A DNA stretch of 64,000 bases, from the NCBI GenBank assembly GCA_049964715.1, contig JBMFXB010000002.1, positions 12,386-76,385 on the forward strand, written 5' to 3'. The notes under the pieces are model-generated. The model saw only the letters and a program-made list of their open reading frames with translations. It was not told where the DNA came from and made no database searches. Numbering within the stretch: position 1 is the stretch's first letter; every line of letters starts with the position of its first letter. Shown in pieces: positions 1 to 64,000 of this stretch. Origin of the DNA: Candidatus Dormibacteria bacterium. GTDB taxonomy: Bacteria > Chloroflexota > Dormibacteria > Aeolococcales > Aeolococcaceae. The translations under genes were made by a program, and so were the position numbers.

Positions 1-161
1 CCTACCCTGCTTGCGGATTTTGCAAGACCCTTTTCACGAAGCCAGTCTTTTGCCTTCTCCACATCACCATCGTTTTCGACAAGTGCCTTCTTGCAGTCCA
101 TCATGCCTGCACCAGTCATGTCTCGAAGGTTCTTCACGGACTGCGCTGTGACTTCAGCCAT
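1..161 (-). CDS. tsf: Elongation factor Ts, N-terminal fragment (gene continues beyond window start)
   Basis: Reverse-strand translation from ATG at 159-161 gives [46 protein letters not shown], the conserved EF-Ts N-terminal UBA-like motif. Lies directly downstream of rpsB as in the canonical rpsB-tsf operon. Confidence 0.8.
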
Positions 162-162
162 C

Positions 163-930
163 TTATGCTTCTCCACCTTGTGCTACTGCAACTGCCTGTT
201 CACTGCTAGGGGCTTCCTTGACAGATGCATCTGACTTCCGCTTCTTCTGGAGTTCAATTCCTTCCTCAATTGCTCCCTGAACTGCCTTGAGAATGAGGGT
301 GATTGCACGCATCGAATCATCATTTCCCGGAATGACGTATTCAACCTTGTCCGGATCACAGTTAGTGTCGACTATCGCATAGATGGGAATATTGAGGGTA
401 TTTGCCTCTTTCACTGCAAGTGTTTCGCGCTTGCAGTCAATGACAAAAAGCACTCCTGGACGGGCATCCATTGTGGCAAGACCACCAAAGTTTGCCTCAA
501 GTCGAGTGAGTTCATCCTGATACATGTTTGCTTCTTTGCGTGACATGCGTTCAAAGTCTCCCCGCTCCTTGAACTCACGGAGTTCCTGAAGCCGTCGAAC
601 TCGCTGACGCATGACTGGATAGTTCGTGAGCATGCCCCCAAGCCACCGATTGACGACATAATGCTGTCCAGTAGCCTCACAGACCTCACGAATGACATCC
701 TGTGCCTGCTTCTTTGTTCCCACAAAGAGAACCTTGTCTCCGCTTGCAACTGCATCACGTATTGCATCTAGCGCTTCGTCAAGCATCAACTTCGTTTTCG
801 CGAGGTCGATGACATGGACACCGTTCCTCGAGGTAAAAATGTACGGGCGCATCTTCGGGTTCCATCGGCTTGTTCGATGACCGAAATGTACGCCTGCTTC
901 CAGCATCTGCCGCATTGTGACTGTAGACAC
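163..930 (-). CDS. rpsB: 30S ribosomal protein S2
   Basis: 255 aa ORF with S2 signature blocks ([36 protein letters not shown]). Stop TAA at 163-165, immediately before the tsf start. Confidence 0.95.
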
Positions 931-1074
931 AGTTCACATCCTCCAATTGTGGGTTGACCTCCACAGTGGATCACGTGCCTTCAGTTGCGCTTGTCACGCC
1001 ACCCTCTGGAAGCATCCCCACTGTGTGTGAATTGCTTCAACAATACCAGATACAAGGGGGCAAACCGTTTCAAG

Positions 1075-3477
1075 CTATTCTTCGGATTCCTCACTGTCAG
1101 ATCGCCTTGCAGCTTTTGGGGGACGGTATTTGCACGTTGGATACCCAGAACAGGCAATGAATGGACCGAATCGACCCTGACGGGTCACAAGCGGTTTTCC
1201 ACACTCTGGACACATCTCGCCTGTTGGTTCTACTTGTGGCCCTGCTGTCGATGCTGCAGACACAGCTGCTTCTGAACCAGGCTCGAGTGGTGCAGTATGC
1301 CGACACGCAGGATATGCAGAGCAACCTATGAATGCACCCCGACGTCCTCGTCGAACTACGAGTGGTTTTCCACAATCTGGACATGGGCCAAGATCTGGTG
1401 GTGGTGGGGCCTCCCCTTCTGGGCTGCTTGGTGCAACATACCGGCATGTTGGATACCCTGAACAGCCAACGAATGGCCCCCGACGACCCACACGCGTTAC
1501 AAGAGGCTTTCCGCAGAGAGGACAGTTTTCACCTGTCGGTTCTGCTGTACTACCACGTTCATTCTTCACGTAGTCGCATTCGGGATACCGCGAACACCCA
1601 ATAAATTCCCCATATCGGCCTTCCCTAATGACAAGTTGTCCCTCATGACACTTTGGACACTCTTCCCCTGTTTCTTTTACCGGGATTTTCACGCGTTGCA
1701 CGGACTCGTTCATTGTCTCGACTGTCTTCTCGAAGGGACCATACCAGCCCGCAACAATGGGTTCGTAATCCGATGTCCCTTCTTCAATCTTGTCCAGCTG
1801 ACTTTCGAGTTCTGCTGTGAAGGCTACATCGACTACAGACGGAATATTTTCCCTAAGTACGAGATCCACCGTCTTGCCTAATGCAGTGAGATACAGCTTT
1901 CGTTCCTTCTGCACGACATACCGTCGTTGCTGGATGACATCGAGTGTTGGTGCATATGTTGAAGGCCTCCCAATTCCCTTCTCTTCCAGATCCTTGATGA
2001 GGGAAGCTTCCGTGTACCGGGGAGGTGGCTGGGAGAAGTGCTGCTCTGCATCTATACGAAGTCCTGGAAGTGACTCGCCTTCACTGAGAGCTGGAAGGAT
2101 CTTCTCTTCACGATCTGTCCCCTCATCACGTCGCCAGACGCGCTGAAAACCATCAAACTCAACGACTGATCCTGATGCACGGAACAAACACCCTGCACGT
2201 TCAAGAACAACACGGGTTGACCTGATTTTCGCCTCCGACATTTGACTTGCCACAAAACGCTTCCAGATGAGTTCATACAGCCTGAATTGCGACGGATCCA
2301 GCACATCCTTCACTGCATCCGGTGTACGGGCCACATCAGTTGGTCTGATCGCTTCATGTGCATCTTGAACATGAAGTGCTGACTTGCCGCGTTGCACTGG
2401 TTTGGTAGTACGAACATACCGGTCGCCATACACTGCGCTGATATAGCCTTGTGCCATGCCAATAGCTTCATCACTGAGACGTGTTGAGTCAGTACGCATA
2501 TACGTTATGAGACCTACTGGCCCCTGATCACCCAGCTCCACTCCTTCATAGAGCTGCTGCGCGAGAAGCATTGTTCTCTTTGGAGAAAAACGGAGTCGTG
2601 TGCTTGCATCTTGCTGAAGAACGCTTGTGGTATACGGAAGTGGAGCTGAACGGGACTGACTGGTTGTAGTTACCTTTGTAACAGTCCAGAGTCCGGGCCC
2701 ATCGAGTGGAAACCCATCTTTCGCATAGCCAAGTTGCGCAAGAAGAGCAACAGCTTCATCCTCGGAATGTACGAGAACACGTTCCTCACTCTCTTTCTCT
2801 TCCTGTTCATCAGACTTCGTCTTTTTCTTTGGAGCTGGTTGTCCAGCGATTTCACTGAGACGTGCAGTGAAGGTTTGTCCATCCTCATGTTCAAGTGCAA
2901 CTTCCAAAGACCACGACTCAACAGGAACAAATGCTTCAATCTCAGCTTCCCTGTCAGCAACGAGCCTGACGGCTACTGATTGAACCCTTCCAGCACTGAG
3001 GCCAGCTCGAACCTTTTTCCAAAGAAATGGGCTGAGCTTGTATCCAAGAAGACGATCAATAACACGACGTGCTTCCTGGGCTGCAACGAGGGACCGGTCG
3101 ATGCTCCTGGGATGTTCCATAGCCTCTTCAACTGCACTCCTCGTAATTTCATGGAATACAATCCGTACAGGATTCTTCAGCTTCAAAGCCTCAGCAAGAT
3201 GCCATGCAATGGCTTCTCCTTCACGGTCAGGGTCTGAGGCAAGATACGTCTCTTCTGCCTGCTTTGCTGCCTGCTTCAGCTCCTCTATGCTCTTCTCACG
3301 ACCCTTTATGACCTGATACTGTGGCGTGAACCCATGTTCAATATCTACTCCGATCTTCGATTTCGGGAGATCACGGACATGCCCCATCGATGCTTTCACG
3401 ATGAATGACGATCCGAGAAACTTCGAAAGCGTTCTCGCCTTGCTCGGCGACTCAACAATAATGAGCTTCTTCCCCAT
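1075..3477 (-). CDS. topA: DNA topoisomerase I with four C-terminal C4 zinc-ribbon repeats
   Basis: TOPRIM start KLIIVESPSKA and the type IA core are present. Four tandem C-x2-C ... C-x4-C ribbons occur (CPKCHEG..CSRYPEC, CPLCGKP..CSGYPTC, CPDCGKP..CSAYPAC, CPECGKP..CSGYPTC). Start placed at the internal ATG (MGKKLIIV, preceded by AGAGG); the ORF extends to 3513. Confidence 0.9.
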   Translation of the reverse strand: MGKKLIIVESPSKARTLSKFLGSSFIVKASMGHVRDLPKSKIGVDIEHGFTPQYQVIKGREKSIEELKQAAKQAEETYLASDPDREGEAIAWHLAEALKLKNPVRIVFHEITRSAVEEAMEHPRSIDRSLVAAQEARRVIDRLLGYKLSPFLWKKVRAGLSAGRVQSVAVRLVADREAEIEAFVPVESWSLEVALEHEDGQTFTARLSEIAGQPAPKKKTKSDEQEEKESEERVLVHSEDEAVALLAQLGYAKDGFPLDGPGLWTVTKVTTTSQSRSAPLPYTTSVLQQDASTRLRFSPKRTMLLAQQLYEGVELGDQGPVGLITYMRTDSTRLSDEAIGMAQGYISAVYGDRYVRTTKPVQRGKSALHVQDAHEAIRPTDVARTPDAVKDVLDPSQFRLYELIWKRFVASQMSEAKIRSTRVVLERAGCLFRASGSVVEFDGFQRVWRRDEGTDREEKILPALSEGESLPGLRIDAEQHFSQPPPRYTEASLIKDLEEKGIGRPSTYAPTLDVIQQRRYVVQKERKLYLTALGKTVDLVLRENIPSVVDVAFTAELESQLDKIEEGTSDYEPIVAGWYGPFEKTVETMNESVQRVKIPVKETGEECPKCHEGQLVIREGRYGEFIGCSRYPECDYVKNERGSTAEPTGENCPLCGKPLVTRVGRRGPFVGCSGYPTCRYVAPSSPEGEAPPPPDLGPCPDCGKPLVVRRGRRGAFIGCSAYPACRHTAPLEPGSEAAVSAASTAGPQVEPTGEMCPECGKPLVTRQGRFGPFIACSGYPTCKYRPPKAARRSDSEESEE

Positions 3478-3595
3478 ACAGGCCTCTATTCCACACAAGA
3501 CTGCATTTGACACATCGACTTACGATCTGACTATCGGGCATCTGTGTGACCAGTACCCGATGCGCTGAACGTGCGCTCCTGCACTATACCACGGT

Positions 3596-3829
3596 CTACA
3601 TCGTGAATCGCACAGGTGCAGGCAGCTTCGTGCACGTATGGGGAAGGCTAAATCGGCACCGACACGTCACATGTCCACGTCGACCACGTCCAATGAGTTG
3701 CATAGGTGAACCGTGAGAGAGTGGAACAGACTGCCTCGTGAATCGCCGAGCCTCAAGCTCAGTGATAAGTCCACATTCGAGTGCCTGCTGCACCCACGAA
3801 GGAAATTCGTGTATCTCTGTGTCCTGCAT
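3596..3829 (-). CDS. Hypothetical small protein (77 aa), uncertain
   Basis: Uninterrupted ORF between topA and the upstream gene on the same strand. No recognisable motif. Confidence 0.2.
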   Translation of the reverse strand: MQDTEIHEFPSWVQQALECGLITELEARRFTRQSVPLSHGSPMQLIGRGRRGHVTCRCRFSLPHTCTKLPAPVRFTM

Positions 3830-3834
3830 GGAAT

Positions 3835-4377
3835 TCAGGAAATTTCCTGACCTGGCGTATGTGCTCCCCTGACACGACGGAACTCATGGATCACAGCCCA
3901 CGTGGCAATGGCATCGGAACGTTGTTCTCCACCATGCATAACAACACTGCCACCACCCATGGCATGGGATTTGTCTGCAATCTTCCATTTTGCACGGTAA
4001 GCTGCTATTGCCTCAGCTGCAGCTCTCCATGCCACTGCTGCTTCAGGTGCTTCTGGCATTTCACCAATAATGTTCACAAGATATCGAGGCGGAACCATTG
4101 CAGAGCGCACTGAATCAGGAACAACGACACCTGCAGCAGCCCCTGGTGCTTGTCGCACAAGGCCTGCATCCTCAAGCTCAAAGAAAGCTCTATCGACTGC
4201 CTCCTTTGCAAGTCCTGAGTCAGTGAGTGGCCGTTCCTCACCTTGGTGGTCATACAGCCACCGCAGAAGGGTACGTGCATGTGGAGTGAGCGTTGCACCC
4301 ACTGCGTCGAGATTTGGCTCAACGGCCTCGGGAGTACGTGGTGCAGGTTGATGCTGCCTGTGCTGGCGACGGTTCAT
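3835..4377 (-). CDS. Hypothetical protein with winged-helix-like segment
   Basis: Start moved to the internal ATG (MNRRQHRQ), which is preceded by GAGGAGGG. The segment LTPHARTLLRWLYDHQGEERPLTDSGLAKEAVDRAFFELEDAGLV looks like a wHTH. No family recognised. Confidence 0.45.
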   Translation of the reverse strand: MNRRQHRQHQPAPRTPEAVEPNLDAVGATLTPHARTLLRWLYDHQGEERPLTDSGLAKEAVDRAFFELEDAGLVRQAPGAAAGVVVPDSVRSAMVPPRYLVNIIGEMPEAPEAAVAWRAAAEAIAAYRAKWKIADKSHAMGGGSVVMHGGEQRSDAIATWAVIHEFRRVRGAHTPGQEIS

Positions 4378-4605
4378 TCGTAATCCCTCCTCATCCCTGA
4401 TTGCCGTAATTGTATCGCATGCTTGTGTGGTCTGTGTGATGGACAGAAGGTAGTTGCCAATGTGTATCCTAATATCCGAGCCCAAAGTGAACTGTGCGAT
4501 CTTCAGCTACATGGATCCACGGTGTTGCAGATGGAACAATCGAGTGAGGAGTGCAGATTGATGATGCAATGCATGCGACGGCTGCAATCAGTACCGAAAC
4601 GGACA

Positions 4606-5124
4606 ATGATGAAAACGGTATCCGCCATCCTTGCAGGTGGTGCAACTTTACTCCTTACTGCATGCTCTCCTGGCTACTCGAATGTTCCAACAAATACAAT
4701 TCCACCGACAACACCAGCAGTGACTCCCAATGCCTGCAATCTTCTTTCAACTGACAATGTCACTGCAGCGCTTGGTACGAGTACATGGAAATCCGACTAT
4801 TCAACACCTGCATTTCAGGTGAGCCAGTCACAATCGTTCGGTGGAGCAGGAACTCCAATTGGTCAATGTAGATACAGTGTTTCCGACGGAAGGGCACTTG
4901 TCGTGACCGTTTACCCAGGAACACCACTTGCATCCCTCGGTTATGACATTGGTACTTCAGCAACATCCACATCTGCACCCGTTGTAAAGGAATCGACAAC
5001 ATCGGGAATCATTGCCTTCATGAGTGGTGAAAATGCAATAGAGATCGCCATTGACCGTGCTGACTTGAGCCCGTCATCTCGCAGTGCAGAGCTTGAGACA
5101 CTTGAGCAGCAGGTCAACAGTTAA
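4606..5124 (+). CDS. Lipoprotein (lipobox LLTAC)
   Basis: MMKTVSAILAGGATLLLTAC|SPGYS is a signal peptide plus lipobox cysteine. The mature part is Thr/Pro-rich. Start chosen at the in-frame ATG-ATG at 4606. Confidence 0.6.
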   Translation: MMKTVSAILAGGATLLLTACSPGYSNVPTNTIPPTTPAVTPNACNLLSTDNVTAALGTSTWKSDYSTPAFQVSQSQSFGGAGTPIGQCRYSVSDGRALVVTVYPGTPLASLGYDIGTSATSTSAPVVKESTTSGIIAFMSGENAIEIAIDRADLSPSSRSAELETLEQQVNS

Positions 5125-5176
5125 CATCGGTTTTACTGGTTAAACAATTCCTACTGAAGCCGGAATGCCTTGCGTG

Positions 5177-5761
5177 CTATCCAAAATTCCATGTAAGTGG
5201 TGGCGAAGTCATGTTTGCTGGCTGGTATGTGAGACTTACAATAACAGCGTTAGACGGCACGTAGAAGATGATGAGACCACGCTTCATGACATTCAAAGGC
5301 AAAATATTTCCCTTGTGCAGAGTGCTTGCTGTAACAAATGGACCAACGCCGTGATACGTGACAGATGGCTGGGTGGAAGCTGGAAGATACTGAATGCCAT
5401 CTGAGTCCATAAGTGATGCACCAAAGCCAGCATTGAGAGTGATGCTAGCATCTGCTCCCACAGTAAATGTGGACATACCTTTATAGGTAAATCCAAGTTC
5501 AAATGCAACAGCTCTCTCTCCCCTTGGGGCAACACTTCCTGAAACAGGATCTATCACATTGACAAGGTCAACGTTGACACGTGCAAAACTGCTGTCGCTC
5601 CCCTCTGGAATGTTGATACTGTGTTCGATGCCTGTTCCTGCATACTTCACGTACACAGGGGAAGCCTGAGGAGATTGGACTGTTCCACAGGCAGCAACAA
5701 CTGCAATGCCTATCAAAGCACACCCACTGCGCATTGACAAAAGCAACCCACGATTAAGCAT
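5177..5761 (-). CDS. Lipoprotein (lipobox VAAC)
   Basis: N-terminus MLNRGLLLSMRSGCALIGIAVVAAC|GTVQ is a signal peptide with lipobox. No other motif. Confidence 0.55.
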   Translation of the reverse strand: MLNRGLLLSMRSGCALIGIAVVAACGTVQSPQASPVYVKYAGTGIEHSINIPEGSDSSFARVNVDLVNVIDPVSGSVAPRGERAVAFELGFTYKGMSTFTVGADASITLNAGFGASLMDSDGIQYLPASTQPSVTYHGVGPFVTASTLHKGNILPLNVMKRGLIIFYVPSNAVIVSLTYQPANMTSPPLTWNFG

Positions 5762-7148
5762 GAGACTGCCCCCTACTCACTGTCCTACGCTTCATTATGA
5801 CCACTGTGATCCCAGCTGCAAGTACAACCACCACTACAATTGCTATTCCTAACCACAGTGGAAATCCTGAATTCCTAGTCGTTCCAAGATCAAGAGGGGA
5901 AAGCGTATTCCCTGTATGAAGAACAATGAAACCATTCTCAGGTGTGGTAATTCCTGCAAAGGCAACAGTACCCTGGCTTACTGGAGTTACAGCATTAATC
6001 TCACCATTCGTTTTCTTGCCATTAATGGTTATCTCAACCACAGTCCAGGATGTACCATTAAAATGCTGAATGAATGGAGTGGGTATGAGCGTCTTACCCT
6101 GCCTACCTATAGAAGTAATTCCACTCACCCACACATCGTTGCTACCAACAGCACCCACCGATGTCACTGAGAAGTTTCCTCCAGACACAGTCCTAAAGTT
6201 AGGCAGTGTAGAAAACGCTGTGCCATTCCAGTGATATATTCCCGTCTGCTGACCTAATGGTGTACTTATCTGTACTGCTATCCACAGGTTACTACCTGAA
6301 TTTCCCGATAGAAATGTTGGACTTGCAATTGCTCCGCCATTCTGTAACGGAATTGCATTGTTGGTAAAAGTGGATCCATTCCAAACCTGCATGACAGGTG
6401 ACTTGCGCACTGTGCTGCCAATCAGGAAAACAACGTTGTTGGGAGTAAAAGCCTCAACCGCCTGCAAATATGAGTTGGCCAATGGCTCCTGCAGACTTGT
6501 CCATGTAACTCCATTCCAGTGGAACATGAAGTTCGTAGGAGCTCCCTTTGTTCCACTAAAGCCAGTAGCCCAGACATCATTTGGAGCGTCCTCTGAAACA
6601 CTGTATAGCGACCCTGGTACTGTTTTGGCCACTGTAGGAAGGGTTGCAAGTTGCCATGCACTACCATTCCAGTGATCTGCAAATGCATACGAAGGCACTT
6701 CATCCGAAAACTTGTTGCCTGGCTGTGAGGAACCAACAATCCAGACATCATTTGATGCAAGTGCACTAACAGAATTTACAACAGTGCTTGTACCAGGAAA
6801 TGATGGAGATATATCATGCACACTGCCCCCAGATTCAATCTCTACAAACGGCAATATCTGGCCCCCCGCAGCATTTGGAGCATGACCTACTGCTGAACCA
6901 GCGACGACAATACCGCCACTGCCTGGAATGGATGAAATGCCTGAAATGCTTTCCGTGAATGTATATCCGGAAGGAACACTTGAAGGTCTAAGCAAGGTAT
7001 ATTCCGTCCATCCCGAGCTAGATGCAAGAACCATGCTACCCTGCAAAAACAAAGCTGCAGCGAGAACAAACCCTGCAACTAGGTCAAGGTTTCTCAATCG
7101 AGGGAAATTCATGAATCCTCCTACTCCATTGGACAAAGTACGTTGCAC
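5754..7148 (-). CDS. Surface-anchored beta-propeller-like protein with repeated WNG motifs
   Basis: N-terminal signal peptide (LVAGFVLAAALFLQG). At least five spaced repeats HWNGSAW, HWNGVTW, VWNGSTF, HWNGTAF, HFNGTSW occur, resembling BNR/Ycf48-type propeller blades. C-terminal TM anchor LWLGIAIVVVVVLAAGITVVIM followed by KRR. Overlaps the downstream lipoprotein gene by 8 nt. Confidence 0.55.
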   Translation of the reverse strand: MQRTLSNGVGGFMNFPRLRNLDLVAGFVLAAALFLQGSMVLASSSGWTEYTLLRPSSVPSGYTFTESISGISSIPGSGGIVVAGSAVGHAPNAAGGQILPFVEIESGGSVHDISPSFPGTSTVVNSVSALASNDVWIVGSSQPGNKFSDEVPSYAFADHWNGSAWQLATLPTVAKTVPGSLYSVSEDAPNDVWATGFSGTKGAPTNFMFHWNGVTWTSLQEPLANSYLQAVEAFTPNNVVFLIGSTVRKSPVMQVWNGSTFTNNAIPLQNGGAIASPTFLSGNSGSNLWIAVQISTPLGQQTGIYHWNGTAFSTLPNFRTVSGGNFSVTSVGAVGSNDVWVSGITSIGRQGKTLIPTPFIQHFNGTSWTVVEITINGKKTNGEINAVTPVSQGTVAFAGITTPENGFIVLHTGNTLSPLDLGTTRNSGFPLWLGIAIVVVVVLAAGITVVIMKRRTVSRGQSHA

Positions 7149-7235
7149 ATTTTCATGGTCATCATACTCTGGATTGTTTGTTCCTGCTGCTGTTTGGTAG
7201 TCACATCCTCAAGAAGAGTCAGACATATCTACAGG

Positions 7236-7267
7236 GAAGGAGGAAACCCCTTTGGGTTTCCTCCTTC
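7236..7267 (-). terminator. Perfect 14-bp stem hairpin immediately 3' of the Tyr/Trp-rich protein gene
   Basis: GAAGGAGGAAACCC-cttt-GGGTTTCCTCCTTC at 7236-7267, lying 29 nt after the stop at 7296. No clean U-tract on the - strand. Confidence 0.5.
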
Positions 7268-7295
7268 ATTTGAAACATTTATCTAGATCCATTAC

Positions 7296-9245
7296 CTAAC
7301 CATTACTGCCTTCGATCTGCTTCACCTGGAGTGTAATCGGGTTTACTGCATTGTAGGAGACTGCGACGGTTGTCCATGGCCAGTCATGCCATGCTCCATC
7401 TAGTTCCTGGTAAGTGACATTTTGGTAGGTATTTGTTGTGTAGTAATGAAGCTGCCAGTTCCATCCTACATATCCGTACCACCACGTATTCACATTCCAA
7501 TATCCATAGTAGTTTGTATATCCATGAGGTGTGGCAAAGATGTAGGCAGGATAGCCAGCATAACTTTCCCACCCAAGAGGGTACGCGTACCAGCAGTTGG
7601 TATTCCATGAATACCCCATATCATTGTCACCGTCAAGATCAAGGTTTGTCCATCCAGTGAAATTGCAATTGTAGATTGAACGACTGTTCCATCCAGTGGG
7701 ATATGCCTCATATGCCCAGTTGTATGAGTACCAGTAATCAGTGTATGAGCCAACTGCATAGCTTAGCCACTGAGTATAATCCGTCTTCCATGCAGGATCC
7801 TGAGACCAGCTGCTTGATGTCTGGAAAACAGGTTGGCTCAATGGATCATTGATTGTGTAGTACTGGAAGTAGGGTGGTGGAACATTGTAGTTGTACTGGC
7901 ACCCAGATGCCTGTGCACAGGTATCAACCACAGTGGTCGTTTGCACAGAGTTGTTTGGAGCAGAGTTAATCTGATAGTACTGATACGACTGCTGGTAAGG
8001 AACGTATTCCAGCACCCATTGCTGGTAGTACTGTGACGTATGGTAATAGGCTGTGTATGATGCAACATACTGCTGATCCACATAATTCGTTACTGGTGAG
8101 CTAGTTAGATATGGATACCATACCCCGCTCGGGAAAGTAGTTACTCCACCTCCATATGCCTGGTACAAAGAGGAGTAGCCAGTAGTGTAGGCATCATCAT
8201 TATCAATGCCAAGACATCCTGACCATGAGTTGTAGTCAGGCCAGACATACGTACCAGCCCATGTTTCCCAGTTCCAGCTCACGCCAACGTTGTTACAGCC
8301 ATTGAACTCATCATACGGGGAACCATAGAAACCGTCATAACCACAGCATCCTGCCCACGTACTCTGACCGGAACTCAGTGCAGGAAACCAACCAGCTGCA
8401 TAGACATTCTCTGCTGTGTATGGTTGCGAGTTGTTTGCAACATAGTACTGTGTAAACGACTGGGTCTGATCATTCGTTGCACCAGCAAGCCATGCCTGCG
8501 GATGTTGAGAAGTATAGTAGGCAGTGTACTGTGGGCAATTCACAAGGGTGCCAGCTAGAACAGATGCAGGATTGCCACAGTCATAGTGCACTGAATAAGT
8601 CTGTGCAACGTAGGTCGTATACGGTTGTCCTCCACTCCACTCCACCACCACTGCTGGCTGGTAGGTATTCGCAGTAGCATAGTCATGAATGGCATTCAGT
8701 GTGTAAACAGGCGGAGTACCGGAGTCAGTTCCAAAGGATGTGTACTCAATACACGGCTGCAGGCTGCCACTCGTTGGACTAGTAGTCGGATTGAATGGCA
8801 GATTTAGATTCTGATCAGTTGTATACTGGCAAACCTGATCAGGATTGTTGTTGCCGTAGTAGAATTCCACGATAACCTTCTGGGGAACCCATTTTATGAG
8901 AGCACTGGTGCCATTTGTTGGCGGATTGGCACCAGGATTTGTACAAGTCGTGAGCGCAATCTGGTTATTGCCATTGACTGGTGGCTCAGTGTATACACAT
9001 GCATCCACTGTAGCTGTAAAGTGCTCGGGATATCCAACGACACCTGGCGTTGGTGCAACCTGTAAGGTTGCACTGCTCGCAGGTGGACATGACTGCTGTT
9101 GACCAACCAGGTAGCAATTGAGAGTAGATACGGGGGGAGGAGAACTTGCGGCAACTGTTTGATAATTGGCAAGTGCAGTGAAAGCAAATGCTAGCAAAAC
9201 AGCAATCCACCTCATTACTAGGCGAGCAAAACTCGACTGAACCAT
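7296..9245 (-). CDS. Secreted, extremely Tyr/Trp/Asn/Thr/Gln-rich protein, about 650 aa, almost devoid of charged residues
   Basis: Signal peptide (MRWIAVLLAFAFTALA). The N-terminal third is Cys-containing (CYLVGQQQSCPP, DACVYTEPP, TTCTNPGANPP, DQVCQYTT, QPCIEY). The C-terminal 250 aa are dominated by aromatics (YGYWNVNTWWYGYVGWNWQLHYY, WYSYNWAYEAYPTGW). Immediately downstream of, and same strand as, three TadE-like genes. Confidence 0.6.
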   Translation of the reverse strand: MVQSSFARLVMRWIAVLLAFAFTALANYQTVAASSPPPVSTLNCYLVGQQQSCPPASSATLQVAPTPGVVGYPEHFTATVDACVYTEPPVNGNNQIALTTCTNPGANPPTNGTSALIKWVPQKVIVEFYYGNNNPDQVCQYTTDQNLNLPFNPTTSPTSGSLQPCIEYTSFGTDSGTPPVYTLNAIHDYATANTYQPAVVVEWSGGQPYTTYVAQTYSVHYDCGNPASVLAGTLVNCPQYTAYYTSQHPQAWLAGATNDQTQSFTQYYVANNSQPYTAENVYAAGWFPALSSGQSTWAGCCGYDGFYGSPYDEFNGCNNVGVSWNWETWAGTYVWPDYNSWSGCLGIDNDDAYTTGYSSLYQAYGGGVTTFPSGVWYPYLTSSPVTNYVDQQYVASYTAYYHTSQYYQQWVLEYVPYQQSYQYYQINSAPNNSVQTTTVVDTCAQASGCQYNYNVPPPYFQYYTINDPLSQPVFQTSSSWSQDPAWKTDYTQWLSYAVGSYTDYWYSYNWAYEAYPTGWNSRSIYNCNFTGWTNLDLDGDNDMGYSWNTNCWYAYPLGWESYAGYPAYIFATPHGYTNYYGYWNVNTWWYGYVGWNWQLHYYTTNTYQNVTYQELDGAWHDWPWTTVAVSYNAVNPITLQVKQIEGSNG

Positions 9246-9440
9246 GCAATTCCATTTAAACCATCGAGTCATCTGTACTCACCCCCACAACTAAAGGTGA
9301 ACGCCATTTCAATACCTTTCATTATCATTAACCACGTTCACAACACCATGGTGTATTTGTAACAGGATAATGACTGAAGGTTTCAATGCAGTACCTGATA
9401 CATATTCCAAACGCAGGGCAACCTTCCAACTGGAACCCAC

Positions 9441-10034
9441 TTAGCAATAGTCAATGGGGACTGCTGAGGTTGGACATACATGGCTCCTGAATGGTTCCAG
9501 TGCCTCTGCAGAAGTAGCCTGCACCGTTGCATGGTTCCATATGGGAATCCAGGGTAGTGTGACATTGGCTGTAACATCCACACCTACCACTCCGCCCCTC
9601 CAAATCCCAAAACACCCCCCATCACTTCCTGTTCCCCCATACCCATCGCTACAAACCGCTGGAATGTTGGTACATATGTTGCTACCTGCTGTAACTACGC
9701 ATTTTGACTGGGGTGAAATTGCTGAAACACAAGTTATAGTTGGTGATGGAAGAGTACTGAAAAGAGATGATTTCAAGGCTGCATCAAAGGCATTTATAGC
9801 CTGTGCATACCCGACATCGCCATTCGAACAAGAGTCATTCGCGTTGCGGGCAATTGTCAATGCTGACTCAGTCGTTGCCTGCTGCAGGAGGCTTTGCGCC
9901 TGGATATATGAATCAATTGCAATGGCACCCAAAAAAACTGTGAGCATCACTGGAAGAAGAACTGCAAATTCAACCATTGTTTGACCAACTGCATGCTTCC
10001 TTGGATGAATTCGAAAGTGATGGAGTCGTTTCAT
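9441..10034 (-). CDS. tadE: TadE-like pseudopilin (Flp pilus assembly)
   Basis: N-terminus ...HAVGQTMVEFAVLLPVMLTVFLGAI matches the TadE/TadG N-terminal motif (G/Q-x-x-VEFAL + hydrophobic helix). Confidence 0.75.
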   Translation of the reverse strand: MKRLHHFRIHPRKHAVGQTMVEFAVLLPVMLTVFLGAIAIDSYIQAQSLLQQATTESALTIARNANDSCSNGDVGYAQAINAFDAALKSSLFSTLPSPTITCVSAISPQSKCVVTAGSNICTNIPAVCSDGYGGTGSDGGCFGIWRGGVVGVDVTANVTLPWIPIWNHATVQATSAEALEPFRSHVCPTSAVPIDYC

Positions 10035-10684
10035 TGCTCAAACTCCTGGACCGTGTATGTATCTTGCGCATATACAGGAAGTTTGTTACCAAGTATCGGA
10101 GCTGGTGCAATGAGAGGTTTGTAACCGGCAATGGTGATAGTTAGCTCAACTGCGGATGTTGATGCTCCCCCATTCGTATTTGCTGTAGCACATATAAGCA
10201 AAACGTTGGATGTTGAGGAGGGTACAAGAGTATTAAGATACGACAGCATTTGCTTCTCTGTTGGAGGCGTTGTGACACTGTACCCCGATGCACTGCTTGG
10301 ACGCTCTGATGGCGGGCATGAGGCAAGTGGATCAGGAAGCTCGGAACTTGGCACGCTACCTGTACACGGTAAACCATATGTTCCACTAACTAGCGGTGTT
10401 GCACCAAGAAAGCTCTCCGAAACTGCTGCCTTGTAGGCAACCTGTCCAGCATTGCACTCAAGCCCAAGTGCATCCGTTGGCATGCCTACAACCTGTACCC
10501 CCTCCTGGGAAGCAAAATTGAGGCTGTTCAAGTCAAGTTGCCAGAGAAAAGCTACCACACCCCCAAAAATAATCACTATGAAGACAGGAAACACGAACGT
10601 AAATTCAACAAGCGATTGTGCTCGTGAGTTATGGCGATGGGAATGTCGCATTGCTGAAACAGCTCTTCCGTAATTGTTTTCCAT
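10031..10684 (-). CDS. TadE-like pseudopilin
   Basis: ...SRAQSLVEFTFVFPVFIVIIFGGVVAF is a TadE-type N-terminal motif. Start trimmed from the ORF start at 10783 to an internal Met; the exact start is uncertain. 4-nt overlap with the downstream tadE. Confidence 0.65.
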   Translation of the reverse strand: MENNYGRAVSAMRHSHRHNSRAQSLVEFTFVFPVFIVIIFGGVVAFLWQLDLNSLNFASQEGVQVVGMPTDALGLECNAGQVAYKAAVSESFLGATPLVSGTYGLPCTGSVPSSELPDPLASCPPSERPSSASGYSVTTPPTEKQMLSYLNTLVPSSTSNVLLICATANTNGGASTSAVELTITIAGYKPLIAPAPILGNKLPVYAQDTYTVQEFEQ

Positions 10685-10686
10685 GG

Positions 10687-11502
10687 TCAATTGCCCAAAC
10701 ATCCATACGCAGAATCCGTTGCCTGCATGAGAATATGCGATTCCCCTATAAATATGCCAAATGGCTGACTTGCCTGCATCCACACATTTACTGTTACCTG
10801 TCTAGCAAACTGCTGTGTAGCTGGACAGACATAAGGAGAACTTCCCGCCTCATCACCGTCCGCACCAGAAGCATCATCGGAAGTTCCGGTTGCTGAATCA
10901 TCACTATCTAGCATGTAACCTTTGCTCACAAGAACCTGAAACTCGATATTCGTCAGCGAAGAGCCTTGTTCATAATTGGAGCATTGTGTCAATGAATATG
11001 GGCTTCCCATACTTTCAGTCCCCTTACAAGGCTGACCAGAAGTGGGAGCTGCAGCTGCATCAATTGTGTACCCAGGGAACGCTTGCTGGAGCACATTGGT
11101 AACGGAACTGTCAGCAGAGTATGATGCGATTTGTTCCTCTTCGATGGTTTGAGCTCCATCTGGAGTTGTTGTTAGGATTCCTGGGGATGTCTCCATTCCC
11201 TGACTTATTGGGGGCAAGCCAGATGCATAGAGTGAAGTAGTAGACTGACCAGTTCCCGGATACGTACCGTACTGGCATTCATATTCATCATATGTGTACT
11301 GTGATGCCATGCATGCGTCTCCACTTGCAGCAACTGCAGCTACTACAGTTGCTGCATCAAGTCTGCTACGTGCATTCAGATAGATCTCACCCGACATTGT
11401 AAGACCCAGCAGGGCAATTATGACTGGCAACATGAGAGCGAAAAGTGGCATGACTTGTGCTCTGCTACCATGTCTCTTCGCAGGCATACAGTTACCTTTC
11501 AT
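10687..11502 (-). CDS. TadE/TadG-like pseudopilin (larger paralogue)
   Basis: ...GSRAQVMPLFALMLPVIIALLGLTM N-terminal motif. Start set at MKGNC, preceded by GAGGAA; the ORF extends to 11568. Confidence 0.6.
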   Translation of the reverse strand: MKGNCMPAKRHGSRAQVMPLFALMLPVIIALLGLTMSGEIYLNARSRLDAATVVAAVAASGDACMASQYTYDEYECQYGTYPGTGQSTTSLYASGLPPISQGMETSPGILTTTPDGAQTIEEEQIASYSADSSVTNVLQQAFPGYTIDAAAAPTSGQPCKGTESMGSPYSLTQCSNYEQGSSLTNIEFQVLVSKGYMLDSDDSATGTSDDASGADGDEAGSSPYVCPATQQFARQVTVNVWMQASQPFGIFIGESHILMQATDSAYGCLGN

Positions 11503-11675
11503 GTCGTTCCTCATCATGCAACGCAGTAATGAAAGGTGTCGATTATTCTTCACATCAGCTCTTCTCATCCCAATAGTCGACTACAGGTGAACTCCATCAT
11601 CATTACATGGATTTTCATTACCGATGATTGCAGGTCGGTTACAACTTTGACACATCGCTTCTCAATTTGCACTCT

Positions 11676-12542
11676 TCAAGAAGCATCTCCATCATGCTGC
11701 TTTATGTCTGTACTGTTTGGTGGAGCATATCCCTGAATGTACTGGACATTGGACGGCTCGATCACGGCAGTAGATCCTGCATATGAACCCGTCACAGAGA
11801 ACGTGATCGTTCCCAAATCACTTCCCGGAACATCAATTGACCACTGCACTATATCACCACTCGACCCCAGGTAAACATTTGCTGCGAGTTTTGAGCTGTG
11901 TGACATTGCAGTAACAACCACTTGGTCTACGAGCAATGACTCTTCACTATTGCTCTGCTGTAGTACTGATTGCAAATCAGTGGTTACCCTGTATGATTCA
12001 GCAGAACGGCCAGCGATGGTTGTGGGGCCTGTATCTTCAACTTTGACTATTCCATTGTCCACAATCTCTTCCGTGATAGCAGGATTCAGGAGAAGCAAGT
12101 CATCTGCAAATGAGCTGAGAGGCTTTGCAACTGGTGGTGCTGACTGGAGTACCAGTCCTTTCCATACCTGTGAAGATGTTCCACTTCCCACATATCCCAC
12201 ATATGCACTTCCCAACTGTTCCACAAGCGAAAAGGCTTTCGGTTGACTCGATGCAATGCCAGCATTCGTTGCAAAATTGTAGTGTCCAACCACTTCTTGA
12301 GCCATGGTGAATGGGTTTACTGCGGATTGACGATTCCATTTGCCGGTGAATGTATAACTCCCTGTTAGGAGCTTTGCATAGCCCACTGCAATTCGATTTA
12401 CATCCCCCATTTGGGCAGGGGACAGTTGTTGACCTCCAACACTTGACTGTACCCTATGAGTTGAGTTTCCAATTGCTGTTGTGCCACACGAAGTGGTTAT
12501 ACAGATTCCCAGAGCAAGGAGAATTGCAAATGAGCGATTCAC
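11676..12542 (-). CDS. Lipoprotein (lipobox ITTSC)
   Basis: MNRSFAILLALGICITTSC|GT is a signal peptide plus lipobox. No domain assigned. Confidence 0.55.
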   Translation of the reverse strand: MNRSFAILLALGICITTSCGTTAIGNSTHRVQSSVGGQQLSPAQMGDVNRIAVGYAKLLTGSYTFTGKWNRQSAVNPFTMAQEVVGHYNFATNAGIASSQPKAFSLVEQLGSAYVGYVGSGTSSQVWKGLVLQSAPPVAKPLSSFADDLLLLNPAITEEIVDNGIVKVEDTGPTTIAGRSAESYRVTTDLQSVLQQSNSEESLLVDQVVVTAMSHSSKLAANVYLGSSGDIVQWSIDVPGSDLGTITFSVTGSYAGSTAVIEPSNVQYIQGYAPPNSTDIKQHDGDAS

Positions 12543-12634
12543 CAGTCCAACTCCTTCTCATGTTCATGCAGATCCACCACATGTATAGCACTCTAGTAAT
12601 CGAACACATCGAAGGCAGCTGGACTGTCACACCT

Positions 12635-13237
12635 TTACAGTGAATTCAGTGGACTTGGAAGTGGGCCAGAAGCAAACATGAATGATGAATACACGGTAAT
12701 TGGTTGTATTGGACTGATGAAGTAGACAATATATTTCGTAGGTTGGCTTGGTGCGTTTGATGAAACATTTGAAACAGTGAAATTGCCCTGGATAATTACT
12801 ACCCAAACCTTATCTGGAAGATTTTTTTGGCCTGAAAGAAACTGGCTCAATTCACTTGTGGCAACTTCCTGTGGAGGAAGACACTGTATTTGTCCTTTCG
12901 CACTAATATTGGACTGTTGATTGAGAACCTCATGCACGAGTGACGTAGCTTCACTGGCACTCACTGGACCAGAGGGCTGTGTAAAAGGAGGAACAGTCTG
13001 TCCCGGGCTCAACGTTATTGGGGTGGGGGTTGGCCCATTGGGTTGGATCGTTGCAGCCCCACATGACGAACTGTACGAAGCGTTGACGAGGGGCCCAACA
13101 TGGGAACTCGGCTTGGGTATAGGAGCCGTAGGAGTAGGGCTTGGATGCTTGGTCGCTGAAGGGGCACATCCAACAAGGAGTGCCAAGCCCACAGCCACAG
13201 TAGATCCTGATATCCACTTTCTTAGTACAGTTCTCAT
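12635..13237 (-). CDS. Pro-rich lipoprotein (lipobox LLVGC)
   Basis: ...GSTVAVGLALLVGC|APSATKHPSPTPTAPIPKP. ORF extends to 13282; the internal Met MRTVLRKW was chosen as start. Confidence 0.5.
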   Translation of the reverse strand: MRTVLRKWISGSTVAVGLALLVGCAPSATKHPSPTPTAPIPKPSSHVGPLVNASYSSSCGAATIQPNGPTPTPITLSPGQTVPPFTQPSGPVSASEATSLVHEVLNQQSNISAKGQIQCLPPQEVATSELSQFLSGQKNLPDKVWVVIIQGNFTVSNVSSNAPSQPTKYIVYFISPIQPITVYSSFMFASGPLPSPLNSL

Positions 13238-13288
13238 GGTCACTGAATAACGATTTCCGTTGCTCATTAAGAATTTCTCCATCTCGGA

Positions 13289-14152
13289 CTAGTGAAACAG
13301 TGCCTGGAAACTTCCAGAATTCATACCCTGGTCAGGGCTGGGTGATGGTGATGTTCCAAACTTCACGTAGTTTGTATTGCTCAGGAGTACATATTCCAGA
13401 ATAGAACTCTGAGTAGAGTTGCGTGAATCCATGAGATACGACAAGAGTTCTGCCTCAGATTCAGGAACGCCTACGATGAGTTCCGTAGCAGCCCCTGCAG
13501 TTTGACCAACTGTGCCAACATTCAGGATCGTCACATTATGCGCCATGATCTCAACATTGCCTTGGCCATTGGCGTCTCCGAGAATATCTATCTGGTCACC
13601 TGGCTGAAGGAAGCCCCCTACACCTTGTGTAGCATTCATGGGTATAGCTATTGCAACGTACCCAGATGGCAGGGAGAATGCCTCTTCCCGGCAGCCTGCC
13701 TGGGTGGCAACGGTCGTGGAACTTGATGAACTCGGAGAACTCGAAGGTGAGATGGAAGTAATGAGCGTGGGCGAAGCCGTTGCCTGGGGCGTGCAGACAA
13801 CTGCGATTCCCGACGTCTTGGTTGGGCTTACAAGACTAGGTGTGATTACCTGATTGGGAACAATGCTGACTATTGCATACTGGCCAACTACTTTCGTCGG
13901 ATCAGTGAACGCACCAGCTGGAACTGCAGTGGTCGGCACCTGAGTTGCAACGACCTCTGACTGTGTTATTGCACTTCCATTGGGGATTTCAGTCGCGGCT
14001 TCAACAACAGTGACTGTCGGAACATTTGCACCACCACCACCGGCCTTCGTTAGCACGATGAGACCCACTGCTCCTGCACCTGCAACAATGAGACCAACGA
14101 CAATTGCGATGAGTTTGTTCGGGCGGCCACCTGGCCTCATATTCATTCCCAT
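13289..14152 (-). CDS. cpaB: Flp pilus assembly protein CpaB/RcpC-like (N-terminal TM + SAF domain)
   Basis: TM segment LIAIVVGLIVAGAGAVGLIVL followed by NGSAITQSEVVATQVPTTAVPAGAF, typical of CpaB. Ser-rich linker. Start among M26/M28/M30 of the ORF (which extends to 14227). Confidence 0.7.
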   Translation of the reverse strand: MGMNMRPGGRPNKLIAIVVGLIVAGAGAVGLIVLTKAGGGGANVPTVTVVEAATEIPNGSAITQSEVVATQVPTTAVPAGAFTDPTKVVGQYAIVSIVPNQVITPSLVSPTKTSGIAVVCTPQATASPTLITSISPSSSPSSSSSTTVATQAGCREEAFSLPSGYVAIAIPMNATQGVGGFLQPGDQIDILGDANGQGNVEIMAHNVTILNVGTVGQTAGAATELIVGVPESEAELLSYLMDSRNSTQSSILEYVLLSNTNYVKFGTSPSPSPDQGMNSGSFQALFH

Positions 14153-14255
14153 ATAGCTGATCCTACATCCTTTGTTTGCAGCATTGGCGGCATGTGTCGC
14201 ATGGGCATTGCATATGCGATTCGACACCTAGTGTATTGTAAATAGCAGTAATTGT

Positions 14256-14735
14256 GTGTTGAACTGTGTTACGGTTCTGTGCCAATTGGTTCTGTACGAC
14301 CAGCAACTCCTCCTCAAGACTACATCCCCGTCACAGTCAGGTGACAGATTTGCAGCAGCAGATCCTCACCAGTCCCAGTCACCATACAGTGAAGTCATCA
14401 AGGCACTGGAGCTTCGAGGGAGGAGCACAACGATGATCGTGAATCAGCATCTCAGCAGCAGGGAAATCCGGGATGCCTTCCCCAGAGGTCTTCCTGATCC
14501 AACAGTACGCGATAGCATTGCCTCAGCCATCCTGCATGACTATCACTTTGGAAGTGCACAGACCTTGGCCATGCCAGAATCCATGCGACCAGTTCTCGAG
14601 AGTGTACACAGTACTGTTGCTCCCCGGGTAAGTACGTACTACTCCAAAGTGGAGTCCGCGCTTGCAGCCCAGCTACCATCTGCAAAACAGACACAGGGTG
14701 CTCGAGTGCGGGCGAACGTCAACCTCATCGAATAG
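14256..14735 (+). CDS. Hypothetical protein
   Basis: First gene of a + strand cassette lying between two - strand Tad gene groups (cpaB ends at 14152; flp starts at 17406). No motif; start uncertain. Confidence 0.35.
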   Translation: MLNCVTVLCQLVLYDQQLLLKTTSPSQSGDRFAAADPHQSQSPYSEVIKALELRGRSTTMIVNQHLSSREIRDAFPRGLPDPTVRDSIASAILHDYHFGSAQTLAMPESMRPVLESVHSTVAPRVSTYYSKVESALAAQLPSAKQTQGARVRANVNLIE

Positions 14736-14774
14736 TGCATCGCCATCTCGAACGTATGTGTCACTTTCGGTAGC

Positions 14775-15665
14775 ATGAAGGATGTGGCAGTACCAACATA
14801 CCCTTCACTGAAATCTCAGGAAGAGCCAATGACTTCATGTATGGATCTTCATCCTCTTGAAAGATGGTACTCAGAACATGGAAGACATCACCTCCCCTGG
14901 CGTCACACACAGGATCCATGGCACATTCTTGTAAGTGAAGTAATGTTGCATCAAACCCAGGTGCATCGAGTTCTTGGCTACTGGGAGCTGTTTATCTCAC
15001 GCTGGCCGACCCCACAGGCATTTGCAGATGCACCACTACATGACCTCCTGCGTTCCTGGAAGGGACTTGGATATCCCCGTCGTGCCCGCAATCTCCAGGC
15101 ATCAGCATCAACCATAGCCCGTACTGGCTGGCCCGAAGATGAAAAGGGACTCCTTGCACTTCCAGGTGTTGGAACGTATACAGCCCGAGCGATGCGCATC
15201 ATTGCCTGGAACGATCCAGCTTGCCCTCTTCCCCGTGATGTCAACATCACCCGCATATTCCAGCGACTCTCTGGTACCACTTCGCTTGTAGAGCCTGTCG
15301 GATGGCAGGGCACCCGGAGAGATCTTGTGTATGCTCTCTTCGATCTTGGTTCACTCATCTGCCGTGCACGGACACCTTTGTGCCAACATTGCCCTGTCCA
15401 TGAATCGTGTGTCGCATGCACTTCAGAAGATAACTTTCAGGACCCTCCAACACATCGGCAAGCACCGTTTCATGGCTCCTTCCGTGAGCTCCGCAGTGCA
15501 GTTCTACAAATTTGCATTGCAGAACCTTCCATCTCGAAGGACACTCTCAAGTACCTGTGTAGTCCACTTCTTGGTAGAGTTCCAGAACAGGATGAGCTGG
15601 ATCGTGCCCTGCACTCACTTGTAACAGATGGGCTCCTGGACATGATGGAAGAAGAGGCCACTTAA
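14775..15665 (+). CDS. HhH-GPD DNA glycosylase, MutY/Nth family, with [4Fe-4S] loop and no NUDIX domain
   Basis: Helix-hairpin-helix LPGVGTYTARAMRIIAWN, catalytic-Asp region PRDVNITRIFQRL, and cluster ligands C-x6-C-x2-C-x5-C (CRARTPLCQHCPVHESC). At 296 aa it is too short for the MutY C-terminal NUDIX-like domain. Confidence 0.7.
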   Translation: MKDVAVPTYPSLKSQEEPMTSCMDLHPLERWYSEHGRHHLPWRHTQDPWHILVSEVMLHQTQVHRVLGYWELFISRWPTPQAFADAPLHDLLRSWKGLGYPRRARNLQASASTIARTGWPEDEKGLLALPGVGTYTARAMRIIAWNDPACPLPRDVNITRIFQRLSGTTSLVEPVGWQGTRRDLVYALFDLGSLICRARTPLCQHCPVHESCVACTSEDNFQDPPTHRQAPFHGSFRELRSAVLQICIAEPSISKDTLKYLCSPLLGRVPEQDELDRALHSLVTDGLLDMMEEEAT

Positions 15666-15667
15666 CA

Positions 15668-16726
15668 ATGAGATCCGAACTCAGTACAACACTCCTACGT
15701 GATGGCCAGGGCATCAGCCTTCAACCGACGCTCACTTTGGATCCAACTCGTATCGACCACCCAGAGCCGCTTGCCAATGCTCATCGCGTCGTTTTTGCTG
15801 GATTTGCCTCTTCGTACAGTATCCTCTTCCTTCTCGAACTCCTTGCAAGTCCCGAATTCACTGTTGCCGGTATCCTCACCAGTCATCGAAGTGGCAACAT
15901 CATTGCCAACAATCGAACCTTGGCTGATATAGCCACCCAATTCAAGATACCGTTCATTGGTGCAACTGACATCAATGCCCCGGAGATAGCTTCAGAAGTG
16001 CATGGATGGAATCCCGATGTTGGTATCATCGCGAGCTTTGACCAGATCTTCCGTTCCCAGTTCCTCTCAATCCCGGTTCATGGGTGGGTCAATGTCCACC
16101 CTTCACTTCTCCCAAAGTATCGCGGGGCTGAGCCTCTTTTCTGGACTCTTGTGAACGGAGAACTCACTGCCGGTATGTCATTTCACCGTGCAGTGGAGAG
16201 ATTCGATGAAGGTGCACTACTTGCTCAGTGCATCATTCCTGTCGAAAAGGATGATACTGCTGGACGGCTTCTAGAGCGGATCATGACAGCAGCACTTCCC
16301 CTCATTCCAGCAGTTCTCTCCCACTGCATACATGGCGGAACAAGCACTCCCCAGCCACAAGGCACGTTCAGTACAGCTCCCCCCATAGGACACTTCCCTC
16401 TTGCTGCCTGTGCGAGTGCGAGTCATGCAAAAAGGATTGCATTTGCAACACTTCCGGACTTTGCTCCATGGATCGAGCTCACAGGAACCCGATTCTTTAT
16501 CCGCTCGATTTCGGATGCACCCCTTCTCAATACCCTTTCGTATACCTATCCTGATGGAACCCAGCTATGGTTTCCTGAACTCACGGAACAATGTAGTTGT
16601 ATCCAACAGCGTCCAGATTGCCCAGCTATTCGTGATACGCTTCCCACGTCACGCTCGATACCTTTTATAGTAGGTAGCAGCGAATACATATCCACACTGC
16701 AGAGCAGTGCAACGAGGAATTCATGA
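15668..16726 (+). CDS. Formyltransferase-family protein (Fmt-like, with N- and C-terminal extensions)
   Basis: HPSLLPKYRGAEPLFWTLVNGELTAGMSFH matches the HxSLLPxxRG catalytic motif of Fmt/PurN formyltransferases. Begins 3 nt after the glycosylase stop, so probably cotranscribed. Confidence 0.65.
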   Translation: MRSELSTTLLRDGQGISLQPTLTLDPTRIDHPEPLANAHRVVFAGFASSYSILFLLELLASPEFTVAGILTSHRSGNIIANNRTLADIATQFKIPFIGATDINAPEIASEVHGWNPDVGIIASFDQIFRSQFLSIPVHGWVNVHPSLLPKYRGAEPLFWTLVNGELTAGMSFHRAVERFDEGALLAQCIIPVEKDDTAGRLLERIMTAALPLIPAVLSHCIHGGTSTPQPQGTFSTAPPIGHFPLAACASASHAKRIAFATLPDFAPWIELTGTRFFIRSISDAPLLNTLSYTYPDGTQLWFPELTEQCSCIQQRPDCPAIRDTLPTSRSIPFIVGSSEYISTLQSSATRNS

Positions 16727-17157
16727 ACGACAGGAAGTCACTCAGCGACCAGACTGATCCTTTGCACACCTATGTGGATGAGGAGAAATTCTTTACACTC
16801 ACTGCTCCTGAACACTCTGGTTCAACAAAAACACTCTGCCTGTTTCTCCTCAGCGAGGAAGTCAATGAGCAGGCACGAGAGGGACATTTTTCTCTCATCT
16901 CTGGCTATACACGTGAAAATGAACCAAAGTGCATAACCAGTGATGCACTGGCTGTCCTCCTCATTGATGGTGGTGTAGAGGGTGCTGAACGTTTGTGCGG
17001 AAGAATTCTGCAGCTTTTTGCTTCCCTTCACCTTGAACACATTCTCACGATCCTTGTGGTGTCCCTTCCTGAAGCACTTACTCCTGAGCATGCAGCCAAG
17101 CTCGTAGCAGAAGGACGAACACGTGAAGCTGGCTCTGTCCATCTCATTGCATCGTAG
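16723..17157 (+). CDS. Hypothetical protein (possible degenerate receiver-like fold)
   Basis: Overlaps the formyltransferase stop by 4 nt. The segment ITSDALAVLLIDGGVEG is reminiscent of receiver domains but lacks clear signature residues. Confidence 0.35.
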   Translation: MNDRKSLSDQTDPLHTYVDEEKFFTLTAPEHSGSTKTLCLFLLSEEVNEQAREGHFSLISGYTRENEPKCITSDALAVLLIDGGVEGAERLCGRILQLFASLHLEHILTILVVSLPEALTPEHAAKLVAEGRTREAGSVHLIAS

Positions 17158-17183
17158 TCCTGCTCTCTGCATATGCAACAAGA

Positions 17184-17213
17184 GCAGCATGACATGCTGT
17201 ACATGTCTGCTGC
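17184..17213. terminator. Imperfect hairpin between convergent genes
   Basis: GCAGCATGACATG-ctgta-CATGTCTGCTGC, about 12 bp stem with one bulge. Lies between the + cassette end (17157) and the flp stop (17242). No strong U-tract. Confidence 0.35.
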
Positions 17214-17241
17214 CCTTGCCGCGTTTCAATGAATACAGTGC

Positions 17242-17406
17242 TTATCCTGTCGCGTATTTCACTCCTTTCTCAATATTGGAATACACATTGTTGACCTGAT
17301 GACCAAGAAGAATCACTGTCACAAGTACTGCCAGTGCAATGAGTACGATTATGAATGCATATTCGACAATACCCTGACCTTTCTCCTCCTGACATCCCAG
17401 TCGCAT
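17242..17406 (-). CDS. flp: Flp/Fap family pilin (prepilin, 54 aa)
   Basis: MRLGCQEEKGQGIVEYAFIIVLIALAVLVTVILLG... carries the Flp motif G|xxxxEY followed by a hydrophobic helix. GGAGGT lies 3 nt upstream of the internal ATG; the ORF extends to 17457. Confidence 0.8.
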   Translation of the reverse strand: MRLGCQEEKGQGIVEYAFIIVLIALAVLVTVILLGHQVNNVYSNIEKGVKYATG

Positions 17407-17547
17407 CCTACCTCCATATAAAAGCAGGACTGGAAGAGATCGTAGCCACGTTGCCACTATAGGCTTCCTCCTTTATATCTGACGTTCTCGCACACCTGAT
17501 AATTCTGTGGGGAATTATAGCACCCTGTCAAATTTACATACTTTGCG

Positions 17548-18477
17548 TCATCCACCTGTCATAATCTTGACGATTGCAGGTCCGAGAAGCACAAGGAAAA
17601 CACAAGGAAAGATACAGAGGAGCATTGGCAGAAGCATGAGGACTGGTGCTCGATGTCCTGCCTCTTCTGCCCTCTGCTTCCGGATACGTCGAAGTTCTTC
17701 GGATTGGACACGAAGGACATTCGCAACACTCACACCTAGTGGCTCTGCCTGCACAACAGCACGAATAAAGTTGTCAAGCTCCTCTACCGGATTTCTCTCA
17801 GCCATTGCTGAGAGAGCTTCAAGACGTGGTCTTCCAAGTCGAATCTCATCTAGCGTTTTCTTGAACTCCCTCCCAAGAGGACTCTGCTCAGACTCTGCGA
17901 CGCGGGACAATGCCATGTCCATGCTGAGACCAGCCTCCATACTGATGGTAAGGAGATCCATGACTCCTGGCAGTGCCCGGGAAATGAGTTTCTGCCGCTT
18001 CTTGATCTTGCTCTTGAGGGAAGAGACTGGCAGACTCCTTCCAAAGAACACACCTCCTGCAACTGCTGCAAGAGTGATTGGAAGGCCAAAGTCGAAGTAA
18101 TTTCCCAGAAACAGTGCTGCGAGCACAAAGACGATTGGGAGCAGGATTTGCTGTCCAAGAAGCATCTGTGGTGATTTCCCCTCAACATCAGCCTGTACAA
18201 TGAGCCGCTGAAGCTTTTCAATCTGACCAGCCTTGGAACTCCGCATCATGATATTGCCTATGCGATTAAAGAGTGGAGTGATCACACGATCAGTAAAGGG
18301 AAGTGCCATCTCTTCCTCGCCAGGAAGTGCAATATTTGATCCACCCATTGCCTCATCGACACCGTAGAGTCGCTGCTCAAGTCGATCCTTGCTAGTCGAT
18401 GGAGAGGCTATTACCAACACAAGGACAAACACACCAACTACAACAGCAATGCCCTCAATGATCGTGATCGGTGTCAT
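17548..18477 (-). CDS. tadC: Flp pilus assembly inner-membrane platform protein TadC (T2SS-F domain)
   Basis: 309 aa with TM segments flanking a cytoplasmic T2SSF-like domain (LISRALPGVMDLLTISMEAGLSMDMALSRVAE..LGRPRLEAL). GGAGGTG lies 8 nt upstream of the ATG. Confidence 0.75.
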   Translation of the reverse strand: MTPITIIEGIAVVVGVFVLVLVIASPSTSKDRLEQRLYGVDEAMGGSNIALPGEEEMALPFTDRVITPLFNRIGNIMMRSSKAGQIEKLQRLIVQADVEGKSPQMLLGQQILLPIVFVLAALFLGNYFDFGLPITLAAVAGGVFFGRSLPVSSLKSKIKKRQKLISRALPGVMDLLTISMEAGLSMDMALSRVAESEQSPLGREFKKTLDEIRLGRPRLEALSAMAERNPVEELDNFIRAVVQAEPLGVSVANVLRVQSEELRRIRKQRAEEAGHRAPVLMLLPMLLCIFPCVFLVLLGPAIVKIMTGG

Positions 18478-18482
18478 TGTCT

Positions 18483-19469
18483 CTACACCTCCACATTCAC
18501 GATTTTTCTGATGATGGCATACCCGCCAGCAATCATGAAGAATGCAAAGCCGAGCATGATCTGACCTGGGAGTTTTGTCAGCATTGGATCAAAGTAACTT
18601 GGTGCAATCATGTAAAGGATGCCACTCAGTGCAAGGGGAAGCACTATGAGTACCCAACCAGATGCACGTGCCTGGCCAGTTATCGTCTTGATCTCACCTT
18701 TGATTCGTACACGTTCACGTATCGTGTACTCAATATTGTCGAGAATGACGGCCAGGTTACCCCCTACCTGCTGCTGTATCTGGATTGCAGTCATGAGAAG
18801 CTTCAGGTCCTCTGATTCACTTCTGTCGACCATATGGCCAAACGCTTCAATAAAGGGGACTCCCAACTGGGTTTCCCTCATGACACGTGCCATATCAGGA
18901 CCCATTGGTGGTGCTGCATTCTGGGAAACAAGATTCATTGCTTGTGCAAGGGTGTAACCGGCCTTCACACCATTGCTCAATGCAAGAACTGTCGGACCAA
19001 GCTGATCCTCAAACTTCTTTCGTCTTTTGTTGTACCGCATCTTCAAATAGATACGCGAGCCGAAAAAAACAACTGCAAACCCAATGATGAGCCCGATAAT
19101 GCTCTTAAAGCGCAACATGAGAAGGAGACCCAGCACTATACTCGCAGCTGAAACCATTGCTGTCCACTCAGTGGGATGAAGCTTGAGATCAGCCTTCTGA
19201 AGCTGCTCAACGAGCTTTGCACCCCGGGATGACTTCTCGAACCGTTTTCCCACACTCTGCTGCAATGAATCTCGAAAGTCAAATGAACTCTTCTTGGTAC
19301 CCTGAAGTGCAAGAGGGGTATCACCATACTCGTCCTCCCATTCACTTTCAGCCGATGTTGCAAGTGAAGGGTCTTCGACTGGAGTACTCTTGGCTCCAGT
19401 GAGCATGAACACACCACCAAACACTCCCAGAACAACGAGTGCACCAGCAATCAGAGAGACGAGGCTCAC
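18483..19469 (-). CDS. tadB: Flp pilus assembly platform protein TadB (T2SS-F domain)
   Basis: 328 aa with T2SSF domain (LALSNGVKAGYTLAQAMNLVSQ...ETQLGVPFIEAFGHMV) and N- and C-terminal TM helices. GTG start preceded by GGAAGGGTGAAG. Confidence 0.75.
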   Translation of the reverse strand: MSLVSLIAGALVVLGVFGGVFMLTGAKSTPVEDPSLATSAESEWEDEYGDTPLALQGTKKSSFDFRDSLQQSVGKRFEKSSRGAKLVEQLQKADLKLHPTEWTAMVSAASIVLGLLLMLRFKSIIGLIIGFAVVFFGSRIYLKMRYNKRRKKFEDQLGPTVLALSNGVKAGYTLAQAMNLVSQNAAPPMGPDMARVMRETQLGVPFIEAFGHMVDRSESEDLKLLMTAIQIQQQVGGNLAVILDNIEYTIRERVRIKGEIKTITGQARASGWVLIVLPLALSGILYMIAPSYFDPMLTKLPGQIMLGFAFFMIAGGYAIIRKIVNVEV

Positions 19470-19484
19470 GATACTTCACCCTTC

Positions 19485-20297
19485 CTACTGGACATAGTTA
19501 TTGAGATTAGATGGACCAACTGTTGCTGCACCTGTAAGTTGACCGTTCTGGTACAGCGAACCATTTGCAATGACAAAGCTCAGTATTGCTGATGGATCTG
19601 TAGCCTGCAGATACTCAAATGCTGCAGCCTGTCCTGGAGACATTTCCACAATGATCACTGACGGGGTAGTCACAACTGGAGCAGCAGCAGTGGTCGAGGC
19701 TGTACCAGTTTTTGCTGCAGGTACTGCAGCTGCTGCAGCAAGGGTTTCATCAAGACTTCCCACCTTGAGTACCTTGATATCCTGGAAACCAAATGAAACA
19801 GGTGTTCCCTTGCCTCCAGCTTGAGTGAGAATATTGATGTAGTCACCCGGCTGGATGTAATAGCCAAGTCCGAGTGTCTTGCTTGTGGAAATCGCAACAG
19901 CAACATTACCAGGATCTGGAAACACACTGTCCGCTGCAGAAGGTACACCTGTAGCATTCGAAGTCACAAATGTCGATTGAAGAATTGTTCCTTGGGCAAT
20001 CTGGATTGCAGAGAATTTTCCAACAACACTCGCAGCTGTTGAAAATACTGTGCCCTGGGGAAGGACAGACTGTGGCACCTTCTTGACAGCCACCATGCTT
20101 GCTGAGAGTGACGTTCCCTGCGGAATGCTTGTGGTCGCCACGACGACGCTCACAGTTGGTCCCTGCACGGAACCTGTGGACGTGGCAGCAGCTTTCGGAG
20201 CATGTCCTTGAGACAATGCAAGTGCAAATCCACCTGCTGCCACAACTGCGGCAATGATTGCAATGAGAATCCTTCTGCTCTGTCCACCTTGATTCAC
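19485..20297 (-). CDS. CpaB/RcpC-like protein (second paralogue)
   Basis: TM segment ILIAIIAAVVAAGGFALAL followed by a SAF-like region (SIPQGTSLSASMVAVKKVPQSVLPQGTV). GTG start with AAGGAG 6 nt upstream. Confidence 0.65.
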   Translation of the reverse strand: MNQGGQSRRILIAIIAAVVAAGGFALALSQGHAPKAAATSTGSVQGPTVSVVVATTSIPQGTSLSASMVAVKKVPQSVLPQGTVFSTAASVVGKFSAIQIAQGTILQSTFVTSNATGVPSAADSVFPDPGNVAVAISTSKTLGLGYYIQPGDYINILTQAGGKGTPVSFGFQDIKVLKVGSLDETLAAAAAVPAAKTGTASTTAAAPVVTTPSVIIVEMSPGQAAAFEYLQATDPSAILSFVIANGSLYQNGQLTGAATVGPSNLNNYVQ

Positions 20298-20462
20298 TTA
20301 AATCTCCTTATGGATGGGCTGCAACCACACAGCGGTGCTTTCTCCTGCACCACTCTCAATCCTACGAGAGCCTTTCGTGAGACACGATGTTTTCACACAC
20401 TTGTCACCCGATCGCATCACGAGGAGAACGCGTGAATCCCCCCGCCAGCTATACTGCGTTCG

Positions 20463-21131
20463 ATGGCAGAAGAGAAAACCCGCTCCCGGATCTACCTTGT
20501 GCGACACTGCGATGTACACAACCCAGAGGGCATCATCTATGGTTTTCGACCTGGCACACACCTCAGTGCATACGGTGTTGCACAGGCACGCACACTTGGC
20601 ACATTCTTCAAACACCGTCCCATTGTGGCCATCATCACCAGTCCTCTGGAGCGTGCACAGGAAACAGCATCAATCATTGCTGATGCCCACACTCCACCAC
20701 TTTCCTTGACTGTTTCTGATGACCTACGCGAGGCAGATTTCAATAAGCACCTTGAGGGCATCAAGCGTCCCCTCATTCCTCTTCTTCGACCACTCTGGCT
20801 CATCCACCTGTTGGCACCCGGGCTCCTGCCCAATGATGAATCAGTGAATGCGCAGGCACAGCGGATGTTTCGTGCAATCCATACAGCTCAGGCAACGTAT
20901 CCGACAGGAGATGTCATCCTTGTCAGCCATGGGGACCCGATCCAATCCCTCTGGATAACAGCAACTCAACGATCCAGATACGCTATTCACCATCTCCAAT
21001 GTGCAAAAGGAGGCATGCTCATCCTCGATATCGCAGATGGTCCACGCATCAGCCTCCAGTACCTCTCACCCCTCGACATCCGCTACCGTGCAGCACACCC
21101 GGATTCACATGAAAAGTCACACGTACACTGA
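20463..21131 (+). CDS. Histidine phosphatase superfamily protein (phosphoglycerate mutase-like)
   Basis: RIYLVRHCDV...LSAYGVAQARTLG...SPLERAQETA matches the RHG-family catalytic core with Cys in place of Gly. Conserved His near the C-terminus (LVSHGD). Confidence 0.6.
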   Translation: MAEEKTRSRIYLVRHCDVHNPEGIIYGFRPGTHLSAYGVAQARTLGTFFKHRPIVAIITSPLERAQETASIIADAHTPPLSLTVSDDLREADFNKHLEGIKRPLIPLLRPLWLIHLLAPGLLPNDESVNAQAQRMFRAIHTAQATYPTGDVILVSHGDPIQSLWITATQRSRYAIHHLQCAKGGMLILDIADGPRISLQYLSPLDIRYRAAHPDSHEKSHVH

Positions 21132-22613
21132 CTACACATTCTGATGCTCACGTGGGGCACTATCTGTCAAAGGTGGTGTCTTTTGGGATTCTCCAGCAGG
21201 CAATGGTACATTGACACTCTGGGATGACCCGTTTGTCCTTGTTTTCTGGGACACCCTAATTGCCTTCTCCCTTTTGTCGAGAATGGGCTTGATGTACAGC
21301 TTCAGGATAATGCCCAGCATGATGAGAAAGAAGGAGACATACACGAGCGGGACCCCGCTGTCCTTGGAGATCTGGAAAAGGGAATACGGCTTCAGTGAAG
21401 TAAACGAAATTGTGAATGGTACAGAAGTGCCATTTGCACCTGGCAGCTGGAGTTTGAGTGTAGTGCCTAGTGGGAGATATACTTCCTGACCGTTCTGGAA
21501 GTACGGGACCATCTGTGAAACATCGAGAGTGTCAACATTCTGAGGCACGCCACTTGTCAGTCCCAGATTTCCTATAAAAAGCTGCATTCCAACAACGGGA
21601 TTGTTCGCGACTCCACCGCCTGGAGCATAGGTCGTCCCAATCGTGTTGAGCTGCCCCGAGTTCGTTACGGGCACAATGGGTCTCGCATCCGGCAACATCA
21701 CCATCTGGGCACCAACCTGAAGCGGGTGCTTTGCACCTGGAACTGTGTAGTTGAAATCCGGGACCTTGAGAACACAAGTTTCATCGGACTTGTTTTCACC
21801 AAAACACTCGATGGGACTACTGAACACGACCTGACCAGCAGGATTGCGTACAGTGATGACAGGTGCCCACCCATAGTCCTGCTGGTAAATGTGGATTCCA
21901 TCAATAGCAAGGTAATGGTTCACTTCGACATTGCGTGTCAAAATTGGCTTCCCATGCTGATATACAGTGAGGGAACTCTTGTAGAGGCTTGCCACTCCTC
22001 CAGCTCCGTACTTCGCAACAAAACTGTTCAAGTGAAGCTGGAGATTCGTGTGGTATCCGTTCGAGAGGACACCCTGGTCAAGTGAGTCATAGGACGCAGC
22101 AGCCTCAGTGACAGTCTGACCCTGAATAATCGTGAGAAGGCCATCAAAGCCTGTCGCCTTTCCCCAGATTGCTGCAATGAGGATGAGAAAGAAGGAAGTA
22201 TGAAAGAGCCAGCTTCCCCACTCTCCCCAGTACTGGGCATTCCTCTTGTATCCACGAACTGTGCGCACAATAAGAGCCTGGCCACGCCGCAATACACACC
22301 AGCCAAGTGACAGATAGAGAGCTGCAACAAGGGCGTAGAACAGCGGGGAAACAAATACTGAGGTGAGCGGTAGACCAATCGCTGAAGCAAGGCTATTTAG
22401 GTGCTGGTGAGATGCAAGAAATGAGTCAACGAGTGTTTGTGAGTCCGTATTCTGCTGCGGAACAAATGCTCCAACAAGGGTAATGGCAATTATTGCAATC
22501 AGGAAATAGATCGCTGTTCGCATCCTGGTGAATTCATGCCAGAACTTCAACCAGTACCGCAGTACTCGTGGAGTATGTCTGCGCTTCGCAATAGCGTGCG
22601 TTGTCACCTTCAA
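21132..22613 (-). CDS. ResB/Ccs1-like cytochrome c biogenesis protein (putative)
   Basis: N-terminus YWLKFWHEFTRMRTAIYFLIAIIAITLVG resembles the ResB N-terminal motif. Topology is N-terminal TMs, a large extracytoplasmic domain and a C-terminal TM (LVYVSFFLIMLGIIL). No ccsA/resC is adjacent. Confidence 0.5.
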   Translation of the reverse strand: MKVTTHAIAKRRHTPRVLRYWLKFWHEFTRMRTAIYFLIAIIAITLVGAFVPQQNTDSQTLVDSFLASHQHLNSLASAIGLPLTSVFVSPLFYALVAALYLSLGWCVLRRGQALIVRTVRGYKRNAQYWGEWGSWLFHTSFFLILIAAIWGKATGFDGLLTIIQGQTVTEAAASYDSLDQGVLSNGYHTNLQLHLNSFVAKYGAGGVASLYKSSLTVYQHGKPILTRNVEVNHYLAIDGIHIYQQDYGWAPVITVRNPAGQVVFSSPIECFGENKSDETCVLKVPDFNYTVPGAKHPLQVGAQMVMLPDARPIVPVTNSGQLNTIGTTYAPGGGVANNPVVGMQLFIGNLGLTSGVPQNVDTLDVSQMVPYFQNGQEVYLPLGTTLKLQLPGANGTSVPFTISFTSLKPYSLFQISKDSGVPLVYVSFFLIMLGIILKLYIKPILDKREKAIRVSQKTRTNGSSQSVNVPLPAGESQKTPPLTDSAPREHQNV

Positions 22614-22672
22614 CCCCTCCTACACCTGCACTTCTCCCACTCTACGCTACCAAGCTCAAGCAGTGCAGTCAG

Positions 22673-24202
22673 TTACGGAGTAGCAATGCGAACTAGCAGT
22701 GAATCCCTCGCAGACAGTGCAAGGTGATACACCACGGGAACAAAGACGCCAAAGAGGACTGTTGCCACAACTCCAAGACCCACTACCACTGCACCAACCC
22801 GTGCTGGTGCAAACCAGGAATCAACTTCTCTGTGTTCACTCTCCTGTGGAGTGTAGAGAATGAGGATGACACGAATGTAGTAGAAGATCGATATTGCGCT
22901 CGTGAGAACACCCCAGATGGCAAGGGCAATCTGTCCATTCTGTATGGCACTTGAAAAGACGAAGAACTTCCCCCAGAACCCAAGAAGAGGGGGAAACCCG
23001 GCAAGCGAAAGGAGTGAGAGTGAAATCATTGCTGCAACATAGGGATGCTCATGCCCAAGTCCTCTCAGTGCACGGTACGAAGAAGAATCGTCATCGCCCT
23101 TTGCCACGAGCATTACTCCTGCGAGAACACCAAATGTGCTAAGCGTATATGCAGCCAAGTAGACCAGCACACCAGCAATCGCAGCACTTCCCGAAACTGC
23201 AACTCCGATGAGCATGTACCCTGCCTGGGCAATACCAGAGTATGCAAGCATACGCTTGATGTTCGTCTGCCGCAGTGCTACAAGGTTACCGATGAGCATC
23301 GACAGTATCGAGATTGCGGATACTGCAATTTCCCAGTGGGTGTACAAGGGTGTAAGGGCCACACTGAAAATGCGCAGGATGGCTGCAAATGCAGCAACTT
23401 TCGTTGCAACACTCATGAAAGCAGTGACTGCAAGTGGAGCACCTTCATACACATCGGGAGTCCACATATGAAATGGAGCTGCACTGACCTTGAAGCCAAG
23501 TCCAACAAACACAAGTACTATCCCTGTCAACAACAGTGGATCCACTGTCTGCAAATCTGATGCAACAACCTGGGCAATTGCCGGAAGCTGAGTGTGACCT
23601 GTCTCACCATAGACAAGAGCCATGCCCATAAGCAAAATTGCTGAAGCAAAACCTCCCATGAGAAAGTACTTGAATCCCGCTTCCTGCGATTTCGTGTTTC
23701 CACGCCGGAAACCTGACAAAAGATACAAGGCAAGTGACAACAATTCGATGGACAAAAAGACCATCATGAGGCTTTCTGAGGATCCCAGAAACATCATTCC
23801 TGCACTTGCTGCGAGTATGAGTGAATAAAACTCACCATGATGAATCTTCTGGCGTTCCAAATATGAGGGACTGAGTGCAATGACAAAAAGCGCTGCAAGA
23901 AGAATGAGTCCATTGATGAAGAGACCAAAACGGTCATATGAAAACGACTCTGCATACACAGAGATCTGTTGACTCCCAACTGTTACCCAATCAGCAATAG
24001 TGACGATACCAGCAGCAAGCAGCACAAGGAGTGACCATACTGCGAGCCATGTCCTTCTGGATGGAGGAACTAGCGTGTCAAGAATCATTGTGATAATGAA
24101 CCCACCCCCGACAATGAGTTCCGGCAAGAGATGAACCACATCAGACCCTGATGGGAATTGAAGTGCGGGAAGTGTGGCTGCGAGCATGTGCGCGAGGGTC
24201 AT
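22673..24202 (-). CDS. nuoN: NADH-quinone oxidoreductase subunit N
   Basis: 509 aa polytopic antiporter-like subunit. Last gene of the nuo operon; overlaps nuoM by 4 nt. Confidence 0.85.
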   Translation of the reverse strand: MTLAHMLAATLPALQFPSGSDVVHLLPELIVGGGFIITMILDTLVPPSRRTWLAVWSLLVLLAAGIVTIADWVTVGSQQISVYAESFSYDRFGLFINGLILLAALFVIALSPSYLERQKIHHGEFYSLILAASAGMMFLGSSESLMMVFLSIELLSLALYLLSGFRRGNTKSQEAGFKYFLMGGFASAILLMGMALVYGETGHTQLPAIAQVVASDLQTVDPLLLTGIVLVFVGLGFKVSAAPFHMWTPDVYEGAPLAVTAFMSVATKVAAFAAILRIFSVALTPLYTHWEIAVSAISILSMLIGNLVALRQTNIKRMLAYSGIAQAGYMLIGVAVSGSAAIAGVLVYLAAYTLSTFGVLAGVMLVAKGDDDSSSYRALRGLGHEHPYVAAMISLSLLSLAGFPPLLGFWGKFFVFSSAIQNGQIALAIWGVLTSAISIFYYIRVILILYTPQESEHREVDSWFAPARVGAVVVGLGVVATVLFGVFVPVVYHLALSARDSLLVRIATP

Positions 24203-25782
24203 GCATGCACCTCATGAGTCATTTGGGTTGGTGATGTGATGGCTGAGGCATGCTGCGTATGAGAGGTAGTAATGTACTGCTGGACACTGCCCTGATCGAG
24301 CTGCCCCACGATGTTCGGAAAGAGTCCAAGAACAATCATCAATGCGCAAAGGGGAATGAGAACCCACCGCTCGGGAAGTCGAAGATCAGCAATGCCCTCC
24401 TTTGTTCCCTTGTGGAGTGGGTCATGCATGAGTCCCTGATGGAGACGAAGCATGTACCAGGCTGCAAGAACAACACCGATGCCGGCAACGACTGCGAGGA
24501 TCCAGTTTGCTTCGAAAGCTCCAAGCATGATCATGAACTCGCCTGCAAATCCATTGAGTCCGGGCATGCCAAGAGCAGCAAGCGCTGTAATCATAAAGAG
24601 GAAATACATCCACGGCATTGCCTTTTCCAGTCCTGACATGAGAGCACGGTCACGGGTACCTGTACGCACTTCAATGAACTCCATGATAATGAAGAGTGCA
24701 GCAATGATTATTCCGTGATTGATGACCTGCAGTATGGCACCATGCAACCCGATTACAGTCATGGCAAAGACACCAAGTGAAATAAAACCAAGATGACTAA
24801 TGCTTGAATAGGCAACGATACGCTTGATATCCACCTCTTGAAGTGCCATGAAGGCACCGTAGAGAATAGAAACAAGTGCAAGGACGAGGAGGAGTCCCTG
24901 AAAATCGTGCATTGCATGAGGAAAGAGGGTCATTGCATATCGAATGAATCCGTATATACCAAGCTTGCTTACAATCCCTGCAAAGAATGTGAGTCCACTT
25001 GCAGGCAGTGACTCATAGAGATCTGGCAGCCATGTGTGGAATGGTACTAGCGGCACCTTGATGGCAAATGCAAGTGCGAATGCAAGAAAGGCAAATTGAT
25101 CTGGTGTAAGGAGTCTCCACCCCAGTCCTGGAACAGTAACTACACTTTGTCCAGTAGTCTGACGTGCAGCGATAGCTTCGTAATTGAACGATCCTCCTGC
25201 TTGTGTATGGAGGTAGATGATGGCAAGTAGCATGAGAAGACTTCCTGCAACGGTATACCCAATGAACTTGATCGTTGCCCTGTGTCGCTTTTCGTTGCCA
25301 AAACTGCTGAGAAGAAAATACAGCGGCAAGAGCATTCCTTCCCAGAACAGGTAGAACAACAGGAGGTCTGTACTGAGAATAACTCCAGCAGTTGCAGCCT
25401 CAGTGAGAATCAGGAGACCAAAGAAAAGCTTCGGCCGATCAATACCGCGCACCATGGCAACGACAACTCCCAGAAGAAACACCACTGCATTGAGAGCAAG
25501 AAACCATGCAGAAAGTCCATCGAGACCGAGTCGATATGATGCGCCAATCTGTGGAAGCCATTGAACATCTTCGACATATCTGAAGGAGATTGGAGATCCT
25601 GTGACTGTGGCCTGACTAAAATTCAGAAGAAGGCCCAGAACAACAAATCCAGTCGCCAGAGCTGCAATGAGTGCAAAGGTCTTGATGAGCCACGCCTCAC
25701 GACGAGGAGTGCACAGTATTGCCAGGGCCCCGATAACCGGAATGAGCAGAACAAGTGTAAGCCATGAAAATCCCGAAGTCAT
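24199..25782 (-). CDS. nuoM: NADH-quinone oxidoreductase subunit M
   Basis: 527 aa antiporter-like subunit, position and similarity. Confidence 0.85.
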   Translation of the reverse strand: MTSGFSWLTLVLLIPVIGALAILCTPRREAWLIKTFALIAALATGFVVLGLLLNFSQATVTGSPISFRYVEDVQWLPQIGASYRLGLDGLSAWFLALNAVVFLLGVVVAMVRGIDRPKLFFGLLILTEAATAGVILSTDLLLFYLFWEGMLLPLYFLLSSFGNEKRHRATIKFIGYTVAGSLLMLLAIIYLHTQAGGSFNYEAIAARQTTGQSVVTVPGLGWRLLTPDQFAFLAFALAFAIKVPLVPFHTWLPDLYESLPASGLTFFAGIVSKLGIYGFIRYAMTLFPHAMHDFQGLLLVLALVSILYGAFMALQEVDIKRIVAYSSISHLGFISLGVFAMTVIGLHGAILQVINHGIIIAALFIIMEFIEVRTGTRDRALMSGLEKAMPWMYFLFMITALAALGMPGLNGFAGEFMIMLGAFEANWILAVVAGIGVVLAAWYMLRLHQGLMHDPLHKGTKEGIADLRLPERWVLIPLCALMIVLGLFPNIVGQLDQGSVQQYITTSHTQHASAITSPTQMTHEVHA

Positions 25783-27761
25783 CGGACAACAACCCCCACG
25801 ATAATGATGACAAAGAGCACTGCGAAAAATACCATGTACGCGATGTAGTCACGTATGAGACCACTCTGGAAAGGCTGAAGTGTGTTACCGAGATCATCTA
25901 CTCCAATCCCCACACCTTCGACCCAACCATCCATGATATCCGGCTCAATGAGTTTCCTGCACCACAGAGCAAAAGCTCGAAGAGGACGTACAAGAATTGC
26001 ATCATACAGTTCGTCGAAATAGAACTTGTGCAGTGACAGCTGGGTAAGGAATCTTGGTATGCGATTTGCAACTGTCTCGGCATCCGGATCACGATGGAGC
26101 CAGAGTCGAAGTGCTGCTCCAACACCAATGAGGCTCATCGCCGTGCCGACAAGCATGCCAATCCACCCCGTTGCTGCACTGGGCTCATGGGCAAGTGGAC
26201 CACTGGTGATCGAAGTAAAGACTGGAGAGAGAAACTGGGCAAAGTCCTGCACGCGAACTGTACCAAAGGTTATCGGCCACCAGAGAAAGATGCCTGCAAT
26301 TGCACTGAGGACAGCAAGTGTGACAACAGGAAACAGCATGATCTTCGGTGCCTCATGAGCTGCAGCTGGACGTGCAGTCTGTGGCTCTCCCTTGAAGACG
26401 AGAGCCCACAGACGAAACGCATAGAGACCAGTCAAAACATTGATACATACCCCAATGATGTAGAGGATGAGTGCAAAATGCCCTGGACCATTGAGGATGC
26501 CATAGCCCAGGAGGTTTTCCTTGCTGAACCAGCCTGCAAACAGAGGAATGCCAGAGAGGGCTAGTGAACCTATGAGAAATGACTTTTCCGTTATCTTGAG
26601 CTTCCTGCCAAGCCCCCCCATCACGCGAATGTCCTGCTCATCATGCATCGCATGGATGACATTCCCTGCCCCAAGAAAGAGGAGAGCCTTGAAAAAGGCA
26701 TGTGTTACCAGGTGATACATACCTGCTGCATATGCCCCCATTCCCACTGCATAGATCATGAGTCCAATCTGTGACATCGTGGAGTACGCAATGACACGCT
26801 TGATATCTACTTGGCTTAGGGCAATGATGCCTGCCATGAAAGAGGTCCCAATTCCAACGCATGCAACAAGTCCCTGGATGATGGGAGCACGATCGAAGAG
26901 TGGATGAAATCTGGCAATAAGATAAACCCCTGCAGTTACCATCGTGGCAGCATGAATGAGTGCTGACACTGGAGTTGGGCCCTCCATGGCATCAGGAAGC
27001 CATGTGTGAAGGGGAAATTGGGCACTCTTTGCAAATGCGCCTATGGCTAGAAGCAAGCATATCCATGTGGTCGTAGCCCCACCATACTGGAACGATGCAA
27101 CATTCCTGAAAATCGTAGGAATGCTCATCGAGTAGATATGCGTCCCAATCGGGTTCATGACATTGGTCACGATAAGAAATGATGCAATGACAAGTGCAAC
27201 GTCCCCGATGACCTGGGTAATGAACGCTTTCCTTGCTGCCACGACTGCACTTGGACGGTCATACCAGAAGCCAATGAGAAAGTAACTACTCACAGCTACG
27301 AGAGCCCAACCAATAATGAGGAACACCAGATCTGCTGCCAATACGAGAAACAGCATGGAAAACACGAAGAAGTTCATGTAGGAGAAGAAGCGTGCTACTC
27401 CTTCATCGTGTTCCATGTAGCCGACGCTGTAGACATGGATGAGAAATCCTACACCAGTCACTACAAGAAGCATGATGATGGACAGCTGATCTACTGTAGC
27501 CTGAAATGCAACTGACAGGGAGCCGCCAACGACATACCAGTTCCATAGCGTTACAGTGACTGCGCGATGAGAGCTTGCTGCCGTGAGCATCACAATGAAC
27601 GCAATCACACTCACACCAAAGGCAGCGCCAATTGAAGTTGTACCCACAATGTTGACAAGTCCACGTCGCTTGGCAGAGCCGAATGCTGCATTGATGAGCG
27701 ATCCCAGAAGTGGAAACCCAAGGACGAGAAGCACGACAATAGTGACAAATCCCTGACTCAT
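25779..27761 (-). CDS. nuoL: NADH-quinone oxidoreductase subunit L
   Basis: 660 aa antiporter-like subunit with long C-terminal extension. Confidence 0.85.
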   Translation of the reverse strand: MSQGFVTIVVLLVLGFPLLGSLINAAFGSAKRRGLVNIVGTTSIGAAFGVSVIAFIVMLTAASSHRAVTVTLWNWYVVGGSLSVAFQATVDQLSIIMLLVVTGVGFLIHVYSVGYMEHDEGVARFFSYMNFFVFSMLFLVLAADLVFLIIGWALVAVSSYFLIGFWYDRPSAVVAARKAFITQVIGDVALVIASFLIVTNVMNPIGTHIYSMSIPTIFRNVASFQYGGATTTWICLLLAIGAFAKSAQFPLHTWLPDAMEGPTPVSALIHAATMVTAGVYLIARFHPLFDRAPIIQGLVACVGIGTSFMAGIIALSQVDIKRVIAYSTMSQIGLMIYAVGMGAYAAGMYHLVTHAFFKALLFLGAGNVIHAMHDEQDIRVMGGLGRKLKITEKSFLIGSLALSGIPLFAGWFSKENLLGYGILNGPGHFALILYIIGVCINVLTGLYAFRLWALVFKGEPQTARPAAAHEAPKIMLFPVVTLAVLSAIAGIFLWWPITFGTVRVQDFAQFLSPVFTSITSGPLAHEPSAATGWIGMLVGTAMSLIGVGAALRLWLHRDPDAETVANRIPRFLTQLSLHKFYFDELYDAILVRPLRAFALWCRKLIEPDIMDGWVEGVGIGVDDLGNTLQPFQSGLIRDYIAYMVFFAVLFVIIIVGVVVR

Positions 27762-27765
27762 TGCT

Positions 27766-28074
27766 TTAGTCCTTCATCTCATCAAGACGGTCCACATCGA
27801 GCGTGTGCTCAACACGGAATATTCTTGTTACCATTGCCAGTCCAACTACGACTTCAGCAGCTGCCACAACGATCACCATGAAGGCGAAAATTTGGCCACC
27901 AAGACTGTTGAGTGCTCGTCCGTACGCAACAAGCACGAGATTCACGGAATTGAGCATCAGCTCAACTGACATGAAAACGACAAGTGGATTTCTTCGGATA
28001 AGGACACCTGTAGCTCCAATCATGAAGAGGAGAGTGCCCAGAAACAAAAGGAATTGAAAATCTCCAGTACTCAC
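27766..28074 (-). CDS. nuoK: NADH-quinone oxidoreductase subunit K
   Basis: 102 aa, 3-TM subunit. Confidence 0.85.
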
Positions 28075-28625
28075 AGTCCTTTCCTCGCATGATGGGTAAG
28101 ATATACTGCTCCAGCTGCAGCTACGAGAAGGAGCAGGGATGACACTTCAAATGGCAGCAGGTACTTCGTGAACAGCTCACCCGCAATGGTTTGGACATTG
28201 CCGTGCGCATTCACGGCCTGCTCTGTGAATGCAAATGATGAGGCATGAGAAACAGTGCCCACAACGGCTCCCCTGATATGTCCGTTCTGTATCACTGCAG
28301 TACTCCCGGCCATTGTCCAGACTCCCACTGCTGCAATAATCGATGCAAGTACTCCCAGCACCATATGCCAATCCACTCGTGGGCGTTCCTCTGATCGGGG
28401 ATTGAGTAGGGCAATGATAAACACAAAGAGCACCATCACTGCACCTGCATACACAATGATCTGAACTGCAAAGAGAAACTGCGCATTGAGGATAAGGAAG
28501 ATCACGGAAAGTGCACAAATAGTCACAACGAGGCTGAGTGCCGAATACAGTGCATGTGATGACCAGATAAGTGAGATGGCTGAGATAACTGCAATCGCAC
28601 CAACGAACCAGAGAGCCCAGTTCAT
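28071..28625 (-). CDS. nuoJ: NADH-quinone oxidoreductase subunit J
   Basis: 184 aa membrane subunit. Confidence 0.8.
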
Positions 28626-29260
28626 TCGCGTTCTCCTTCACTCTTTCCAACCCTTTTCACAGTTGGAGGTGTTATTTCGAGCCCTCCATGTCCTGGGGTT
28701 GCATCGTCAGGATGAACATGAGAATCCTCGAATGCATCCCACGCCTTGACTGGATCCACTCCCGTTTCGAGCTGTTCATGACCACGCTGATCTGCTCCTG
28801 CACCGAGAGTACTTGGCTTCTTTCCACCTGACGTGAATGATGGCCATGACTCGAGGAGTTCAGCTTTTGTCACAACAGTGTGTTCCCGCCTGTAATCTGC
28901 AAGGTCATACCGTGGTCCAAGTGTGATTGCTTCCGTTGGACACGCCTCTGCACAGTATCCACAATAGATACACCGCATGAGGTTGATCTCGTATCGGGCA
29001 GCATACCGTTCCCCAGGCGACACTGGATGCTCCGGATCGTTCTCTGCAGGCAGAACGTATATGCAACCAACAGGGCATGCAGCAGAACACAGTTCACAGC
29101 CAATGCACCTCTCCAGGCCATTATCGTATCGATGGAGCATATGCCGCCCTCGATGCCGAGGAAACGTGGGCTTCTGCTCCTCAGGATAGTTCAGTGTAAT
29201 TGGTTTTCTGAACATCTGTCGGAGTGTAAAGGCCATGCCTTGTGCAATCTCTTTCAGCAT
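28622..29260 (-). CDS. nuoI: NADH-quinone oxidoreductase subunit I (2x[4Fe-4S])
   Basis: Two ferredoxin motifs, CIGCELCSAACP and CIYCGYCAEACP. Start trimmed to MLKEIAQG to remove overlap with nuoH; the ORF extends to 29347. Confidence 0.85.
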   Translation of the reverse strand: MLKEIAQGMAFTLRQMFRKPITLNYPEEQKPTFPRHRGRHMLHRYDNGLERCIGCELCSAACPVGCIYVLPAENDPEHPVSPGERYAARYEINLMRCIYCGYCAEACPTEAITLGPRYDLADYRREHTVVTKAELLESWPSFTSGGKKPSTLGAGADQRGHEQLETGVDPVKAWDAFEDSHVHPDDATPGHGGLEITPPTVKRVGKSEGERE

Positions 29261-29271
29261 CCCCCTACTCC

Positions 29272-30291
29272 TTATGCTGCTCGAAGCGCAATGACCACAC
29301 CGGTAACGATGATGTTCGCAAGTCCGAGGGGAAGGAGCACCTTCCACCCGAAATTCATGAGCCTATCATATCGGAACCGAGGCAATGTAAATCTGATCCA
29401 GATCATCGTGAAGAGAAGAACAGCTATCTTCACGAGATACCAAATGACACCCGGTACAAATGACAAGAATGCAAACGGTGGAAGCCATCCCCCAAGGAAC
29501 AACGTTGTTGCGATCGAGCAGATGATCACCATATTGATGTATTCAGCAAGGAAGTAAAAGGCAAAACGCATTGATGAATACTCAGTATGGTACCCAGCAC
29601 CGAGTTCAGACTCTGCCTCTGGCAGGTCAAATGGAAGTCTGTTTCCTTCAGCGAGCCCTGCAATGAAGTACAGGAAGAAGGCTAGAGGTTGGACAAATAT
29701 AAACCACAATCCTGACTGCTTCATGACAATCTGCTCGAGATCAAGGGATCCCGACAAAATGACCACTCCCATGATTGCAAAGGCTACTGCCATTTCATAT
29801 GACACAAGCTGGGCAGCAGATCGAAGGCCGCCGAGAAGTGAGTATTTACTGTTTGCAGCATATCCGCCAAGGAAGAGTGAGTACACTCCGAGTGATGTCA
29901 TGGCAAGGATGAACAGCAGGCCAACATTGACGTGAATAAGATCCCAGTGCAATGTGTATGACCCAATTGTTGTTGGACCATTTACTGGAATTGCTGCAAA
30001 AGCAAAAATTGCGACAGAGCCAGCAATGCTTGGTGCAAGGAGAAACAGGAACCGCTCCCGCCCCTTGGGTGCAGTGTTCTCCTTGAAGAAGAGCTTTACA
30101 ACATCAGCAAGTGGCTGCAGAAGGCCCAGTGGGCCAACACGATTTGGACCACGACGCAGTTGGATCCGGGCACTCACTTTCCGTTCTGCATAGGACATGT
30201 ATGCAGCAGCAGTCGCAACAAAGATGAGAATGATGACTGCCTTGAGAACAACGATTCCCACCCATCCCCAGAAGGAAACTGCTCCTACCAT
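29272..30291 (-). CDS. nuoH: NADH-quinone oxidoreductase subunit H
   Basis: 339 aa membrane subunit. Confidence 0.85.
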   Translation of the reverse strand: MVGAVSFWGWVGIVVLKAVIILIFVATAAAYMSYAERKVSARIQLRRGPNRVGPLGLLQPLADVVKLFFKENTAPKGRERFLFLLAPSIAGSVAIFAFAAIPVNGPTTIGSYTLHWDLIHVNVGLLFILAMTSLGVYSLFLGGYAANSKYSLLGGLRSAAQLVSYEMAVAFAIMGVVILSGSLDLEQIVMKQSGLWFIFVQPLAFFLYFIAGLAEGNRLPFDLPEAESELGAGYHTEYSSMRFAFYFLAEYINMVIICSIATTLFLGGWLPPFAFLSFVPGVIWYLVKIAVLLFTMIWIRFTLPRFRYDRLMNFGWKVLLPLGLANIIVTGVVIALRAA

Positions 30292-32219
30292 GCGACCCGC
30301 TCTCCTTTCCGGCTGAGTGAATATGCTGGTACATCATGTGCAATGCGCTCATATACTGATGCAGCTGTAGGAACCCAATTTGGTTCGTCTCCACATACCT
30401 TGGCAAGTTCAGTCAGGACGACAAGTTCATTTGGGGTCCGTGTTGCTGGAGGAAGGGCTGGCCGCAGTGATTGAACACGTCCCTCCGTGTTCGTGACAGT
30501 ACCTGCCTTCTCAAAGAAACTGTGACCTGGAAGTACTACAGTCGCATTGTCAGTTACGATGCTTGGCACATCTTCGATTGCAACGACCACTTCGCACGCT
30601 GAAAGAGCTTCCCTGAGTCGTGCTTCTCCTATCTCCTCGACAAGATCGCTACCATGCACAACGAACATTGCCTTGATTGCTCGATTCGTTGCAAGGTCAA
30701 GTACCTGGCCAAGGTACTTTCCGGACTTCTTGGCAGGAACATATCCTGGAAGGAAATTTGGCTCAATGCCAAGATCTTTTGCCCCACGACCGTTGACTGC
30801 CCTGGTGATGGTGAGCTGCTGCACATTCTTTGCTTTACGAGTAAGTTCCTCGCGAAGAGCTGCTGCAATATCACGGTCGTCCTCGTGAACAATCACCCCT
30901 ACAGTTCCCTCTGCATGTACAGAGAGAACAACATCATGCACATCACTTCCATCTTCACGAACACGAAGTACCTGCACACCACGCTTTGTTTGTGCCTTTC
31001 TCAAACGAAGAGTCAGTACTGGTGACTCAACTTCTCCTCTGCTTCCAACTACAATCACTGTGCTGCACTGTTCAATATCTGCAATGCCCAGTGCATGCTC
31101 AGCAGGTGACAGCTTCAGGAATTCACGAATTGAGTGATTGACATGTTGCGTATCGAGTACTTGTCGTGCAAGGTGCTGAATGAGCCAAAGTTCTTCATTC
31201 GTGAGATGCGGGGATGCCAGCACTGCAATAGCACTTCCTCCGTGCTTCTCACGTACGCCAACAAGCTGTCTCCCAGCTTCCACGTAGGATTCCTCTATGG
31301 TCGTGAAGTCTGCCTTCTCTCCTCTCCGGTGTATTGAGGGGCGGTGTATTCGTTCCCGATTGTTCCACGATGTAGCACTGTATCTTCCACGATCACAGAG
31401 CCACATGTCATCGACTGCTGGATTGTCACGTGAAGCAAATCGCCGAACTTCGAAATCCCTGCTGTCAACAAAGATATTGCACCCGTACGAACAACCTGGG
31501 CAAATACTCGGAGTACGCTGGAGATCCCAGGGACGGGAAGTAAATCTGTACTGCTTGTGCGTAAGTGCACCAACAGGACATACCTCGGGGAGATTACCCT
31601 GAAATTCTGAGGTAAGGGGCTCACTACTGAACGTTTCTACTACTGTCTTGATACCCCGTTCCCTGAGGACAATTTCCTTCTCACCTGTGATCTCATCGTA
31701 GTACCGCACGCATCGCCAGCAGAGTATGCACCGTTCCTGATCAAGTTCGATCTTGTCAGAAAGTGAAAACGCCTTTTTCGCATGCACCTTGTCAGTCGTG
31801 CTGAAACGTGAATCGTTTGGTCCATAGCGAAATGCGAAATCCTGAAGGTCGCACTCACCCCCGCGATCACAGACAGGACAATCGAGAGGGTGATTCTCAA
31901 GCAGGAACTCCAGTACTCCTTCTCTCACCTTGTGAACACTGTCACTCTTTGTGGTCACTACCATGCCATCTGAAACAACTGTTGCACATGCAGGTTGTAG
32001 CTTTGGTATCTTCTCAATGTTTACAAGGCACATTCTGCACACTGCAACAGGATCCATCTTCGGATGAGCACAGTACACAGGTATATGAACTCCTGCAGCA
32101 AGAGCAGCATCGAGAACGAGGGTTCCCTTTGGAACACGAACTGTTACCCCGTCAATGGCAACACCAACGAGACCGTCATCAATGACAGTCTCCTGGGTTG
32201 CACTGTTCTCCTCAGCCAT
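30285..32219 (-). CDS. nuoG: NADH-quinone oxidoreductase subunit G (75 kDa Fe-S subunit)
   Basis: N-terminal 2Fe-2S and 4Fe-4S cysteine clusters (CRMCLV.., CPVCDRGGECDLQ, CILCWRCVRY) plus a molybdopterin-oxidoreductase-like domain. Confidence 0.85.
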   Translation of the reverse strand: MAEENSATQETVIDDGLVGVAIDGVTVRVPKGTLVLDAALAAGVHIPVYCAHPKMDPVAVCRMCLVNIEKIPKLQPACATVVSDGMVVTTKSDSVHKVREGVLEFLLENHPLDCPVCDRGGECDLQDFAFRYGPNDSRFSTTDKVHAKKAFSLSDKIELDQERCILCWRCVRYYDEITGEKEIVLRERGIKTVVETFSSEPLTSEFQGNLPEVCPVGALTHKQYRFTSRPWDLQRTPSICPGCSYGCNIFVDSRDFEVRRFASRDNPAVDDMWLCDRGRYSATSWNNRERIHRPSIHRRGEKADFTTIEESYVEAGRQLVGVREKHGGSAIAVLASPHLTNEELWLIQHLARQVLDTQHVNHSIREFLKLSPAEHALGIADIEQCSTVIVVGSRGEVESPVLTLRLRKAQTKRGVQVLRVREDGSDVHDVVLSVHAEGTVGVIVHEDDRDIAAALREELTRKAKNVQQLTITRAVNGRGAKDLGIEPNFLPGYVPAKKSGKYLGQVLDLATNRAIKAMFVVHGSDLVEEIGEARLREALSACEVVVAIEDVPSIVTDNATVVLPGHSFFEKAGTVTNTEGRVQSLRPALPPATRTPNELVVLTELAKVCGDEPNWVPTAASVYERIAHDVPAYSLSRKGERVAW

Positions 32220-32229
32220 TCTCCCCTCC

Positions 32230-33510
32230 TTAGACCATCACCACTGGATGGCGAACTGGACATGCAGGTACTCCACAGTGCGATCTGAATTCCTCCCGGA
32301 ATGCCTTATACGCTGACATGACAAACCACGTTGCAGTGTCTCCAAGTGGACAGAAGCACTTCCCATTCATGTTGTCACAGATATCTTCCAGCGTTGCGAG
32401 CTCATCAAGGGTTGCTTCTCCTGCTTCAAGCCTGTGCATGAGCTTCGACTCGAAGTAAGTCCCTTCTCTGCATGGAACACACTTTCCACAAGACTCATGA
32501 TGATAAAAGTCAACTAGCCTCATTGATACATTGACCATGCACGTTGTCTGATCCATGAAAATCATGGCCCCTGCACCGAGAGAGGATCCTGCCTTTGCCA
32601 CTGCATCGAAGTCCAAAGGAAGATCAAGGTGTTCAGGAAGGAGAACCTGCATCGAGCCACCACCAGGCTGAAATGCCTTGAGCGTACTTCCCTCAAGCAT
32701 TCCTTGGCATTCCTCTTCCAGGAGTTCCCGAATTGTCGTACCCATGGCCATCTCGTACACACCTGGACGGTTTACATGGCCCGAGCAGCAAAAAAGTCGC
32801 GTTCCAGCACTCGTCTCACAGCCTATGGTCTTGTACCATGCTCCACCGTGTTCAATTATGTGCGGAAGTGTTGACAACGTCTCGACATTATTTACTACTG
32901 TTGGCTGACCATACAGCCCTTTTATTGCAGGAAATGGTGGTTTGAGCCGTGGTTGTCCACGATACCCTTCGAGTGAGGAAAGTAATGCTGTCTCCTCACC
33001 GCATATGTATGCACCTGCTCCACCATGAACAATGATTTCACAGTCAAAGTCCTTGCCCATGATATTCTTGCCGACATACCCTTTTGCTCGGGCTTCCTCA
33101 ACACATCGTTCAAGAGTGAGTCGTTGATCATGGTATTCACCACGGATGTATATGAATGCGTGGTGAACCTGAAGGGCAAATGCTGCTATAAGGAGCCCTT
33201 CTATTAGTTGGTGGGGATTCTTGTCAATGAGATAGCGATCCTTGAAGCATCCTGGTTCAGATTCATCCGCATTGCAGCATAGATACCGTGGAAAAATATC
33301 CTTCGGAAGAAAGGACCACTTGGTGCCTGTAGGAAATGCTGCACCACCACGACCCCGAAGACCGGAAGCCTTGACTTCCTCAATAATTGCCTCGGGAGTC
33401 ATGCCCAGTGTCTTGCGGAGGGATTGATACCCGCCAGTTCGCTCATATCCCTGAAGTGTATCCAGGTCTTTGTCGCCGACGTGTGCTGTGAGCAGTCTGT
33501 GTTCAGCCAT
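32230..33510 (-). CDS. nuoF: NADH-quinone oxidoreductase subunit F
   Basis: GGAAFPTGTKWSF FMN/NADH-binding motif and C-terminal 4Fe-4S cysteines. Confidence 0.9.
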   Translation of the reverse strand: MAEHRLLTAHVGDKDLDTLQGYERTGGYQSLRKTLGMTPEAIIEEVKASGLRGRGGAAFPTGTKWSFLPKDIFPRYLCCNADESEPGCFKDRYLIDKNPHQLIEGLLIAAFALQVHHAFIYIRGEYHDQRLTLERCVEEARAKGYVGKNIMGKDFDCEIIVHGGAGAYICGEETALLSSLEGYRGQPRLKPPFPAIKGLYGQPTVVNNVETLSTLPHIIEHGGAWYKTIGCETSAGTRLFCCSGHVNRPGVYEMAMGTTIRELLEEECQGMLEGSTLKAFQPGGGSMQVLLPEHLDLPLDFDAVAKAGSSLGAGAMIFMDQTTCMVNVSMRLVDFYHHESCGKCVPCREGTYFESKLMHRLEAGEATLDELATLEDICDNMNGKCFCPLGDTATWFVMSAYKAFREEFRSHCGVPACPVRHPVVMV

Positions 33511-33531
33511 TATTCTTCCTCGCAGTACATT

Positions 33532-34134
33532 CTATCGTTTTGAAGAACGACGACGACCTTTCTTTGGATCGGCTTCCGTTTTCTCCGATGTCGACTCAGT
33601 GTGGAGTTCGTGAGCCTCTTGTGGACCTGTTGCACCATGATGGCCTTCTTTCTGTGCAGGAAGGTACTTCTCAGTGTGTTCGAGGAGGTCATCGATCTCC
33701 TCTGGCGTCAAATGCTCGACAAAGTGGTGATCCAGCTGCATGGCTGGAGCGTAACCGCATGCACCCAAACACTCAACTGTACGTTCCCACGTCATGGTGC
33801 CATCTGCTGAGGTTGCTCCTGATGGACCAATACGTGCCTGAAGTCGATCGGCGATGTCATCTGCACCACGCAATGCGCACGATACGTTCGTGCACACCAG
33901 AAGGAAGTGCTTTCCACGGGGCTTGAGTGCAAACATTGAATAGAAGGTCGCAACAGACTCCACCTCACTCGGAGTGATACTAAGGAGATCAGCAATATCT
34001 GCAAAACGCTCTGCAGTAATGTAGCCCTCTGCTTCTTGTACAGCCCAAAGGGCAGGAATAACAGCACTTCGTGGTTGTGGATACCGATCCCGGAGTGTCG
34101 AGATTGATGTTCTGAGAGTATCTGGCAGTGTCAT
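33532..34134 (-). CDS. nuoE: NADH-quinone oxidoreductase subunit E
   Basis: Thioredoxin-like 2Fe-2S subunit (CTNVSCALRG, CLGACGYAP). Basic C-terminal tail. Confidence 0.85.
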   Translation of the reverse strand: MTLPDTLRTSISTLRDRYPQPRSAVIPALWAVQEAEGYITAERFADIADLLSITPSEVESVATFYSMFALKPRGKHFLLVCTNVSCALRGADDIADRLQARIGPSGATSADGTMTWERTVECLGACGYAPAMQLDHHFVEHLTPEEIDDLLEHTEKYLPAQKEGHHGATGPQEAHELHTESTSEKTEADPKKGRRRSSKR

Positions 34135-35402
34135 TAGCGATCTACATCCCCCAATACTATGTCGATCGAACCTATGATTGCGACTGTATCCGCAATAAGA
34201 TGACCCCTGGCCATACTCGGCAAGCCAGCAAGATTGCTAAACGATGGAGCACGTACCTTGCATCGATATGGACGATTGCTTCCATCACTCACAATGTAGT
34301 ATCCAAGCTCCCCACGAGCTGACTCTATGGCTGTGTATGTTGTCCCCTTTGGAGGATGCATACCTTCAGTGACGAGCTTGAAATGATTGATAAGGGATTC
34401 CATACTCGTATTGATCTCGTTCCTTGGAGGTGGGGACACCTTCCTGTTCATGGAAGTAACTGGCCCCTCAGGAAGTCGATCAAGTGCCTGAGCAATTATC
34501 TTGAGAGACTCACGCATCTCTTGCATTCTGCAGAGGTATCGGTCATAGACATCTCCATGGGTACCAATCGGAACATCAAAGTCGAATTCCTCGTAGCCGC
34601 AATACGGCTGTGCTTTTCGGAGATCAAATGGAATACCCGAACCACGAAGGCTGGGGCCAGTAAGACCATATGAGACAGCATCATCCTTGCTGATCACACC
34701 GATCCCAATCGTCCGATCCCGAAAGATTGGATTGTTTGTCACAAGAAGGTCGTACTCTTCAAATGCCTTCGGGAATGTGTCGAGAACATGTCTGACCATG
34801 TCGACAAATCCCACTGGAACATCTGCCATCAGACCACCAATGCGTATGAATGATGTGTGCATTCGTACACCACTGATGAACTCATTGATATCAAGGATCG
34901 TCTCTCGCTCACGCCATGCATACATGAATGGTGAGGTTGCACCCATATCCATGGCGCTCGTTCCGAACCAGATGAGATGACTTGCAATACGTGTGAGTTC
35001 AGAGAGGATCACACGAAGATACCGTGCACGCTCAGGAACCTCGATACCAAGAAGCTTCTCTACAGCAAGGGCAAAACCGAGATTGTTGAGCATCGGCCCG
35101 AGATAATCCATGCGATCCGTATACGGTACGCACTGCCAATACGTGTGGGATTCAAACGACTTTTCAAACCCAGTGTGGAGATATCCAATATCTGGTCGGC
35201 ATTCCTTCACGACTTCTCCATCAAGATCCAGTACAAGCCGGAGCACACCGTGTGTTGAAGGATGCTGTGGACCCATATTGAGTTCCATCGTGCCGTCATC
35301 CAGCTGTGTCGCATCAATGGCACTATTCCCAGGATCAAGGCCGACAGATGCACGACCACGTGCGAATTCATCCATCTCCTCTCCCGTGCTGTCCTGTACC
35401 AC
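34134..35402 (-). CDS. nuoD: NADH-quinone oxidoreductase subunit D
   Basis: 422 aa, 49 kDa subunit. Confidence 0.9.
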   Translation of the reverse strand: MVQDSTGEEMDEFARGRASVGLDPGNSAIDATQLDDGTMELNMGPQHPSTHGVLRLVLDLDGEVVKECRPDIGYLHTGFEKSFESHTYWQCVPYTDRMDYLGPMLNNLGFALAVEKLLGIEVPERARYLRVILSELTRIASHLIWFGTSAMDMGATSPFMYAWRERETILDINEFISGVRMHTSFIRIGGLMADVPVGFVDMVRHVLDTFPKAFEEYDLLVTNNPIFRDRTIGIGVISKDDAVSYGLTGPSLRGSGIPFDLRKAQPYCGYEEFDFDVPIGTHGDVYDRYLCRMQEMRESLKIIAQALDRLPEGPVTSMNRKVSPPPRNEINTSMESLINHFKLVTEGMHPPKGTTYTAIESARGELGYYIVSDGSNRPYRCKVRAPSFSNLAGLPSMARGHLIADTVAIIGSIDIVLGDVDR

Positions 35403-35995
35403 TATTTCATCTCCCCGGGCATCGTGTCTGGTCTCTGCGCTTCCTGAGAAGCCCAGTGAATGTTATGTGTGAAGGCAACAGGTTCTCCGAAGGAGATGTA
35501 GTCCTTCCTGAGAGGATACCCCTCCCAGTCATTTGGGAGCAGAATGCGCTTGAGGTCATGATGGCCATCAAACACGATTCCAAAGAGATCGAATGTTTCT
35601 CGCTCGTGCCAATCCATACCAGCGTACATGTCCTCAAGAGTTGGAACATGTGGATCTTTCTCAGTGACTCGCACAATGATTTGAACTGAATCATTAAAAG
35701 AGAGTGAACGAAGAACGTAGACAACATCAAATCGTGGTAGATCCGGCTCTCTGTCAGGGTAGTCCACTGCAGTCACAAGCACGGGAAGGGTATAAAGTGC
35801 TTCATGATGATCCCGAAGGAGTTTCACGACTGCCACAAGTTCACTGCGGTCTATGACGACAGTGAGTTCGTCACATGAAACATGTTCCTCAAGGATTGCC
35901 TGTGGCATGGTCCGTTTCAACACATCACGTGCACGAGCTCCTGAAACAATCGGGTTTACCGATCCCTGCGTGTCTGTCACGCCATATCCCCCCAC
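35402..35995 (-). CDS. nuoC: NADH-quinone oxidoreductase subunit C
   Basis: 197 aa, 30 kDa subunit (separate C and D genes). Confidence 0.85.
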
Positions 35996-36552
35996 AATTT
36001 CGGATCCTGCTCATGGGAAATCTTCTTCTGGAGCTTTACGACTGCATCGAGAAGACTCTCTGGTCGGGGAGGACATCCTGGAATAAATATGTCGACTGGG
36101 ACAACCTTGTCCACACCCTGAACGATGGCGTAGTTGTTGAACATTCCACCGCTGGATGCACATGCACCCATGCTTATCACCCACTTGGGCTCTGCCATCT
36201 GGTCGTATACCTGACGAAGAACTGGTGCCATCTTCTGTGAAACACGCCCGGCAACAATCATGACATCTGACTGCCGAGGAGAGGCACGAAAGACCTCAGA
36301 ACCGAATCGAGCCATGTCGTACCGAGCTGCACCTGTTCCCATCATCTCGATCGCACAACATGCAAGTCCAAAAAGGGCAGGCCAGAGGGAACTGTACCGC
36401 CCCCATTTAACGACCTTATCTAGCGTTGTTGTGATGAAACCGCTTTGTGCAGCAAGCCTCTCACCTTCAAGTGAACGAGGAAGTGCAATTGTTCCTTCAT
36501 CGCTTGCACGCAGCCATGGCTCACTCATTGCCAGTAGGGTATGTTCATTCAT
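35977..36552 (-). CDS. nuoB: NADH-quinone oxidoreductase subunit B
   Basis: [10 protein letters not shown] and CPPRPE 4Fe-4S (N2) motifs. Confidence 0.9.
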
Positions 36553-36904
36553 CCCACTTCAGCGCCCCCTTGCGCCACACATATACAAGCCCCAAAAAAA
36601 GCGTTGCAATAAAGACACCCATCTCTATGATGCCAAAGACTTTCAGCTCACGTACGATGGTTGCCCACGGGAAAAGAAAGACAGACTCCACATCAAACAC
36701 AATGAAGAGCATTGCAGTGACATAGAATCCAATTGCAAACCTCCGATGCGCCTGCTCTGCAGGTACGATGCCAGACTCGTAAGGAACATCTTTTGCAGCC
36801 AGGTGCCGTTTGGGTCCGACAAACGATGCCACGATGGGCACGACCACTCCGAACGCAAGGCAGACGATGAGAAAGACGACGAGTGGGAGGTAGTTACTTA
36901 ACAT
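36545..36904 (-). CDS. nuoA: NADH-quinone oxidoreductase subunit A
   Basis: 3-TM subunit. Start trimmed to [14 protein letters not shown] (about 120 aa); the ORF extends to 37033, but that would overlap the divergent dehydrogenase gene. Confidence 0.8.
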
Positions 36905-36978
36905 CACCCCTATGCTAGCAAAAGGATGAACACTCCCTCGGGAAGCAGAGAGAGCTCCAAGTACGCTATAACCAGCAC
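36905..36978. promoter_or_regulatory. Divergent intergenic region between nuoA and the short-chain dehydrogenase gene; likely nuo operon promoter
   Basis: Position only. No confident -35/-10 assignment made. Confidence 0.3.
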
Positions 36979-37779
36979 ATGGTACTCCCTGCTCTTCCCT
37001 CCTCTCTACCGGTCCTGGTGACTGGTGCCTCAAGTGGTATTGGGGCTGAATTTGCCCGCCAATTCGCTGAACGTGGCCACAACTGCACTCTTGTTGCTCG
37101 CCGTGAAGATCGACTCACACGTCTTGCACAGCAACTAACTGCTACCTACGGAATAACAGCTACACCACTTGTTGCAGATCTCACCACACCAGAAGGTATC
37201 GATGCCGTAAAGACACACATTGCTACCCCAACAGCGTGGATCCTTGTGAACAATGCAGGTTTCGGAACATCCGGACCATTTGCCAACACGCACGTTGAAC
37301 GGGATCTCGAGGAAATCCGACTCAATGTGACTGCTCTCCTTGCCCTCACCCATCAAGCTCTCATACAGAATTTGCCTCACAGGAGTGGTGGAATCATCAA
37401 TGTTGCAAGCCTTGCTGGATTTCAACCGATACCGTACATGGCGACGTATGCAGCAACAAAGGCTTTCGTCCTCCATTTCACAGAGGCAATTGCCCAAGAG
37501 AATGCTGGTAGTGGCGTTCGCATTCTTGCACTCTGCCCAGGACCAGTTCCCACGGAGTTTGGAACTATTGCCCATGCAGGACCAATGTTCTCTCAGGTTC
37601 CAACCATTCCGGTGGATCAGTGCGTCCAACTTGCACTTCGTTCATTCGACCGCAATCGTGTCATCTGCGTACCTGGGAGTGGACCAACAGTCCTCTCTAC
37701 ACTCTCTCACCTAGCTCCACGCAGTCTCATTCGAAAGTCCCTTGGGCGGGTCCTGAAGGCAGGAATCGCTCGTAACTAG
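36979..37779 (+). CDS. Short-chain dehydrogenase/reductase
   Basis: VLVTGASSGIGAEFARQFAERGHNCTLVAR Rossmann motif (TGxxxGIG), NNAG, and YxxxK in the region YMATYAATKAF. Confidence 0.85.
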   Translation: MVLPALPSSLPVLVTGASSGIGAEFARQFAERGHNCTLVARREDRLTRLAQQLTATYGITATPLVADLTTPEGIDAVKTHIATPTAWILVNNAGFGTSGPFANTHVERDLEEIRLNVTALLALTHQALIQNLPHRSGGIINVASLAGFQPIPYMATYAATKAFVLHFTEAIAQENAGSGVRILALCPGPVPTEFGTIAHAGPMFSQVPTIPVDQCVQLALRSFDRNRVICVPGSGPTVLSTLSHLAPRSLIRKSLGRVLKAGIARN

Positions 37780-38687
37780 TGCACCTCATCATGGGGACGG
37801 AGACGAACTTCAACAGAACCCTCATGACGACGGACCTCGAATATTGTCTGTGGTGCTGATGCAGGTCCATGGACGACTTCACCGGTAGCAAGATCAAAGA
37901 CACTTTGATGCCAGGGACAGGTAACGCACCCATCTGTATCAACACTTCCCTCTGCAAGGGGCCCCCCTGCATGCGAACAGGTGTTTGCAAGCGCATAGAT
38001 CTTCCGGTGATTTTTGTACAGAACGATATCAACTCCATGAGCAGATACTTTCGTAAGTGTATTTTCCTTGAGGTTCTCATCCTGCATTACTGCAATCCAC
38101 TGCTCGGGATATGCTTCAAATGCTCCGTGGTTGACACCCATTCCCTTACGGAGGGTCATATGCCCCCCAACAAAACCTGCACCTGCAAGGAGACTGAATC
38201 CAAGGAGTCTGAGTGCTCGTGCCCGGAATCCATGACCACGCAGTCTGGGTTCAAATGACAGGAGATAACAGGATAGTCCAGCACCATTGCCAACGGCATG
38301 GATGAACCCTATACGCTTCTCTTCGCCATATGCATCAACCCAGTCTGCAAGGCCGCTCGCTACAGTTGGTATAGCTGCAACAAGGCCAACTGCCACAAGA
38401 AGATCACTACTTCTTCGTGCATGGCGTGTTCCGACTACATGGAGAAGAGTTCCAGATGCAAGTGTGCCAATCACAACATCCGTAAGAGCAGGATGCACAG
38501 CATGTCCAAGCCACCCTCCAGTGAGTGCATCCTTGAGTTCACCTTGGGGAAGCACCTCGCCAATCAGCTTCTGGAGTGCATCTGCATACCGATCCAGCCT
38601 GTCATCCCTCGAAAGCCGCTCAAGTAGCTGCTCCCACTGACGCCGCCCTTCATGCTCCATTGACATACCGTTCCTCCTCAACTCCAC
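37776..38687 (-). CDS. Membrane protein with C-terminal Rieske [2Fe-2S] domain
   Basis: C-terminus CSHAGGPLAEG...CPWHQSVFD gives the Rieske CxH...CxxH motifs. The N-terminal half has several TM helices (DUF2231-like arrangement). Confidence 0.7.
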   Translation of the reverse strand: MELRRNGMSMEHEGRRQWEQLLERLSRDDRLDRYADALQKLIGEVLPQGELKDALTGGWLGHAVHPALTDVVIGTLASGTLLHVVGTRHARRSSDLLVAVGLVAAIPTVASGLADWVDAYGEEKRIGFIHAVGNGAGLSCYLLSFEPRLRGHGFRARALRLLGFSLLAGAGFVGGHMTLRKGMGVNHGAFEAYPEQWIAVMQDENLKENTLTKVSAHGVDIVLYKNHRKIYALANTCSHAGGPLAEGSVDTDGCVTCPWHQSVFDLATGEVVHGPASAPQTIFEVRRHEGSVEVRLRPHDEVH

Positions 38688-38700
38688 TCTACTTGCATTA

Positions 38701-38735
38701 CACCAAAACAGGGAATCCGTAACCGGATCCCCTGT
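38701..38735 (-). terminator. Rho-independent terminator of the WXG100 gene
   Basis: On the - strand: ACAGGGGATCCG-gtta-CGGATTCCCTGT followed by TTTTGGTG. Lies 25 nt after the stop at 38760. Confidence 0.55.
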
Positions 38736-38759
38736 TCGTAAATTACTTCTGCATATTGG

Positions 38760-39047
38760 TTAATGAAACGTCGACGAAACGGAAGACTCTGTCTCACGAT
38801 ACGAATTAGCTGCCTGATGAAGCTTCGCTGCAATCTGTATCAATGCATCCTGTAGCTGTTTTGCACCCGAGTTCCACTCCTGGTACAGACCATCAAAGTT
38901 TTCGTGAGCAACACCACTCCACACGGACTGGAGAGCATCCACCTGTGAGCGCAGCTGTGTGAGGATTTGCTCAATATTGTCATTTGCCGAAGTAGCATTA
39001 TTTCCTGCCTGATCTACGTCATCAGGAGTTACTGCAAAACCACTCAT
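38760..39047 (-). CDS. WXG100 family protein (ESAT-6-like, 95 aa)
   Basis: MSGFAVTPDDVDQAGNNATSANDNIEQILTQLRSQVDALQSVWSGVAHENF... has the central W-x-G motif (VWSG) and the size and helical-hairpin layout of WXG100 proteins. AGAGGAG lies upstream of the internal ATG; the ORF extends to 39140. Confidence 0.7.
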   Translation of the reverse strand: MSGFAVTPDDVDQAGNNATSANDNIEQILTQLRSQVDALQSVWSGVAHENFDGLYQEWNSGAKQLQDALIQIAAKLHQAANSYRETESSVSSTFH

Positions 39048-39223
39048 TTTTTTGACTCCTCTGCTGCTGTGCACTCCTCCACCCGTTAGGGCTTGGTGCA
39101 AGTATACGAGGTGACTTTTCACGACAGGTCTTCCTGTCACCCCATTGTTACCATTTCGCCGACAGCCATGATAACGATGTTTCAGTTCGCAATGTCACTC
39201 CCCATACCCTTCCCGAAGGTACT

Positions 39224-39502
39224 GTGAATTCTCTACACTGCATACACATGGCAGCATCAGCTCCGAACACTGCAACACTCACTGTTCCCACTTCGCTCTA
39301 TGCAAAGTGTGTTGCAGCAGCGCATATGGCCCGCTCCACTCCCGATGAACTTGCCTGCCGAATTCTTTCACAGTATTTGCAATCTGCTGAGGAAATGGAC
39401 GAACTATTTGCTGAAGCAGAGCTCACTGCTGCAATGCATGGACTAACAGAGAATGACATTGTTGATGCTGTCCACCGAACTCGAAAGGCACTTTCACGAT
39501 GA
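39224..39502 (+). CDS. Putative antitoxin partner of the PIN toxin
   Basis: Small ORF ending with ATGA overlap onto the PIN gene. C-terminal acidic/helical region. Family not assigned; the start may be the internal Met at 39248. Confidence 0.4.
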   Translation: MNSLHCIHMAASAPNTATLTVPTSLYAKCVAAAHMARSTPDELACRILSQYLQSAEEMDELFAEAELTAAMHGLTENDIVDAVHRTRKALSR

Positions 39503-39942
39503 CAACTGCACCACCTCAAGGACCTCCGACACGGGTCGTCTTTGACACAACCATTCTTATTGGTGCTGTGTATTTCAATGGAGTCATGCGTCGTGCTCTC
39601 ATGTCAACAACACGACCGAATGTCCAGCTGTACACCAGCTACCGCATCCTCTCTGAATTTTATTGGACCTGTGCGAACGATCCCCGCTTCCGCACCAGAC
39701 GTCAACACTACAAGACACTCTGGACAATGCTTCGTGCAAAGACTGTTACCCCTACCACCATTCCGCCGACATGTCCCGATCCCAATGATGACCATGTGCT
39801 TGGAGCTGCAGTTGCAGCGAAGGCGGACATGATTGTGAGTACCGATCATCATCTTCTTGGCATGAAGGAGTTTCGGGGGATACCCATAGTCACACCTGCT
39901 GAGTATCTCAAGTCACTTGTCCGACCAGAGCAGACTCTGTAA
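39499..39942 (+). CDS. PIN-domain protein (VapC-like toxin)
   Basis: RVVFDTTILIGAV (first acidic Asp) and DPNDDHVLGAAVAAKADMIVSTD (further conserved acidic residues) are typical of PIN nucleases. Confidence 0.6.
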   Translation: MTTAPPQGPPTRVVFDTTILIGAVYFNGVMRRALMSTTRPNVQLYTSYRILSEFYWTCANDPRFRTRRQHYKTLWTMLRAKTVTPTTIPPTCPDPNDDHVLGAAVAAKADMIVSTDHHLLGMKEFRGIPIVTPAEYLKSLVRPEQTL

Positions 39943-40135
39943 CAGCTATATTCCCTCGTTTGTGCATTGCTGCAGCCCACACATCGGTGTGAATGCTGCT
40001 GACCGGGAACTTGTGGAATGCACGTACTTCCTTGCTGCTTGCAAAGGAGCACATGTAGCTTTGGGACAGCGTTGCGGGCACATGCTTGGATCTTCACCTC
40101 GAGTGTGCACGCATGACACAAGCCTTGGAAGAAGC

Positions 40136-40540
40136 CTATTCAAGACCTTGTGAGGACAATCGTGTACGGTCGATATGCATCATGGCATCAAGAGCTGGAG
40201 TGACCCTCCTTTCGAGGATGAGGAGACGTGGTCTTGTGCTTCTGGAGAGTTGATGGGGATCAACTACTTTCGATGGCCCACGTACTGCATCATGCGGAAA
40301 CTGATCCCGTGTAATATCAAGTTCCTCACCTGAATGAAGGACGAGAAGGTAGTGGGGCACGTTATTGTACGTTGTCCGAAGTATGGTCCCTCCGAGATAC
40401 GAATGGAGGATGAGTGTTGTCACAGCACACTGGCCAGTTGATGGAAGTTCTGCTGTCCACTGCTCTGCTTTCCAGGCAGTAGTAGCATCCCATGCCTGCT
40501 CAAAAATTGCGCGAATTGCTGCTATGCGCTGTGGATCCAT
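40136..40540 (-). CDS. Hypothetical protein
   Basis: ORF extends to 40744 but overlaps the divergent methyltransferase. Trimmed to the internal Met (MDPQRIAAIRAIF). No motif. Confidence 0.35.
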   Translation of the reverse strand: MDPQRIAAIRAIFEQAWDATTAWKAEQWTAELPSTGQCAVTTLILHSYLGGTILRTTYNNVPHYLLVLHSGEELDITRDQFPHDAVRGPSKVVDPHQLSRSTRPRLLILERRVTPALDAMMHIDRTRLSSQGLE

Positions 40541-40611
40541 TCTCCCCTCCTGCAGTATCGTAGGTACACTACCATGTCCCTTCTGCCTTCGTCCAGTGGA
40601 ATGTAAAATGA

Positions 40612-41421
40612 ATGACCAAGGGGTACACATCCATGTCATCACTGCGCAACATCGCATGGAAACAAGTCGATCCAGCTCTCTATGATGCTGTTCGCCCACA
40701 GTATCCAGAAGAACTTCTTGCTCAGTGCAGTGACGTTCTTGCAATCACACCAACGACACGGATCCTTGAGATTGGTGCTGGAACTGGCATTGCGACCAGG
40801 CCACTCCTGATGCAGGGGAGCGTCATTGATGCACTCGAACCAGATCGCAGGTTCGCTGCTTTCCTTGCACAACGTACTTCCAGTTCACGTCTTTCTGTCC
40901 ATGCTTTCAGCCTTGAACAATGGATCCCAAGTACACCTGCCCATCATGTGGTAGCTGCCAACAGCTGGCACTGGCTCAATGCGGATACAGCCCGTAGTGC
41001 ACTTCAGAATGTGGTTCAGCCTGATGGACTTCTTGCAGTCCTCGAGTACCACCACTGTTCTGGTGGCAATATGGATGCATTCGAAGCGATCCACTGCCCC
41101 CTAAACTGCAAATCTCCTGGAAGGAATACATTCATACGAAGTGCACAGGAAATCATCAACGACATATGTGCACAGTGGCAACACTACCATCCAGTACTCC
41201 CTCCCACTGCTGTGGAAGTAGCCATTCCGTACACAGCTGAAGCCTACTGCAATCTCATCGCAACATATCCCGATATACTTGCCCTTCCCCCAATGGCATA
41301 TGAAAACATTCTTGCAACTTCACGAGTCGTCATTGAGGCACTTCCGGATCACACGATATGGAAGAACTATCTCTTCTCACTTACCATCATCGAGATTTCC
41401 GCCTTTCTCGGTACTCCCTAA
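40612..41421 (+). CDS. Class I SAM-dependent methyltransferase
   Basis: ILEIGAGTGIATRPL motif I (ExGxGxG) and LLAVLEY post-motif. Confidence 0.65.
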   Translation: MTKGYTSMSSLRNIAWKQVDPALYDAVRPQYPEELLAQCSDVLAITPTTRILEIGAGTGIATRPLLMQGSVIDALEPDRRFAAFLAQRTSSSRLSVHAFSLEQWIPSTPAHHVVAANSWHWLNADTARSALQNVVQPDGLLAVLEYHHCSGGNMDAFEAIHCPLNCKSPGRNTFIRSAQEIINDICAQWQHYHPVLPPTAVEVAIPYTAEAYCNLIATYPDILALPPMAYENILATSRVVIEALPDHTIWKNYLFSLTIIEISAFLGTP

Positions 41422-41486
41422 TACGGAATGCCTAGCGCTTCAGGCAGTGAAACAACGACAATAGGGAGAAGATCGACAGATCTCAC

Positions 41487-44117
41487 ATGGAGATACCCGC
41501 AATGGCCACTGGTCTCGATTCCCTGCAGCGCACAGATGCTGAAGCACGTGCTCGTCTTCTCAGCAATATTTCGTATGATGTCACCCTTTCCCTCTCTAAA
41601 GATCCAAAGCAGGAGACATTTTCCAGTACTTCTGCAATCACATTTGACTGCAGTGGGGATAATGCATCAACATTCTTGGATGTCAACGCTCGTTCCATCC
41701 ACAAAGTCATGCTCAACGGTCGGGAACTCCGTCCAGATGAGTACACATTCCGTGAAGGGAAAAGACTTGAAATCAGCGGGCTTTCTCGTGGTTCGAATAC
41801 TCTCACGATCGTTGCTGAGATGGAATACGGCCAGACGGGCGTTGGGCTGCATCGCTTCGTGGATCCAAGTGACCAACAGGTCTACCTGCATTCCCATTTC
41901 GAACCTTTCGACGCCCATCTCATGTATCCCTGCTTCGACCAACCAGATCTCAAGGCCACGTACAGCTTTCATGTAACTGGACCCAAAGACTGGAAGATTG
42001 TATCCAACTCTCCTGCAGCTGCCATACACGCTCTTCCATCAGGCGAGCAACTGGTTGACTTTGCTCCAACGAAGACGCTGTCAACATACCTTACTGCCCT
42101 TGTAGCTGGTCCATTCGATGAATACAAAGATCAGTACAATGGTGTTCCCCTTTCCATCTACTGCAGAAAGTCTCTTGCACCGTACATGACCCCAAAAGAG
42201 CTTGATGAGATGTTCACATTGACAAAGCAGGGTCTTGCCTACTACGAACAGCTCTACGGTGTACCGTATCCCTTTCCAAAGTACGACCAGCTTTTCGTGC
42301 CGGAATTCAATGCAGGTGCCATGGAAAATCCAGGATGCATTACCTTTCGTGAAGACTATATCTTTCGGGGTGTTGTAACGGATGCTGCCCGGGAAAATCG
42401 TGCAAATACGATTCTTCATGAGATGGCCCACATGTGGTTTGGCGACTACGTGACGATGAAGTGGTGGAATGATCTCTGGCTCAATGAAAGCTTCGCAACG
42501 ATGATGTCGTACCTTGCACTCACGGAGGCAACCCGGTTCAAGCAGGCTTGGGTAAGCTTTGCAAATACGGAAAAGTCGTGGGCTGCACGCCAGGATCAGC
42601 TTCCAACAACCCACCCCATTGCGAATGATGCTCCAGATACAGAAACAGCAGAAACGAACTTCGATGGCATCACATATGCAAAGGGAGCTTCCGTACTACG
42701 TCAGCTCCTGCCATACGTTGGCCGTGACAACTTCTTCACGGGGCTGCGGTCGTACTTCAGTACATATGGCTGGGGCAATGCAACACTCCAGGACTTTCTT
42801 GCCAAACTTGCTGCAGCTTCCGGCAAGGACTTGACAACATGGTCCAGGCTGTGGCTTGAAACGACCGGGATTTCAACAATGTCCACCCGTACGAATGAGT
42901 CAGGTGGAGTGTATACGTCGTTTGCAGTACGGCAGCGTGTGCCAAAAGACCATCCGACCCTTCGTCCACACATCATGAATATTGGACTGTACAACCTGGA
43001 TGCATCAGGAAAGCTCATTCGGACACGATGCCTTGAGAATGTCGCGATACATGGCTCATCCACAGACATACCTGAACTCATCGGAGAGCGCGTGCCGGAT
43101 CTGCTCGTGCTCAATGACCAGGATCTTACCTTTACAAAGGTTCGATTTGATTCCAAGTCCTTATCGACACTGGTCCATCATCTTTCTGACATACCCGATC
43201 CCCTTACCCGCTCTCTCTGTTGGGCAGCGTCTTGGGACATGCTGCGAGATGCAGAGCTGTCTGGCAGTGCATTTATCGCACTCTTTGCAGAACAGGCACC
43301 CCATGAAACAGAAGTCGCTACTGTAGAACGTCTCATTGCACAGGCAAAAAGTGCAGCTACCCTGTATGGGCATCCTTCCACACGCGATGCCAAGCTTGCC
43401 TCGCTTGCACAGACAGCACACTCTGCGTACACGACTGCGAAGGATGGTTCCGATCTTCAGCTTGCATGGTTCAAGGCTTTTATTGCATTTGCGACATCTG
43501 ACACTGAATTGACAATGGTAAGGGAGTACCTTGACGGTACAAAAACGGTACCAGGCATTCCTGTACACACGGATCCACAACTTCGCTGGCTTCTTATCAA
43601 CCGCCTGGCACAAGCCGGGAAGGTTGATGCTACCTTCATCGAAAGAGAGCAGAAGCGGGAAAACACGGATCTCAGCCAACTTCGGGGTGCAACTGCTCTT
43701 GCTGCACTCCCAACAAAAGAAGCAAAGGAGCAGGCATGGCTTCGACTCACGGCGGATCCCACGCTTTCGTTGTACCTACGTGAAGCCATCCTCGCAGGAT
43801 TTCAACAACCTGGACAAGAGTCACTCACGAAAGAGTACATCACCAAGTACTTTGCACAACTCCCTTCGATGTGGACTTCGTACGATCATGAGACTGCAGC
43901 TGCAATGACTACGATGCTTTACCCATCATTTACTGTCTCCAAGGAGACTCTTGCAGCAACGAAAAGTGCCATAGGGGATGCCCGGCTTCCCTTTTCTGCA
44001 CGACGCTCTCTTCTTGAATCTGAGGACACTGCCAAGCGCATGCTTAAGGCACGAGCCCTGGATCGTACAGCTCCTCGTCCAGGAAGTCCCGAAGCACGTT
44101 CAGTGGACAAATTCTAG
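41487..44117 (+). CDS. pepN: Aminopeptidase N (M1 family)
   Basis: GAMEN exopeptidase motif (NAGAMENPG), HEMAHMWFGD HExxH zinc motif and the downstream WLNESFA glutamate. 876 aa. Confidence 0.9.
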   Translation: MEIPAMATGLDSLQRTDAEARARLLSNISYDVTLSLSKDPKQETFSSTSAITFDCSGDNASTFLDVNARSIHKVMLNGRELRPDEYTFREGKRLEISGLSRGSNTLTIVAEMEYGQTGVGLHRFVDPSDQQVYLHSHFEPFDAHLMYPCFDQPDLKATYSFHVTGPKDWKIVSNSPAAAIHALPSGEQLVDFAPTKTLSTYLTALVAGPFDEYKDQYNGVPLSIYCRKSLAPYMTPKELDEMFTLTKQGLAYYEQLYGVPYPFPKYDQLFVPEFNAGAMENPGCITFREDYIFRGVVTDAARENRANTILHEMAHMWFGDYVTMKWWNDLWLNESFATMMSYLALTEATRFKQAWVSFANTEKSWAARQDQLPTTHPIANDAPDTETAETNFDGITYAKGASVLRQLLPYVGRDNFFTGLRSYFSTYGWGNATLQDFLAKLAAASGKDLTTWSRLWLETTGISTMSTRTNESGGVYTSFAVRQRVPKDHPTLRPHIMNIGLYNLDASGKLIRTRCLENVAIHGSSTDIPELIGERVPDLLVLNDQDLTFTKVRFDSKSLSTLVHHLSDIPDPLTRSLCWAASWDMLRDAELSGSAFIALFAEQAPHETEVATVERLIAQAKSAATLYGHPSTRDAKLASLAQTAHSAYTTAKDGSDLQLAWFKAFIAFATSDTELTMVREYLDGTKTVPGIPVHTDPQLRWLLINRLAQAGKVDATFIEREQKRENTDLSQLRGATALAALPTKEAKEQAWLRLTADPTLSLYLREAILAGFQQPGQESLTKEYITKYFAQLPSMWTSYDHETAAAMTTMLYPSFTVSKETLAATKSAIGDARLPFSARRSLLESEDTAKRMLKARALDRTAPRPGSPEARSVDKF

Positions 44118-44134
44118 AGGCAGAAATGGCTCTC

Positions 44135-44168
44135 CTGGGTGGAGCAGGATCAATCTTGCTCCACCCAG
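44135..44168. terminator. Bidirectional terminator hairpin between convergent pepN and the ferredoxin-NADP reductase gene
   Basis: CTGGGTGGAGC-aggatcaatctt-GCTCCACCCAG, 11 bp perfect stem. Confidence 0.55.
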
Positions 44169-44185
44169 GATGCAGTACCTGTGAC

Positions 44186-44980
44186 CTACTCAGGCCAGTA
44201 CTGCTCCTCATGGATCTGGTTGATGTTCAAGCCTTTCCTCTTCAGGATCTCCTTCGCATGCGTGATCATGCCTGGATGACCACACAGATATGCTGCACCA
44301 GAGCCCGGTACAATACTGAGTTCATCAGCATACTTGCGAAGAAGCTCATCTACGCGGCCAGTTTCTCCTGTCCAGTCAGGATGTTCCCATGGCCGACTGA
44401 GCGTTGGAACATACCTGAACCATGATTCAGATTCAGAGAGAGCATTCAATTCCTCTGCATATCCGAGCTCAGCACTATGGCTTGCACCATGAAGAAGCAG
44501 GACATTCCTGTCTTCTGCGTCTGTTCCGTTTTGCCGCTCCCGAACCATGGTGCGAAGTGTACTTACATACGGCGCAACTCCAGTTACCGTTGCAACAAAG
44601 AGGAGTGGTCCATGCATCAAGGGAAGGTTCTTGAGAAAAAGTCCCTTCGCTTTCTTTCTCACAACGAGTTCCGTGCCTGGCTTGCACGCATGAAGGGGAA
44701 CAGAGAGTTCGCCTCCAGGAACGCGTTCAAGAAAAAGGTCGATGACATGATCCTCAAGCGGAGATGAACATACAGAGTATGGCCGTTCAATAAGACTGCC
44801 CTGTACATCCAACCCTATTGTCACATACTGACCAGACCGGAATGGTATGGTTTCTTCCAGCTGTATACGTATGAGCCACAGATCCTCAGTAAGATCCGTA
44901 CGGTCGATGATTGCTGCAGTTGTAAACTTCTCTCGATCGATGGTGTGTGCTTCCACACATTCAGTGTAGACATTTCTCAC
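44186..44980 (-). CDS. Ferredoxin--NADP+ reductase-type flavoprotein
   Basis: RPYSVCSSP (RxYS FAD-binding motif) and a later NAD(P)-binding region (LLHGASHSAELGY). Confidence 0.7.
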   Translation of the reverse strand: MRNVYTECVEAHTIDREKFTTAAIIDRTDLTEDLWLIRIQLEETIPFRSGQYVTIGLDVQGSLIERPYSVCSSPLEDHVIDLFLERVPGGELSVPLHACKPGTELVVRKKAKGLFLKNLPLMHGPLLFVATVTGVAPYVSTLRTMVRERQNGTDAEDRNVLLLHGASHSAELGYAEELNALSESESWFRYVPTLSRPWEHPDWTGETGRVDELLRKYADELSIVPGSGAAYLCGHPGMITHAKEILKRKGLNINQIHEEQYWPE

Positions 44981-45014
44981 ACGACACTGCTCCTACCACC
45001 TCGAGCAAAGACAT

Positions 45015-45353
45015 CTAGTCTTCAGATTGCTTAGGAGAGCCAGCAATGTCCAGCACCCATTCCGGGAGTCCTGTGTCTACCCCACTATCAGTCCCAGTAC
45101 CCCGTTCCAGGTGACTTATGTGTCGCCAGTATGGTGCTGTCAGACGCCACGTCCGACCACAGGAACATTGCCACATTGAACGTGGGCCAATCGTTGTGAG
45201 TTCATCCTCGGATGGAAACTCGCACTCATGACTGTCTCCGTTTTCGCTATCCCACAGCACAAGAGGTGTCACATGCTCTGAGCGTTCGACTTTCCGGATC
45301 CAGTGTCCCAATGCGGATCTCCTTTCATGGCGTGGAAAAGCTGCATCCAGCAT
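45015..45353 (-). CDS. Hypothetical protein (possible Cys-rich zinc-binding)
   Basis: HECEF...CSCGRTW cysteine/histidine cluster. Downstream of the anti-sigma gene. Confidence 0.35.
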   Translation of the reverse strand: MLDAAFPRHERRSALGHWIRKVERSEHVTPLVLWDSENGDSHECEFPSEDELTTIGPRSMWQCSCGRTWRLTAPYWRHISHLERGTGTDSGVDTGLPEWVLDIAGSPKQSED

Positions 45354-45388
45354 ACAGTGACTGGATGGCCCTTGTGGAGGGGGGAGAA

Positions 45389-45961
45389 TTATCCAAAACG
45401 CGGTGAAGGGATACCCGTTGGAGCAGGTGGCTGAACAGGAAGTGACTGATTTGCAACCACAGGAGGTGTGGGCTGTACTGAAGGAGGCGATGGTGTGGGT
45501 CGTGCTGAATGTGGTGCATTCCCATGATGTGAACCCTTCTGACTCTGTGCTTCATGCTGGGAATTACCATGACTGCTTGCTTTTGCTTGCGTTCGCACCT
45601 GAACACCATGCATGGAAGCATGGGAACTCACACAAGAACCGACACCATGATTATTCGATTGGCTCCTGCACACTATTGTCTGCTGCGAAATGGAATGCCC
45701 CCAGACAAGGGGATCCGGACTTCCCGTTACTACTGCTTTCACGCCAACTGATGCTCCTGCAAGTAGAAGAGCAGTAAGTCCTCCTACTGCCAGCTTGTTG
45801 AGCATGAGACCCGCAGCACTTGCCTTCCAGAGCCACCGGAAGTGATGGGGCCGGGAACGATTCTTCCACATAGCATCGGGAATCTGGGCATGCTGCATCT
45901 CCGTCACACGAACCTGAAGTTCGTGTTGCAGCTGCTTCTCGAATGGTGTCAGATCGTTCAT
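45389..45961 (-). CDS. Putative anti-sigma factor / membrane protein with His-rich extracytoplasmic region
   Basis: Immediately downstream of the ECF sigma gene. Single TM (GLMLNKLAVGGLTALLLAGASVGV). Extracellular part is rich in His/Ser/Gln (SHGNSQHEAQSQKGSHHGNAPHS) with a Pro-rich tail. Confidence 0.5.
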   Translation of the reverse strand: MNDLTPFEKQLQHELQVRVTEMQHAQIPDAMWKNRSRPHHFRWLWKASAAGLMLNKLAVGGLTALLLAGASVGVKAVVTGSPDPLVWGHSISQQTIVCRSQSNNHGVGSCVSSHASMHGVQVRTQAKASSHGNSQHEAQSQKGSHHGNAPHSARPTPSPPSVQPTPPVVANQSLPVQPPAPTGIPSPRFG

Positions 45962-46021
45962 GCGTATTCTACAGCTCCCCTGTTCTATATCTGATAACGC
46001 TTGTGACTGGCAAAGTAGCCA

Positions 46022-46594
46022 CTACTTTTCTTCTTCCCACTTCAGTTCCTTCTGCAGCCGGTTTCTTGCAAGACTCAACCGTGAAGCGACTGTACTCTCC
46101 GAAGTCCGAAGGATTCTTCCAATCTCACGATTCGTATAGCCATATGCATATCGCAGTACTACACACACTCTTTGTGCATGGGGGAGATTCTGGATGGCCT
46201 CCATCACAGATGTGGTGTATAACGGTGTACTGGTTGATGCGACAACACGTTCTTCAACATCGTCTCCAAGCCCTACCATTGCCCGGATGCGTTTGGACCG
46301 TATGTGGGAAATGACGACACGATATGCAATAGTAAGGAGCCAGTGGGCTGCAGGTGCATCTGGTCGCCATCGATCCCAAGCCTTGTACGCACGGACAAAA
46401 GTTTCCTGCGTACAGTCCTCTGCGGCATGCTCGTCTCGAATCAATGACCTGACAAAGAAAAGAACATGCTGGTATTCCGTTCTGTACAGCTGCTCAAAAT
46501 CCACCTCGGATCCAGGACAGTAATCCTCATGAAAAGCACCTTCCTCGGCTCCGAAGTGCATAGCCCCAGGGCTCAGAGAAGACTGGTCCTCCAT
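46022..46594 (-). CDS. RNA polymerase sigma-70 factor, ECF subfamily
   Basis: Region 2 (DCTQETFVRAYKAWDRW) and region 4 HTH (VCVVLRYAYGYTNREIGRILRTSESTVASRLSLARNRL). Confidence 0.8.
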   Translation of the reverse strand: MEDQSSLSPGAMHFGAEEGAFHEDYCPGSEVDFEQLYRTEYQHVLFFVRSLIRDEHAAEDCTQETFVRAYKAWDRWRPDAPAAHWLLTIAYRVVISHIRSKRIRAMVGLGDDVEERVVASTSTPLYTTSVMEAIQNLPHAQRVCVVLRYAYGYTNREIGRILRTSESTVASRLSLARNRLQKELKWEEEK

Positions 46595-46719
46595 GACTGG
46601 GCTGTACCTCCACCTGCTGACCGCACAAGCGGTTCACTGCACTTGTTTTGTCCTCTACACAGTACCACTGCTCTCTGTGCCAGGCTCCTCAATGAGGAAA
46701 CGTACACCGGCGCTCCCCA

Positions 46720-46769
46720 ACAAATACAGAAAAGGTGCCCTATCCACCGCAAGCGGCATACAGGGCACC
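46720..46769 (-). terminator. Rho-independent terminator between the upstream secreted-protein gene and the ECF sigma gene
   Basis: On the - strand: GGTGCCCT-(20 nt loop)-AGGGCACC followed by TTTTCTGTATTTGTT. Stem at 46734-46769. Confidence 0.55.
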
Positions 46770-46790
46770 TGTGACGATGGTGCTTCTTGG

Positions 46791-47192
46791 TCAGTGAGAT
46801 CCAGCAGCACTTCCTGGCGAAACTGGAACATGACTACTGTTGTGCTGTGTGGCAGCAGCAGCTCGATGCTTCTGGCCATTGCTGCTCGCTACCTTTTTAA
46901 CACACTGCCCAATGCCATGCTGTCCTGCTGTCAGGGCTGCCTTGCATGATGCTACAGCCTGAACAACGAGTGCTCCATGAGTCGATGTCGCTGGCGTTGC
47001 CGTTGCTGATGGTGAAGGTGAAGCAGCAGGACTCACTGCTGGAGTCGATGCTGGAGAAGAGGTGCTACTGGGATTTGGGAGTTTGACAGAAGCAGGAACG
47101 ACTGCTGCTGCTGTAACAAGACCTGCTCCAACGACTGCAACTGCTGCAACTGCCTTCGCAGAGATTCCAAGTGATGAGAGGAACTGAAACAT
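46791..47192 (-). CDS. Secreted low-complexity Ala/Ser/Pro/Thr-rich protein
   Basis: Signal-like N-terminus (AVAAVAVVGAGLVTAAAVV) and SPASTPAVSPAASPSPSATATPAT low-complexity region. Confidence 0.4.
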   Translation of the reverse strand: MFQFLSSLGISAKAVAAVAVVGAGLVTAAAVVPASVKLPNPSSTSSPASTPAVSPAASPSPSATATPATSTHGALVVQAVASCKAALTAGQHGIGQCVKKVASSNGQKHRAAAATQHNSSHVPVSPGSAAGSH

Positions 47193-47278
47193 GCGAACAA
47201 CCTCCTTATAGAACTCTCAGTTCATACCTTCTGACAGTGAAACGCTCCAGCAGTGTGAAGTATCCAATCCTTCGAAAT

Positions 47279-48103
47279 TCAGTCATCAACCAATTCGACA
47301 ATCCCATGAATGTCCTGTTCCAGGAGTGACCGGTGGATGCTCCTGTAGTGGATGTCGTGAAAGAGTTTTGCAGTAAGAATGCGGAGATGCCAACCTGTCA
47401 ATCGAGCAAACCCTGCAACAGCGACTGCACCGCAGATCGGACCACAGCAGTACACCCAGAAATCATTCCACACACCGGAGAATAGTGCAGGTCCGAAGCT
47501 TCGTGCAGGATTCATCGAAGCACCTGTGAGGGGTGCCCCAACACAAACGAGAACAGGAACAAGGCACCATACTGCAATGGGTGTCCACTTCGCTCTCTTC
47601 GTGGAAGCAACACAGAAGAGAATGGTTCCTACCAATGCTGCAGTGAGCAGAGCTTCAATGCCACATGCAAGCAGAGGAAAAATGTGGAAGCCAGGTTTCG
47701 TTACTGCCTCGCCAACTGCATGCGCCTCAGAACCAAATACAGTCAGCCACACAGCCATTGCACATACTGCACCAAGACACTGAAATGCAATGTAGCCAAT
47801 GAGGTTCTTCCAGGAAACATGTCCTGTGCACCAAAATGCAACGGAAACTGCTGGATTGAGATGGGCTCCACTTAGCCTGCCTATGGGAAGATATGCAACG
47901 AGCGCTCCAGCTCCTCCAAAGACTGCCCCAACACAGGCAAACCTGAAGTACGCTCCACTACCCGTCACACTGCCATGGTATGTCGCAAAGGCAATACCGA
48001 TAGCAGTGAACCCTGCAAGGAGCAAAATCAGAGTTCCAATGAGTTCGCAGAACCATTCAGGAAGAGCTGTATTCCACAGTCGATGCTGAAGCGTGCGAAT
48101 CAT
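47279..48103 (-). CDS. MIP family channel (aquaporin/glycerol facilitator)
   Basis: Two NPA boxes: SGAHLNPAVS and SMNPARSFG. Confidence 0.85.
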   Translation of the reverse strand: MIRTLQHRLWNTALPEWFCELIGTLILLLAGFTAIGIAFATYHGSVTGSGAYFRFACVGAVFGGAGALVAYLPIGRLSGAHLNPAVSVAFWCTGHVSWKNLIGYIAFQCLGAVCAMAVWLTVFGSEAHAVGEAVTKPGFHIFPLLACGIEALLTAALVGTILFCVASTKRAKWTPIAVWCLVPVLVCVGAPLTGASMNPARSFGPALFSGVWNDFWVYCCGPICGAVAVAGFARLTGWHLRILTAKLFHDIHYRSIHRSLLEQDIHGIVELVDD

Positions 48104-48810
48104 ACCTTCCCAAACCGTACCCTCAACAGATCAATGAAGGTCTCGAAAGAATCCTTGACCGAACTCACGTGTGAAGCTTCAACATGAGCCCAATGGACAG
48201 GGACTTCAAGAATGCCAATGCCTGCCCGTCTCGCACGGACAAGAGTTTCCACATCGAAACCCCACCGATAGATCGTAAGCCTGTCAAAACAGACGTGTGC
48301 TGCCTTCTCTGTATAGACCTTGCACCCACACTGTGTGTCATGGATATCCGGGAGAAGCAGGAGCCGTACCAGGATGTTGTATGTCCGTCCCATGACTTCC
48401 CTGTACCACGGCTGATGCACAGTGACAGTACTTCCCCTGAGTGCTCGTGATGCAATGACAACACCATACGTGTCAGACAACTTTCCAATGAGCAAGTCGA
48501 GATCTTCAAGAGGTGTACTGAGGTCAGCATCCACAAAAGCTCGCACATCACCCTTGGCCTCACGCATGCCCCGTTGAATGGCAGCTCCCTTTCCACGATT
48601 CACACCTGCTGCAATAACGTGCAGATTTGGCCAGTCCTGCTGGAGCCTTGTCACAGCCTCAACAGTATCATCCGTACTGCCGTCATCAACAACAATGACT
48701 TCGTATTCCTGGGAACTTTCTTTAAAGTGCTCATGCATCCGCTCAAGAGATGCAGGGAGTCTGTATGCCTCATTGTAGGCAGGAACAATTATGGACAACA
48801 CGGAATTCAA
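48100..48810 (-). CDS. Family 2 glycosyltransferase (polyprenol-phosphate sugar transferase-like)
   Basis: LSIIVPAYNEA...VIVVDDGSTDDT...FVDADLS (DxD) GT-A fold motifs. 4-nt overlap with the flanking genes. Confidence 0.75.
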   Translation of the reverse strand: MNSVLSIIVPAYNEAYRLPASLERMHEHFKESSQEYEVIVVDDGSTDDTVEAVTRLQQDWPNLHVIAAGVNRGKGAAIQRGMREAKGDVRAFVDADLSTPLEDLDLLIGKLSDTYGVVIASRALRGSTVTVHQPWYREVMGRTYNILVRLLLLPDIHDTQCGCKVYTEKAAHVCFDRLTIYRWGFDVETLVRARRAGIGILEVPVHWAHVEASHVSSVKDSFETFIDLLRVRFGKV

Positions 48811-49589
48811 CTCACTCGCCGTTCAAGACGCTCACGAAGATAAAACTCTGGGAGCACACGTTGTCTTGTAATACGCCACGGTTGAAGAAGCAGTCTCCAT
48901 GCCCACTCACCACCAATGCGCTGAACTACTTGAGGTGCACGGTGCACAACTCCTGCGAGGTAATCGAAAGTGCCACCGATACCAACCCCTACTGGCGCAT
49001 CCATAAGGGGAAGAAACCTGTCGAGAAACTCCTCCTGCTTGCCAGCCCCATACGCTGCAAACACTACCTCAGGAGAGCATTTCGCAAGTCGCTCTGCTGT
49101 CTCCTGTGTTGGATGGCCAGAGTCTGCAGCAACGATCAAGAGACCCGGAACAAGCTCTCGAGCACGTTTGGCAGCTCTTCCAGCAATGCCCGGTCCTGCA
49201 CCAACGAAAGCAACTCGATGTTCATGGAGGGCTGCTATTGGAAGATAGGCCGTAACGAGGTCTGCACCCGTTACGCGGACTGATTCAGGATGTCCACGCT
49301 TCTGCAACGCATTGACTACTCCTATTCCATCGGGAATGACTACGGAAGCACGCTCAAGAATTCCTCGGAATGCGTCGTCATTCTGTGCCCGAATAACCAT
49401 CTCTGGATTGAGGGTAACAATGAGATGTGGTGCATTCCATGCCCTGGCACCTTCGCGATGATCCTCCACAGCAGCCACGATTCCTGCAAGGGTAGTCTCC
49501 ATGTCAATGACATCGACAGGCACTCCAAGAATACGTTCTCGCTCAGGCAACACGAAATCGTGGTGCATTTGCTCGTGATTGGCTTGCAT
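48807..49589 (-). CDS. WecB/TagA/CpsF family glycosyltransferase
   Basis: ILGVPVDVIDMETTL...IVTLNPEMV...VIPDGIGVV are characteristic of the family. Start trimmed to MQANHEQ; the ORF extends to 49658 into rpsI. Confidence 0.7.
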   Translation of the reverse strand: MQANHEQMHHDFVLPERERILGVPVDVIDMETTLAGIVAAVEDHREGARAWNAPHLIVTLNPEMVIRAQNDDAFRGILERASVVIPDGIGVVNALQKRGHPESVRVTGADLVTAYLPIAALHEHRVAFVGAGPGIAGRAAKRARELVPGLLIVAADSGHPTQETAERLAKCSPEVVFAAYGAGKQEEFLDRFLPLMDAPVGVGIGGTFDYLAGVVHRAPQVVQRIGGEWAWRLLLQPWRITRQRVLPEFYLRERLERRVS

Positions 49590-49623
49590 ACTGTCACCTC
49601 CGCTTGCGGAGTGCGGGACGCGC

Positions 49624-50028
49624 TTATCGCTTCGTATATTGCGGAGCCTTGCGGGCACGCTTGAGGCCGTACTTCTTCCGTTCCTTCACACGGGAGTCCC
49701 GCGTGAGAAGCCCGGCTCGCTTGAGTGGTGTTCGGAGGGTGTCCTGCCAGATGGAAAGTGCCCGAGCAATACCGTGGCTTACAGCACCTGCCTGACCTGA
49801 CATACCTCCGCCTTCAACCTTTATGGTCCCTGAGCACTTGCCCAAGAGTCCTGTCACACGTAGTGGTTGCATGATGACGATTTCAAGGTCTCTACGGCCG
49901 AAGTACTCACTGGGGGATTTTCCATTGATGACAAATGACCCCTCACCGGAAAAGAGACGTACACGCGCGATCGACGATTTCCGTCGACCAGTTCCGTAGA
50001 AGTATTTCTGCTCAATCATTGCTGTCAC
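49624..50028 (-). CDS. rpsI: 30S ribosomal protein S9
   Basis: C-terminus GGGMSGQAGAVSHGIARAL...KKYGLKRARKAPQYTKR. Confidence 0.95.
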   Translation of the reverse strand: MTAMIEQKYFYGTGRRKSSIARVRLFSGEGSFVINGKSPSEYFGRRDLEIVIMQPLRVTGLLGKCSGTIKVEGGGMSGQAGAVSHGIARALSIWQDTLRTPLKRAGLLTRDSRVKERKKYGLKRARKAPQYTKR

Positions 50029-50491
50029 GAACTATCTCTCCCAATCGTCCAAAGGTGATTCGAACCGGTTTTTGTGCATGATGCTCATGATGGTCGTCTG
50101 CATAGATCCGAACGCAAGTGAGCATGTCACGACCTAAGGTATTATGCTGAAGCATTCCGCGGATTGCACTTCGCAAGGGAAACGTTGGATCATGTTCCAC
50201 AGCTTCCTCATACGACCGTGTCCGAAGTCCGCCAGGATATCCTGTGTACCTGTGATACTGCTTCTTTTCCTGTTTGCTTCCTGTCACACGCATTGCCGAA
50301 GTATTGATGACAATGACATGTGCTCCAGAATTGATATGCGGAGTGTACTGTGGACGATGCTTGCCACGAAGGATCCGGACAATGTTTGTTGCCAGTCGTC
50401 CGAGTGTTTCGTTACGAGCGTCAACGAGAAACCACTCCTCATCACGCTCAGCTGGTGATGCAAAGTACGTACGATTGGTGACGCTACTCAT
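50012..50491 (-). CDS. rplM: 50S ribosomal protein L13
   Basis: WFLVDARNETLGRLATNIVRILRGKH... Start trimmed to MSSVTNRTYF; the ORF extends to 50575. Confidence 0.9.
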   Translation of the reverse strand: MSSVTNRTYFASPAERDEEWFLVDARNETLGRLATNIVRILRGKHRPQYTPHINSGAHVIVINTSAMRVTGSKQEKKQYHRYTGYPGGLRTRSYEEAVEHDPTFPLRSAIRGMLQHNTLGRDMLTCVRIYADDHHEHHAQKPVRITFGRLGEIVRDSND

Positions 50492-51290
50492 TGTGAGATC
50501 CCATTCCTTCGTTCCAGTTAAATACAGTGTTGGGATATGTGACGTTCCAGAGATACAGGCCATGGGGTGGTGCACTCCATGGAATACGTCTTCCTCCCTC
50601 TGGAGATACTATCATGTTTGCAACTGCGCATGTCATAGTGGGGTTCTGGGCAGCATGCACCATTCCGCCAACAAGATGTCGTACCATTCCACGAAGAAAT
50701 GCATTGGCAGTTACTGTATATGTGCCGACCTGAATCGCCAGTCCTCCAACTTCACGTTTCTCCCACTTCCACATGCTTTCTGTCACAGTACGTACCGTGT
50801 TGGTTCCGTGTGGAGCAATCCCGACTGCAGCAAAATCATGAGTACCAATAACAGAACGTGCACATTCATCGAGAGATGCATGGTCAACTGCCGAAGATAC
50901 ATGCCAGTATGCTGACCGTAGTGTTGGGATGGGTAATTCCCCTTCGGAAATCACATAGCAGTATGTTCTCTCTCGCGCATCGAACCGTGCATGAAATGAC
51001 TGAGGTACTTCCTGTGCACCAGTTATGCGGATTGATGCAGGGAGCCGTGCATTGAGTGCACTTCCCAGACGCTGTGCCCCATGCTTCCAGCCAGGGCAGG
51101 TAACAGCCATGACCTGTCCCACTGCATGCACTCCACGATCGGTGCGTCCAGCAGCAGTCCATTGAGAATACTCTGGTTCACAATCCAAAAGACACGCCTT
51201 AAGCGTACCTGCCACAGAAGATGCTGTTGGTTGTTCCTGCCATCCAGAAAAATCCGTTCCATCATATGCAACACGAAGTGCTACTCGCAT
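50484..51290 (-). CDS. truA: tRNA pseudouridine(38-40) synthase
   Basis: MRVALRVAYDGTDFSGWQEQP...GRTDRGVHA (catalytic Asp). Confidence 0.9.
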   Translation of the reverse strand: MRVALRVAYDGTDFSGWQEQPTASSVAGTLKACLLDCEPEYSQWTAAGRTDRGVHAVGQVMAVTCPGWKHGAQRLGSALNARLPASIRITGAQEVPQSFHARFDARERTYCYVISEGELPIPTLRSAYWHVSSAVDHASLDECARSVIGTHDFAAVGIAPHGTNTVRTVTESMWKWEKREVGGLAIQVGTYTVTANAFLRGMVRHLVGGMVHAAQNPTMTCAVANMIVSPEGGRRIPWSAPPHGLYLWNVTYPNTVFNWNEGMGSHNE

Positions 51291-51353
51291 GGATGTGCCT
51301 ATTCACTGCATGTGTACAACGAAGTTGTGCAGCGAGAACGGAGACCCTGCTCT

Positions 51354-51710
51354 CTACGCTTCCACAAACTCGATGATAGCCATGGGAGCAGCATCCCCTT
51401 GCCGAATACCGCAGTGGACAATACGTGTGTATCCCCCAGGACGATTGAGGAACCGTTCCCGGTACACAGAATACAGACGCTTGTGTGCCTCACGTCCATA
51501 CACTATGCTTGAAACCTTTCTGTGAGATGCGACATCGTCCACTTTTGCAGTTGTAACGACACGCTCAACCCAACGTCGGAGTTCTTTCGCCTTTGCTTCT
51601 GTTGTCGTGATCCGTCCATGAAGAAGGAGAGCAGTGATGAGATTTCTCATCATCGCCTGGCGATGTGCGCTATCCCTATTGAACTTACGACCACTCTTCT
51701 GATGCCGCAT
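51354..51710 (-). CDS. rplQ: 50S ribosomal protein L17
   Basis: MRHQKSGRKFNRDSAHRQAMMRNLITALLLHGRITTT. Confidence 0.95.
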   Translation of the reverse strand: MRHQKSGRKFNRDSAHRQAMMRNLITALLLHGRITTTEAKAKELRRWVERVVTTAKVDDVASHRKVSSIVYGREAHKRLYSVYRERFLNRPGGYTRIVHCGIRQGDAAPMAIIEFVEA

Positions 51711-51716
51711 GGTGTG

Positions 51717-52703
51717 TTACTCCTGCTCCTCAAGTGCGGAAGCAAATAGACTTCCGAGTTCCTCGTCCGAAACAAGCTGCTTCTCAATGAGCTTCAGTTT
51801 TACTTCATCAAAGGACTTCTTGCCAAAGTTCCTGAGTGTAAGCAGCTCTTCCTCACGCATAGCCACAAGTTGTCCAACTGTCGTGACATCATTTGCCTTC
51901 AGGCAATTGAGTGCCCTCACGCTGAGGTCAAGTTCTTCAACTGGAACGTTTGCAAGTCGTGACTGGAGATCATTGCCACCTGAAGAGGCTGTGACGGGTG
52001 GTGTTTCAATACTAGTGCGAAAGTGCACAAAAAGATCAAGATGGGACGTAAAGATTGCTGCAGCTTCACTGATGGCATCGACAGGATTGAGTGTCCTGTT
52101 CGTCCACACTTCCATGACCAAGCGGTCCCAGTTCGTATCCTGTCCGACACGGGTTTTTTCAATGACGAAATTCGCCTTCTCAACAGGTGTGAAGGTAGCA
52201 TCCACAGGAATAACACCTATTGGCTGTCCTTCCTTCTTGTTCTTGTCTGCTGCAAGGTATCCCTTTCCACGTTCGACAACGAGCTCCATCCGAAGGGTTG
52301 CATCCTTCCCACTCAATGCACAAATGTACATTTCAGGGTTGCAAATCTCAACAAGGCTGTTCGGCTCAATATCGCCTGCAGTGACGACTCTTTCACCCTT
52401 GACTTCTAGGCTGAGACGAACTGGTTCATCTGAATGCGAAACGACATGGAGCCCTTTGACATTGAGGAGGATCTCAGTTACATCCTCCTTTACAAAGGGT
52501 ACTGCACTGAATTCATGAGCAACACCGTCAATCGAAACCGCAGTGACTGCAGCACCTGGAAGTGACGACAGGAGAACCCGGCGCAGCGAATTGCCGAGTG
52601 TTGTTCCAAATCCAGGCTCGAGTGGCTCTATCGTAAACCGACCATATTGGTCGTTCGACTCAACTTCTTTCACTGTTGGCGCGTACATTGTTTCTCCAGT
52701 CAT
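51717..52703 (-). CDS. rpoA: DNA-directed RNA polymerase subunit alpha
   Basis: 328 aa. N-terminal domain IEPLEPGFGTTLGNSLRRVLLSSLPGAAV and C-terminal domain (VEELDLSVRALNCLK). Confidence 0.95.
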   Translation of the reverse strand: MTGETMYAPTVKEVESNDQYGRFTIEPLEPGFGTTLGNSLRRVLLSSLPGAAVTAVSIDGVAHEFSAVPFVKEDVTEILLNVKGLHVVSHSDEPVRLSLEVKGERVVTAGDIEPNSLVEICNPEMYICALSGKDATLRMELVVERGKGYLAADKNKKEGQPIGVIPVDATFTPVEKANFVIEKTRVGQDTNWDRLVMEVWTNRTLNPVDAISEAAAIFTSHLDLFVHFRTSIETPPVTASSGGNDLQSRLANVPVEELDLSVRALNCLKANDVTTVGQLVAMREEELLTLRNFGKKSFDEVKLKLIEKQLVSDEELGSLFASALEEQE

Positions 52704-52746
52704 TTACCTGCCCCTCGTTCGTGCACTTGTTCGATAGCTCTGTCAG

Positions 52747-53379
52747 TTACCGGCTGTAATATTCAACGATGAGCTGCTCGTTGATTTCCCGCTCCATCTC
52801 CGGACGTTCCGGAAGCCGGACGACTGTTCCACGGTAGGACTTTGTGTCCACACTCAGCCACTCTGGCACCGAGCGTCCCTGATGGACAACCTGTGCACCA
52901 GTTTCCAGTGCAAGAAGGTTCCGACTCTTTTCACGGACTTCAACGACATCGCCAGGCTTCACCTGTGCTGAGGCGATGTTCACTACACGGCCATTCACAG
53001 CAAAGTGACGATGATTCACAAGTTGTCGTGCCTCATTCCGGGAAGAGGCAAAGCCAAGTCGGTACACAACGTTGTCAAGTCGACGCTCAAGCTCTTGGAG
53101 GAGCACAGTTCCAGTGACTCCCTGACTGCGTTCTGCCCTGTCGATATAGATACGAAACTGACGCTCAAGTACACCGTACAAACGGCGTGCACGCTGCTTG
53201 GCGCGAAGCTGGATACCGTAGTCACTAACCTTTCTACGCGAAGGTGTCGTGTGCTGGCCAGGAGGTGTGCCGTTCCTCTTCTCAAGAACGCAGCTGCTGT
53301 AGCACTTCGTGCCTTTCAGAAAAAGCTTTGTCCCTTCACGCCGACACAACCGACAGACAGGTCCTGTTTCTCTCGCCAT
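52747..53379 (-). CDS. rpsD: 30S ribosomal protein S4
   Basis: N-terminal zinc ribbon CRLCRREGTKLFLKGTKC and S4 domain (RLDNVVYRLGFASSR). Confidence 0.95.
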   Translation of the reverse strand: MARETGPVCRLCRREGTKLFLKGTKCYSSCVLEKRNGTPPGQHTTPSRRKVSDYGIQLRAKQRARRLYGVLERQFRIYIDRAERSQGVTGTVLLQELERRLDNVVYRLGFASSRNEARQLVNHRHFAVNGRVVNIASAQVKPGDVVEVREKSRNLLALETGAQVVHQGRSVPEWLSVDTKSYRGTVVRLPERPEMEREINEQLIVEYYSR

Positions 53380-53402
53380 TGTCCTTCCCTACTCCTCTTG
53401 TC

Positions 53403-53795
53403 CTACACACGACGCCGCTTTGGCGGCCTGCACCCGTTATGTGGAATGGGTGTCATATCGGTAATTGCTGTTACATCAAGTCCTGAAGACTGCAGGCTCC
53501 GGATTGCTGCCTCACGTCCTGCTCCTGGCCCCTTTACGAACACTTCGATACTTCTAAGGCCATGTTCCATGGCACGCTTTGCTGCATTCTCAGCTGCTAC
53601 CTGTGCTGCAAACGGTGTTCCTTTCCGTGAACCCTTGAAGCCTTGACCGCCTGCTGAACTCCAAGCAAGAACGGCACCCTGAGGGTCAGTAAGACTGACA
53701 ATCGTATTGTTGAACGTTGCGAGAATGTGCGCTTGTCCAATGACAACATTCTTCTTCTCGCGACGACGAGTACGTACGACCTTCTTCTTTGCCAT
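53403..53795 (-). CDS. rpsK: 30S ribosomal protein S11
   Basis: [14 protein letters not shown]-type start and S11 signature. Confidence 0.95.
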
Positions 53796-53809
53796 GTCCT
53801 TCCCTTACC

Positions 53810-54187
53810 CTACTTCTTCTTCTTTGCACTGACTGTTCGACGTGGTCCACGGCGAGTTCTGGCATTCGTCCTGGTTCGTTGACCACGAACAGGAAGCCCT
53901 CGACGATGTCGGATCCCACGATATGAACCAATGTCCATCAGCCGCTTGATATTCATGGCGACCTGTCGACGAAGATCTCCTTCAACACGACCCTCAAGCT
54001 CCTTTGCGATGATGTCACGAAGCTGCGCAACCTGCTGATCTGTAAGATCCCCAGTGCGAGTATCTTCATCCAGACGAGCCCGCTCAAGAATATGCTTGGC
54101 AGTCGTCGGTCCAATGCCGTAAATGTATGTCAACGAAACGACAATGTGCTTGTCGCGCGGAATATCAACACCAGCGATACGTGCCAC
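53810..54187 (-). CDS. rpsM: 30S ribosomal protein S13
   Basis: (M)[28 protein letters not shown] start. Confidence 0.95.
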
Positions 54188-54199
54188 TCGTCCTTCCTC

Positions 54200-54313
54200 T
54201 TAACCTTGCCGCTGCTTGTGCTTTGGATTCGTGCAGATGACCCGGACAACTCCGTGGCGACGTATGACCTTGCAACGTTCACACATCTGCTTAACCGATG
54301 CTCGAACTTTCAT
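54200..54313 (-). CDS. rpmJ: 50S ribosomal protein L36
   Basis: Not in the supplied ORF track (under 60 aa). Reverse-strand translation gives [37 protein letters not shown], 37 aa with the C-x2-C-x12-C-x4-H zinc motif. Confidence 0.85.
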
Positions 54314-54562
54314 GATAGTGCATTCCTCATGGTGCTCACGATTCACAATACCAAATTCACACATAGCCACGGATTGTATCTCTACCGTAGCCTTACATCC
54401 TCACACCCCCTGGCGGATGCAGTGTTACTTATTATATGGAATTCCTCAGTCAAAGAGCAAATGTGCACATGCTGTCCTTCCAGCAATTAAAGAAGAAAAG
54501 GAGGAAACATCATGGTCTCCCCCTTTCAATACGTGAAGCAATTATGTACTACATATAGAGAA

Positions 54563-55645
54563 CTACACAGTCTTCTTCCGGTCCTTTAGCCGAGTGAGCA
54601 GCAAGCCCGTCAGGATCATACCGAGAGCGAGTAAAAGTCCAAATCCCAGTCCTGTGGCCGGTACTGAAGCTCCAAGTACTTCACCTGAGGCTGGATCCCC
54701 TGGAGTTGGTTGGCCACCAGTTGAGACACCAAGCACTCCACCTGTCGGCGTATGCGGTGGTGTTGATGTTGGAAGTGGAGTGGATGTTGGTATAGGTGTT
54801 GATGTAGGCGTAGTCGTTGGTGTTGATTTTGGCGTGGTAGTTGGTGTGGATGATGGCGTAGTCGTTGGTGTTGATTTTGGCGTGGTCGTTGGTGTGGATG
54901 ATGGCGTAGTCGTTGGTGTTGGTGTGGATGCAGGCGTAGGCTTAAGCGTTGGTGCAGGTGTAGGAGAATGCGTTAGTGCCACTGGGGGGCAGTCCACCCA
55001 GAAGGTCTTGTGCTTCTGCGGATCCATGCTGAACTGCAGCTTGAAATGCAATCCCTGTGTAGCTTGGGGTACATCACCATTTGAGAGGGCATGAGCCACA
55101 AGTTGGGCAGTATTGATCTGGGCAACAACATTCGTTCCAGCATGTACTGTCCACAGTGCTTCTGAGGGTGCTGCCTTGGTTCCAGGCCATGCCTGGTCCT
55201 GGCTGTATCCAGGTGCTGAAGCTGCATCTGAAGCAAAATGTGACGGGCCTGTCAAGGTCTTTACATCACCTTTGCCAGATCCTGTACCGTTCCACCCATC
55301 AATGGTGAAATACCCTGATGAATCAGCAAGATCACTTGCAAAAAGATAAATGACTGGAGGACAGCCAAGTTTCGGATCGTGCTCATGACCGGGATCAGTA
55401 AATCCTGATGCACTATCGAGCCACACATCCCCATGGTTGTTGTTTCCACCACTTGCATTGCCGGTTTTCGAGTTCCCGCCAAGGCTGTTCGGGCTACTTG
55501 CAAATACGACTCCGGACAGCCCAAGTCCAAGTACTGCACTAAGCACAACGCCGAGAACACTCTGCATCAACAGACTTCCTCTTCTCGACAGACGTCTCAT
55601 GTGAAATGTCGTGGTACTGTTTACAGTACGCATACTCCCCCCCAA
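54563..55645 (-). CDS. Cell-surface protein with Thr/Pro-rich tandem repeats and LPXTG-like (VPATG) C-terminal sorting signal
   Basis: N-terminal signal/TM (LLMQSVLGVVLSAVLGLGLSGVVFA), a globular domain, then repeats (TPTTTPSS/TPTTTPKS) x5. The C-terminus SVPATG-LGFGLLLALGMILTGLLLT-RLKDRKK has the motif-hydrophobic-basic tail arrangement of sortase substrates. Confidence 0.65.
   Translation of the reverse strand: MGGSMRTVNSTTTFHMRRLSRRGSLLMQSVLGVVLSAVLGLGLSGVVFASSPNSLGGNSKTGNASGGNNNHGDVWLDSASGFTDPGHEHDPKLGCPPVIYLFASDLADSSGYFTIDGWNGTGSGKGDVKTLTGPSHFASDAASAPGYSQDQAWPGTKAAPSEALWTVHAGTNVVAQINTAQLVAHALSNGDVPQATQGLHFKLQFSMDPQKHKTFWVDCPPVALTHSPTPAPTLKPTPASTPTPTTTPSSTPTTTPKSTPTTTPSSTPTTTPKSTPTTTPTSTPIPTSTPLPTSTPPHTPTGGVLGVSTGGQPTPGDPASGEVLGASVPATGLGFGLLLALGMILTGLLLTRLKDRKKTV
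54790..54960. repeat. Imperfect tandem nucleotide repeats (about 48-nt unit) encoding the Thr/Pro-rich linker
   Basis: Units such as gtagtcgttggtgttgattttggcgtggt(a/c)gttggtgtggatgatggc recur back to back within the surface-protein gene. Confidence 0.6.
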
Positions 55646-55880
55646 TCATCTTGGATGATATCTTCCTTACCCAATCGATGTGTATTTGAATTCTAACTGA
55701 TTTGGTCTGCTTTACGCAACAATTTCGTCACATGACAGATTGTGTACAATGACTTCCCTTATGACGTCATGTAACAGCAGTGTCGCACCTTGTGCGATAG
55801 ACATATCTCCATATGCTGTCAGGTACAACAATGAAAGGTGACGATTCGGCGCGAGGATGTACATCTCAAGGGAATGAAAC
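55646..55880. promoter_or_regulatory. Divergent intergenic region between the surface-protein gene and the TadG-like gene, containing two palindromes
   Basis: TGACGTCA perfect 8-bp palindrome at 55762-55769 and TCGCAC-ctt-GTGCGA inverted repeat at 55783-55797. The region is AT-rich relative to its surroundings. Confidence 0.35.
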
Positions 55881-57167
55881 ATGGATCGTATGCCAGTTCA
55901 CGAACGTGGGCATGCATTGCTAAAGCTTGCCATTATCAATCACGGGCCGACTCGAAGGCGAGCACTTCAGCGTGGTCAGTCCATGGTCGTTTTTGCAATG
56001 ACATCGCTCATTCTCATTGGTGTTGTAGGTCTCACAGTGAATACGGGCTGGGGAACAATCCAGCGTGAAACAGCTCAGAGTACTGCTGATGCTGTTGCAC
56101 TTGGCATTGCATATGGCTTCAACAATGGCGACAACCTCAATGTTGCAACGCATGACTACGCAGGTCCGATCATGCAGGCAAATGGCCTTCCCATGTCAGA
56201 CCTCACAACGAAGATGATTACCACAGCTACTTCAGTCGAGATCCAGGCAACTGTCTTGGTAGGTGTTACATCTTTCTTCTCGGCTGCATTTGGCAACAAG
56301 ACCTTCACAAGTGGAGCAACTGCTGAGGCACCTCTCACGATTCAGTGCGGTCTCTGCATTGATGGCACAATGACGGACAACCTGTCTGCTACAGGAAATC
56401 CAAGCATTGATGTATCAGGTACAAACATTTATACAGCAGGGAACCTTTCTGTCGGAGGCAGTGCCCAGGTATCAGCAAACAACGTCTTTGTCAGTGGTTC
56501 AACGACAGTATCCGGTACCGTGATTCCATCCCCGCCGATCACGGTTCCTCCGTTTCCCAATCCTGTTGCAGAGCCACCTCCACCCACCTGTTCCACCCTT
56601 GCTGCTGAGGGAGTCAGCGACTGTCCTTCCGTCCAATCAGCTGGCAACCCCATGTTTCCAGGCGTGTACAACAACATCACCCTCAATGGAGGTGCAGGTG
56701 ATGTGACAATGGAACCTGGCATCTACGTCATTACAGGAAATCTGAAAGTCAGCTCAACGACGGACCTCACGGGAAGTGGTGTCATGCTGTACTTCACCTG
56801 CAGTTCATTCCCGAATCCATGTCCAGCAAACTCCACTGGCGGGAGTCTCACGATTGAGGGCTCCGGCAACATCAATCTCACACCGCCGACCTCTGGACCG
56901 TATCAGGGGCTCCTTATCTATCAGGATCCAAACAACAGTTCCCCCCTATACCTTACAGGTGGAGGCGATCTCAGTCTCACGGGAACAATCTACGCTCCTT
57001 CCGCAACCCTGCAACTCCAGGGCAATTCTGGAGCCACGACGTCACTCAACTCAATCATTGATGTCGGTGGAGTAACAGCAAAAGGGGATGGAACCATTAA
57101 TGTGAGCTACAACGAAAATGCAAACTATGTGAATGGCATTACGAAGAGTGAGTGGCTCTATCAATGA
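55881..57167 (+). CDS. TadG-like pseudopilin / pilus-associated protein
   Basis: N-terminus ...LQRGQSMVVFAMTSLILIGVVGLTV is the TadE/G-type motif. Large Thr/Ser/Gly-rich domain. C-terminal region IYAPSATLQLQGNSG resembles the conserved TadG YAP..GN motif. AAGGGA lies upstream of the ATG. Confidence 0.6.
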   Translation: MDRMPVHERGHALLKLAIINHGPTRRRALQRGQSMVVFAMTSLILIGVVGLTVNTGWGTIQRETAQSTADAVALGIAYGFNNGDNLNVATHDYAGPIMQANGLPMSDLTTKMITTATSVEIQATVLVGVTSFFSAAFGNKTFTSGATAEAPLTIQCGLCIDGTMTDNLSATGNPSIDVSGTNIYTAGNLSVGGSAQVSANNVFVSGSTTVSGTVIPSPPITVPPFPNPVAEPPPPTCSTLAAEGVSDCPSVQSAGNPMFPGVYNNITLNGGAGDVTMEPGIYVITGNLKVSSTTDLTGSGVMLYFTCSSFPNPCPANSTGGSLTIEGSGNINLTPPTSGPYQGLLIYQDPNNSSPLYLTGGGDLSLTGTIYAPSATLQLQGNSGATTSLNSIIDVGGVTAKGDGTINVSYNENANYVNGITKSEWLYQ

Positions 57168-57655
57168 GGACATCCCTCATTCCTCGTCACAGAGCTCAGG
57201 AATCTGGACAGGCAGTAGTAGAGTTTGCACTCTTTCTTCCCATCATCCTGCTTCTTCTCTTTGGTGCAGTAAATGTGTCCATTCTCTTCAACAACATCAC
57301 CTCTCAGGACGGCGCAGTCCGTGATTCAGCTCGATATGCCAGCATCAATCCAGCATCCTTCAGCACCCACACTCCCCCTGATGCCAACTCCATCCAGGGC
57401 ATTGCCTACGCTGAAAACACAAGTCTTACTCCAGATGCAATCACGATCAACTACTACTATCCCGATGGGGGTCTCTGTGGCACGTATACAGCTGGAGATG
57501 GTTTCGTTGGAGATCAAACAGATTGCACACAACCCGGTTACTTCGTACAGGTTGTCGGAAAAGTCATCTATACTCCAGCCATCATCAATGTTTTCAGTGG
57601 TTTTGGTTCTGGTGGGCTCCCCATCTCCACTTCATACGAGTTTGTCATCCAATGA
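57152..57655 (+). CDS. TadE-like pseudopilin
   Basis: ...ESGQAVVEFALFLPIILLLLFGAV is a textbook TadE N-terminus. Overlaps the upstream gene. Confidence 0.7.
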   Translation: MALSMRTSLIPRHRAQESGQAVVEFALFLPIILLLLFGAVNVSILFNNITSQDGAVRDSARYASINPASFSTHTPPDANSIQGIAYAENTSLTPDAITINYYYPDGGLCGTYTAGDGFVGDQTDCTQPGYFVQVVGKVIYTPAIINVFSGFGSGGLPISTSYEFVIQ

Positions 57656-58203
57656 AACAGCATCGCAAGCAACGACGAATGACACGTGCACAGGCAGCAG
57701 TCGAACTCGCCCTCATAGCACCCATTCTCCTTGCAACCATCTTCATCCTCCTTGACACTGCACTTTTCTATACGACGGAGCTTTCTGCTGCTAATGCTGT
57801 GCAGTATGGAGCCCGATACGCAGCAGTCCATGCTATTGAGTGGTCGAACGCCAATCCTCCTGCGTCCGACACTATCCAATATGCTGTGACCTCAAATGAA
57901 GGTCTTGCTACCCTCATCAACCAGGATGCTACAGCCCCGGATGGTAGCCCGAACAGGACATACCTTGAGGTCACATATTATGACACGAGTGGCGATACGA
58001 TGACTGAGTGTGGTTCATATACTGTTGATAACGGCTTCCAGGCAGCTTCCGGGTATACAGAATTCAGCTGTGTTCAAGCTGGAAACATGGTGAGGATCAC
58101 TATCCACTGCGTGTACACTCCCCTCACGCCCGTACTTGGTCAATTCCTTCCCAATGGTATAGTCATCAGTGAATCTGCAACTGCACTCATTGAGCATATC
58201 TGA
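57652..58203 (+). CDS. TadE-like pseudopilin
   Basis: MKQHRKQRRMTRAQAAVELALIAPILLATIFILLD. Start set at the ATGA overlap with the previous gene; the ORF begins at 57523. Confidence 0.65.
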   Translation: MKQHRKQRRMTRAQAAVELALIAPILLATIFILLDTALFYTTELSAANAVQYGARYAAVHAIEWSNANPPASDTIQYAVTSNEGLATLINQDATAPDGSPNRTYLEVTYYDTSGDTMTECGSYTVDNGFQAASGYTEFSCVQAGNMVRITIHCVYTPLTPVLGQFLPNGIVISESATALIEHI

Positions 58204-58241
58204 GGAGTGTGACTTGCGTTCCTTGACCCGCAACTACGGCC

Positions 58242-59045
58242 TCAACCAACTGCACATTTGCGCTCTTGGAGAATGACTCGCTCAGAAGGGCGCACTGTGA
58301 GTACATGGGGACCATCTTCCGTTATTGCAACTGTATGCTCTGCATAGGCGGACCAGCTTCCATCCTGCGTGACAACTGTCCAGTTGTCCTCCAACGTGCG
58401 AACAGCATCACGGCCCTTGTTAACCATGGGCTCAATCGCAATGACATAGCCTGGCTTTAGTTCATTGCCTGTACCTGGCTTTCCATAATTGGGCACCTGT
58501 GGTGGCTCATGCATATCCCGCCCGATACCATGGCCAACATAATGTTTCACCACCGCGTAGCCATGAGACTCGACATATGTCTGAACCGTATGTCCAATAT
58601 CGCCAATGTGAGCTCCTGGTCGTGCTACTTCTATCGCCCGATACAGCGCTTCCTGTGTCACATCAATGAGCTTTTGCATCCCTGGCTCAACATTGCCACA
58701 CGGCACAGTGAGTCCACTATCCGCCCACCATCCATCGAGAATGAGACCACAATCGAGCGAAACAATATCTCCATCCTGCACCACCCGCTCTCCAGGAATG
58801 CCATGTACTACTTCATTGTTAACAGAGATGCATATGGACTTTGGGAAGCCATCATAACCAATGAACCCTGGAATACAACCATGATCCCTGATGAAGGTCT
58901 CTGCTTCACGGTCGAGAGTATTGAGTGTTACCCCTGGCGCAACATGTGTGGCAACATGCTCAAGGCATGCACCAAGAATCTCTCCTGAACGAGCCATTCG
59001 TGCGATTTCATCAGGCTTCTTCAGTCGAAAGCTCTCGCCCCGCAT
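58242..59045 (-). CDS. map: Methionine aminopeptidase, type I
   Basis: Pita-bread fold metal ligands (DIVSLDCG, HGIGRDMHE, EPM). Start trimmed to MRGESFRLKKPDEIARM; the ORF extends to 59081. Confidence 0.9.
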   Translation of the reverse strand: MRGESFRLKKPDEIARMARSGEILGACLEHVATHVAPGVTLNTLDREAETFIRDHGCIPGFIGYDGFPKSICISVNNEVVHGIPGERVVQDGDIVSLDCGLILDGWWADSGLTVPCGNVEPGMQKLIDVTQEALYRAIEVARPGAHIGDIGHTVQTYVESHGYAVVKHYVGHGIGRDMHEPPQVPNYGKPGTGNELKPGYVIAIEPMVNKGRDAVRTLEDNWTVVTQDGSWSAYAEHTVAITEDGPHVLTVRPSERVILQERKCAVG

Positions 59046-59634
59046 GATGCTCCTCCTCAAGATTTCCCTTCTCCAACACATGAATGAGTCTCGTCGTCAC
59101 AGTATCAACATCCGGCGTGCCATCGACATCGACCATCGGTGCCCCCTGTGCACGGTAATACTCGATGGTGGGAATTGTCTTTTCCTCATACTCCTTCAGA
59201 CGCTGTTTAAGCACTTCAACAGAATCATCCGATCGACCTTCAACTGTCGCACGGTGTTGAATACGCTCCAAAATGACATCCGTCGGAACAGAAAGATGAA
59301 CAATGAGATCTATCGTCATTCCGAGTTCCCTGAGAAGATCAGCCAGGCCCTCTGCCTGTGGCTTTGTGCGTGGATACCCATCAAGGAGGACACCGTTGAC
59401 ACCTGTCGTTTCCAGAAGGACACGACGAATCATGGCGAGCATGTACGAATCTGGAACGAGTTCTCCACGATTCATGAGATCCTGGACTTTCTTCCCAAGT
59501 TCAGTCTCTTCAGCAATCTCCTTCCGAAGCAATTCACCTGTGCTGACATGTCTGAGATGAAAATGGGCTGCAAGTTGTGCTGACTGTGTCCCCTTACCAC
59601 TTCCTGGAGGACCACAGATGATGTAGTGCTTCAT
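59011..59634 (-). CDS. adk: Adenylate kinase
   Basis: P-loop GPPGSGKGTQ. LID region with Ser/Thr rather than a Cys4 zinc site. Confidence 0.9.
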   Translation of the reverse strand: MKHYIICGPPGSGKGTQSAQLAAHFHLRHVSTGELLRKEIAEETELGKKVQDLMNRGELVPDSYMLAMIRRVLLETTGVNGVLLDGYPRTKPQAEGLADLLRELGMTIDLIVHLSVPTDVILERIQHRATVEGRSDDSVEVLKQRLKEYEEKTIPTIEYYRAQGAPMVDVDGTPDVDTVTTRLIHVLEKGNLEEEHHAGRELSTEEA

Positions 59635-59648
59635 GGTGGAAGCGGCTC

Positions 59649-60968
59649 CTACCGTATAAAACCTTGATAATCACGCATTTGTAACTGTGCTTCAATCTGA
59701 CGCATTGTGTCAAGGGCAACCCATACCACAATAAGGATTGACGTTCCACCCAGGTACAGGGAAGTTGTTGAGACTCCCGTCATGAGACTCGTGAGAAGGG
59801 GAAGAACAACAGTTATTGAAGCCAAGAACAGCCCCCCTACGAACACAACACGATTCCGTACCTGTGCAAGGTACCGCGAGGTAGGTGGTCCTGGCCGAAT
59901 TCCCGGAACATACATGGCGCTTCTCTTGAGCTGATCCGACATATCGTCCGCATTGAAGATGACAGTTGCAGCATAGAAATACGTGAATGCAATGACAAGA
60001 ACAAAGTAAAAGACGTTATAGATAACCTGGGTCACAATCGGACCACCATTCGGGCTCCAGTTGGCTACAAACCATTTCCCAACCCCACCAATCCAGCCTG
60101 GCGCATTCTGAATAAAGGATCCAAGTGTTGCTGGGAAAAGCATGAATGACACTGCAAAGATAATGGGGATTACTCCACCTGCAGTGACTGGGATGGGAAG
60201 ATTCGTCCGGTTCGCTCGCTGTGCTGTACCGGAGCGTGGATTCGTCACACGCGTCATTGACTGTACAGGAATGCGACGCTGGCCCTGCTGCATGAGAATA
60301 CTCAATGAAATGACAACGAGTGCAATGACACCCATGCCAAATATCTGGATGATATGTCCTCCACCAAGTGAGCCGTAACTTGTAACTGCGAACGGAACAC
60401 GGCTGACAATACCTGCGAAGATGATAAGCGAGATTCCCTGCCCAATACCGTATTCAGTAATGAGCTCTCCCAGCCACATCGTGATGAGTGTTCCTGCAAG
60501 GAGGATAAGCATGATTGTCAGGATTGTCGTTGCAGGGGTTGTCGAAGACAGTACTTGACTGTTCTCGAACAGAACAATGACACCATAGGACTGCAGGAGG
60601 GACAGCGGTACTGTGAGCCACCTTGCATATCGATTGATCTTGCGGGCTCCCTGCTCACCTTCCAGTGCAAGTTCGCGAAGTCGCGGGATCGATTGCTGCA
60701 TGAGCTGAAGCATGATCGTCGCGTTGATGTATGGGTTCAGTCCAAGCGACACAATTGAGAATTGACTGAGTCCACCCCCACTGAAGATGTTCAAGAGCCC
60801 TAGAAAGGTATTCCCTGAAAAGAGTGACTGCAAGGCAGTAGGATTTGCTCCCGGGATTGTGATGGCCGCGAGAGCTCGAAATGCAAGAAGCATTCCCACC
60901 ATGAACAGTAGTTTCTTCCGGAGCTCAGGAAGTGCGAACGCACGCTTGAGCGCCTCGAGCATGCTCAC
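59649..60968 (-). CDS. secY: Protein translocase subunit SecY
   Basis: 439 aa, 10-TM protein in the canonical position between rplO and adk. Confidence 0.9.
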   Translation of the reverse strand: MSMLEALKRAFALPELRKKLLFMVGMLLAFRALAAITIPGANPTALQSLFSGNTFLGLLNIFSGGGLSQFSIVSLGLNPYINATIMLQLMQQSIPRLRELALEGEQGARKINRYARWLTVPLSLLQSYGVIVLFENSQVLSSTTPATTILTIMLILLAGTLITMWLGELITEYGIGQGISLIIFAGIVSRVPFAVTSYGSLGGGHIIQIFGMGVIALVVISLSILMQQGQRRIPVQSMTRVTNPRSGTAQRANRTNLPIPVTAGGVIPIIFAVSFMLFPATLGSFIQNAPGWIGGVGKWFVANWSPNGGPIVTQVIYNVFYFVLVIAFTYFYAATVIFNADDMSDQLKRSAMYVPGIRPGPPTSRYLAQVRNRVVFVGGLFLASITVVLPLLTSLMTGVSTTSLYLGGTSILIVVWVALDTMRQIEAQLQMRDYQGFIR

Positions 60969-61453
60969 TCAGCAGTCTCCACTCCTTCGGATTCGCTGCT
61001 TCCAGGAAGTGGAAGGATGTCAACTGAGCCACCAAGCTCCTCAATCTGTTTTCGGGCAGCTCCAGTTACATATGTCGCCTTGACATCAAGCTTCACTCGA
61101 AGGACACCAGCTCCCAGGATACGGAGTGGCCATTCAGGATGCTTGATGATACCTGCTTCAGCGAGTGCAAGACTGTCAACAGTTGTACCTGCATCGAACC
61201 GGTTTAGCTTGGATACATTCACAATTTCAAACCTGGTTCGCCAGTGATTGACAAAACCACGCCGTTTCGGAAGTCGCTGCGTAAGTGGCATCTGACCACC
61301 CTCGAAGCCAATTGGCAAAGAGACACTTGTACGTGCAAACTGTCCCTTTTGGCCACGTCCTGCAGTCTTTCCCTGTCCAGCTGAAATACCACGGCCAACC
61401 CGCTTTCGCTTCTTCGTGCTCCCCGGAACGGGATGCAGTTCATGCACGTTCAT
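60965..61453 (-). CDS. rplO: 50S ribosomal protein L15
   Basis: KKRKRVGRGISAGQGKTAGRGQKGQ. Start trimmed to MNVHELHP; the ORF extends to 61594 over rpmD. Confidence 0.85.
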   Translation of the reverse strand: MNVHELHPVPGSTKKRKRVGRGISAGQGKTAGRGQKGQFARTSVSLPIGFEGGQMPLTQRLPKRRGFVNHWRTRFEIVNVSKLNRFDAGTTVDSLALAEAGIIKHPEWPLRILGAGVLRVKLDVKATYVTGAARKQIEELGGSVDILPLPGSSESEGVETAE

Positions 61454-61487
61454 GAGATCTTCCTGCCTTTCCTGTAGTTCTGTTAAG

Positions 61488-61697
61488 TTACTTTCGTGCG
61501 CCAGTTGGTGCATCAGCAGGTACACCATCGACAGACACAAGATGGCGTACTTTGTCGACCATGCCACGCACAGCCGGCGAGTCATCATGTTCAACTGTGT
61601 GATGAAGCTTCTTCAGTCCGAGGGCTGCAATCGTTGCCTTCTGGTCAGAAGGATAACCAATTGCGCTTTTTCGGTAGGTAACATGTATTGTTGCCAT
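61488..61697 (-). CDS. rpmD: 50S ribosomal protein L30
   Basis: MATIHVTYRKSAIGYPSDQKATIAALGLKKLHHTV. Confidence 0.85.
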   Translation of the reverse strand: MATIHVTYRKSAIGYPSDQKATIAALGLKKLHHTVEHDDSPAVRGMVDKVRHLVSVDGVPADAPTGARK

Positions 61698-61706
61698 CAT
61701 TTCCCC

Positions 61707-62270
61707 CTACGCGTGATGCTCCTCTACCTTGCCCTGAAGTCGTGCAGCAAGCTTTGGTCCTGCAATCCGTTCTGGAGTCTTCCCGCGTGCAGCTGCAACC
61801 CGATGAATTGTACGGAGCTCAGAAAGTGCCTTTACTGTTGCATGCGCAACATTGATCTGATTGCTGCTTCCCAGTGATTTTGTGAGAATGTCATGCACAC
61901 CAGCTGCCTCAACGACAGCACGCACGGCACCACCGCTGATAACGCCAGTACCTGGTGCTGCTGGCTTGAGCATGACTTGAGCTGCTCCGAATTTCGAGAT
62001 GATCTCATGTGGAATGGTACGTCCCATGAGCGGAACGGTCACAAGCGATTTTTTCGCACGCTCAATTCCCTTGCGAATAGCATCAGGTGTCTCACCTGCA
62101 CGCCCAACACCGACACCGACATGACCATTGCGGTCACCGACAACGACAAGTGCACGGAAAGAGAATCGACGACCGCCTTTGACGACCTTCGCAACCCTGC
62201 TCAGTGAGACTATTCGTTCATCCCATTCGACAACAGGTGTTTCCACTGTCATCTCTGTTGCTTCTGCCAT
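61707..62270 (-). CDS. rpsE: 30S ribosomal protein S5
   Basis: [22 protein letters not shown] and the downstream S5 C-terminal domain. Confidence 0.95.
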
Positions 62271-62273
62271 GAC

Positions 62274-62654
62274 TTAGAACTCCAGTCCCGCTGCCCTGGC
62301 AGCGTCAGCTAATGCCTGAATGTATCCGTGATATCGGTATCCCCCGCGGTCAAAGACGACAGCTGTGATCCCTTCCTTCTTCGCCCGCTCTGCTATAAGC
62401 TTCCCGATCTCAGCAGCAATATCCATGTTCCTTACTGTACTACCTGGTGATTCCTTGGAACGGAATGAAGGTTCATACGTTGAAGCTGCTGCAATGGTAT
62501 GGCCCCGTTCATCATCAATGACCTGAACTGCAATATGGCGAAGGCTGCGGTAGATACTCAGGCGTGGACGCTCAGCAGTTCCAAATACTGCCCTGCGGAT
62601 GCGGTAGTGCCGACGCTGACGAGCAGCGGAGCGCGTACTCAGACGTACTCTCAT
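62274..62654 (-). CDS. rplR: 50S ribosomal protein L18
   Basis: [18 protein letters not shown]...[29 protein letters not shown]. Confidence 0.95.
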
Positions 62655-62657
62655 TCC

Positions 62658-63209
62658 TTACTTCCCTTTCCCTGCTTTTCCAGACTTTCCAGCCTTGCGC
62701 CGGATCTTCTCCCCAACATACATCACACCCTTTCCCTTGTACGGTTCTGGCTTTCGAAATGCCCTGAGCCGAGCTGCAACAAGTCCTACAACTTCTTTGT
62801 CTGGACCTGTCACAACAATTCGTGTTGCAGATGGAGTTGCAAGTGTGATGTGCTCTGGCGGAGTGTATCGAATTGGATGCGAATAGCCAAGCGTGAGAAC
62901 CAGATCTCTTCCAGCCATGGTTGCACGATATCCAACACCGACCAGGTCGAGTTCCTTCGTAAACCCGGCATTGACACCTGTCACCATGTTTGCAATGAGA
63001 GTTCTCGTGAGACCATGAAGTGAACGCGATTCATGAGAATCGTCAATTCGCTTCACTGTGACTGTTCCACCATCAACTTCGACAATGACACGGTCTGTCA
63101 GCTCACGGCGGAGCGTGCCCTTACTCCCAGTGACGACGACTTCACGTCCGTCCCTTGTCGCCTGGACACCCTCAGGAAGCAGGATCGGCTGCTTGCCAAT
63201 GCGTGACAT
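62658..63209 (-). CDS. rplF: 50S ribosomal protein L6
   Basis: MSRIGKQPILLPEGVQATRDGREVVVTGSKGTL. Confidence 0.95.
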   Translation of the reverse strand: MSRIGKQPILLPEGVQATRDGREVVVTGSKGTLRRELTDRVIVEVDGGTVTVKRIDDSHESRSLHGLTRTLIANMVTGVNAGFTKELDLVGVGYRATMAGRDLVLTLGYSHPIRYTPPEHITLATPSATRIVVTGPDKEVVGLVAARLRAFRKPEPYKGKGVMYVGEKIRRKAGKSGKAGKGK

Positions 63210-63221
63210 TATTCAGTCCCC

Positions 63222-63620
63222 CTACCACACGTAAGCGACGACTTCGCCGCCAATGCCTAGATGATGTGCCTCGCGCCCAGTCATGATGCCACGAGATGTT
63301 GAGATGATCGCCACACCGAGTCCGTTGAGCACACGGGGGATCTCCTGCTTTCCTGCATACACACGACGTCCTGGTGAACTCACACGCTTAAGGCCATTGA
63401 GAGCCTTGCCTTGACGACGTGATGGTGGCTTCAAGGTCACGACAATGGATTTTGCCGGAACTTCGCCTGTCACTTCAAATGAATCAATGAACCCCTCTTC
63501 AACGAGGACTTTCACGATGTGCTCCTTCATACCGGAGTGTGGAACAGCAACAGTTGCATGATGTGCAAGAGCACCGTTCCGGATACGAGTCAAAAGATCT
63601 GCAATAGGATCACTTACCAT
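63222..63620 (-). CDS. rpsH: 30S ribosomal protein S8
   Basis: MVSDPIADLLTRIRNGALAHHATVAVPHSGMKEHIVKVL. Confidence 0.95.
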   Translation of the reverse strand: MVSDPIADLLTRIRNGALAHHATVAVPHSGMKEHIVKVLVEEGFIDSFEVTGEVPAKSIVVTLKPPSRRQGKALNGLKRVSSPGRRVYAGKQEIPRVLNGLGVAIISTSRGIMTGREAHHLGIGGEVVAYVW

Positions 63621-63626
63621 TAGTTG

Positions 63627-63812
63627 TCACCATGAACTCTTACGGACGCCAGGGATCTGCCCACGTCCTGCCAATTCCCGAAAACAAATACGACACATAC
63701 CAAATTTCCGCATGTATCCACGCGGACGTCCGCACAACGCGCACCGGTGATAGTCCTGCGTTGAGAACCGTGCCGGACGGAGTGCCTTTGCGATAAGTGA
63801 CTTTTTTGCCAT
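63627..63812 (-). CDS. rpsZ: 30S ribosomal protein S14, zinc-binding type Z (61 aa)
   Basis: C-x2-C-x12-C-x2-C ([20 protein letters not shown]). Short Z-type length. Confidence 0.9.
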
Positions 63813-63834
63813 GTGTCCTTCTTCCTACTCTGTT

Positions 63835-64000
63835 CTACTGTGTCTGGTGACTGCTTTCGCGGAATGGCATGCCAAGCTGTTTCAGCAGCATCCTTCCCTC
63901 ATGATCATTCGAGGCAGTTGTGACCATGCACACCTCTAGTCCTCGTAGTTTATCAGTTTTCTCATAGTCGACTTCCGGGAAGATAATCTGCTCCTTGAGA
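63835..64000 (-). CDS. rplE: 50S ribosomal protein L5, C-terminal fragment (gene continues beyond window end)
   Basis: Reverse-strand translation ends ...[40 protein letters not shown], matching the L5 C-terminus. Stop at 63835-63837. Confidence 0.8.

Follow-up and report, generated by a model that had tools for sequence, protein, structure and literature searches.

What does a group of six minus-strand genes at 9441-14152, in a 64,000-nt stretch of DNA from a Candidatus Dormibacteria bacterium (hereafter, the window), contribute to a Tad pilus, and does it serve the same pilus as the core Tad genes nearby? Tad (tight-adherence) pili have been studied in depth in Proteobacteria and in a few Actinobacteria. 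To our knowledge, those of Dormibacterota, the uncultured sister phylum of Chloroflexota from soil, are almost unexplored. The sequence check found all six genes that the first-pass annotation had placed here to be genuine minus-strand open reading frames (ORFs). Together they make up a probable accessory operon of a Tad pilus, which encodes two lipoproteins, a CpaB additional to that of the core, and three minor pilins that probably form the pilus tip. This operon is a recognisable variation on the known Tad machine and not a new kind of system. The operon and its flanking features are as follows, where L numbers denote loci of relatives.

14235-14262, minus strand: promoter-like site TCAACA-16-TACAAT, a consensus match in the 103 bp that separate cpaB1 from the divergently oriented gene upstream
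13289-14152, minus strand: cpaB1, bitopic CpaB/RcpC paralogue with N-terminal transmembrane (TM) helix, SAF and RcpC domains; first gene of the operon
12635-13237, minus strand: lipoA, directly after cpaB1; lipobox LLVGC, Pro-rich linker and C-terminal domain of about 110 aa
11676-12542, minus strand: lipoB; non-canonical lipobox ITTSC, invariant C-terminal HDGDAS tail
10687-11568, minus strand: TadG-like minor pilin; R-A/Q-V-M-P-L-F-A-L-M-L-P-V, without Glu5, 8 Cys
10031-10684, minus strand: TadE-1, TadE-like minor pilin 1; R-A/Q-S-L-V-E-F, start 2 nt past the TadG-like stop
9441-10034, minus strand: TadE-2, TadE-like minor pilin 2; V-G/Q-T-M-V-E-F, 8 Cys, 4-nt overlap with the TadE-1 stop
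7296-9272, minus strand: gene encoding a secreted protein (658 aa, Sec signal peptide); synteny extends to L001, L005 and L018
7236-7267, minus strand: G+C-rich hairpin of 14 bp, 31 nt past the stop of the 658-aa protein gene, without U-tract

The description of the first gene as a bona fide CpaB with a TM helix and a SAF domain was borne out. CpaB1 scored 78.3 bits against the NCBIfam equivalog TIGR03177 (cut-off 71) and passed the Pfam models SAF (39.3 bits) and RcpC (38.9 bits). An NCBI entry with the same sequence (100 % identity) is named 'Flp pilus assembly protein CpaB [Candidatus Dormibacteria bacterium]'. The gene could also start at a GTG codon at 14227. The alignment revealed a Ser/Thr/Pro-rich insertion at about residues 120-154, flanked by two conserved Cys, which is specific to the cpaB1 type. 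The dN/dS of cpaB1 versus L001 was 0.07.

Lipoproteins were recognised by a signal peptide ending in [LVI][ASTVI][GAS]C. Of the two lipobox lipoproteins claimed earlier, LipoA stands, since its LVGC fits this pattern. The canonical box of LipoB does not, because TTSC deviates at -3, although its Cys is conserved and an orthologue of about 50 % identity reads SIAAC; we regard LipoB as a probable lipoprotein. The longest ORF of lipoA starts at 13282, and LipoA had no match in Pfam, NCBIfam or PDB. In L001, L005 and L021 (hmmsearch 1.3e-19), too, the lipoA orthologue comes after that of cpaB1. LipoB is evolving very fast, with 49 % identity to L018 versus 81-86 % for the neighbouring genes. Its sole family match was a weak one to an NCBIfam SCO4651-lipoprotein (E 0.0085), and its AF2 model (pLDDT 33) was unusable.

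The three minor-pilin genes had been described as sharing a VEFAL pseudopilin motif, which holds for TadE-1 and TadE-2 and fails for 10687-11568, with Leu at +5. The N-termini were compared with TadE and TadG profiles. Pfam TadE (PF07811), which covers the N-terminal leader and hydrophobic helix, has a gathering threshold of 22.9 bits; TadE-2 (36.8 bits) and TadE-1 (26.4 bits) exceeded it, whereas the TadG-like protein stayed below it at 17.9 bits. We rejected the third gene as a third TadE because of this score, the Leu at +5 and the lack of VEF. Nevertheless, hhalign related the TadG-like protein to the TadE-1/2 family over the N-terminal 87 columns (96.9 %, E 1.3e-10). It had 22 relatives among 1.84 billion representatives. 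At E <= 0.05, 12 of 21 family members matched TadE (best 0.0024) and 5 of 21 matched PF13400 (best 0.00033), all weakly, and the protein itself gave no match to PF13400. Judged by sequence, it is TadG-like, lacks E5 and belongs to a tiny family homologous to TadE-1/2. Its true start probably lies at 11517-11502, and the AF2 monomer model (pLDDT 66) predicted two helices, of which the N-terminal one is long (40-84), and a beta-sheet. The start of TadE-1 was fixed from its orthologues and the gene junction.

Class III prepilin-like substrates of TadV are characterised by a basic leader ending in Gly at -1, by Glu at +5 and by a run of about 20 hydrophobic residues. TadE-2 (G/QTMVEF) matched this description in full, TadE-1 (A/QSLVEF) has Ala at -1, and the TadG-like protein (A/QVMPLF) has Ala at -1 and Leu at +5; most members of its family have Gly at -1 and none has Glu at +5. 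In the type II secretion pseudopilus, the largest minor pseudopilin, GspK, also lacks Glu at +5, which fits its position at the top of the filament. The TadG-like protein resembles GspK in the missing Glu5 and in size alone, with no sequence or structural similarity detected. A six-frame search of the window for [GAS]Qxx[VIL]E[FYL] followed by a small and an aliphatic residue returned five sites (Flp and four TadE-like proteins), versus 0.04 in shuffles. The minor pilins contain 4-8 Cys each, and the TadG-like family has four conserved Cys. The order TadG-like, TadE-1, TadE-2, with gaps of at most 2 nt or overlaps, recurred in five other loci (L001, L005, L018, L020, L006). In L006 the trio is on the opposite strand; in L020, where the orthologues scored 4e-40 (TadE-1) and 2e-35 (TadE-2), it adjoins groEL.

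The seven genes cpaB1-lipoA-lipoB-tadG-like-tadE1-tadE2-658aa, from about 14152 to 7296, probably form one operon, of which the 658-aa protein gene is probably the last. The junctions measure, in order, +51 or +6, +92, +107, +2, -4 and +168 nt. We read these genes as an operon because the gaps are short or overlapping, because no significant hairpin was found between tadE-2 and the 658-aa protein gene, and because a hairpin conserved in position follows that gene. The 84-nt stretch that contains this hairpin (7215-7298) folded at -32.5 kcal/mol (z -4.0). A hairpin in this position is also present in L018 (z -4.2) and in L001 (z -3.7), where its sequence is a different one. The hairpin is the probable terminator. 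The proposal of a single long transcript from about 14227 to about 7296 fits this arrangement, and the seven genes would thus be co-transcribed. The number of promoter-like sites upstream of cpaB1 equalled the chance expectation. The 658-aa protein is rich in Tyr (11.6 %), Thr (10.5 %) and Asn (8.1 %), with 17 Cys and only 1.4 % Lys+Arg, and had no Pfam or PDB match. Across the operon, dN/dS ranged from 0.03 to 0.14 and all ORFs were intact in three lineages. Because this range indicates purifying selection, the genes are functional.

Three further regions of the window bear on the question of which pilus the operon serves.

14256-17157, plus strand: cassette of a gene without named product, an HhH-GPD glycosylase, a formyltransferase-domain protein and a second such gene
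17242-20297, minus strand: core block, with cpaB2 (19485-20297), tadB (18483-19469), tadC (17548-18477) and flp (17242-17457; G/QGIVEY)
55881-58203, plus strand: second minor-pilin trio, with a TadG-like protein (55881-57167; G/QSMVVF, no Glu5) and two TadE proteins (57152-57655 and 57652-58203)

The core block is 86-92 % identical to L001. The reported separation of the minor-pilin block from flp-tadC-tadB-cpaB2 by a plus-strand cassette was confirmed, and the same cassette separates the two blocks in L001 and L005, the closest relatives. The blocks are complementary, with no minor pilins in the core and no platform or pilin genes in the accessory block. The second cpaB paralogue also exists. 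CpaB2 passed SAF (38.1 bits) and RcpC (34.7 bits), scored 65.4 bits against TIGR03177, under the equivalog cut-off of 71, and shares about 30 % identity with CpaB1. In this lineage the two paralogues have separate orthologues, those of the cpaB2 type beside tadB-tadC and those of the cpaB1 type beside lipoA. Neither TadA/CpaF, TadZ/CpaE nor a prepilin peptidase (TadV) is encoded within the 64-kb window, from which a T2SSE-type Walker A, a TadZ-type KGGxGKS and any candidate for a polytopic peptidase are likewise absent. A complete Tad system, according to a MacSyFinder-type definition (PMC6668835), comprises TadA, TadB, TadC, Flp and TadZ, while the prepilin peptidase may lie apart; the window, and the window only, was assessed, and it holds TadB, TadC and Flp and lacks TadA and TadZ. 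For this reason we treat a working machine, and the assignment of the accessory block to the core block next to it as a single system, as presumptions. A cpaB-tadB-tadC arrangement without tadA between is usual in this lineage (L007, L008, L010, L012, L015, L022).

The second trio was absent from the first-pass annotation. Its TadG-like protein passed PF13400 (24.6 > 22.3) and DUF7305 (32 > 27), and its TadE proteins scored 40.9 and 32.7 against Pfam TadE. The accessory block is thus not the sole minor-pilin module; there are at least two, which suggests alternative tips.

Known Tad machines provide a frame for these genes. CpaB makes up the alignment subcomplex, and CpaJ/K/L serve both to prime the pilus and as its tip (PMC13170226). 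TadE/F/G-like trimers are interchangeable tips, disulfide-rich tips have been described, and a tip complex is defined by three minor pilins predicted or shown to form a trimer via an alpha1 helix bundle, with the variable domain of the large subunit at the apex (PMC12075869). By analogy, the conserved TadG-like, TadE, TadE order matches the heterotrimeric tip/priming complexes TadE/TadF/TadG of Aggregatibacter, CpaJ/CpaK/CpaL of Caulobacter and KilL/KilM/KilN of Myxococcus. As in these, three adjacent genes encode two small and one large Cys-rich protein, all of which have a hydrophobic alpha1 helix behind a leader resembling that of class III prepilins, and the genome has more than one trio, away from core genes. 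Unlike in these, the gene of the large subunit comes first, two of the three proteins have Ala at -1, and the trimer is putative. The large subunit has no vWA domain, unlike CpaL, and no KilN-type domain match. CpaB1 shares with the CpaB/RcpC alignment subcomplex (TIGR03177; PMC13170226) its N-terminal TM helix, SAF and RcpC domains and its place as the first gene of a Tad operon. It differs in that there is no secretin, CpaD or CpaI partner here to bridge to, in that two paralogues each head their own operon, and in its Cys-bracketed insertion, followed by lineage-specific lipoproteins. A distribution of Tad genes over several loci is 'very rare' for Tad (Denise et al. 2019, PMC6668835). The present locus shares this distribution with scattered Tad/Kil systems (PMC6668835; Seef et al. 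2021, PMC8460266). In contrast to those, cpaB abuts tadB with no tadZ-tadA between, which is the rule in the related loci sampled, and the host is an uncultured, presumably monoderm Terrabacteria lineage.

Taken together, we consider it fairly likely that the operon supplies extracytoplasmic accessory parts of the Tad (Flp) pilus whose platform, pilin and first cpaB lie 3 kb away. A doubtful alternative is that the block belongs to a second, separate Tad machine with its ATPase, platform and pilin elsewhere, so that its nearness to the core is incidental and two cpaB genes mean two systems. The cpaB of L006, from a distant member of the Dormibacterota, agrees with this in being nearer to cpaB1 than to cpaB2 (5e-18 vs 8e-12) and in lying beside a TadG-like/TadE/TadE trio and a TadA-like ATPase. 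Moreover, cpaB2-type orthologues (L015, L010, L012, L007) have tadB-tadC-flp and TadZ-like genes as neighbours and lack minor pilins within 10 kb, and the second trio implies that modules have been duplicated. However, the affinity of distant homologues for cpaB1 or cpaB2 is ambiguous (L009, 6e-13 vs 1e-12), and the complementary blocks of the window include one flp and one tadB/tadC pair, with no second platform, pilin or ATPase within 64 kb. The blocks are, furthermore, neighbours in every relative whose contig spans both (the window, L001, L005). That the block is a decaying remnant, with its ATPase lost and the pilus no longer made, is very improbable: the window lacks tadA, tadZ and tadV, and the locus is broken up by unrelated housekeeping genes, but the ORFs intact in three lineages, the low dN/dS values, the lineage norm of cpaB-tadB-tadC without tadA between, and the TadA-like ATPase that L006 reveals in the phylum all argue against decay.

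A tentative extension of the accessory-operon reading would make the two trios interchangeable tips of a single pilus, as in the Myxococcus Kil system, with cpaB1, the lipoproteins and the 658-aa protein as accessories of the 9441-11568 tip. Both trios consist of an E5-less large pilin followed by two E5 pilins, with no detectable similarity outside the N-terminus, and four KilLMN tip clusters scattered over the Myxococcus genome provide a precedent (PMC12075869). Yet neither cpaB nor lipoprotein genes adjoin the second trio, and the trios could just as well belong to two different filaments.

If the operon indeed supplies accessory parts to the nearby core, a prepilin peptidase encoded elsewhere would cleave the three minor pilins after the Gly or Ala preceding Gln. 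Their N-terminal helices would then bundle on the TadB/TadC platform and prime Flp polymerisation, and the complex would probably end as the pilus tip. We propose the large TadG-like subunit as its apex, because a subunit with nothing above it needs no Glu5. CpaB1, anchored by its one TM helix, may form a ring-like alignment subcomplex around the platform, alone or with CpaB2, and the membrane-tethered LipoA may be its lineage-specific partner. The Tyr/Cys-rich 658-aa protein would be expressed along with the others; it may work together with the tip or at the cell surface. Several observations fit this model less well. LipoA, LipoB and the 658-aa protein had no detectable homology to any pilus component, and the link of cpaB1 and the lipoproteins to the trio is not universal, as neither lies beside it in L020. 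Ala instead of Gly at -1 in two of the three minor pilins and the chance-level promoter evidence also count against it.

In the type IVa alignment complex PilN/PilO/PilP, bitopic paralogous membrane proteins are combined with an inner-membrane lipoprotein. An analogy between CpaB and this complex has been drawn before (PMC13170226). By the same analogy, CpaB1, CpaB2 and LipoA (perhaps also LipoB) could form, in this presumably monoderm phylum, a hetero-oligomeric alignment or wall-spanning module that replaces the diderm secretin/CpaD/CpaI, co-expressed with one of two exchangeable trios and a Tyr-rich secreted adhesin. We regard this as unlikely; the likeness is purely analogical, and no homology between LipoA and PilP was found. 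If true, a single pilus would be modular in its envelope conduit as well as in its tip.

What this yields is a sound annotation that still raises questions, and not a discovery. It describes a Dormibacterota Tad locus that is scattered, has two CpaB paralogues and has no ATPase gene beside the platform genes. Its minor-pilin trios, at least two in number, agree with the recent proposal that pilus tips are exchangeable, and lineage-specific lipoproteins occupy the position where diderms encode the secretin module. Confirmation of the partners would reveal how a Tad machine gets across an envelope with a single membrane, and how tips have diversified in bacteria that are not predators.

The minus-strand genes running from cpaB1 to a 658-aa gene, about 14152 to 7296, are probably one operon that supplies the tip and alignment parts of a Tad system with scattered loci. 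This block and the genes downstream of it comprise the following ORFs:

13289-14152, minus strand: cpaB1, with an alternative GTG start at 14227
12635-13237, minus strand: lipoA
11676-12542, minus strand: lipoB
10687-11568, minus strand: TadG-like gene, encoding a 293-aa pilin-like protein
10031-10684, minus strand: TadE-like gene (TadE-1)
9441-10034, minus strand: TadE-like gene (TadE-2)
7296-9272, minus strand: 658-aa gene, downstream of the TadG-TadE trio
5754-7148, minus strand: 464-aa gene, downstream of the 658-aa gene
5177-5761, minus strand: 194-aa gene, downstream of the 464-aa gene

The core block cpaB2-tadB-tadC-flp (20297 to 17242) is compact, with gaps of 15, 5 and 90 nt. As the first-pass annotation stated, a plus-strand cassette separates flp-tadC-tadB from the block at cpaB1; it contains an unknown gene, a HhH-GPD glycosylase, a formyltransferase-domain protein and a second unknown gene, and the same cassette is present in the related loci L001 and L005. 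Between the window and L001, the core genes share 86-92 % identity. Identities were lower for the accessory proteins, namely 78 % for CpaB1, 72-75 % for the minor pilins, 61 % for LipoA, 57 % for the 658-aa protein and 29 % for LipoB, as expected for exposed components. The dN/dS values of all genes compared ranged from 0.03 to 0.14, with saturated dS. Hence, these genes are not pseudogenes.

The block had been described as containing three TadE-like pseudopilins with a shared N-terminal motif, and profile searches upheld this for two of them. TadE-2 (36.8 bits) and TadE-1 (26.4 bits) both exceeded the Pfam TadE cut-off of 22.9 bits, whereas the 293-aa TadG-like protein, with N-terminus RAQVMPLFALMLPV, scored 17.9 bits and has Leu at the Glu5 position. 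The six-frame translation of the window contained five Flp/TadE processing motifs against 0.04 expected, carried by Flp, both TadE genes of the block and another two TadE genes at around 57 kb; the TadG-like protein was not among the five. It also did not reach the curated thresholds of PF07811 and PF13400. Among 1.84 billion representatives, searched exhaustively with HMMER, this protein had only 22 relatives. Four Cys are conserved in these, together with the leader R-G/A-Q-V-M-x-L-F-A-L-M-L-P-V, and some carry Gly-rich insertions of about 300 residues. Searched singly, 12 of 21 relatives gave a weak match to TadE and 5 of 21 a weak match to PF13400 (TadE/G-like). Yet, in a profile-profile comparison across the 87 N-terminal columns, the family matched the TadE-1/TadE-2 alignment with a probability of 96.9 % (E 1.3e-10). 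From these profile similarities, we conclude that the third protein is best described as a divergent TadG-like minor pilin without Glu5. Foldseek gave no matches to its fold in the PDB at E ≤ 0.001, and its sequence had no meaningful match among PDB chains. Metagenomes scanned with the TadG-like family and, in a second scan, with the CpaB1 type yielded nothing or a single 1-kb contig.

The order TadG-like, TadE-1, TadE-2, with gaps of at most 2 nt or overlaps, recurs in the related loci L001, L005, L018 (from GenBank assembly GCA_027451645.1), L020 and L006. In L001 and L005, CpaB1 is 76-78 % identical to that of the window. In L020 the trio adjoins groEL and cpaB is absent, and in L006, a distant Dormibacterota MAG, it lies on the opposite strand, divergent from cpaB and near a TadA-like ATPase. 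The 1.4-kb contig L019 likewise shows the trio's first junction at least, with a TadE-1-like gene after a TadG-like one. TadE/F/G, CpaJ/K/L and KilL/M/N are thought to form an assembly-priming complex at the pilus tip, in which a large subunit provides backbone and apex and disulfides are abundant (PMC13170226; PMC12075869). The conserved trio of this lineage agrees with this picture. Several paralogous tip clusters may be dispersed in one genome (PMC13170226; PMC12075869), and the window indeed holds a second trio at 55881-58203 on the plus strand, 42 kb away from the block and amid housekeeping genes:

from 55881, plus strand: TadG-like protein of 428 aa, passing PF13400 and DUF7305, with leader G|QSMVVF lacking Glu5
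57152-57655, plus strand: TadE-like gene
57652-58203, plus strand: TadE-like gene, overlapping the preceding one by 4 nt

The two trios may possibly encode exchangeable tips, a tentative reading that is compatible with a tip-and-alignment operon.

The designation of 13289-14152 as a bona fide CpaB was confirmed, as CpaB1 scored 78.3 bits against the curated CpaB equivalog (cut-off 71) and also exceeded both Pfam domain cut-offs. CpaB1 and CpaB2 are about 30 % identical. In CpaB1-type proteins (window, L001 and the related locus L021), two conserved Cys flank a Ser/Thr/Pro-rich insertion at about aa 120-154 between the SAF and RcpC domains; in the alignment, this insertion is absent from CpaB2 and from other, more distant CpaB homologues. 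LipoA is the best candidate for a partner of CpaB1, because the order cpaB1, lipoA is kept by their orthologues even in L021, at a CpaB1 identity of 48 % and with the trio not next to them. LipoB diverges exceptionally fast, with 49 % identity to L018 compared with 81-86 % for its neighbours, and a dN of 0.47 compared with 0.09-0.16. Three LipoB orthologues, otherwise only 28-50 % identical, end in an invariant HDGDAS, which might serve as a tail for sorting, metal binding or interaction on a surface protein under diversifying pressure. Neither lipoprotein had a convincing Pfam, NCBIfam or PDB match. Homologue searches yielded only five proteins for CpaB1, two for LipoB and two for LipoA, so that deeper alignments were impossible; an AF2 model of LipoB from two sequences reached a pLDDT of 33 and gave no usable fold.

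The gene junctions inside the block are small. A 14-bp G+C-rich hairpin lies 3' of the stop codon of the 658-aa gene (7236-7267, minus strand), and the 84-nt stretch containing it (7215-7298) folds with -32.5 kcal/mol (z -4.0). A near-identical hairpin occurs in L018 at the same position after the 658-aa gene (about 5882-5913), and L001 has one at this position with a different stem sequence (about 16861-16899). A U-tract is absent in all three, and scans for promoter and terminator consensus sequences remained at chance level. The stretch from tadE-2 to the 658-aa gene had no significant hairpin, with z values of -0.2 (window) and +1.1 (L001). The conserved position of the hairpin supports a putative terminator at 7236-7267 and, with it, an operon that begins with cpaB1 and ends with the 658-aa gene. 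The lipoA-lipoB spacer (12540-12637, minus strand) contains a long hairpin (z -4.4), in which the start codon of lipoB and its Shine-Dalgarno sequence would be buried. We considered it as a regulator of lipoB and dropped it; it is probably not a conserved regulator, because neither L001 nor L018 has this fold. The first-pass annotation made a largely correct observation. Its reading as a second, separated Tad part makes sense and has partial support. The same holds for a single transcript to about 7296, for which the small junctions, the position-conserved end hairpin and the lack of one before the 658-aa gene speak, although this transcript is deduced from sequence.

The 658-aa protein is secreted and rich in Tyr (11.6 %), Thr (10.5 %) and Asn (8.1 %), with 17 Cys and just 1.4 % Lys+Arg; it had no family or structure match, and a search against PDB chains gave no meaningful match. 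Its DxDxDNDMG motif recurs in a Tyr/Thr-rich protein encoded just upstream of the cpaB1 orthologue in L021. Homology was not retained, with only this motif and a similar composition in common and no HMM match, and kinship is suggestive at most. The 464-aa protein has a signal peptide, a C-terminal TM anchor and four detected WNG[STV]x[WF] motifs, plus a fifth (FNGTSW) seen by eye, spaced by about 50 residues with N-D-V-W in between; these repeats suggest a beta-propeller. A resembling repeat protein comes after lipoA in L021. The neighbouring ORFs at 5177-5761 (minus strand) and 4423-5124 (plus strand) encode further lipobox lipoproteins (VAAC, LTAC).

An NCBI protein of a Candidatus Dormibacteria MAG, on a 118-kb contig, matches CpaB1 with 100 % identity; in this MAG, LipoB is listed as 'hypothetical protein ACP5OR_00930'. 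We assumed a single-membrane envelope for the host, because Dormibacterota are a sister lineage of Chloroflexota inside Terrabacteria (PMC10608941; PMC12102498). Consistent with this assumption, a secretin gene is missing from the Tad blocks of the window, and a WXG100 (ESAT-6-like) protein is encoded at 38760-39140 on the minus strand (Pfam 78.8 bits). In monoderm lineages, proteins of this type mark type VII secretion. A 360-aa secreted protein (54563-55645, minus strand) has a long Pro/Thr-rich linker and ends in VPATG, a hydrophobic stretch and the basic tail RLKDRKKTV. This end looks like a sortase-type cell-wall sorting signal, which would suit a monoderm envelope.

None of the ORFs of at least 150 aa in the 64-kb window contains a Walker A motif ([GA]x4GK[ST]), and therefore TadA/CpaF and TadZ/CpaE are not encoded there; nor did the window contain any unannotated polytopic membrane protein as a prepilin peptidase candidate. 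According to the main rival reading, the block serves a second machine encoded elsewhere, which we consider unlikely. The missing motor genes are not peculiar to the window: cpaB is directly followed by tadB-tadC in six related loci (L007, L008, L010, L012, L015 and L022). In L015-type loci, flp comes after a further 3 kb and precedes three TadZ-like genes, of which at least two are fused to receiver domains, and a TadA-type Walker A motif occurs in L006. Denise et al. (PMC6668835) called scattered Tad loci 'very rare'; in this lineage, such scattering seems to be the rule. To a Tad specialist, the organisation of a block that probably acts as tip-and-alignment operon is noteworthy, if not very surprising.

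What the first reader, a model, noticed from the sequence alone, without database searches (positions are those of the whole stretch)
14256..17157. Cassette coupling a NUDIX-less MutY/Nth-family glycosylase to an Fmt-like formyltransferase, wedged between the two Tad parts
A 296-aa HhH-GPD glycosylase has an intact catalytic Asp and a [4Fe-4S] loop but lacks the MutY C-terminal domain. Three nucleotides later comes a 352-aa formyltransferase with the HxSLLPxxRG catalytic motif and non-canonical N- and C-terminal extensions. The formyltransferase is in turn overlapped by a small ORF with a receiver-like segment. A base-excision glycosylase translationally coupled to a formyl-group transferase is not a standard housekeeping pairing. 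Possible roles are a nucleic-acid modification or repair module, or a regulatory insertion. The cassette splits an otherwise syntenic pilus locus and is flanked by a convergent hairpin at 17184-17213.
Basis: partly seen in the sequence, partly recalled or inferred. Interest (0 to 1): 0.5.

Follow-up and report, generated by a model that had tools for sequence, protein, structure and literature searches.

The report
Conserved MutY–formyltransferase operon of Dormibacterota
A DNA-repair glycosylase and an unusual formyl-transfer enzyme sit back to back here, and the same pair recurs in most genomes of the uncultured soil phylum Dormibacterota, so it is an inherited operon rather than a one-off insertion; why the two genes are coupled is still unknown.

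Summary
The ORFs are real. Four co-oriented genes at 14433-17157, all under purifying selection, lie between minus-strand Tad genes of a Candidatus Dormibacteria chromosome.

- **Glycosylase (G).** It keeps the catalytic Glu and Asp and all four [4Fe-4S] cysteines. Its missing NUDIX domain is replaced by a ~70-aa winged-helix domain like the "X domain" of Eggerthella MutYX (PDB 8UUC, 2025). This includes the 8-oxoG-reading Arg, invariant in 57/57 relatives.
- **Formyltransferase (F).** It has an intact Asn/His/Asp triad and an Fmt/ArnA/FDH-type two-domain fold. It forms a Dormibacterota-only clade, about 27% identical to both Fmt and ArnA-like enzymes, and lacks Fmt's basic tRNA-recognition loop.
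- **144-aa ORF (U).** It is not receiver-like. It belongs to a tiny family with weak GGDEF_2 similarity.
- **Conservation.** G sits directly upstream of F in 57 of 80 species-level Dormibacterota loci, usually 1 nt apart and outside any Tad context. Fifteen loci instead have F-FdhD-MobA.
- **Tad context.** It is confined to the window's low-GC clade. In three other genomes TadC is followed by unrelated genes, so no split of an otherwise contiguous pilus locus is shown.

Whether F is the phylum's only Fmt could not be tested. Verdict: a lineage-typical conserved operon containing new variants of known enzymes. Interest is moderate.

The parts
14433..14735 (+). Small conserved ORF (o100, ~100 aa) of unknown function. 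It is the conserved C-terminal part of the 159-aa ORF at 14256-14735 and is found only in the window's clade.
   Evidence: 78% identical to L001 from Met60 onward, while the upstream part is unconserved. GGGAGGAG lies 7 nt before the ATG at 14433. dN/dS is 0.14. No Pfam or NCBIfam hit. In L007 it is separated from G by a 1-kb insertion.
14775..15665 (+). G: MutY-family adenine DNA glycosylase with a [4Fe-4S] motif and a MutYX-type winged-helix X domain in place of the NUDIX domain. The true start is probably 14829 or 14841.
15668..16726 (+). F: formyltransferase of a Dormibacterota-specific clade, inferred to use N10-formyl-THF. It has an Fmt/ArnA/FDH-type two-domain fold, a ~40-aa N-terminal extension and a Cys-rich C-terminal tail.
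   Evidence: PF00551 1.6e-25; TIGR00460 99 bits against a cutoff of 201.5. N142, H144 and D180 are invariant in 86/86. AF2 model: pLDDT 84, with Foldseek matches to Fmt, ArnA and FDH at about 1e-19 to 1e-20. The clade is monophyletic in 98/100 bootstraps.
16723..17157 (+). U: 144-aa protein of a small Dormibacterota-only family with weak GGDEF_2 similarity. It overlaps the end of F by 4 nt.
   Evidence: 76% identical to L001, dN/dS 0.11. Homologous (27-31% identity) to the 137-aa gene downstream of F in 60 loci. 5 of 32 members hit PF17853, best E 6e-4. Not receiver-like. Only 9 representatives in 1.84 billion proteins, one of them a spurious tandem-repeat hit.
17184..17213 (.). Intergenic hairpin between the convergent genes U (+) and flp (-). 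Probably a bidirectional terminator or transcript-end structure.
   Evidence: MFE -31.4 kcal/mol for 17155-17245, z = -2.98. No T-tract.
13289..14227 (-). Left flank: CpaB/RcpC-like Flp pilus assembly gene, the first gene of 'Tad part 1'.
   Evidence: TIGR03177, PF16976, SAF.
17242..17457 (-). Right flank: Flp-type pilin, the last gene of the CpaB-TadB-TadC-Flp block.
   Evidence: PF04964 Flp_Fap, E 2.6e-4 and below the gathering score. 87-89% identical in clade relatives.

Best explanation
The region is the window lineage's copy of a vertically inherited, co-transcribed operon typical of the phylum Dormibacterota. It is not a foreign or accessory cassette.

**Gene order.** The ancestral order is G-F-(single-domain response regulator)-U, next to a divergent Iso_dh gene. 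In the low-GC clade that contains the window, the response regulator is absent, a small ORF (o100) precedes G, and the unit lies between flp and cpaB.

**G.** G is the phylum's regular MutY-type adenine glycosylase. The HhH-GPD core with Glu55 and Asp155 and a [4Fe-4S] cluster would excise adenine. A C-terminal winged-helix X domain (Arg237, plus Gln229 in this protein) would read 8-oxoG in place of the NUDIX/FSH domain, as in Eggerthella MutYX.

**F.** F is a catalytically competent formyltransferase (Asn142/His144/Asp180, SLLP motif) that should use N10-formyl-tetrahydrofolate. It has an Fmt-like C-terminal beta-barrel. It forms its own clade and lacks Fmt's basic tRNA-recognition loop. I therefore infer, at about 60:40, that its acceptor is not recognised in the classical Fmt way and that it is not simply the housekeeping Fmt.

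**U.** U is a small GGDEF_2-like protein of unknown role.

**Shown versus inferred.** Shown: gene identities, motifs, folds, conservation of the gene order, and purifying selection. Inferred: the enzymatic activities, co-transcription and translational coupling, and the acceptor of F. A functional link between G and F is neither shown nor required.
For: **Organism and conservation**
- Cluster members of F and G are named Candidatus Dormibacteria or Dormibacteraeota.
- The genome scan returned 80 species-level loci, nearly all titled Dormibacterota-type MAGs, with one F per isolate.
- Among 87 loci the gene orders were: G-F-RR-U 36, G-F-U 17, o100-G-F-U 4, G-F 4, G-F-RR 1, F-FdhD(-MobA) 17.
- In 52 loci with complete G and F, the gap is 5 nt or less, or an overlap, in 32, and 6-30 nt in 14.
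- Iso_dh lies upstream in 49 loci and a hybrid histidine kinase in 34.
- The Tad context is found only in the window, L007, L001/L010 and L011.

**G**
- The catalytic and FeS residues are conserved.
- MutYX 'TRQSTFEGSRRQKR' aligns with 'HRQAPFHGSFRELR'.
- Of the PDB hits, 8uuc aligns over the longest stretch.

**F**
- The triad is invariant in 86/86, and the fold is Fmt/ArnA/FDH-like.
- It scores below every curated cutoff.
- Its loop 1 is 16 aa with 0-2 basic residues. The other formyltransferases in the alignment (Fmt-type and ArnA-like) have a median of 19 aa and 4 basic residues, and the Fmt-type ones carry T-Q-P-D-R-P-x-G-R-G.
- The mean distance F-Fmt is 2.08, against Fmt-Fmt 1.33 and Fmt-ArnA-like 1.67.

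**Selection and mobility**
- dN/dS is 0.11-0.14 for all four genes.
- There are no flanking repeats, GC anomaly or Rfam element.
Against: - I could not scan any whole Dormibacterota genome. F may be the only Fmt homologue there, and TIGR00460 is its best-scoring curated model.
- NCBI and JGI name some family members methionyl-tRNA formyltransferase.
- A phylum-wide single-copy Fmt-like gene is what a divergent orthologue would look like.
- The Gln of the MutYX Gln/Arg pair is present in only 26 of 57 G relatives.
- The X-domain sequence match on its own is weak, E 0.5.
- F is not next to G in 15 of 80 loci (F-FdhD-MobA), so coupling is not obligatory.
- The window's own F has lost the three His of the C-x-C-H-H...C-x-H tail, which 77/86 relatives keep.
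Confidence: 0.55

Rival explanations
1. Purely housekeeping pair. F is the phylum's one and only methionyl-tRNA formyltransferase, strongly diverged with a remodelled tRNA-recognition loop. G is its only MutY. The two are merely neighbours in a compact housekeeping operon, with no shared function.
For: - F is single-copy per isolate and spread across the phylum.
- TIGR00460 is the top curated model, at 99-126 bits.
- The Fmt-type C-terminal barrel is retained in the model.
- Some sources name it Fmt.
- F has two alternative contexts, G-F and F-FdhD-MobA, as is common for housekeeping genes.
- No second formyltransferase was found in the window or in about 1 Mb of related loci.
Against: - F scores at half the curated cutoff.
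- It lacks the T-Q-P-D-R-P-x-G-R-G loop that the Fmt-type hits in the alignment carry.
- It is farther from Fmt than the ArnA-like enzymes are.
- Its dN is 2-4 times that of neighbouring core genes.
- The absence of a second copy was tested on under 1% of each genome.
Confidence: 0.3
2. Functional repair or modification module. G and F, perhaps with U, act together on nucleic acid. For example, F might formylate a base, a repair intermediate or a partner protein in connection with adenine excision.
For: - G and F are tightly spaced or overlapping in 46 of 52 complete pairs, across about 50% sequence divergence.
- The pair moved as a unit into the Tad region.
- Even in L076 a MutY-like gene sits divergently next to F.
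- F keeps an OB-like C-terminal domain, which binds nucleic acid in Fmt.
- In one clade a WYL/PafBC-like regulator lies between G and F.
Against: - I know of no precedent for formyl transfer in base-excision repair (own knowledge), and the two targeted paper searches found nothing relevant.
- 15 of 80 loci have F without G.
- Neither protein has any extra domain or fusion linking the two.
- No physical interaction was tested.
Confidence: 0.12
3. Mobile or regulatory insertion. A cassette inserted into the Tad pilus locus that interrupts or regulates pilus expression.
For: - The genes are on the opposite strand between flp and cpaB, with a hairpin at the convergent end.
- The near-identical relative L007 carries a resolvase-type HTH_7 fragment plus one extra ORF just upstream of G.
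Against: - No flanking direct or inverted repeats, no integrase and no GC shift.
- The same arrangement holds in three species of the clade at 60-76% protein identity.
- In other Dormibacterota the TadBC block ends without a second Tad part, so nothing was split.
- The genes are orthologues of a phylum-wide operon.
Confidence: 0.03

Closest known systems
MutYX, the clusterless adenine glycosylase of Eggerthella sp. (PDB 8UUC; Trasvina-Arenas et al., NAR 2025, PMC12631127)
   Same: - An HhH-GPD adenine-glycosylase core followed by a ~67-70-aa domain of three helices plus short strands (winged helix), in place of the NUDIX domain.
- The Arg209 equivalent (Arg237) is invariant, and the Gln201 equivalent (Gln229) is present here.
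- 8uuc is the PDB hit that aligns over the longest stretch of G.
   Different: - G keeps all four [4Fe-4S] cysteines, whereas MutYX is defined as clusterless.
- G keeps the catalytic Asp, whereas actinobacterial MutYX uses Glu.
- The paper states that PSI-BLAST with the X domain found only clusterless MutYs, so a cluster-bearing X-domain form is not described there.
Canonical MutY (E. coli; G. stearothermophilus; TIGR01084)
   Different: No NUDIX/MutT-like C-terminal domain and no FSH loop. The score of 170 bits is below the 286.5 cutoff.
Methionyl-tRNA formyltransferase Fmt (E. coli 1FMT/2FMT; TIGR00460)
   Same: SLLP motif, Asn/His/Asp triad and a two-domain fold with a C-terminal barrel. 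It is the best-scoring curated HMM.
   Different: - 99 bits against a cutoff of 201.5.
- PF02911 is not detected.
- Loop 1 is short and non-basic.
- F has an extra ~40-aa N-terminus and a Cys-rich tail.
- It is not next to def or rsmB.
ArnA N-terminal formyltransferase domain and ArnA-like stand-alone formyltransferases (PRK06988)
   Same: It is the best PDB sequence hit (78 bits). The alignment across loop 1 has no gaps. The fold is the same.
   Different: There are no sugar-nucleotide genes (aminotransferase, dehydrogenase) in any of the neighbourhoods. The score is 93 bits against a cutoff of 316.
Hydrolase domain of 10-formyl-THF dehydrogenase (ALDH1L1 N-terminal domain)
   Same: The same two-subdomain architecture; Foldseek E about 5e-19, TM 0.66.
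   Different: It is eukaryotic and part of a multidomain enzyme. Nothing here points to hydrolase rather than transferase chemistry.
GGDEF_2 domain (PF17853) of PucR/CdaR-type regulators, for the 144-aa ORF
   Same: 5 of 32 family members give weak hits, and the sequence pattern resembles a degenerate GGDEF core.
   Different: It is stand-alone, about 137-144 aa, below the gathering score, and has no HTH domain.

Membership tests
Canonical MutY (TIGR01084) | HhH-GPD core with the catalytic Glu and Asp | tested here: met
   Glu55 and Asp155 align to E. coli Glu37 and Asp138 (E. coli numbering from memory). Each is conserved in 56/57 relatives.
Canonical MutY (TIGR01084) | [4Fe-4S] cluster loop, C-x6-C-x2-C-x5-C | tested here: met
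   C196, C203, C206 and C212 are each conserved in 57/57. Cluster binding itself was not testable.
Canonical MutY (TIGR01084) | C-terminal NUDIX/MutT-like 8-oxoG recognition domain with the FSH loop | tested here: not met
   No NUDIX hit. Canonical MutY structures align over only about 205 residues of the model.
Canonical MutY (TIGR01084) | Score above the curated equivalog cutoff | tested here: not met
   170 bits against 286.5.
MutYX (PMC12631127) | X domain: a ~67-aa unit of three helices plus short strands after the interdomain connector | tested here: met
MutYX (PMC12631127) | Arg209/Gln201 8-oxoG recognition pair | tested here: met
   Q229-x7-R237 aligns to Q-x7-R of 8uuc. Arg is conserved in 57/57 and Gln in only 26/57 of the family. 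Matching the numbering to the paper is my inference from the spacing.
MutYX (PMC12631127) | Absence of the [4Fe-4S] cluster | tested here: not met
   All four Cys ligands are present and invariant.
MutYX / MutY | OG:A-specific adenine excision activity | not testable with these tools
   Needs an enzyme assay.
Fmt (TIGR00460) | Formyl-THF site: SLLP motif and the Asn/His/Asp triad | tested here: met
   N142, H144 and D180 are each conserved in 86/86.
Fmt (TIGR00460) | Basic loop-1 insertion (T-Q-P-D-R-P-x-G-R-G, Arg42) that reads the initiator tRNA acceptor stem | tested here: not met
   F has T-S-x-G-A-x-P-A-I-x-G-x-N, 16 aa with 0-2 basic residues. The other formyltransferases in the alignment (Fmt-type and ArnA-like) have a median of 19 aa and 4 basic residues. 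The role of the loop is from established knowledge of the E. coli Fmt-tRNA complex.
Fmt (TIGR00460) | C-terminal Formyl_trans_C beta-barrel (PF02911) | tested here: inconclusive
   Pfam does not detect it. The AF2 model aligns over about 290-300 residues to Fmt, ArnA and FDH, including their C-domains.
Fmt (TIGR00460) | Score above the curated cutoff | tested here: not met
   99 bits in the window and 107-126 bits in relatives, against 201.5.
Fmt (TIGR00460) | Sole Fmt homologue in the genome, with def and a C1:A72 initiator tRNA present | not testable with these tools
   Only 64 kb plus about 1 Mb of loci were visible. No second formyltransferase or def was found there and there is no tRNA in the window.
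ArnA-type / sugar N-formyltransferases | Genomic association with amino-sugar nucleotide biosynthesis genes | tested here: not met
   None in the window or in the gene tables of L001-L009.
Response-regulator receiver (for the 144-aa ORF) | CheY-like receiver profile | tested here: not met
   hhalign of the U alignment against the alignment of true neighbouring receivers gives probability 0.4%. No Pfam hit.
GGDEF_2 (PF17853) (for the 144-aa ORF) | Profile match above the gathering score | tested here: inconclusive
   5 of 32 members match, best E 6.4e-4. The window's own protein has no hit.
Mobile cassette / genomic islet | Flanking repeats, a recombinase, or a composition shift | tested here: not met
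   Only short chance repeats. GC is 0.48-0.56, like the surroundings. A resolvase HTH fragment occurs only in relative L007.

The most novel reading that the evidence does not exclude
G, F and U form a functional unit in which a MutY-type glycosylase is mechanistically coupled to a folate-dependent formyl transfer. F's OB-like C-domain and Cys/His knuckle could dock on DNA or on G, and F could formylate a nucleic-acid or protein amine during or after adenine excision. That would be a base-excision-linked formylation step with no known precedent. The evidence consists of phylum-wide tight gene coupling and movement of the pair as a unit. Nothing excludes this reading, and nothing biochemical supports it.
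Probability: 0.12. Interest if true: 0.8.

Novelty: new variant of a known kind. Interest (0 to 1): 0.42.

Why it matters
**For MutY biology.** G shows that the MutYX X domain, with its conserved 8-oxoG-reading Arg, also occurs in enzymes that still carry the [4Fe-4S] ligands. The 2025 structure paper reported the X-domain sequence only in clusterless MutYs. A cluster-bearing form across a whole phylum would be a candidate evolutionary intermediate. It suggests that the domain swap may have preceded cluster loss.

**For translation and one-carbon biology.** Either outcome for F would be informative:
- Dormibacterota formylate initiator tRNA with an enzyme that lacks the canonical tRNA-recognition loop.
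- Or they carry a core, phylum-specific formyltransferase with an unknown acceptor.

**Practical value.** The conserved G-F-(RR)-U order gives a concrete, testable gene set in a phylum with no cultured model.

Tried and rejected
**Is there a canonical fmt elsewhere in Dormibacterota?** This could not be settled.
- Exact look-ups of the window's G and F found nothing.
- Cluster names for 20 canonical-type hits carried no organism.
- Matching contig lengths as a fingerprint gave no coincidence.
- tblastn with Fmt and Def-Fmt queries found no second copy in the window or the 89 loci then held. That covers under 1% of each genome.

**Receiver-like U.** Rejected by hhalign.

**U homologues outside the phylum or in fusions.**
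- Only 9 representatives were found.
- One, a 1487-aa tandem-repeat protein, is spurious.
- The PDB profile search gave nothing significant.

**Other checks that came back negative.**
- Anti-phage defence role: PADLOC returned only a generic HhH-GPD 'nicking endonuclease' hit for G.
- Riboswitch or leader RNA: no Rfam match at E of 1 or below.
- Mobile element: no flanking repeats.
- Literature: nothing for Dormibacterota plus formyltransferase, and nothing relevant for MutY plus formyltransferase plus operon. A further search on the phylogenetic distribution of Fmt and Def returned four papers, none followed up.

**HypX-like CO synthesis.** F's fold also matches the HypX N-domain. F has no crotonase-like domain, so I dropped this idea.

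**Technical failures.**


Full report
**What is in the sequence**

The region 14256-17157 holds four co-oriented plus-strand ORFs.
- A 159-aa ORF lies at 14256-14735.
- A 296-aa HhH-GPD protein (G) lies at 14775-15665.
- A 352-aa Formyl_trans_N protein (F) lies at 15668-16726.
- A 144-aa ORF (U) lies at 16723-17157.

G ends TAA-CA-ATG, so a 2-nt spacer precedes F. F and U overlap by ATGA.

The neighbours on both sides are minus-strand Tad genes. CpaB lies on the left. Flp pilin, TadC, TadB and a second CpaB lie on the right.

The hairpin between U and flp folds at -31.4 kcal/mol, z = -2.98.

GC content is unremarkable. No flanking repeats or Rfam elements were found.

The window is core chromosome. 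It carries rpsB, topA, the nuo operon, rpoA, rpsD, truA, secY and map.

**Refinement of the gene models**

I compared the window with a 72%-identical relative (L001) and a 99%-identical relative (L007).
- All four ORFs are conserved as proteins. Identity to L001 is 59% for G, 72% for F and 76% for U.
- Only the last 100 codons of the 159-aa ORF are conserved. They start at an ATG (14433) behind GGGAGGAG.
- dN/dS against L001 is 0.11-0.14 for all four genes. That is purifying selection, but weaker than for TadB, TadC and ResB (0.03-0.05).
- The first 22 codons of G have dN/dS of 0.85 against L007 and low model confidence. G therefore probably starts at Met19 (14829) or Met23 (14841).

**Organism**

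Cluster members of F and G carry NCBI names from Candidatus Dormibacteria, Dormibacteraeota or Dormiibacterota. All related genome loci are MAGs of that phylum, a few with obviously discordant labels.

The window and its close relatives have 50-55% GC. The rest of the phylum's loci have a median of about 70%.

**The glycosylase**

G aligns to the E. coli MutY catalytic domain. It has the catalytic Glu (SEVMLHQTQV), the catalytic Asp (PRDVNITR) and C-x6-C-x2-C-x5-C. In 57 Dormibacterota relatives these residues are conserved in 56-57 of 57.

It scores 170 bits on TIGR01084, below the 286.5 cutoff, and has no NUDIX domain. So 'NUDIX-less' is correct.

The remaining ~70 residues are not a truncation remnant.
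- The 275-residue chain 8uuc_A is Eggerthella MutYX, described in 2025 as a clusterless MutY with a new 'X' C-terminal domain (PMC12631127). It aligns to G residues 39-259.
- The C-terminal fragment alone aligns 'HRQAPFHGSFRELRSAVLQICIAEP' to 'TRQSTFEGSRRQKRAELVRLVLAEP'.
- Under the only numbering consistent with both named residues, Gln229 and Arg237 correspond to Gln201 and Arg209. The paper shows that these two read 8-oxoG, with Arg209 dominant.
- Arg237 is invariant in 57/57 relatives. Gln229 is present in 26/57.
- An AlphaFold model (pLDDT 87.6) has three C-terminal helices.

G is therefore an X-domain MutY that still has the iron-sulfur ligands. The paper reports that PSI-BLAST with the X domain found only clusterless MutYs. 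The Dormibacterota form is thus an undescribed variant. It is also the normal form in this phylum: the 120 best homologues are almost all about 286 aa with only PF00730.

**The formyltransferase**

F carries NVHPSLLPKYRG and the Asn142/His144/Asp180 triad, invariant in 86/86 family members.

It falls below every curated cutoff. It scores 99 bits on fmt (cutoff 201.5), 93 bits on the ArnA-like PRK06988 (cutoff 316) and 62 bits on PurN (cutoff 150). More central family members score 107-126 bits on fmt.

Homologues with at least 72% query coverage form a small set (P0001-P0008) that carries only PF00551.

The AlphaFold model (pLDDT 84, pTM 0.83, tail 314-352 disordered) has the two-domain Fmt/ArnA/FDH fold. 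Foldseek scores are equal, about 1e-19 to 1e-20, for B. anthracis Fmt, the ArnA formyltransferase domain, the FDH hydrolase domain and WbkC. The fold does not name the acceptor.

Four features separate F from Fmt.
- The loop after strand 2 is T-S-x-G-A-x-P-A-I-x-G-x-N in most of the family, and T-S-H-R-S-G-N-I-I-A-N-N in the window. In Fmt this position holds T-Q-P-D-R-P-x-G-R-G, which contacts the tRNA acceptor stem.
- That loop is 16 residues with 0-2 basic ones in F. The other formyltransferases in the alignment (Fmt-type and ArnA-like) have a median of 19 residues and 4 basic ones.
- An invariant A-S-F-(D/N)-Q-I motif replaces the usual hydrophobic strand.
- F has a conserved ~40-aa N-terminal extension and a C-x-C-H-H-x3-5-C-x-H tail. 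The tail is present in 77/86 members. The window's protein keeps the three Cys but has lost the His.

In a neighbour-joining analysis the family is monophyletic in 98/100 bootstraps. It lies farther from Fmt (mean distance 2.08) than ArnA-like enzymes do (1.67), and farther than Fmts lie from one another (1.33). It is about 27% identical to both groups.

**The small ORF**

U is homologous (27-31% identity) to a 134-144-aa gene found downstream of F in 60 loci.
- It is not a receiver. A profile-profile comparison with the genuine response regulators that sit next to it in other genomes gives probability 0.4%.
- Five of 32 members weakly match GGDEF_2 (PF17853, best E 6.4e-4).
- The family has only 9 representatives among 1.84 billion proteins. 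One of these is a spurious hit to a tandem-repeat protein.

**Neighbourhood analysis**

A scan of one genome per species returned 80 loci that encode F relatives, one per isolate.

A tblastn survey of these plus earlier loci (87 in all) gave the following gene orders:

| Gene order | Loci |
|---|---|
| G-F-RR-U | 36 |
| G-F-U | 17 |
| o100-G-F-U (window clade) | 4 |
| G-F | 4 |
| G-F-RR | 1 |
| F-FdhD(-MobA), no G on the same strand | 17 |
| Truncated or other | 8 |

- Among the 80 species loci, 57 have G upstream of F.
- In 52 loci with complete ORFs, the G-F gap is an overlap or at most 5 nt in 32, 6-30 nt in 14 and 31-100 nt in 2.
- In the remaining 4, the gap is about 1.5 kb. That gap holds a WYL/HTH regulator and a gene I read as glyoxalase-like from its sequence.
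- RR is a standard single-domain receiver.
- Upstream of G lies a divergent Iso_dh gene in 49 loci and a hybrid histidine kinase in 34.
- In one F-FdhD locus (L076), a truncated MutY-like gene lies divergently next to F.

The G-F pairing is therefore old, tight and phylum-wide. It is not obligatory, and it normally has nothing to do with pili.

**The Tad context**

Only the window, L007, L001/L010 and L011 place the unit between flp and cpaB.

In three more distant Dormibacterota the block ResB-HisPhos-CpaB-TadB-TadC is conserved. It is followed by unrelated genes, with no second Tad part.

So there is no evidence for an 'otherwise syntenic pilus locus' that was split. In the window's clade, the operon and the TadE-rich block lie next to the TadBC block.

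L007 has an extra ~1 kb between o100 and G. It carries a resolvase-type HTH_7 fragment and a 99-aa ORF. This shows local rearrangement activity.

**Interpretation**

The best-supported reading is an inherited Dormibacterota operon. It encodes the phylum's regular X-domain, cluster-bearing MutY and a lineage-specific active formyltransferase, plus a small GGDEF_2-like protein.

- The activities of G follow from MutY and MutYX precedent.
- That F uses N10-formyl-THF follows from the conserved site.
- The acceptor of F is unknown.
- I lean (about 60:40) against F being a conventional Fmt. The reasons are the missing tRNA loop, the low HMM scores and its outlier position in the tree.
- I could not test whether any canonical fmt or def exists elsewhere in these genomes. 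That is the decisive open point.
- A true mechanistic coupling of glycosylase and formyltransferase remains possible (about 0.12). It is supported only by gene order.

**Verdict**

It is wrong on the receiver-like ORF, the split pilus locus and the idea of an accessory insertion.

The components are new variants of known kinds. Interest is moderate.

Noticed in passing
L007:7538-8404 (relative with 99% identical F): About 1 kb inserted between o100 and G. It carries a 74-aa resolvase-type HTH_7 fragment and a 99-aa ORF with no family. The insertion is absent from the window. G is 9.5% diverged at the amino-acid level between the two strains, while F and U differ by about 1%.
   Followed up: partly
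window:55881-57655 (+), between map (58242-59081) and rpsD (52747-53379): Two plus-strand pilus-type genes sit inside the secY-map...rpsD-rpoA ribosomal gene region, on the opposite strand. One has Tad plus DUF7305 and the other is TadE-like.
   Followed up: no
L021:4411-5823 (also L041, L068, L089): In one Dormibacterota clade two genes are inserted between G and F: an HTH_11-WYL-WCX regulator, whose weaker Pfam matches include HTH_PafC, and a 148-aa ORF that I read as glyoxalase-like from its sequence only.
   Followed up: partly
L076:5029-5700 (-) and 5932-6891 (+): In an F-FdhD-MobA genome, a MutY-like gene that ends about 25 aa after the FeS loop (no X domain) lies divergently next to F, beside the same Iso_dh gene.
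   Followed up: no
window:16592-16627 (F residues 309-320): The family-wide C-x-C-H-H-x3-5-C-x-H tail, a possible metal knuckle present in 77/86 members, reads C-S-C-I-Q-Q-R-P-D-C-P-A in the window. The three Cys are kept and all three His are lost.
   Followed up: partly
L004:11070-14099; 17 loci in all: The alternative conserved context of F is immediately upstream of FdhD/NarQ-family and MobA-like (NTP_transf_3) genes. In L004, DUF6457 and MoeA follow as well, making a molybdenum-cofactor gene cluster. The meaning for F is unknown.
   Followed up: no
window:7296-9272 (-): A 658-aa ORF extremely rich in Tyr, Thr, Gln, Trp and Asn, with no Pfam family, at the distal end of the TadE-rich block. 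Its neighbours in that block diverge fast between close relatives (the 288-aa ORF at 11676-12542 is only 29% identical).
   Followed up: no
window as a whole compared with loci L012-L089: The window's clade has 50-55% GC, against a median of about 70% in other Dormibacterota loci. It is a distinct low-GC lineage within the phylum. It lacks the response regulator and has the operon in the Tad region.
   Followed up: partly
P0266 (hit of the U search): A 1487-aa protein made of about 19 near-identical tandem repeats scored 3e-34 against the 144-aa ORF. I treated it as a repeat artefact, not a homologue.
   Followed up: partly

Follow-up and report, generated by a model that had tools for sequence, protein, structure and literature searches.

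How a Flp pilus is assembled when the genes for its platform and pilin stand without a motor gene is the question raised by a four-gene module (flp, tadC, tadB and a cpaB-like gene) of Candidatus Dormibacteria. The module lies within a 64-kb stretch of DNA, hereafter the window, which was analysed at its full length. The original prediction, made from the sequence alone, held that these genes form a Flp pilus core lacking the assembly ATPase, TadZ and the prepilin peptidase in cis, and offered two readings, a motor provided in trans or a Tad locus that has decayed or been repurposed. Here, motif, profile and homology searches of the window and of related loci are brought together, and they point to a lineage-wide scattered variant of the known Tad system.

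A four-gene Flp pilus module

The four predicted core genes are real, at these minus-strand positions, with a phosphatase gene beside them:

20297-19485, minus strand: cpaB/rcpC-like gene (cpaB1), first gene of the module; 270 aa with one N-terminal transmembrane helix (residues 10-28)
19469-18483, minus strand: tadB, platform protein of 328 aa; Pfam T2SSF 1.1e-15
18477-17548, minus strand: tadC, second platform protein, 309 aa; Pfam T2SSF 3.7e-19
17502..17531, minus strand: promoter-like region in the tadC-flp spacer
17457-17242, minus strand: flp prepilin, 71 aa from GTG 17457; 27-residue leader, cleavage at G/QGIVEY, 44-residue mature pilin
20463-21131, plus strand: histidine phosphatase gene, head to head with cpaB

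The genes are separated by 15 nt (cpaB-tadB), 5 nt and 90 nt, and a Shine-Dalgarno site precedes all four starts (AAGGAG, GGAAGGGTGA, GGAGGTG and AAAGGAGG for cpaB, tadB, tadC and flp, respectively). On one side the module is flanked by the phosphatase gene, which had been described as convergent and is in fact divergent from cpaB, and on the other side by a convergent ORF. An Rfam search of the locus returned only one chance match to mir-15 (E 0.08).

TadB and TadC are encoded in tandem, each with one T2SSF domain (PF00482) and 3-4 transmembrane segments. The window TadB is 100% identical to P0001, and its 90% cluster includes MGC8460405.1 (Candidatus Dormibacteria), while TadC is 91-92% identical in the related loci L001 and L002. 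The strain in the window is near, yet not identical to, recorded contigs. The proposed profile check of the ORFs succeeded for the platform proteins and for cpaB1, which matches Pfam SAF (2.3e-9) and RcpC (1.8e-8), but cpaB1 stays below the cut-off of TIGR03177 (65 bits vs 71), and Flp reaches 21 bits (E 2.6e-4) against Flp_Fap, under the gathering score of 32. By motif scan, Flp nevertheless carries the G/XXXXEY prepilin signature of Tad systems, as G/QGIVEY followed by an 18-residue hydrophobic stretch, and about 22 of 41 mature residues, counted by eye, are the same as in the Flp_Fap-carrying ORFs of relatives. An alternative flp start at ATG 17406 would give 54 aa. L001 and L002 preserve the arrangement AAAGGAGG-N9-GTG as well as the first codons. 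Upstream of flp, a consensus scan finds an extended -10 element, TGCTATAAT (17522-17514), and TTGACA-N18-CAGAAT; TGCTATAAT and CACAGAAT are invariant across the window, L001 and L002, while the rest of the spacer varies. The tadC-flp spacer may thus contain a putative promoter.

The motor set is missing from the window

The claim that no ATPase, TadZ or TadV is encoded in the 64 kb is borne out by four approaches. The Walker A motif [AG]xxxxGK[ST] occurs in none of the stop-to-stop ORFs of 80 aa or more across the six frames of the window, whose sole P-loop protein is adenylate kinase (59011-59634). CpaF and CpaE probes give no tblastn match in the window, although both are readily detected in canonical loci, and Pfam scanning of about 50 window ORFs identifies no T2SSE ATPase, ParA-type TadZ/CpaE or A24 peptidase. 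The peptidase (Peptidase_A24, TadV/CpaA) is likewise absent from the window by tblastn, even at E<=10, and by a census of polytopic membrane ORFs. One candidate for a hidden TadV, a plus-strand ORF at 54594-55094 with four hydrophobic segments, was rejected as the antisense shadow of a Pro/Thr-rich repeat. TadV is encoded apart in some systems (PMC6668835). The scanned window ORFs also contain no family match to the secretin RcpA/CpaC, a lack that is expected and not disqualifying, since Dormibacteraeota fall within a monoderm clade (bioRxiv 10.1101/2021.05.31.446380).

Further Tad clusters in the window

The earlier inventory of Tad genes was incomplete, as it left out two clusters, A (14227-9441) and C (55881-58203):

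13289..14227, minus strand: cpaB2, second cpaB paralogue at the head of cluster A; probable start ATG 14146
5177..13282, minus strand: further cluster A ORFs of 215 aa, 288 aa, 658 aa (Tyr/Trp-rich), 464 aa (C-terminal transmembrane segment) and 194 aa (lipoprotein-like)
9441..11568, minus strand: three consecutive TadE-like pseudopilins of cluster A (11568-10687, 10783-10031, 10034-9441)
55881..57167, plus strand: tadG-like pseudopilin, first in cluster C, 428 aa; Pfam Tad (PF13400) 3.2e-5 and DUF7305 1.4e-7
57152..57655, plus strand: tadE-like pseudopilin of cluster C, 167 aa; G/QAVVEF; Pfam TadE 2.3e-10
57523..58203, plus strand: tadE/tadF-like pseudopilin of cluster C, at most 226 aa, with the true start probably further downstream; Pfam TadE 8.1e-8

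CpaB2 matches RcpC (9.2e-10) and SAF (9.8e-10) and, at 78 bits, exceeds the TIGR03177 cut-off of 71, so that the RcpC/CpaB component of a Tad system is present in two window copies, each with both domains. Pairwise CpaB scores are too low for assigning either copy to one of the two paralogous loci described below. Clusters A and C together supply the TadE/TadF/TadG components, with five ORFs that have a TadE domain and one that is Tad/TadG-like; the cluster A members match Pfam TadE at 3.3e-3, 7.4e-6 and 4.4e-9, and the last of them carries G/QTMVEF. The cleavage motif G/Q..VE[YF] is thereby shared by three window proteins, Flp and two TadE-like proteins, which points to a need for a processing peptidase. 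Cluster C is tied to the module through the relative L014, where a TadE pair directly precedes cpaB-tadB-tadC: the ORF at 57152..57655 matches this pair, and the ORF at 57523..58203 is the best window match of both its members (E 5e-19 and 6e-20). The further cluster A ORFs have no Pfam or NCBIfam matches, and their position suggests that they may belong to the pilus system. Among the fetched loci they are confined to the same genus, and they evolve fast, with 29-73% amino acid identity in L002 and 88% nucleotide identity to the near-identical strain L008. The Tad genes of the window thus occupy three separate clusters within 64 kb rather than the single locus that is typical, though not strictly defining, of Tad systems. 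Gene scattering is thus the rule in this genome, and all Dormibacteria loci examined likewise depart from single-locus organisation.

An ATPase-less module shared by Dormibacteria

The missing motor had been treated as a peculiarity of one locus, a view that comparison with relatives overturns. Every Dormibacteria locus examined keeps the order cpaB-tadB-tadC without an ATPase, even where TadB identity falls to about 45%, and this order occurs in two paralogous forms. The locus 1 form always adjoins resB and the histidine phosphatase gene, as it does in the window. In the near-identical strain (L008-L011), the order is resB, histidine phosphatase (opposite strand), cpaB, tadB and tadC, and the same order is found in a 52%-identical relative (L012) on a 1.46-Mb contig (ERZ25039538 contig_1430). 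The relatives match the window in their flanks, with nuo, resB and the phosphatase to one side of the module and genes of formyltransferase-like and HhH-GPD type to the other.

Locus 2 reads cpaB-tadB-tadC ... flp, ParA-like, CpaE, CpaE, rplA (L015/L017, L016, L022, L026), and no T2SSE gene is present within ±10 kb of it in these loci. It lies about 270 kb from locus 1 on the 1.46-Mb contig and encodes related Flp ORFs and three CpaE/TadZ paralogues. With CpaE as query, CpaE is recovered from the 1.46-Mb and 864-kb contigs, both of which also encode TadB, with no T2SSE gene in those neighbourhoods. Judging from the locus 2 of its relatives, the source genome probably encodes TadZ/CpaE elsewhere. 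In a TadB tree, the locus 1 and locus 2 clades each receive 100% bootstrap support and stand apart from the canonical clades. The closest relatives outside Dormibacteria have the canonical order cpaB-cpaE-cpaF-tadB-tadC. Among 52 metagenome loci whose sequence reaches 1.5 kb or further upstream of tadB, cpaF lies directly upstream of tadB in 45, and six of the seven exceptions are Dormibacteria-type.

Where the motor may be encoded

A directed search for a Dormibacteria CpaF finds no T2SSE gene in some 260 kb of Dormibacteria sequence (estimated from the lengths of the window, L001, L002 and L012-L026), and neither CpaF nor TadV on any demonstrably Dormibacteria contig. When the CpaF of the nearest canonical locus serves as query, only canonical loci (L098/L099, L101, L102) and the diderm locus L100 are returned, and phmmer of 50% representatives with P0359, together with cluster look-ups, yields no Dormibacteria-labelled CpaF. 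Overall, the CpaF-seeded searches retrieve only ATPases of canonical loci in other lineages. Top matches of the L033 CpaF search are labelled Limnocylindrales/Chloroflexi. One CpaF labelled 'Candidatus Dormibacteraeota' (P0342, locus L101) belongs to a canonical locus on a contig of 11.5 kb and is 82% identical to the L033 query; this contig may be mis-binned. Around the Dormibacteria tad loci, Walker A ORFs are confined to the ParA/CpaE type (GKGGVGK[ST]), and no other P-loop ATPase is conserved near either locus.

The explanation that we consider likely is a working, monoderm-type Tad sub-assembly whose motor and peptidase are encoded elsewhere in the genome. TadB and TadC would form the inner-membrane platform, accompanied by the membrane-anchored CpaB/RcpC, and Flp, expressed from a promoter of its own, would be the major pilin. 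The window module represents the locus 1 form, from which the cpaE-cpaF pair that separates cpaB from tadB in the closest relatives outside Dormibacteria is missing, while the paralogous locus 2 elsewhere in the genome would carry flp and three CpaE/TadZ paralogues. The TadE/F/G pseudopilins are encoded in further clusters, two of them in the window. A CpaF/TadA-type hexameric ATPase encoded elsewhere would assemble the pilus, possibly shared by both platform paralogues, and a TadV-type peptidase, also encoded elsewhere, would cleave Flp and the TadE-like proteins at G/Q..VE[YF]. Since the TadZ/CpaE protein of Tad systems works together with the TadA/CpaF ATPase, the retention of CpaE/TadZ implies a CpaF partner. 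Of the options raised at the outset, supply of the motor in trans is thus the favoured, though inferred, reading.

It could instead be speculated that the module is repurposed or unconventionally powered, having no dedicated CpaF and relying on a non-cognate ATPase (for example a PilB/GspE-type T2SSE of another system), on an unrelated motor or on an ATPase-independent role. This would fit the lack of an ATPase gene that both paralogue clades show at each Dormibacteria locus examined, with no T2SSE beside either module, and the failure of directed searches to attribute a CpaF to a bona fide Dormibacteria contig. However, the view covers about ±10 kb per locus of genomes taken to be several Mb, and the three CpaE/TadZ paralogues, kept with an intact deviant Walker A, would make little sense without a CpaF-type partner. 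Moreover, to our knowledge, no T2SSF platform works without a T2SSE hexamer, and we regard repurposing as improbable. A cognate CpaF/TadA being absent from the whole genome, with two platforms driven by a non-cognate or non-T2SSE motor, or one unlinked ATPase serving two divergent platforms, is similarly doubtful.

A specific version of supply in trans is that the ATPase comes from a third, canonical locus (flp-cpaB-cpaE-cpaF-tadB-tadC-DUF192-...-second T2SSE) of the same genome. L101 derives from a MAG labelled Candidatus Dormibacteraeota, and the Dormibacteria locus 2 shares with canonical loci the adjacency of PEMT (opposite strand) and flp as well as 52-57% TadB identity. Yet the L101 contig is short, the other named CpaF matches, with 76-89% identity to the query, bear the labels Limnocylindrales, Chloroflexi or Acidoferrum, and locus 2 resembles an orthologue of the canonical locus that has been rearranged, and not an extra locus besides it. 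Tetranucleotide profiles, a weak and homology-confounded signal, also group the canonical loci together and not with Dormibacteria, and we hold such a third locus to be unlikely.

Decay of the module, in which a Tad remnant that has lost its ATPase is heading to pseudogenisation, would account for the absence of ATPase, TadZ and peptidase from the locus and the 64 kb, but scarcely deserves credence in view of the selection acting on it. The dN/dS values are 0.05-0.06 for cpaB1, 0.03 for tadB, 0.03 for tadC and 0.05-0.08 for flp, hence 0.03-0.08 overall compared with 0.03-0.04 for nuoM/nuoN, and lie below those of neighbouring housekeeping genes, all being approximate as dS is saturated (>1) for most genes. 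Constraint as in respiratory complex I genes excludes decay. The module ORFs are also intact and full-length in every relative examined, to about 45% identity, many T2SSF residues are invariant, in TadB across both paralogue clades, and the putative promoter, Shine-Dalgarno site and processing site of flp are conserved. Together with synteny, these observations remove the decay option from the original alternatives. Equally remote is a window-cut artefact, in which the missing genes would sit a short way past the window edge or within this operon: apart from the finite length of the window nothing speaks for it, whereas the module lies 17 kb from one window end and 44 kb from the other, the divergent phosphatase gene and the convergent ORF bound its transcription unit, and the relatives show matching flanks, with no cpaF/tadZ/tadV set within ±10 kb. 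A cpaF more than 17-44 kb away would itself count as supplied in trans.

Significance

Across all Dormibacteria loci examined, the platform genes have parted from the ATPase, exist as two paralogous ATPase-less modules that arose by duplication, and stand apart from the pseudopilin genes, which amounts to a lineage-wide exception. Detectors that expect a one-locus Tad system could consequently under-call such systems in Dormibacterota. The arrangement also raises a question of partner specificity, namely whether two platforms with no more than about 45% identity to each other can be driven by one CpaF, and a true lack of CpaF would be a mechanistic novelty. Pili are a candidate attachment mechanism for this abundant uncultured soil phylum, for which a literature search on Dormibacterota with pilus, tight adherence or cpaF returned nothing relevant and no published pilus biology.

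Comparison with known systems

The type IVa pilus uses a single PilC platform protein and stands on another branch of the type IV filament superfamily. Its likeness to the window lies in the multi-locus gene organisation, as the components of one type IVa machine are spread over several loci and supplied in trans (PMC6668835). The Tad pilus, in contrast, is viewed in comparative genomics as a machine that is encoded at one locus and often transferred (PMC6668835). Classical Tad/Cpa systems (Aggregatibacter tad, Caulobacter cpa and the diderm loci L004-L007 and L100) resemble the window in the Flp G/XXXXEY motif, TadB with TadC, RcpC/CpaB and TadE/F/G, but keep one locus with cpaE-cpaF directly upstream of tadB, and L100 additionally has a secretin and TadV.

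Closer in content are the canonical Chloroflexota/Limnocylindria-type soil loci (L027-L033, L098, L101, L102), ordered flp-cpaB-cpaE-cpaF-tadB-tadC-DUF192-x-second T2SSE. Like the window, they encode Flp, CpaB, TadB and TadC, have no secretin and place cpaB upstream of the platform genes, and their TadB and TadC are 39-46% and 38-45% identical to the window proteins. Unlike the window, they carry cpaE and cpaF between cpaB and tadB and a second T2SSE downstream, whereas in the window cpaB directly adjoins tadB and no ATPase gene is nearby. Finally, the Dormibacteria locus 2 shares the paralogous triplet without T2SSE and a Flp with about 54% of mature residues identical to the window Flp, but its TadB forms a separate clade, it has CpaE/TadZ paralogues, and it lies beside rplA, not resB; in most Dormibacteria, flp is found there and not beside locus 1.

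Four-gene Tad module

The original prediction of an Flp pilus core of four genes (20297-17242) is confirmed by domain matches and by the Flp motif; the genes lie on the minus strand. The gaps between the genes are 15, 5 and 90 nt, and a Shine-Dalgarno (SD) sequence is found at each of the four starts.

Minus strand, first of the module: cpaB/RcpC, 270 aa, one N-terminal transmembrane (TM) helix, SAF and RcpC domains
Minus strand: TadB, 328 aa, one T2SSF domain
Minus strand: TadC, 309 aa, one T2SSF domain
17242-17457, minus strand: flp, short ORF matching Flp_Fap weakly, with a hydrophobic helix after the motif G|QGIVEY

The SD of flp, AAAGGAGG-N9-GTG at 17457, is kept together with the first codons in two relatives, whereas the SD ahead of an internal ATG (17406) is not conserved in them, and a 71-aa prepilin, of which 27 residues form the leader and 44 the mature pilin, is therefore preferred on sequence grounds. 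In addition, an extended -10 element, TGCTATAAT (17522-17514), is conserved within the tadC-flp spacer, and flp is thus probably transcribed from its own putative promoter. Nucleotide-level conservation extends to the 5' leader of flp (17458-17547), and the dS of flp against L001 and L002, two related Dormibacterota loci, is around 0.3, three- to seven-fold below that of all neighbouring genes (1.1-2.2). Either the codons or the RNA of a highly expressed pilin may be under strong constraint, or the gene may have been exchanged recently between lineages. The adjacent phosphatase gene had been described as convergent with cpaB; it is instead located at 20463-21131 on the plus strand and is divergent from cpaB.

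Absence of the motor set from the window

The motor set of a T2SSE ATPase (CpaF/TadA), TadZ/CpaE and a prepilin peptidase (TadV, Peptidase_A24) had been reported as missing from the entire 64 kb, which stood up to Walker A scanning, probe searches and Pfam scans. Among all ORFs of 80 aa or more in the six frames of the 64 kb, none contains the Walker A motif [AG]xxxxGK[ST], and adenylate kinase is the sole P-loop protein in the window. CpaF and CpaE probes, which readily match their targets in canonical loci, gave no match in the window, nor did a Peptidase_A24 probe, and Pfam scans of ~50 window ORFs agreed in finding no motor-set families. A census of the polytopic membrane ORFs in the window left no candidate peptidase over. 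A suspicious plus-strand membrane ORF was rejected as a peptidase, as it is only the antisense reading of a Pro/Thr-rich repeat.

Conserved synteny in Dormibacteria

The nearest genomes, in which TadC is 91-92% identical, are MAGs of Candidatus Dormibacterota, and one member of the TadB 90% cluster is a protein whose name places it in Candidatus Dormibacteria. The closest relatives retain the gene order nuo, resB, phosphatase (opposite strand), cpaB, tadB, tadC, flp, and on a 1.46-Mb contig with a TadB 52% identical, resB, phosphatase (opposite strand), cpaB, tadB and tadC are still in order (locus 1). Around 270 kb away on the same contig, a second, paralogous triplet (locus 2) is followed by flp and three ParA/CpaE-type genes within ~5 kb, beside rplA-rplK-nusG-secE, a layout recurring in the Dormibacteria loci L015/L017, L022 and L026. 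In most Dormibacteria flp is found at locus 2, and only in the window's genus does it stand beside the locus-1 tadC. No T2SSE gene lies within 10 kb of locus 1 or locus 2 in any case examined, and the Walker A ORFs near both are of CpaE types only. The G+C content is ~50% in the window, 54-55% in L001 and L002 and 66-73% in all other Dormibacteria loci fetched; the window is a low-GC lineage inside a high-GC group.

Canonical loci and the ancestral state

Metagenomes were scanned with a TadB alignment and the resulting loci surveyed by tblastn, which gave 52 loci whose sequence extends 1.5 kb or more upstream of tadB. In 45 of these cpaF is directly upstream of tadB, the usual order being cpaB-cpaE-cpaF-tadB-tadC, and six of the seven exceptions without upstream cpaF are Dormibacteria-type loci (TadB at least 46% identical to that of the window). 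Outside this group, L073 (Ga0136611_10024061) has a TadB 42% identical and a tadB-tadC pair with 2.2 kb upstream without cpaF. Of the canonical loci, the nearest (L027-L033, L098, L101, L102) are labelled Chloroflexi/Limnocylindrales and share with Dormibacteria locus 2 the adjacency of PEMT (opposite strand) and flp. A neighbour-joining tree of TadB gave 100% bootstrap support to the locus-1 clade and 100% to the locus-2 clade, but just 48-51% to the deep branching, and cpaE-cpaF would therefore have been removed either once before a duplication or twice. Canonical Chloroflexi-type loci (L027, L031-L033, L039, L098, L102 and others) also encode a second, shorter T2SSE, 55-60% identical to CpaF (377-388 aa where gene calls exist). 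Its gene follows DUF192, a few kb from tadC on the downstream side, and the product may act either in assembly, as a second ATPase, or in retraction.

Other Tad clusters and surface proteins

Two further Tad clusters in the window, A and C, were not part of the original prediction.

14227-9441, onward to 5177, minus strand: cluster A, cpaB paralogue, two unknown ORFs, three TadE-like proteins, three larger unknown proteins
7296-9272, minus strand: ORF of 658 aa with a very high content of Tyr, Trp, Asn, Gln and Thr, N-terminal signal-like helix
38760-39140, minus strand: WXG100-family gene (ESX/type VII secretion substrate) between Rieske-domain and PIN-domain genes
54563-55645, minus strand: surface protein of 360 aa, long stalk rich in Pro and Thr
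55881-58203, plus strand: cluster C, tadG-like, tadE, tadE

The second CpaB, in cluster A, passes TIGR03177. The 658-aa ORF, immediately downstream of the TadE-like trio, matched nothing in Pfam or NCBIfam; its product may be an adhesin or tip protein associated with the pilus. DNA of the near-identical strain L008 is 98.5% identical to the window on the nuo-to-HhH-GPD side, including the cpaB-tadB-tadC-flp module, but only 88% across cluster A (cpaB2, the TadE-like genes and downstream unknowns), with ~1 kb of additional sequence carrying an HTH_7 gene at the junction. Cluster A proteins are 29-73% identical in L002, versus ~90% for TadB/C. These comparisons suggest that 5177-14227 is a hypervariable region of surface proteins that may be recombining.

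Cluster C and the surface-protein gene form a ~4-kb insert (54563-58203) that splits the normally contiguous ribosomal cluster into secY-adk-map and rpsM-rpsK-rpsD-rpoA. The surface protein ends in VPATG, a TM segment and KDRKK, a sorting-signal-like tail. In another relative (48-53% identity, alignment-dependent), two TadE genes immediately precede cpaB-tadB-tadC, and since their products match cluster C best, cluster C is tied to the locus-1 module. The cleavage motif G|Q..VE[YF] is common to Flp and two TadE-like proteins; thus, the genome encodes several prepilin-peptidase substrates, the peptidase itself not being in the window. No type VII machinery genes were found among the scanned ORFs neighbouring the WXG100 gene.

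Proposed assembly and source of the motor

TadB and TadC would form the membrane platform, with CpaB anchored through its N-terminal helix, and Flp would be polymerised once its leader has been cleaved off at G|Q, the TadE/F/G-like proteins serving as putative minor pilins. As Dormibacteraeota have been placed in a monoderm clade (10.1101/2021.05.31.446380), a secretin would not be needed. The energy would come from a T2SSE hexamer encoded elsewhere in the genome. Searches for CpaF found none on a bona fide Dormibacteria contig, the sole 'Dormibacteraeota'-labelled CpaF being encoded on a short contig, within a canonical locus of Chloroflexi type. Relatives retain three CpaE/TadZ paralogues, which argues that a CpaF partner exists, and the two platform paralogues with no linked ATPase make it plausible that one motor is shared by both platforms.

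The locus had been proposed either to receive its motor in trans or to be decayed or repurposed, and we favour a motor supplied in trans. Decay is excluded by low dN/dS against L001 and L002 (flp 0.05-0.08, tadC 0.03, tadB 0.03, cpaB 0.05-0.06; approximate, as dS is saturated for most genes, but unambiguous in direction) and by numerous invariant T2SSF residues across both paralogue clades. For comparison, nuoM/N give 0.03-0.04, and the phosphatase, formyltransferase-like and unknown genes adjacent to the module give 0.07-0.14.

Comparison with known Tad systems

In the literature library searched, no paper deals with pili of Dormibacterota, whether Tad or other. The component families are all the same as in known Tad systems, while the organisation differs: all Dormibacteria loci examined conserve a scattered arrangement of the Tad genes, and there are two copies of the platform. 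The module is a new organisational variant of the known Tad system.
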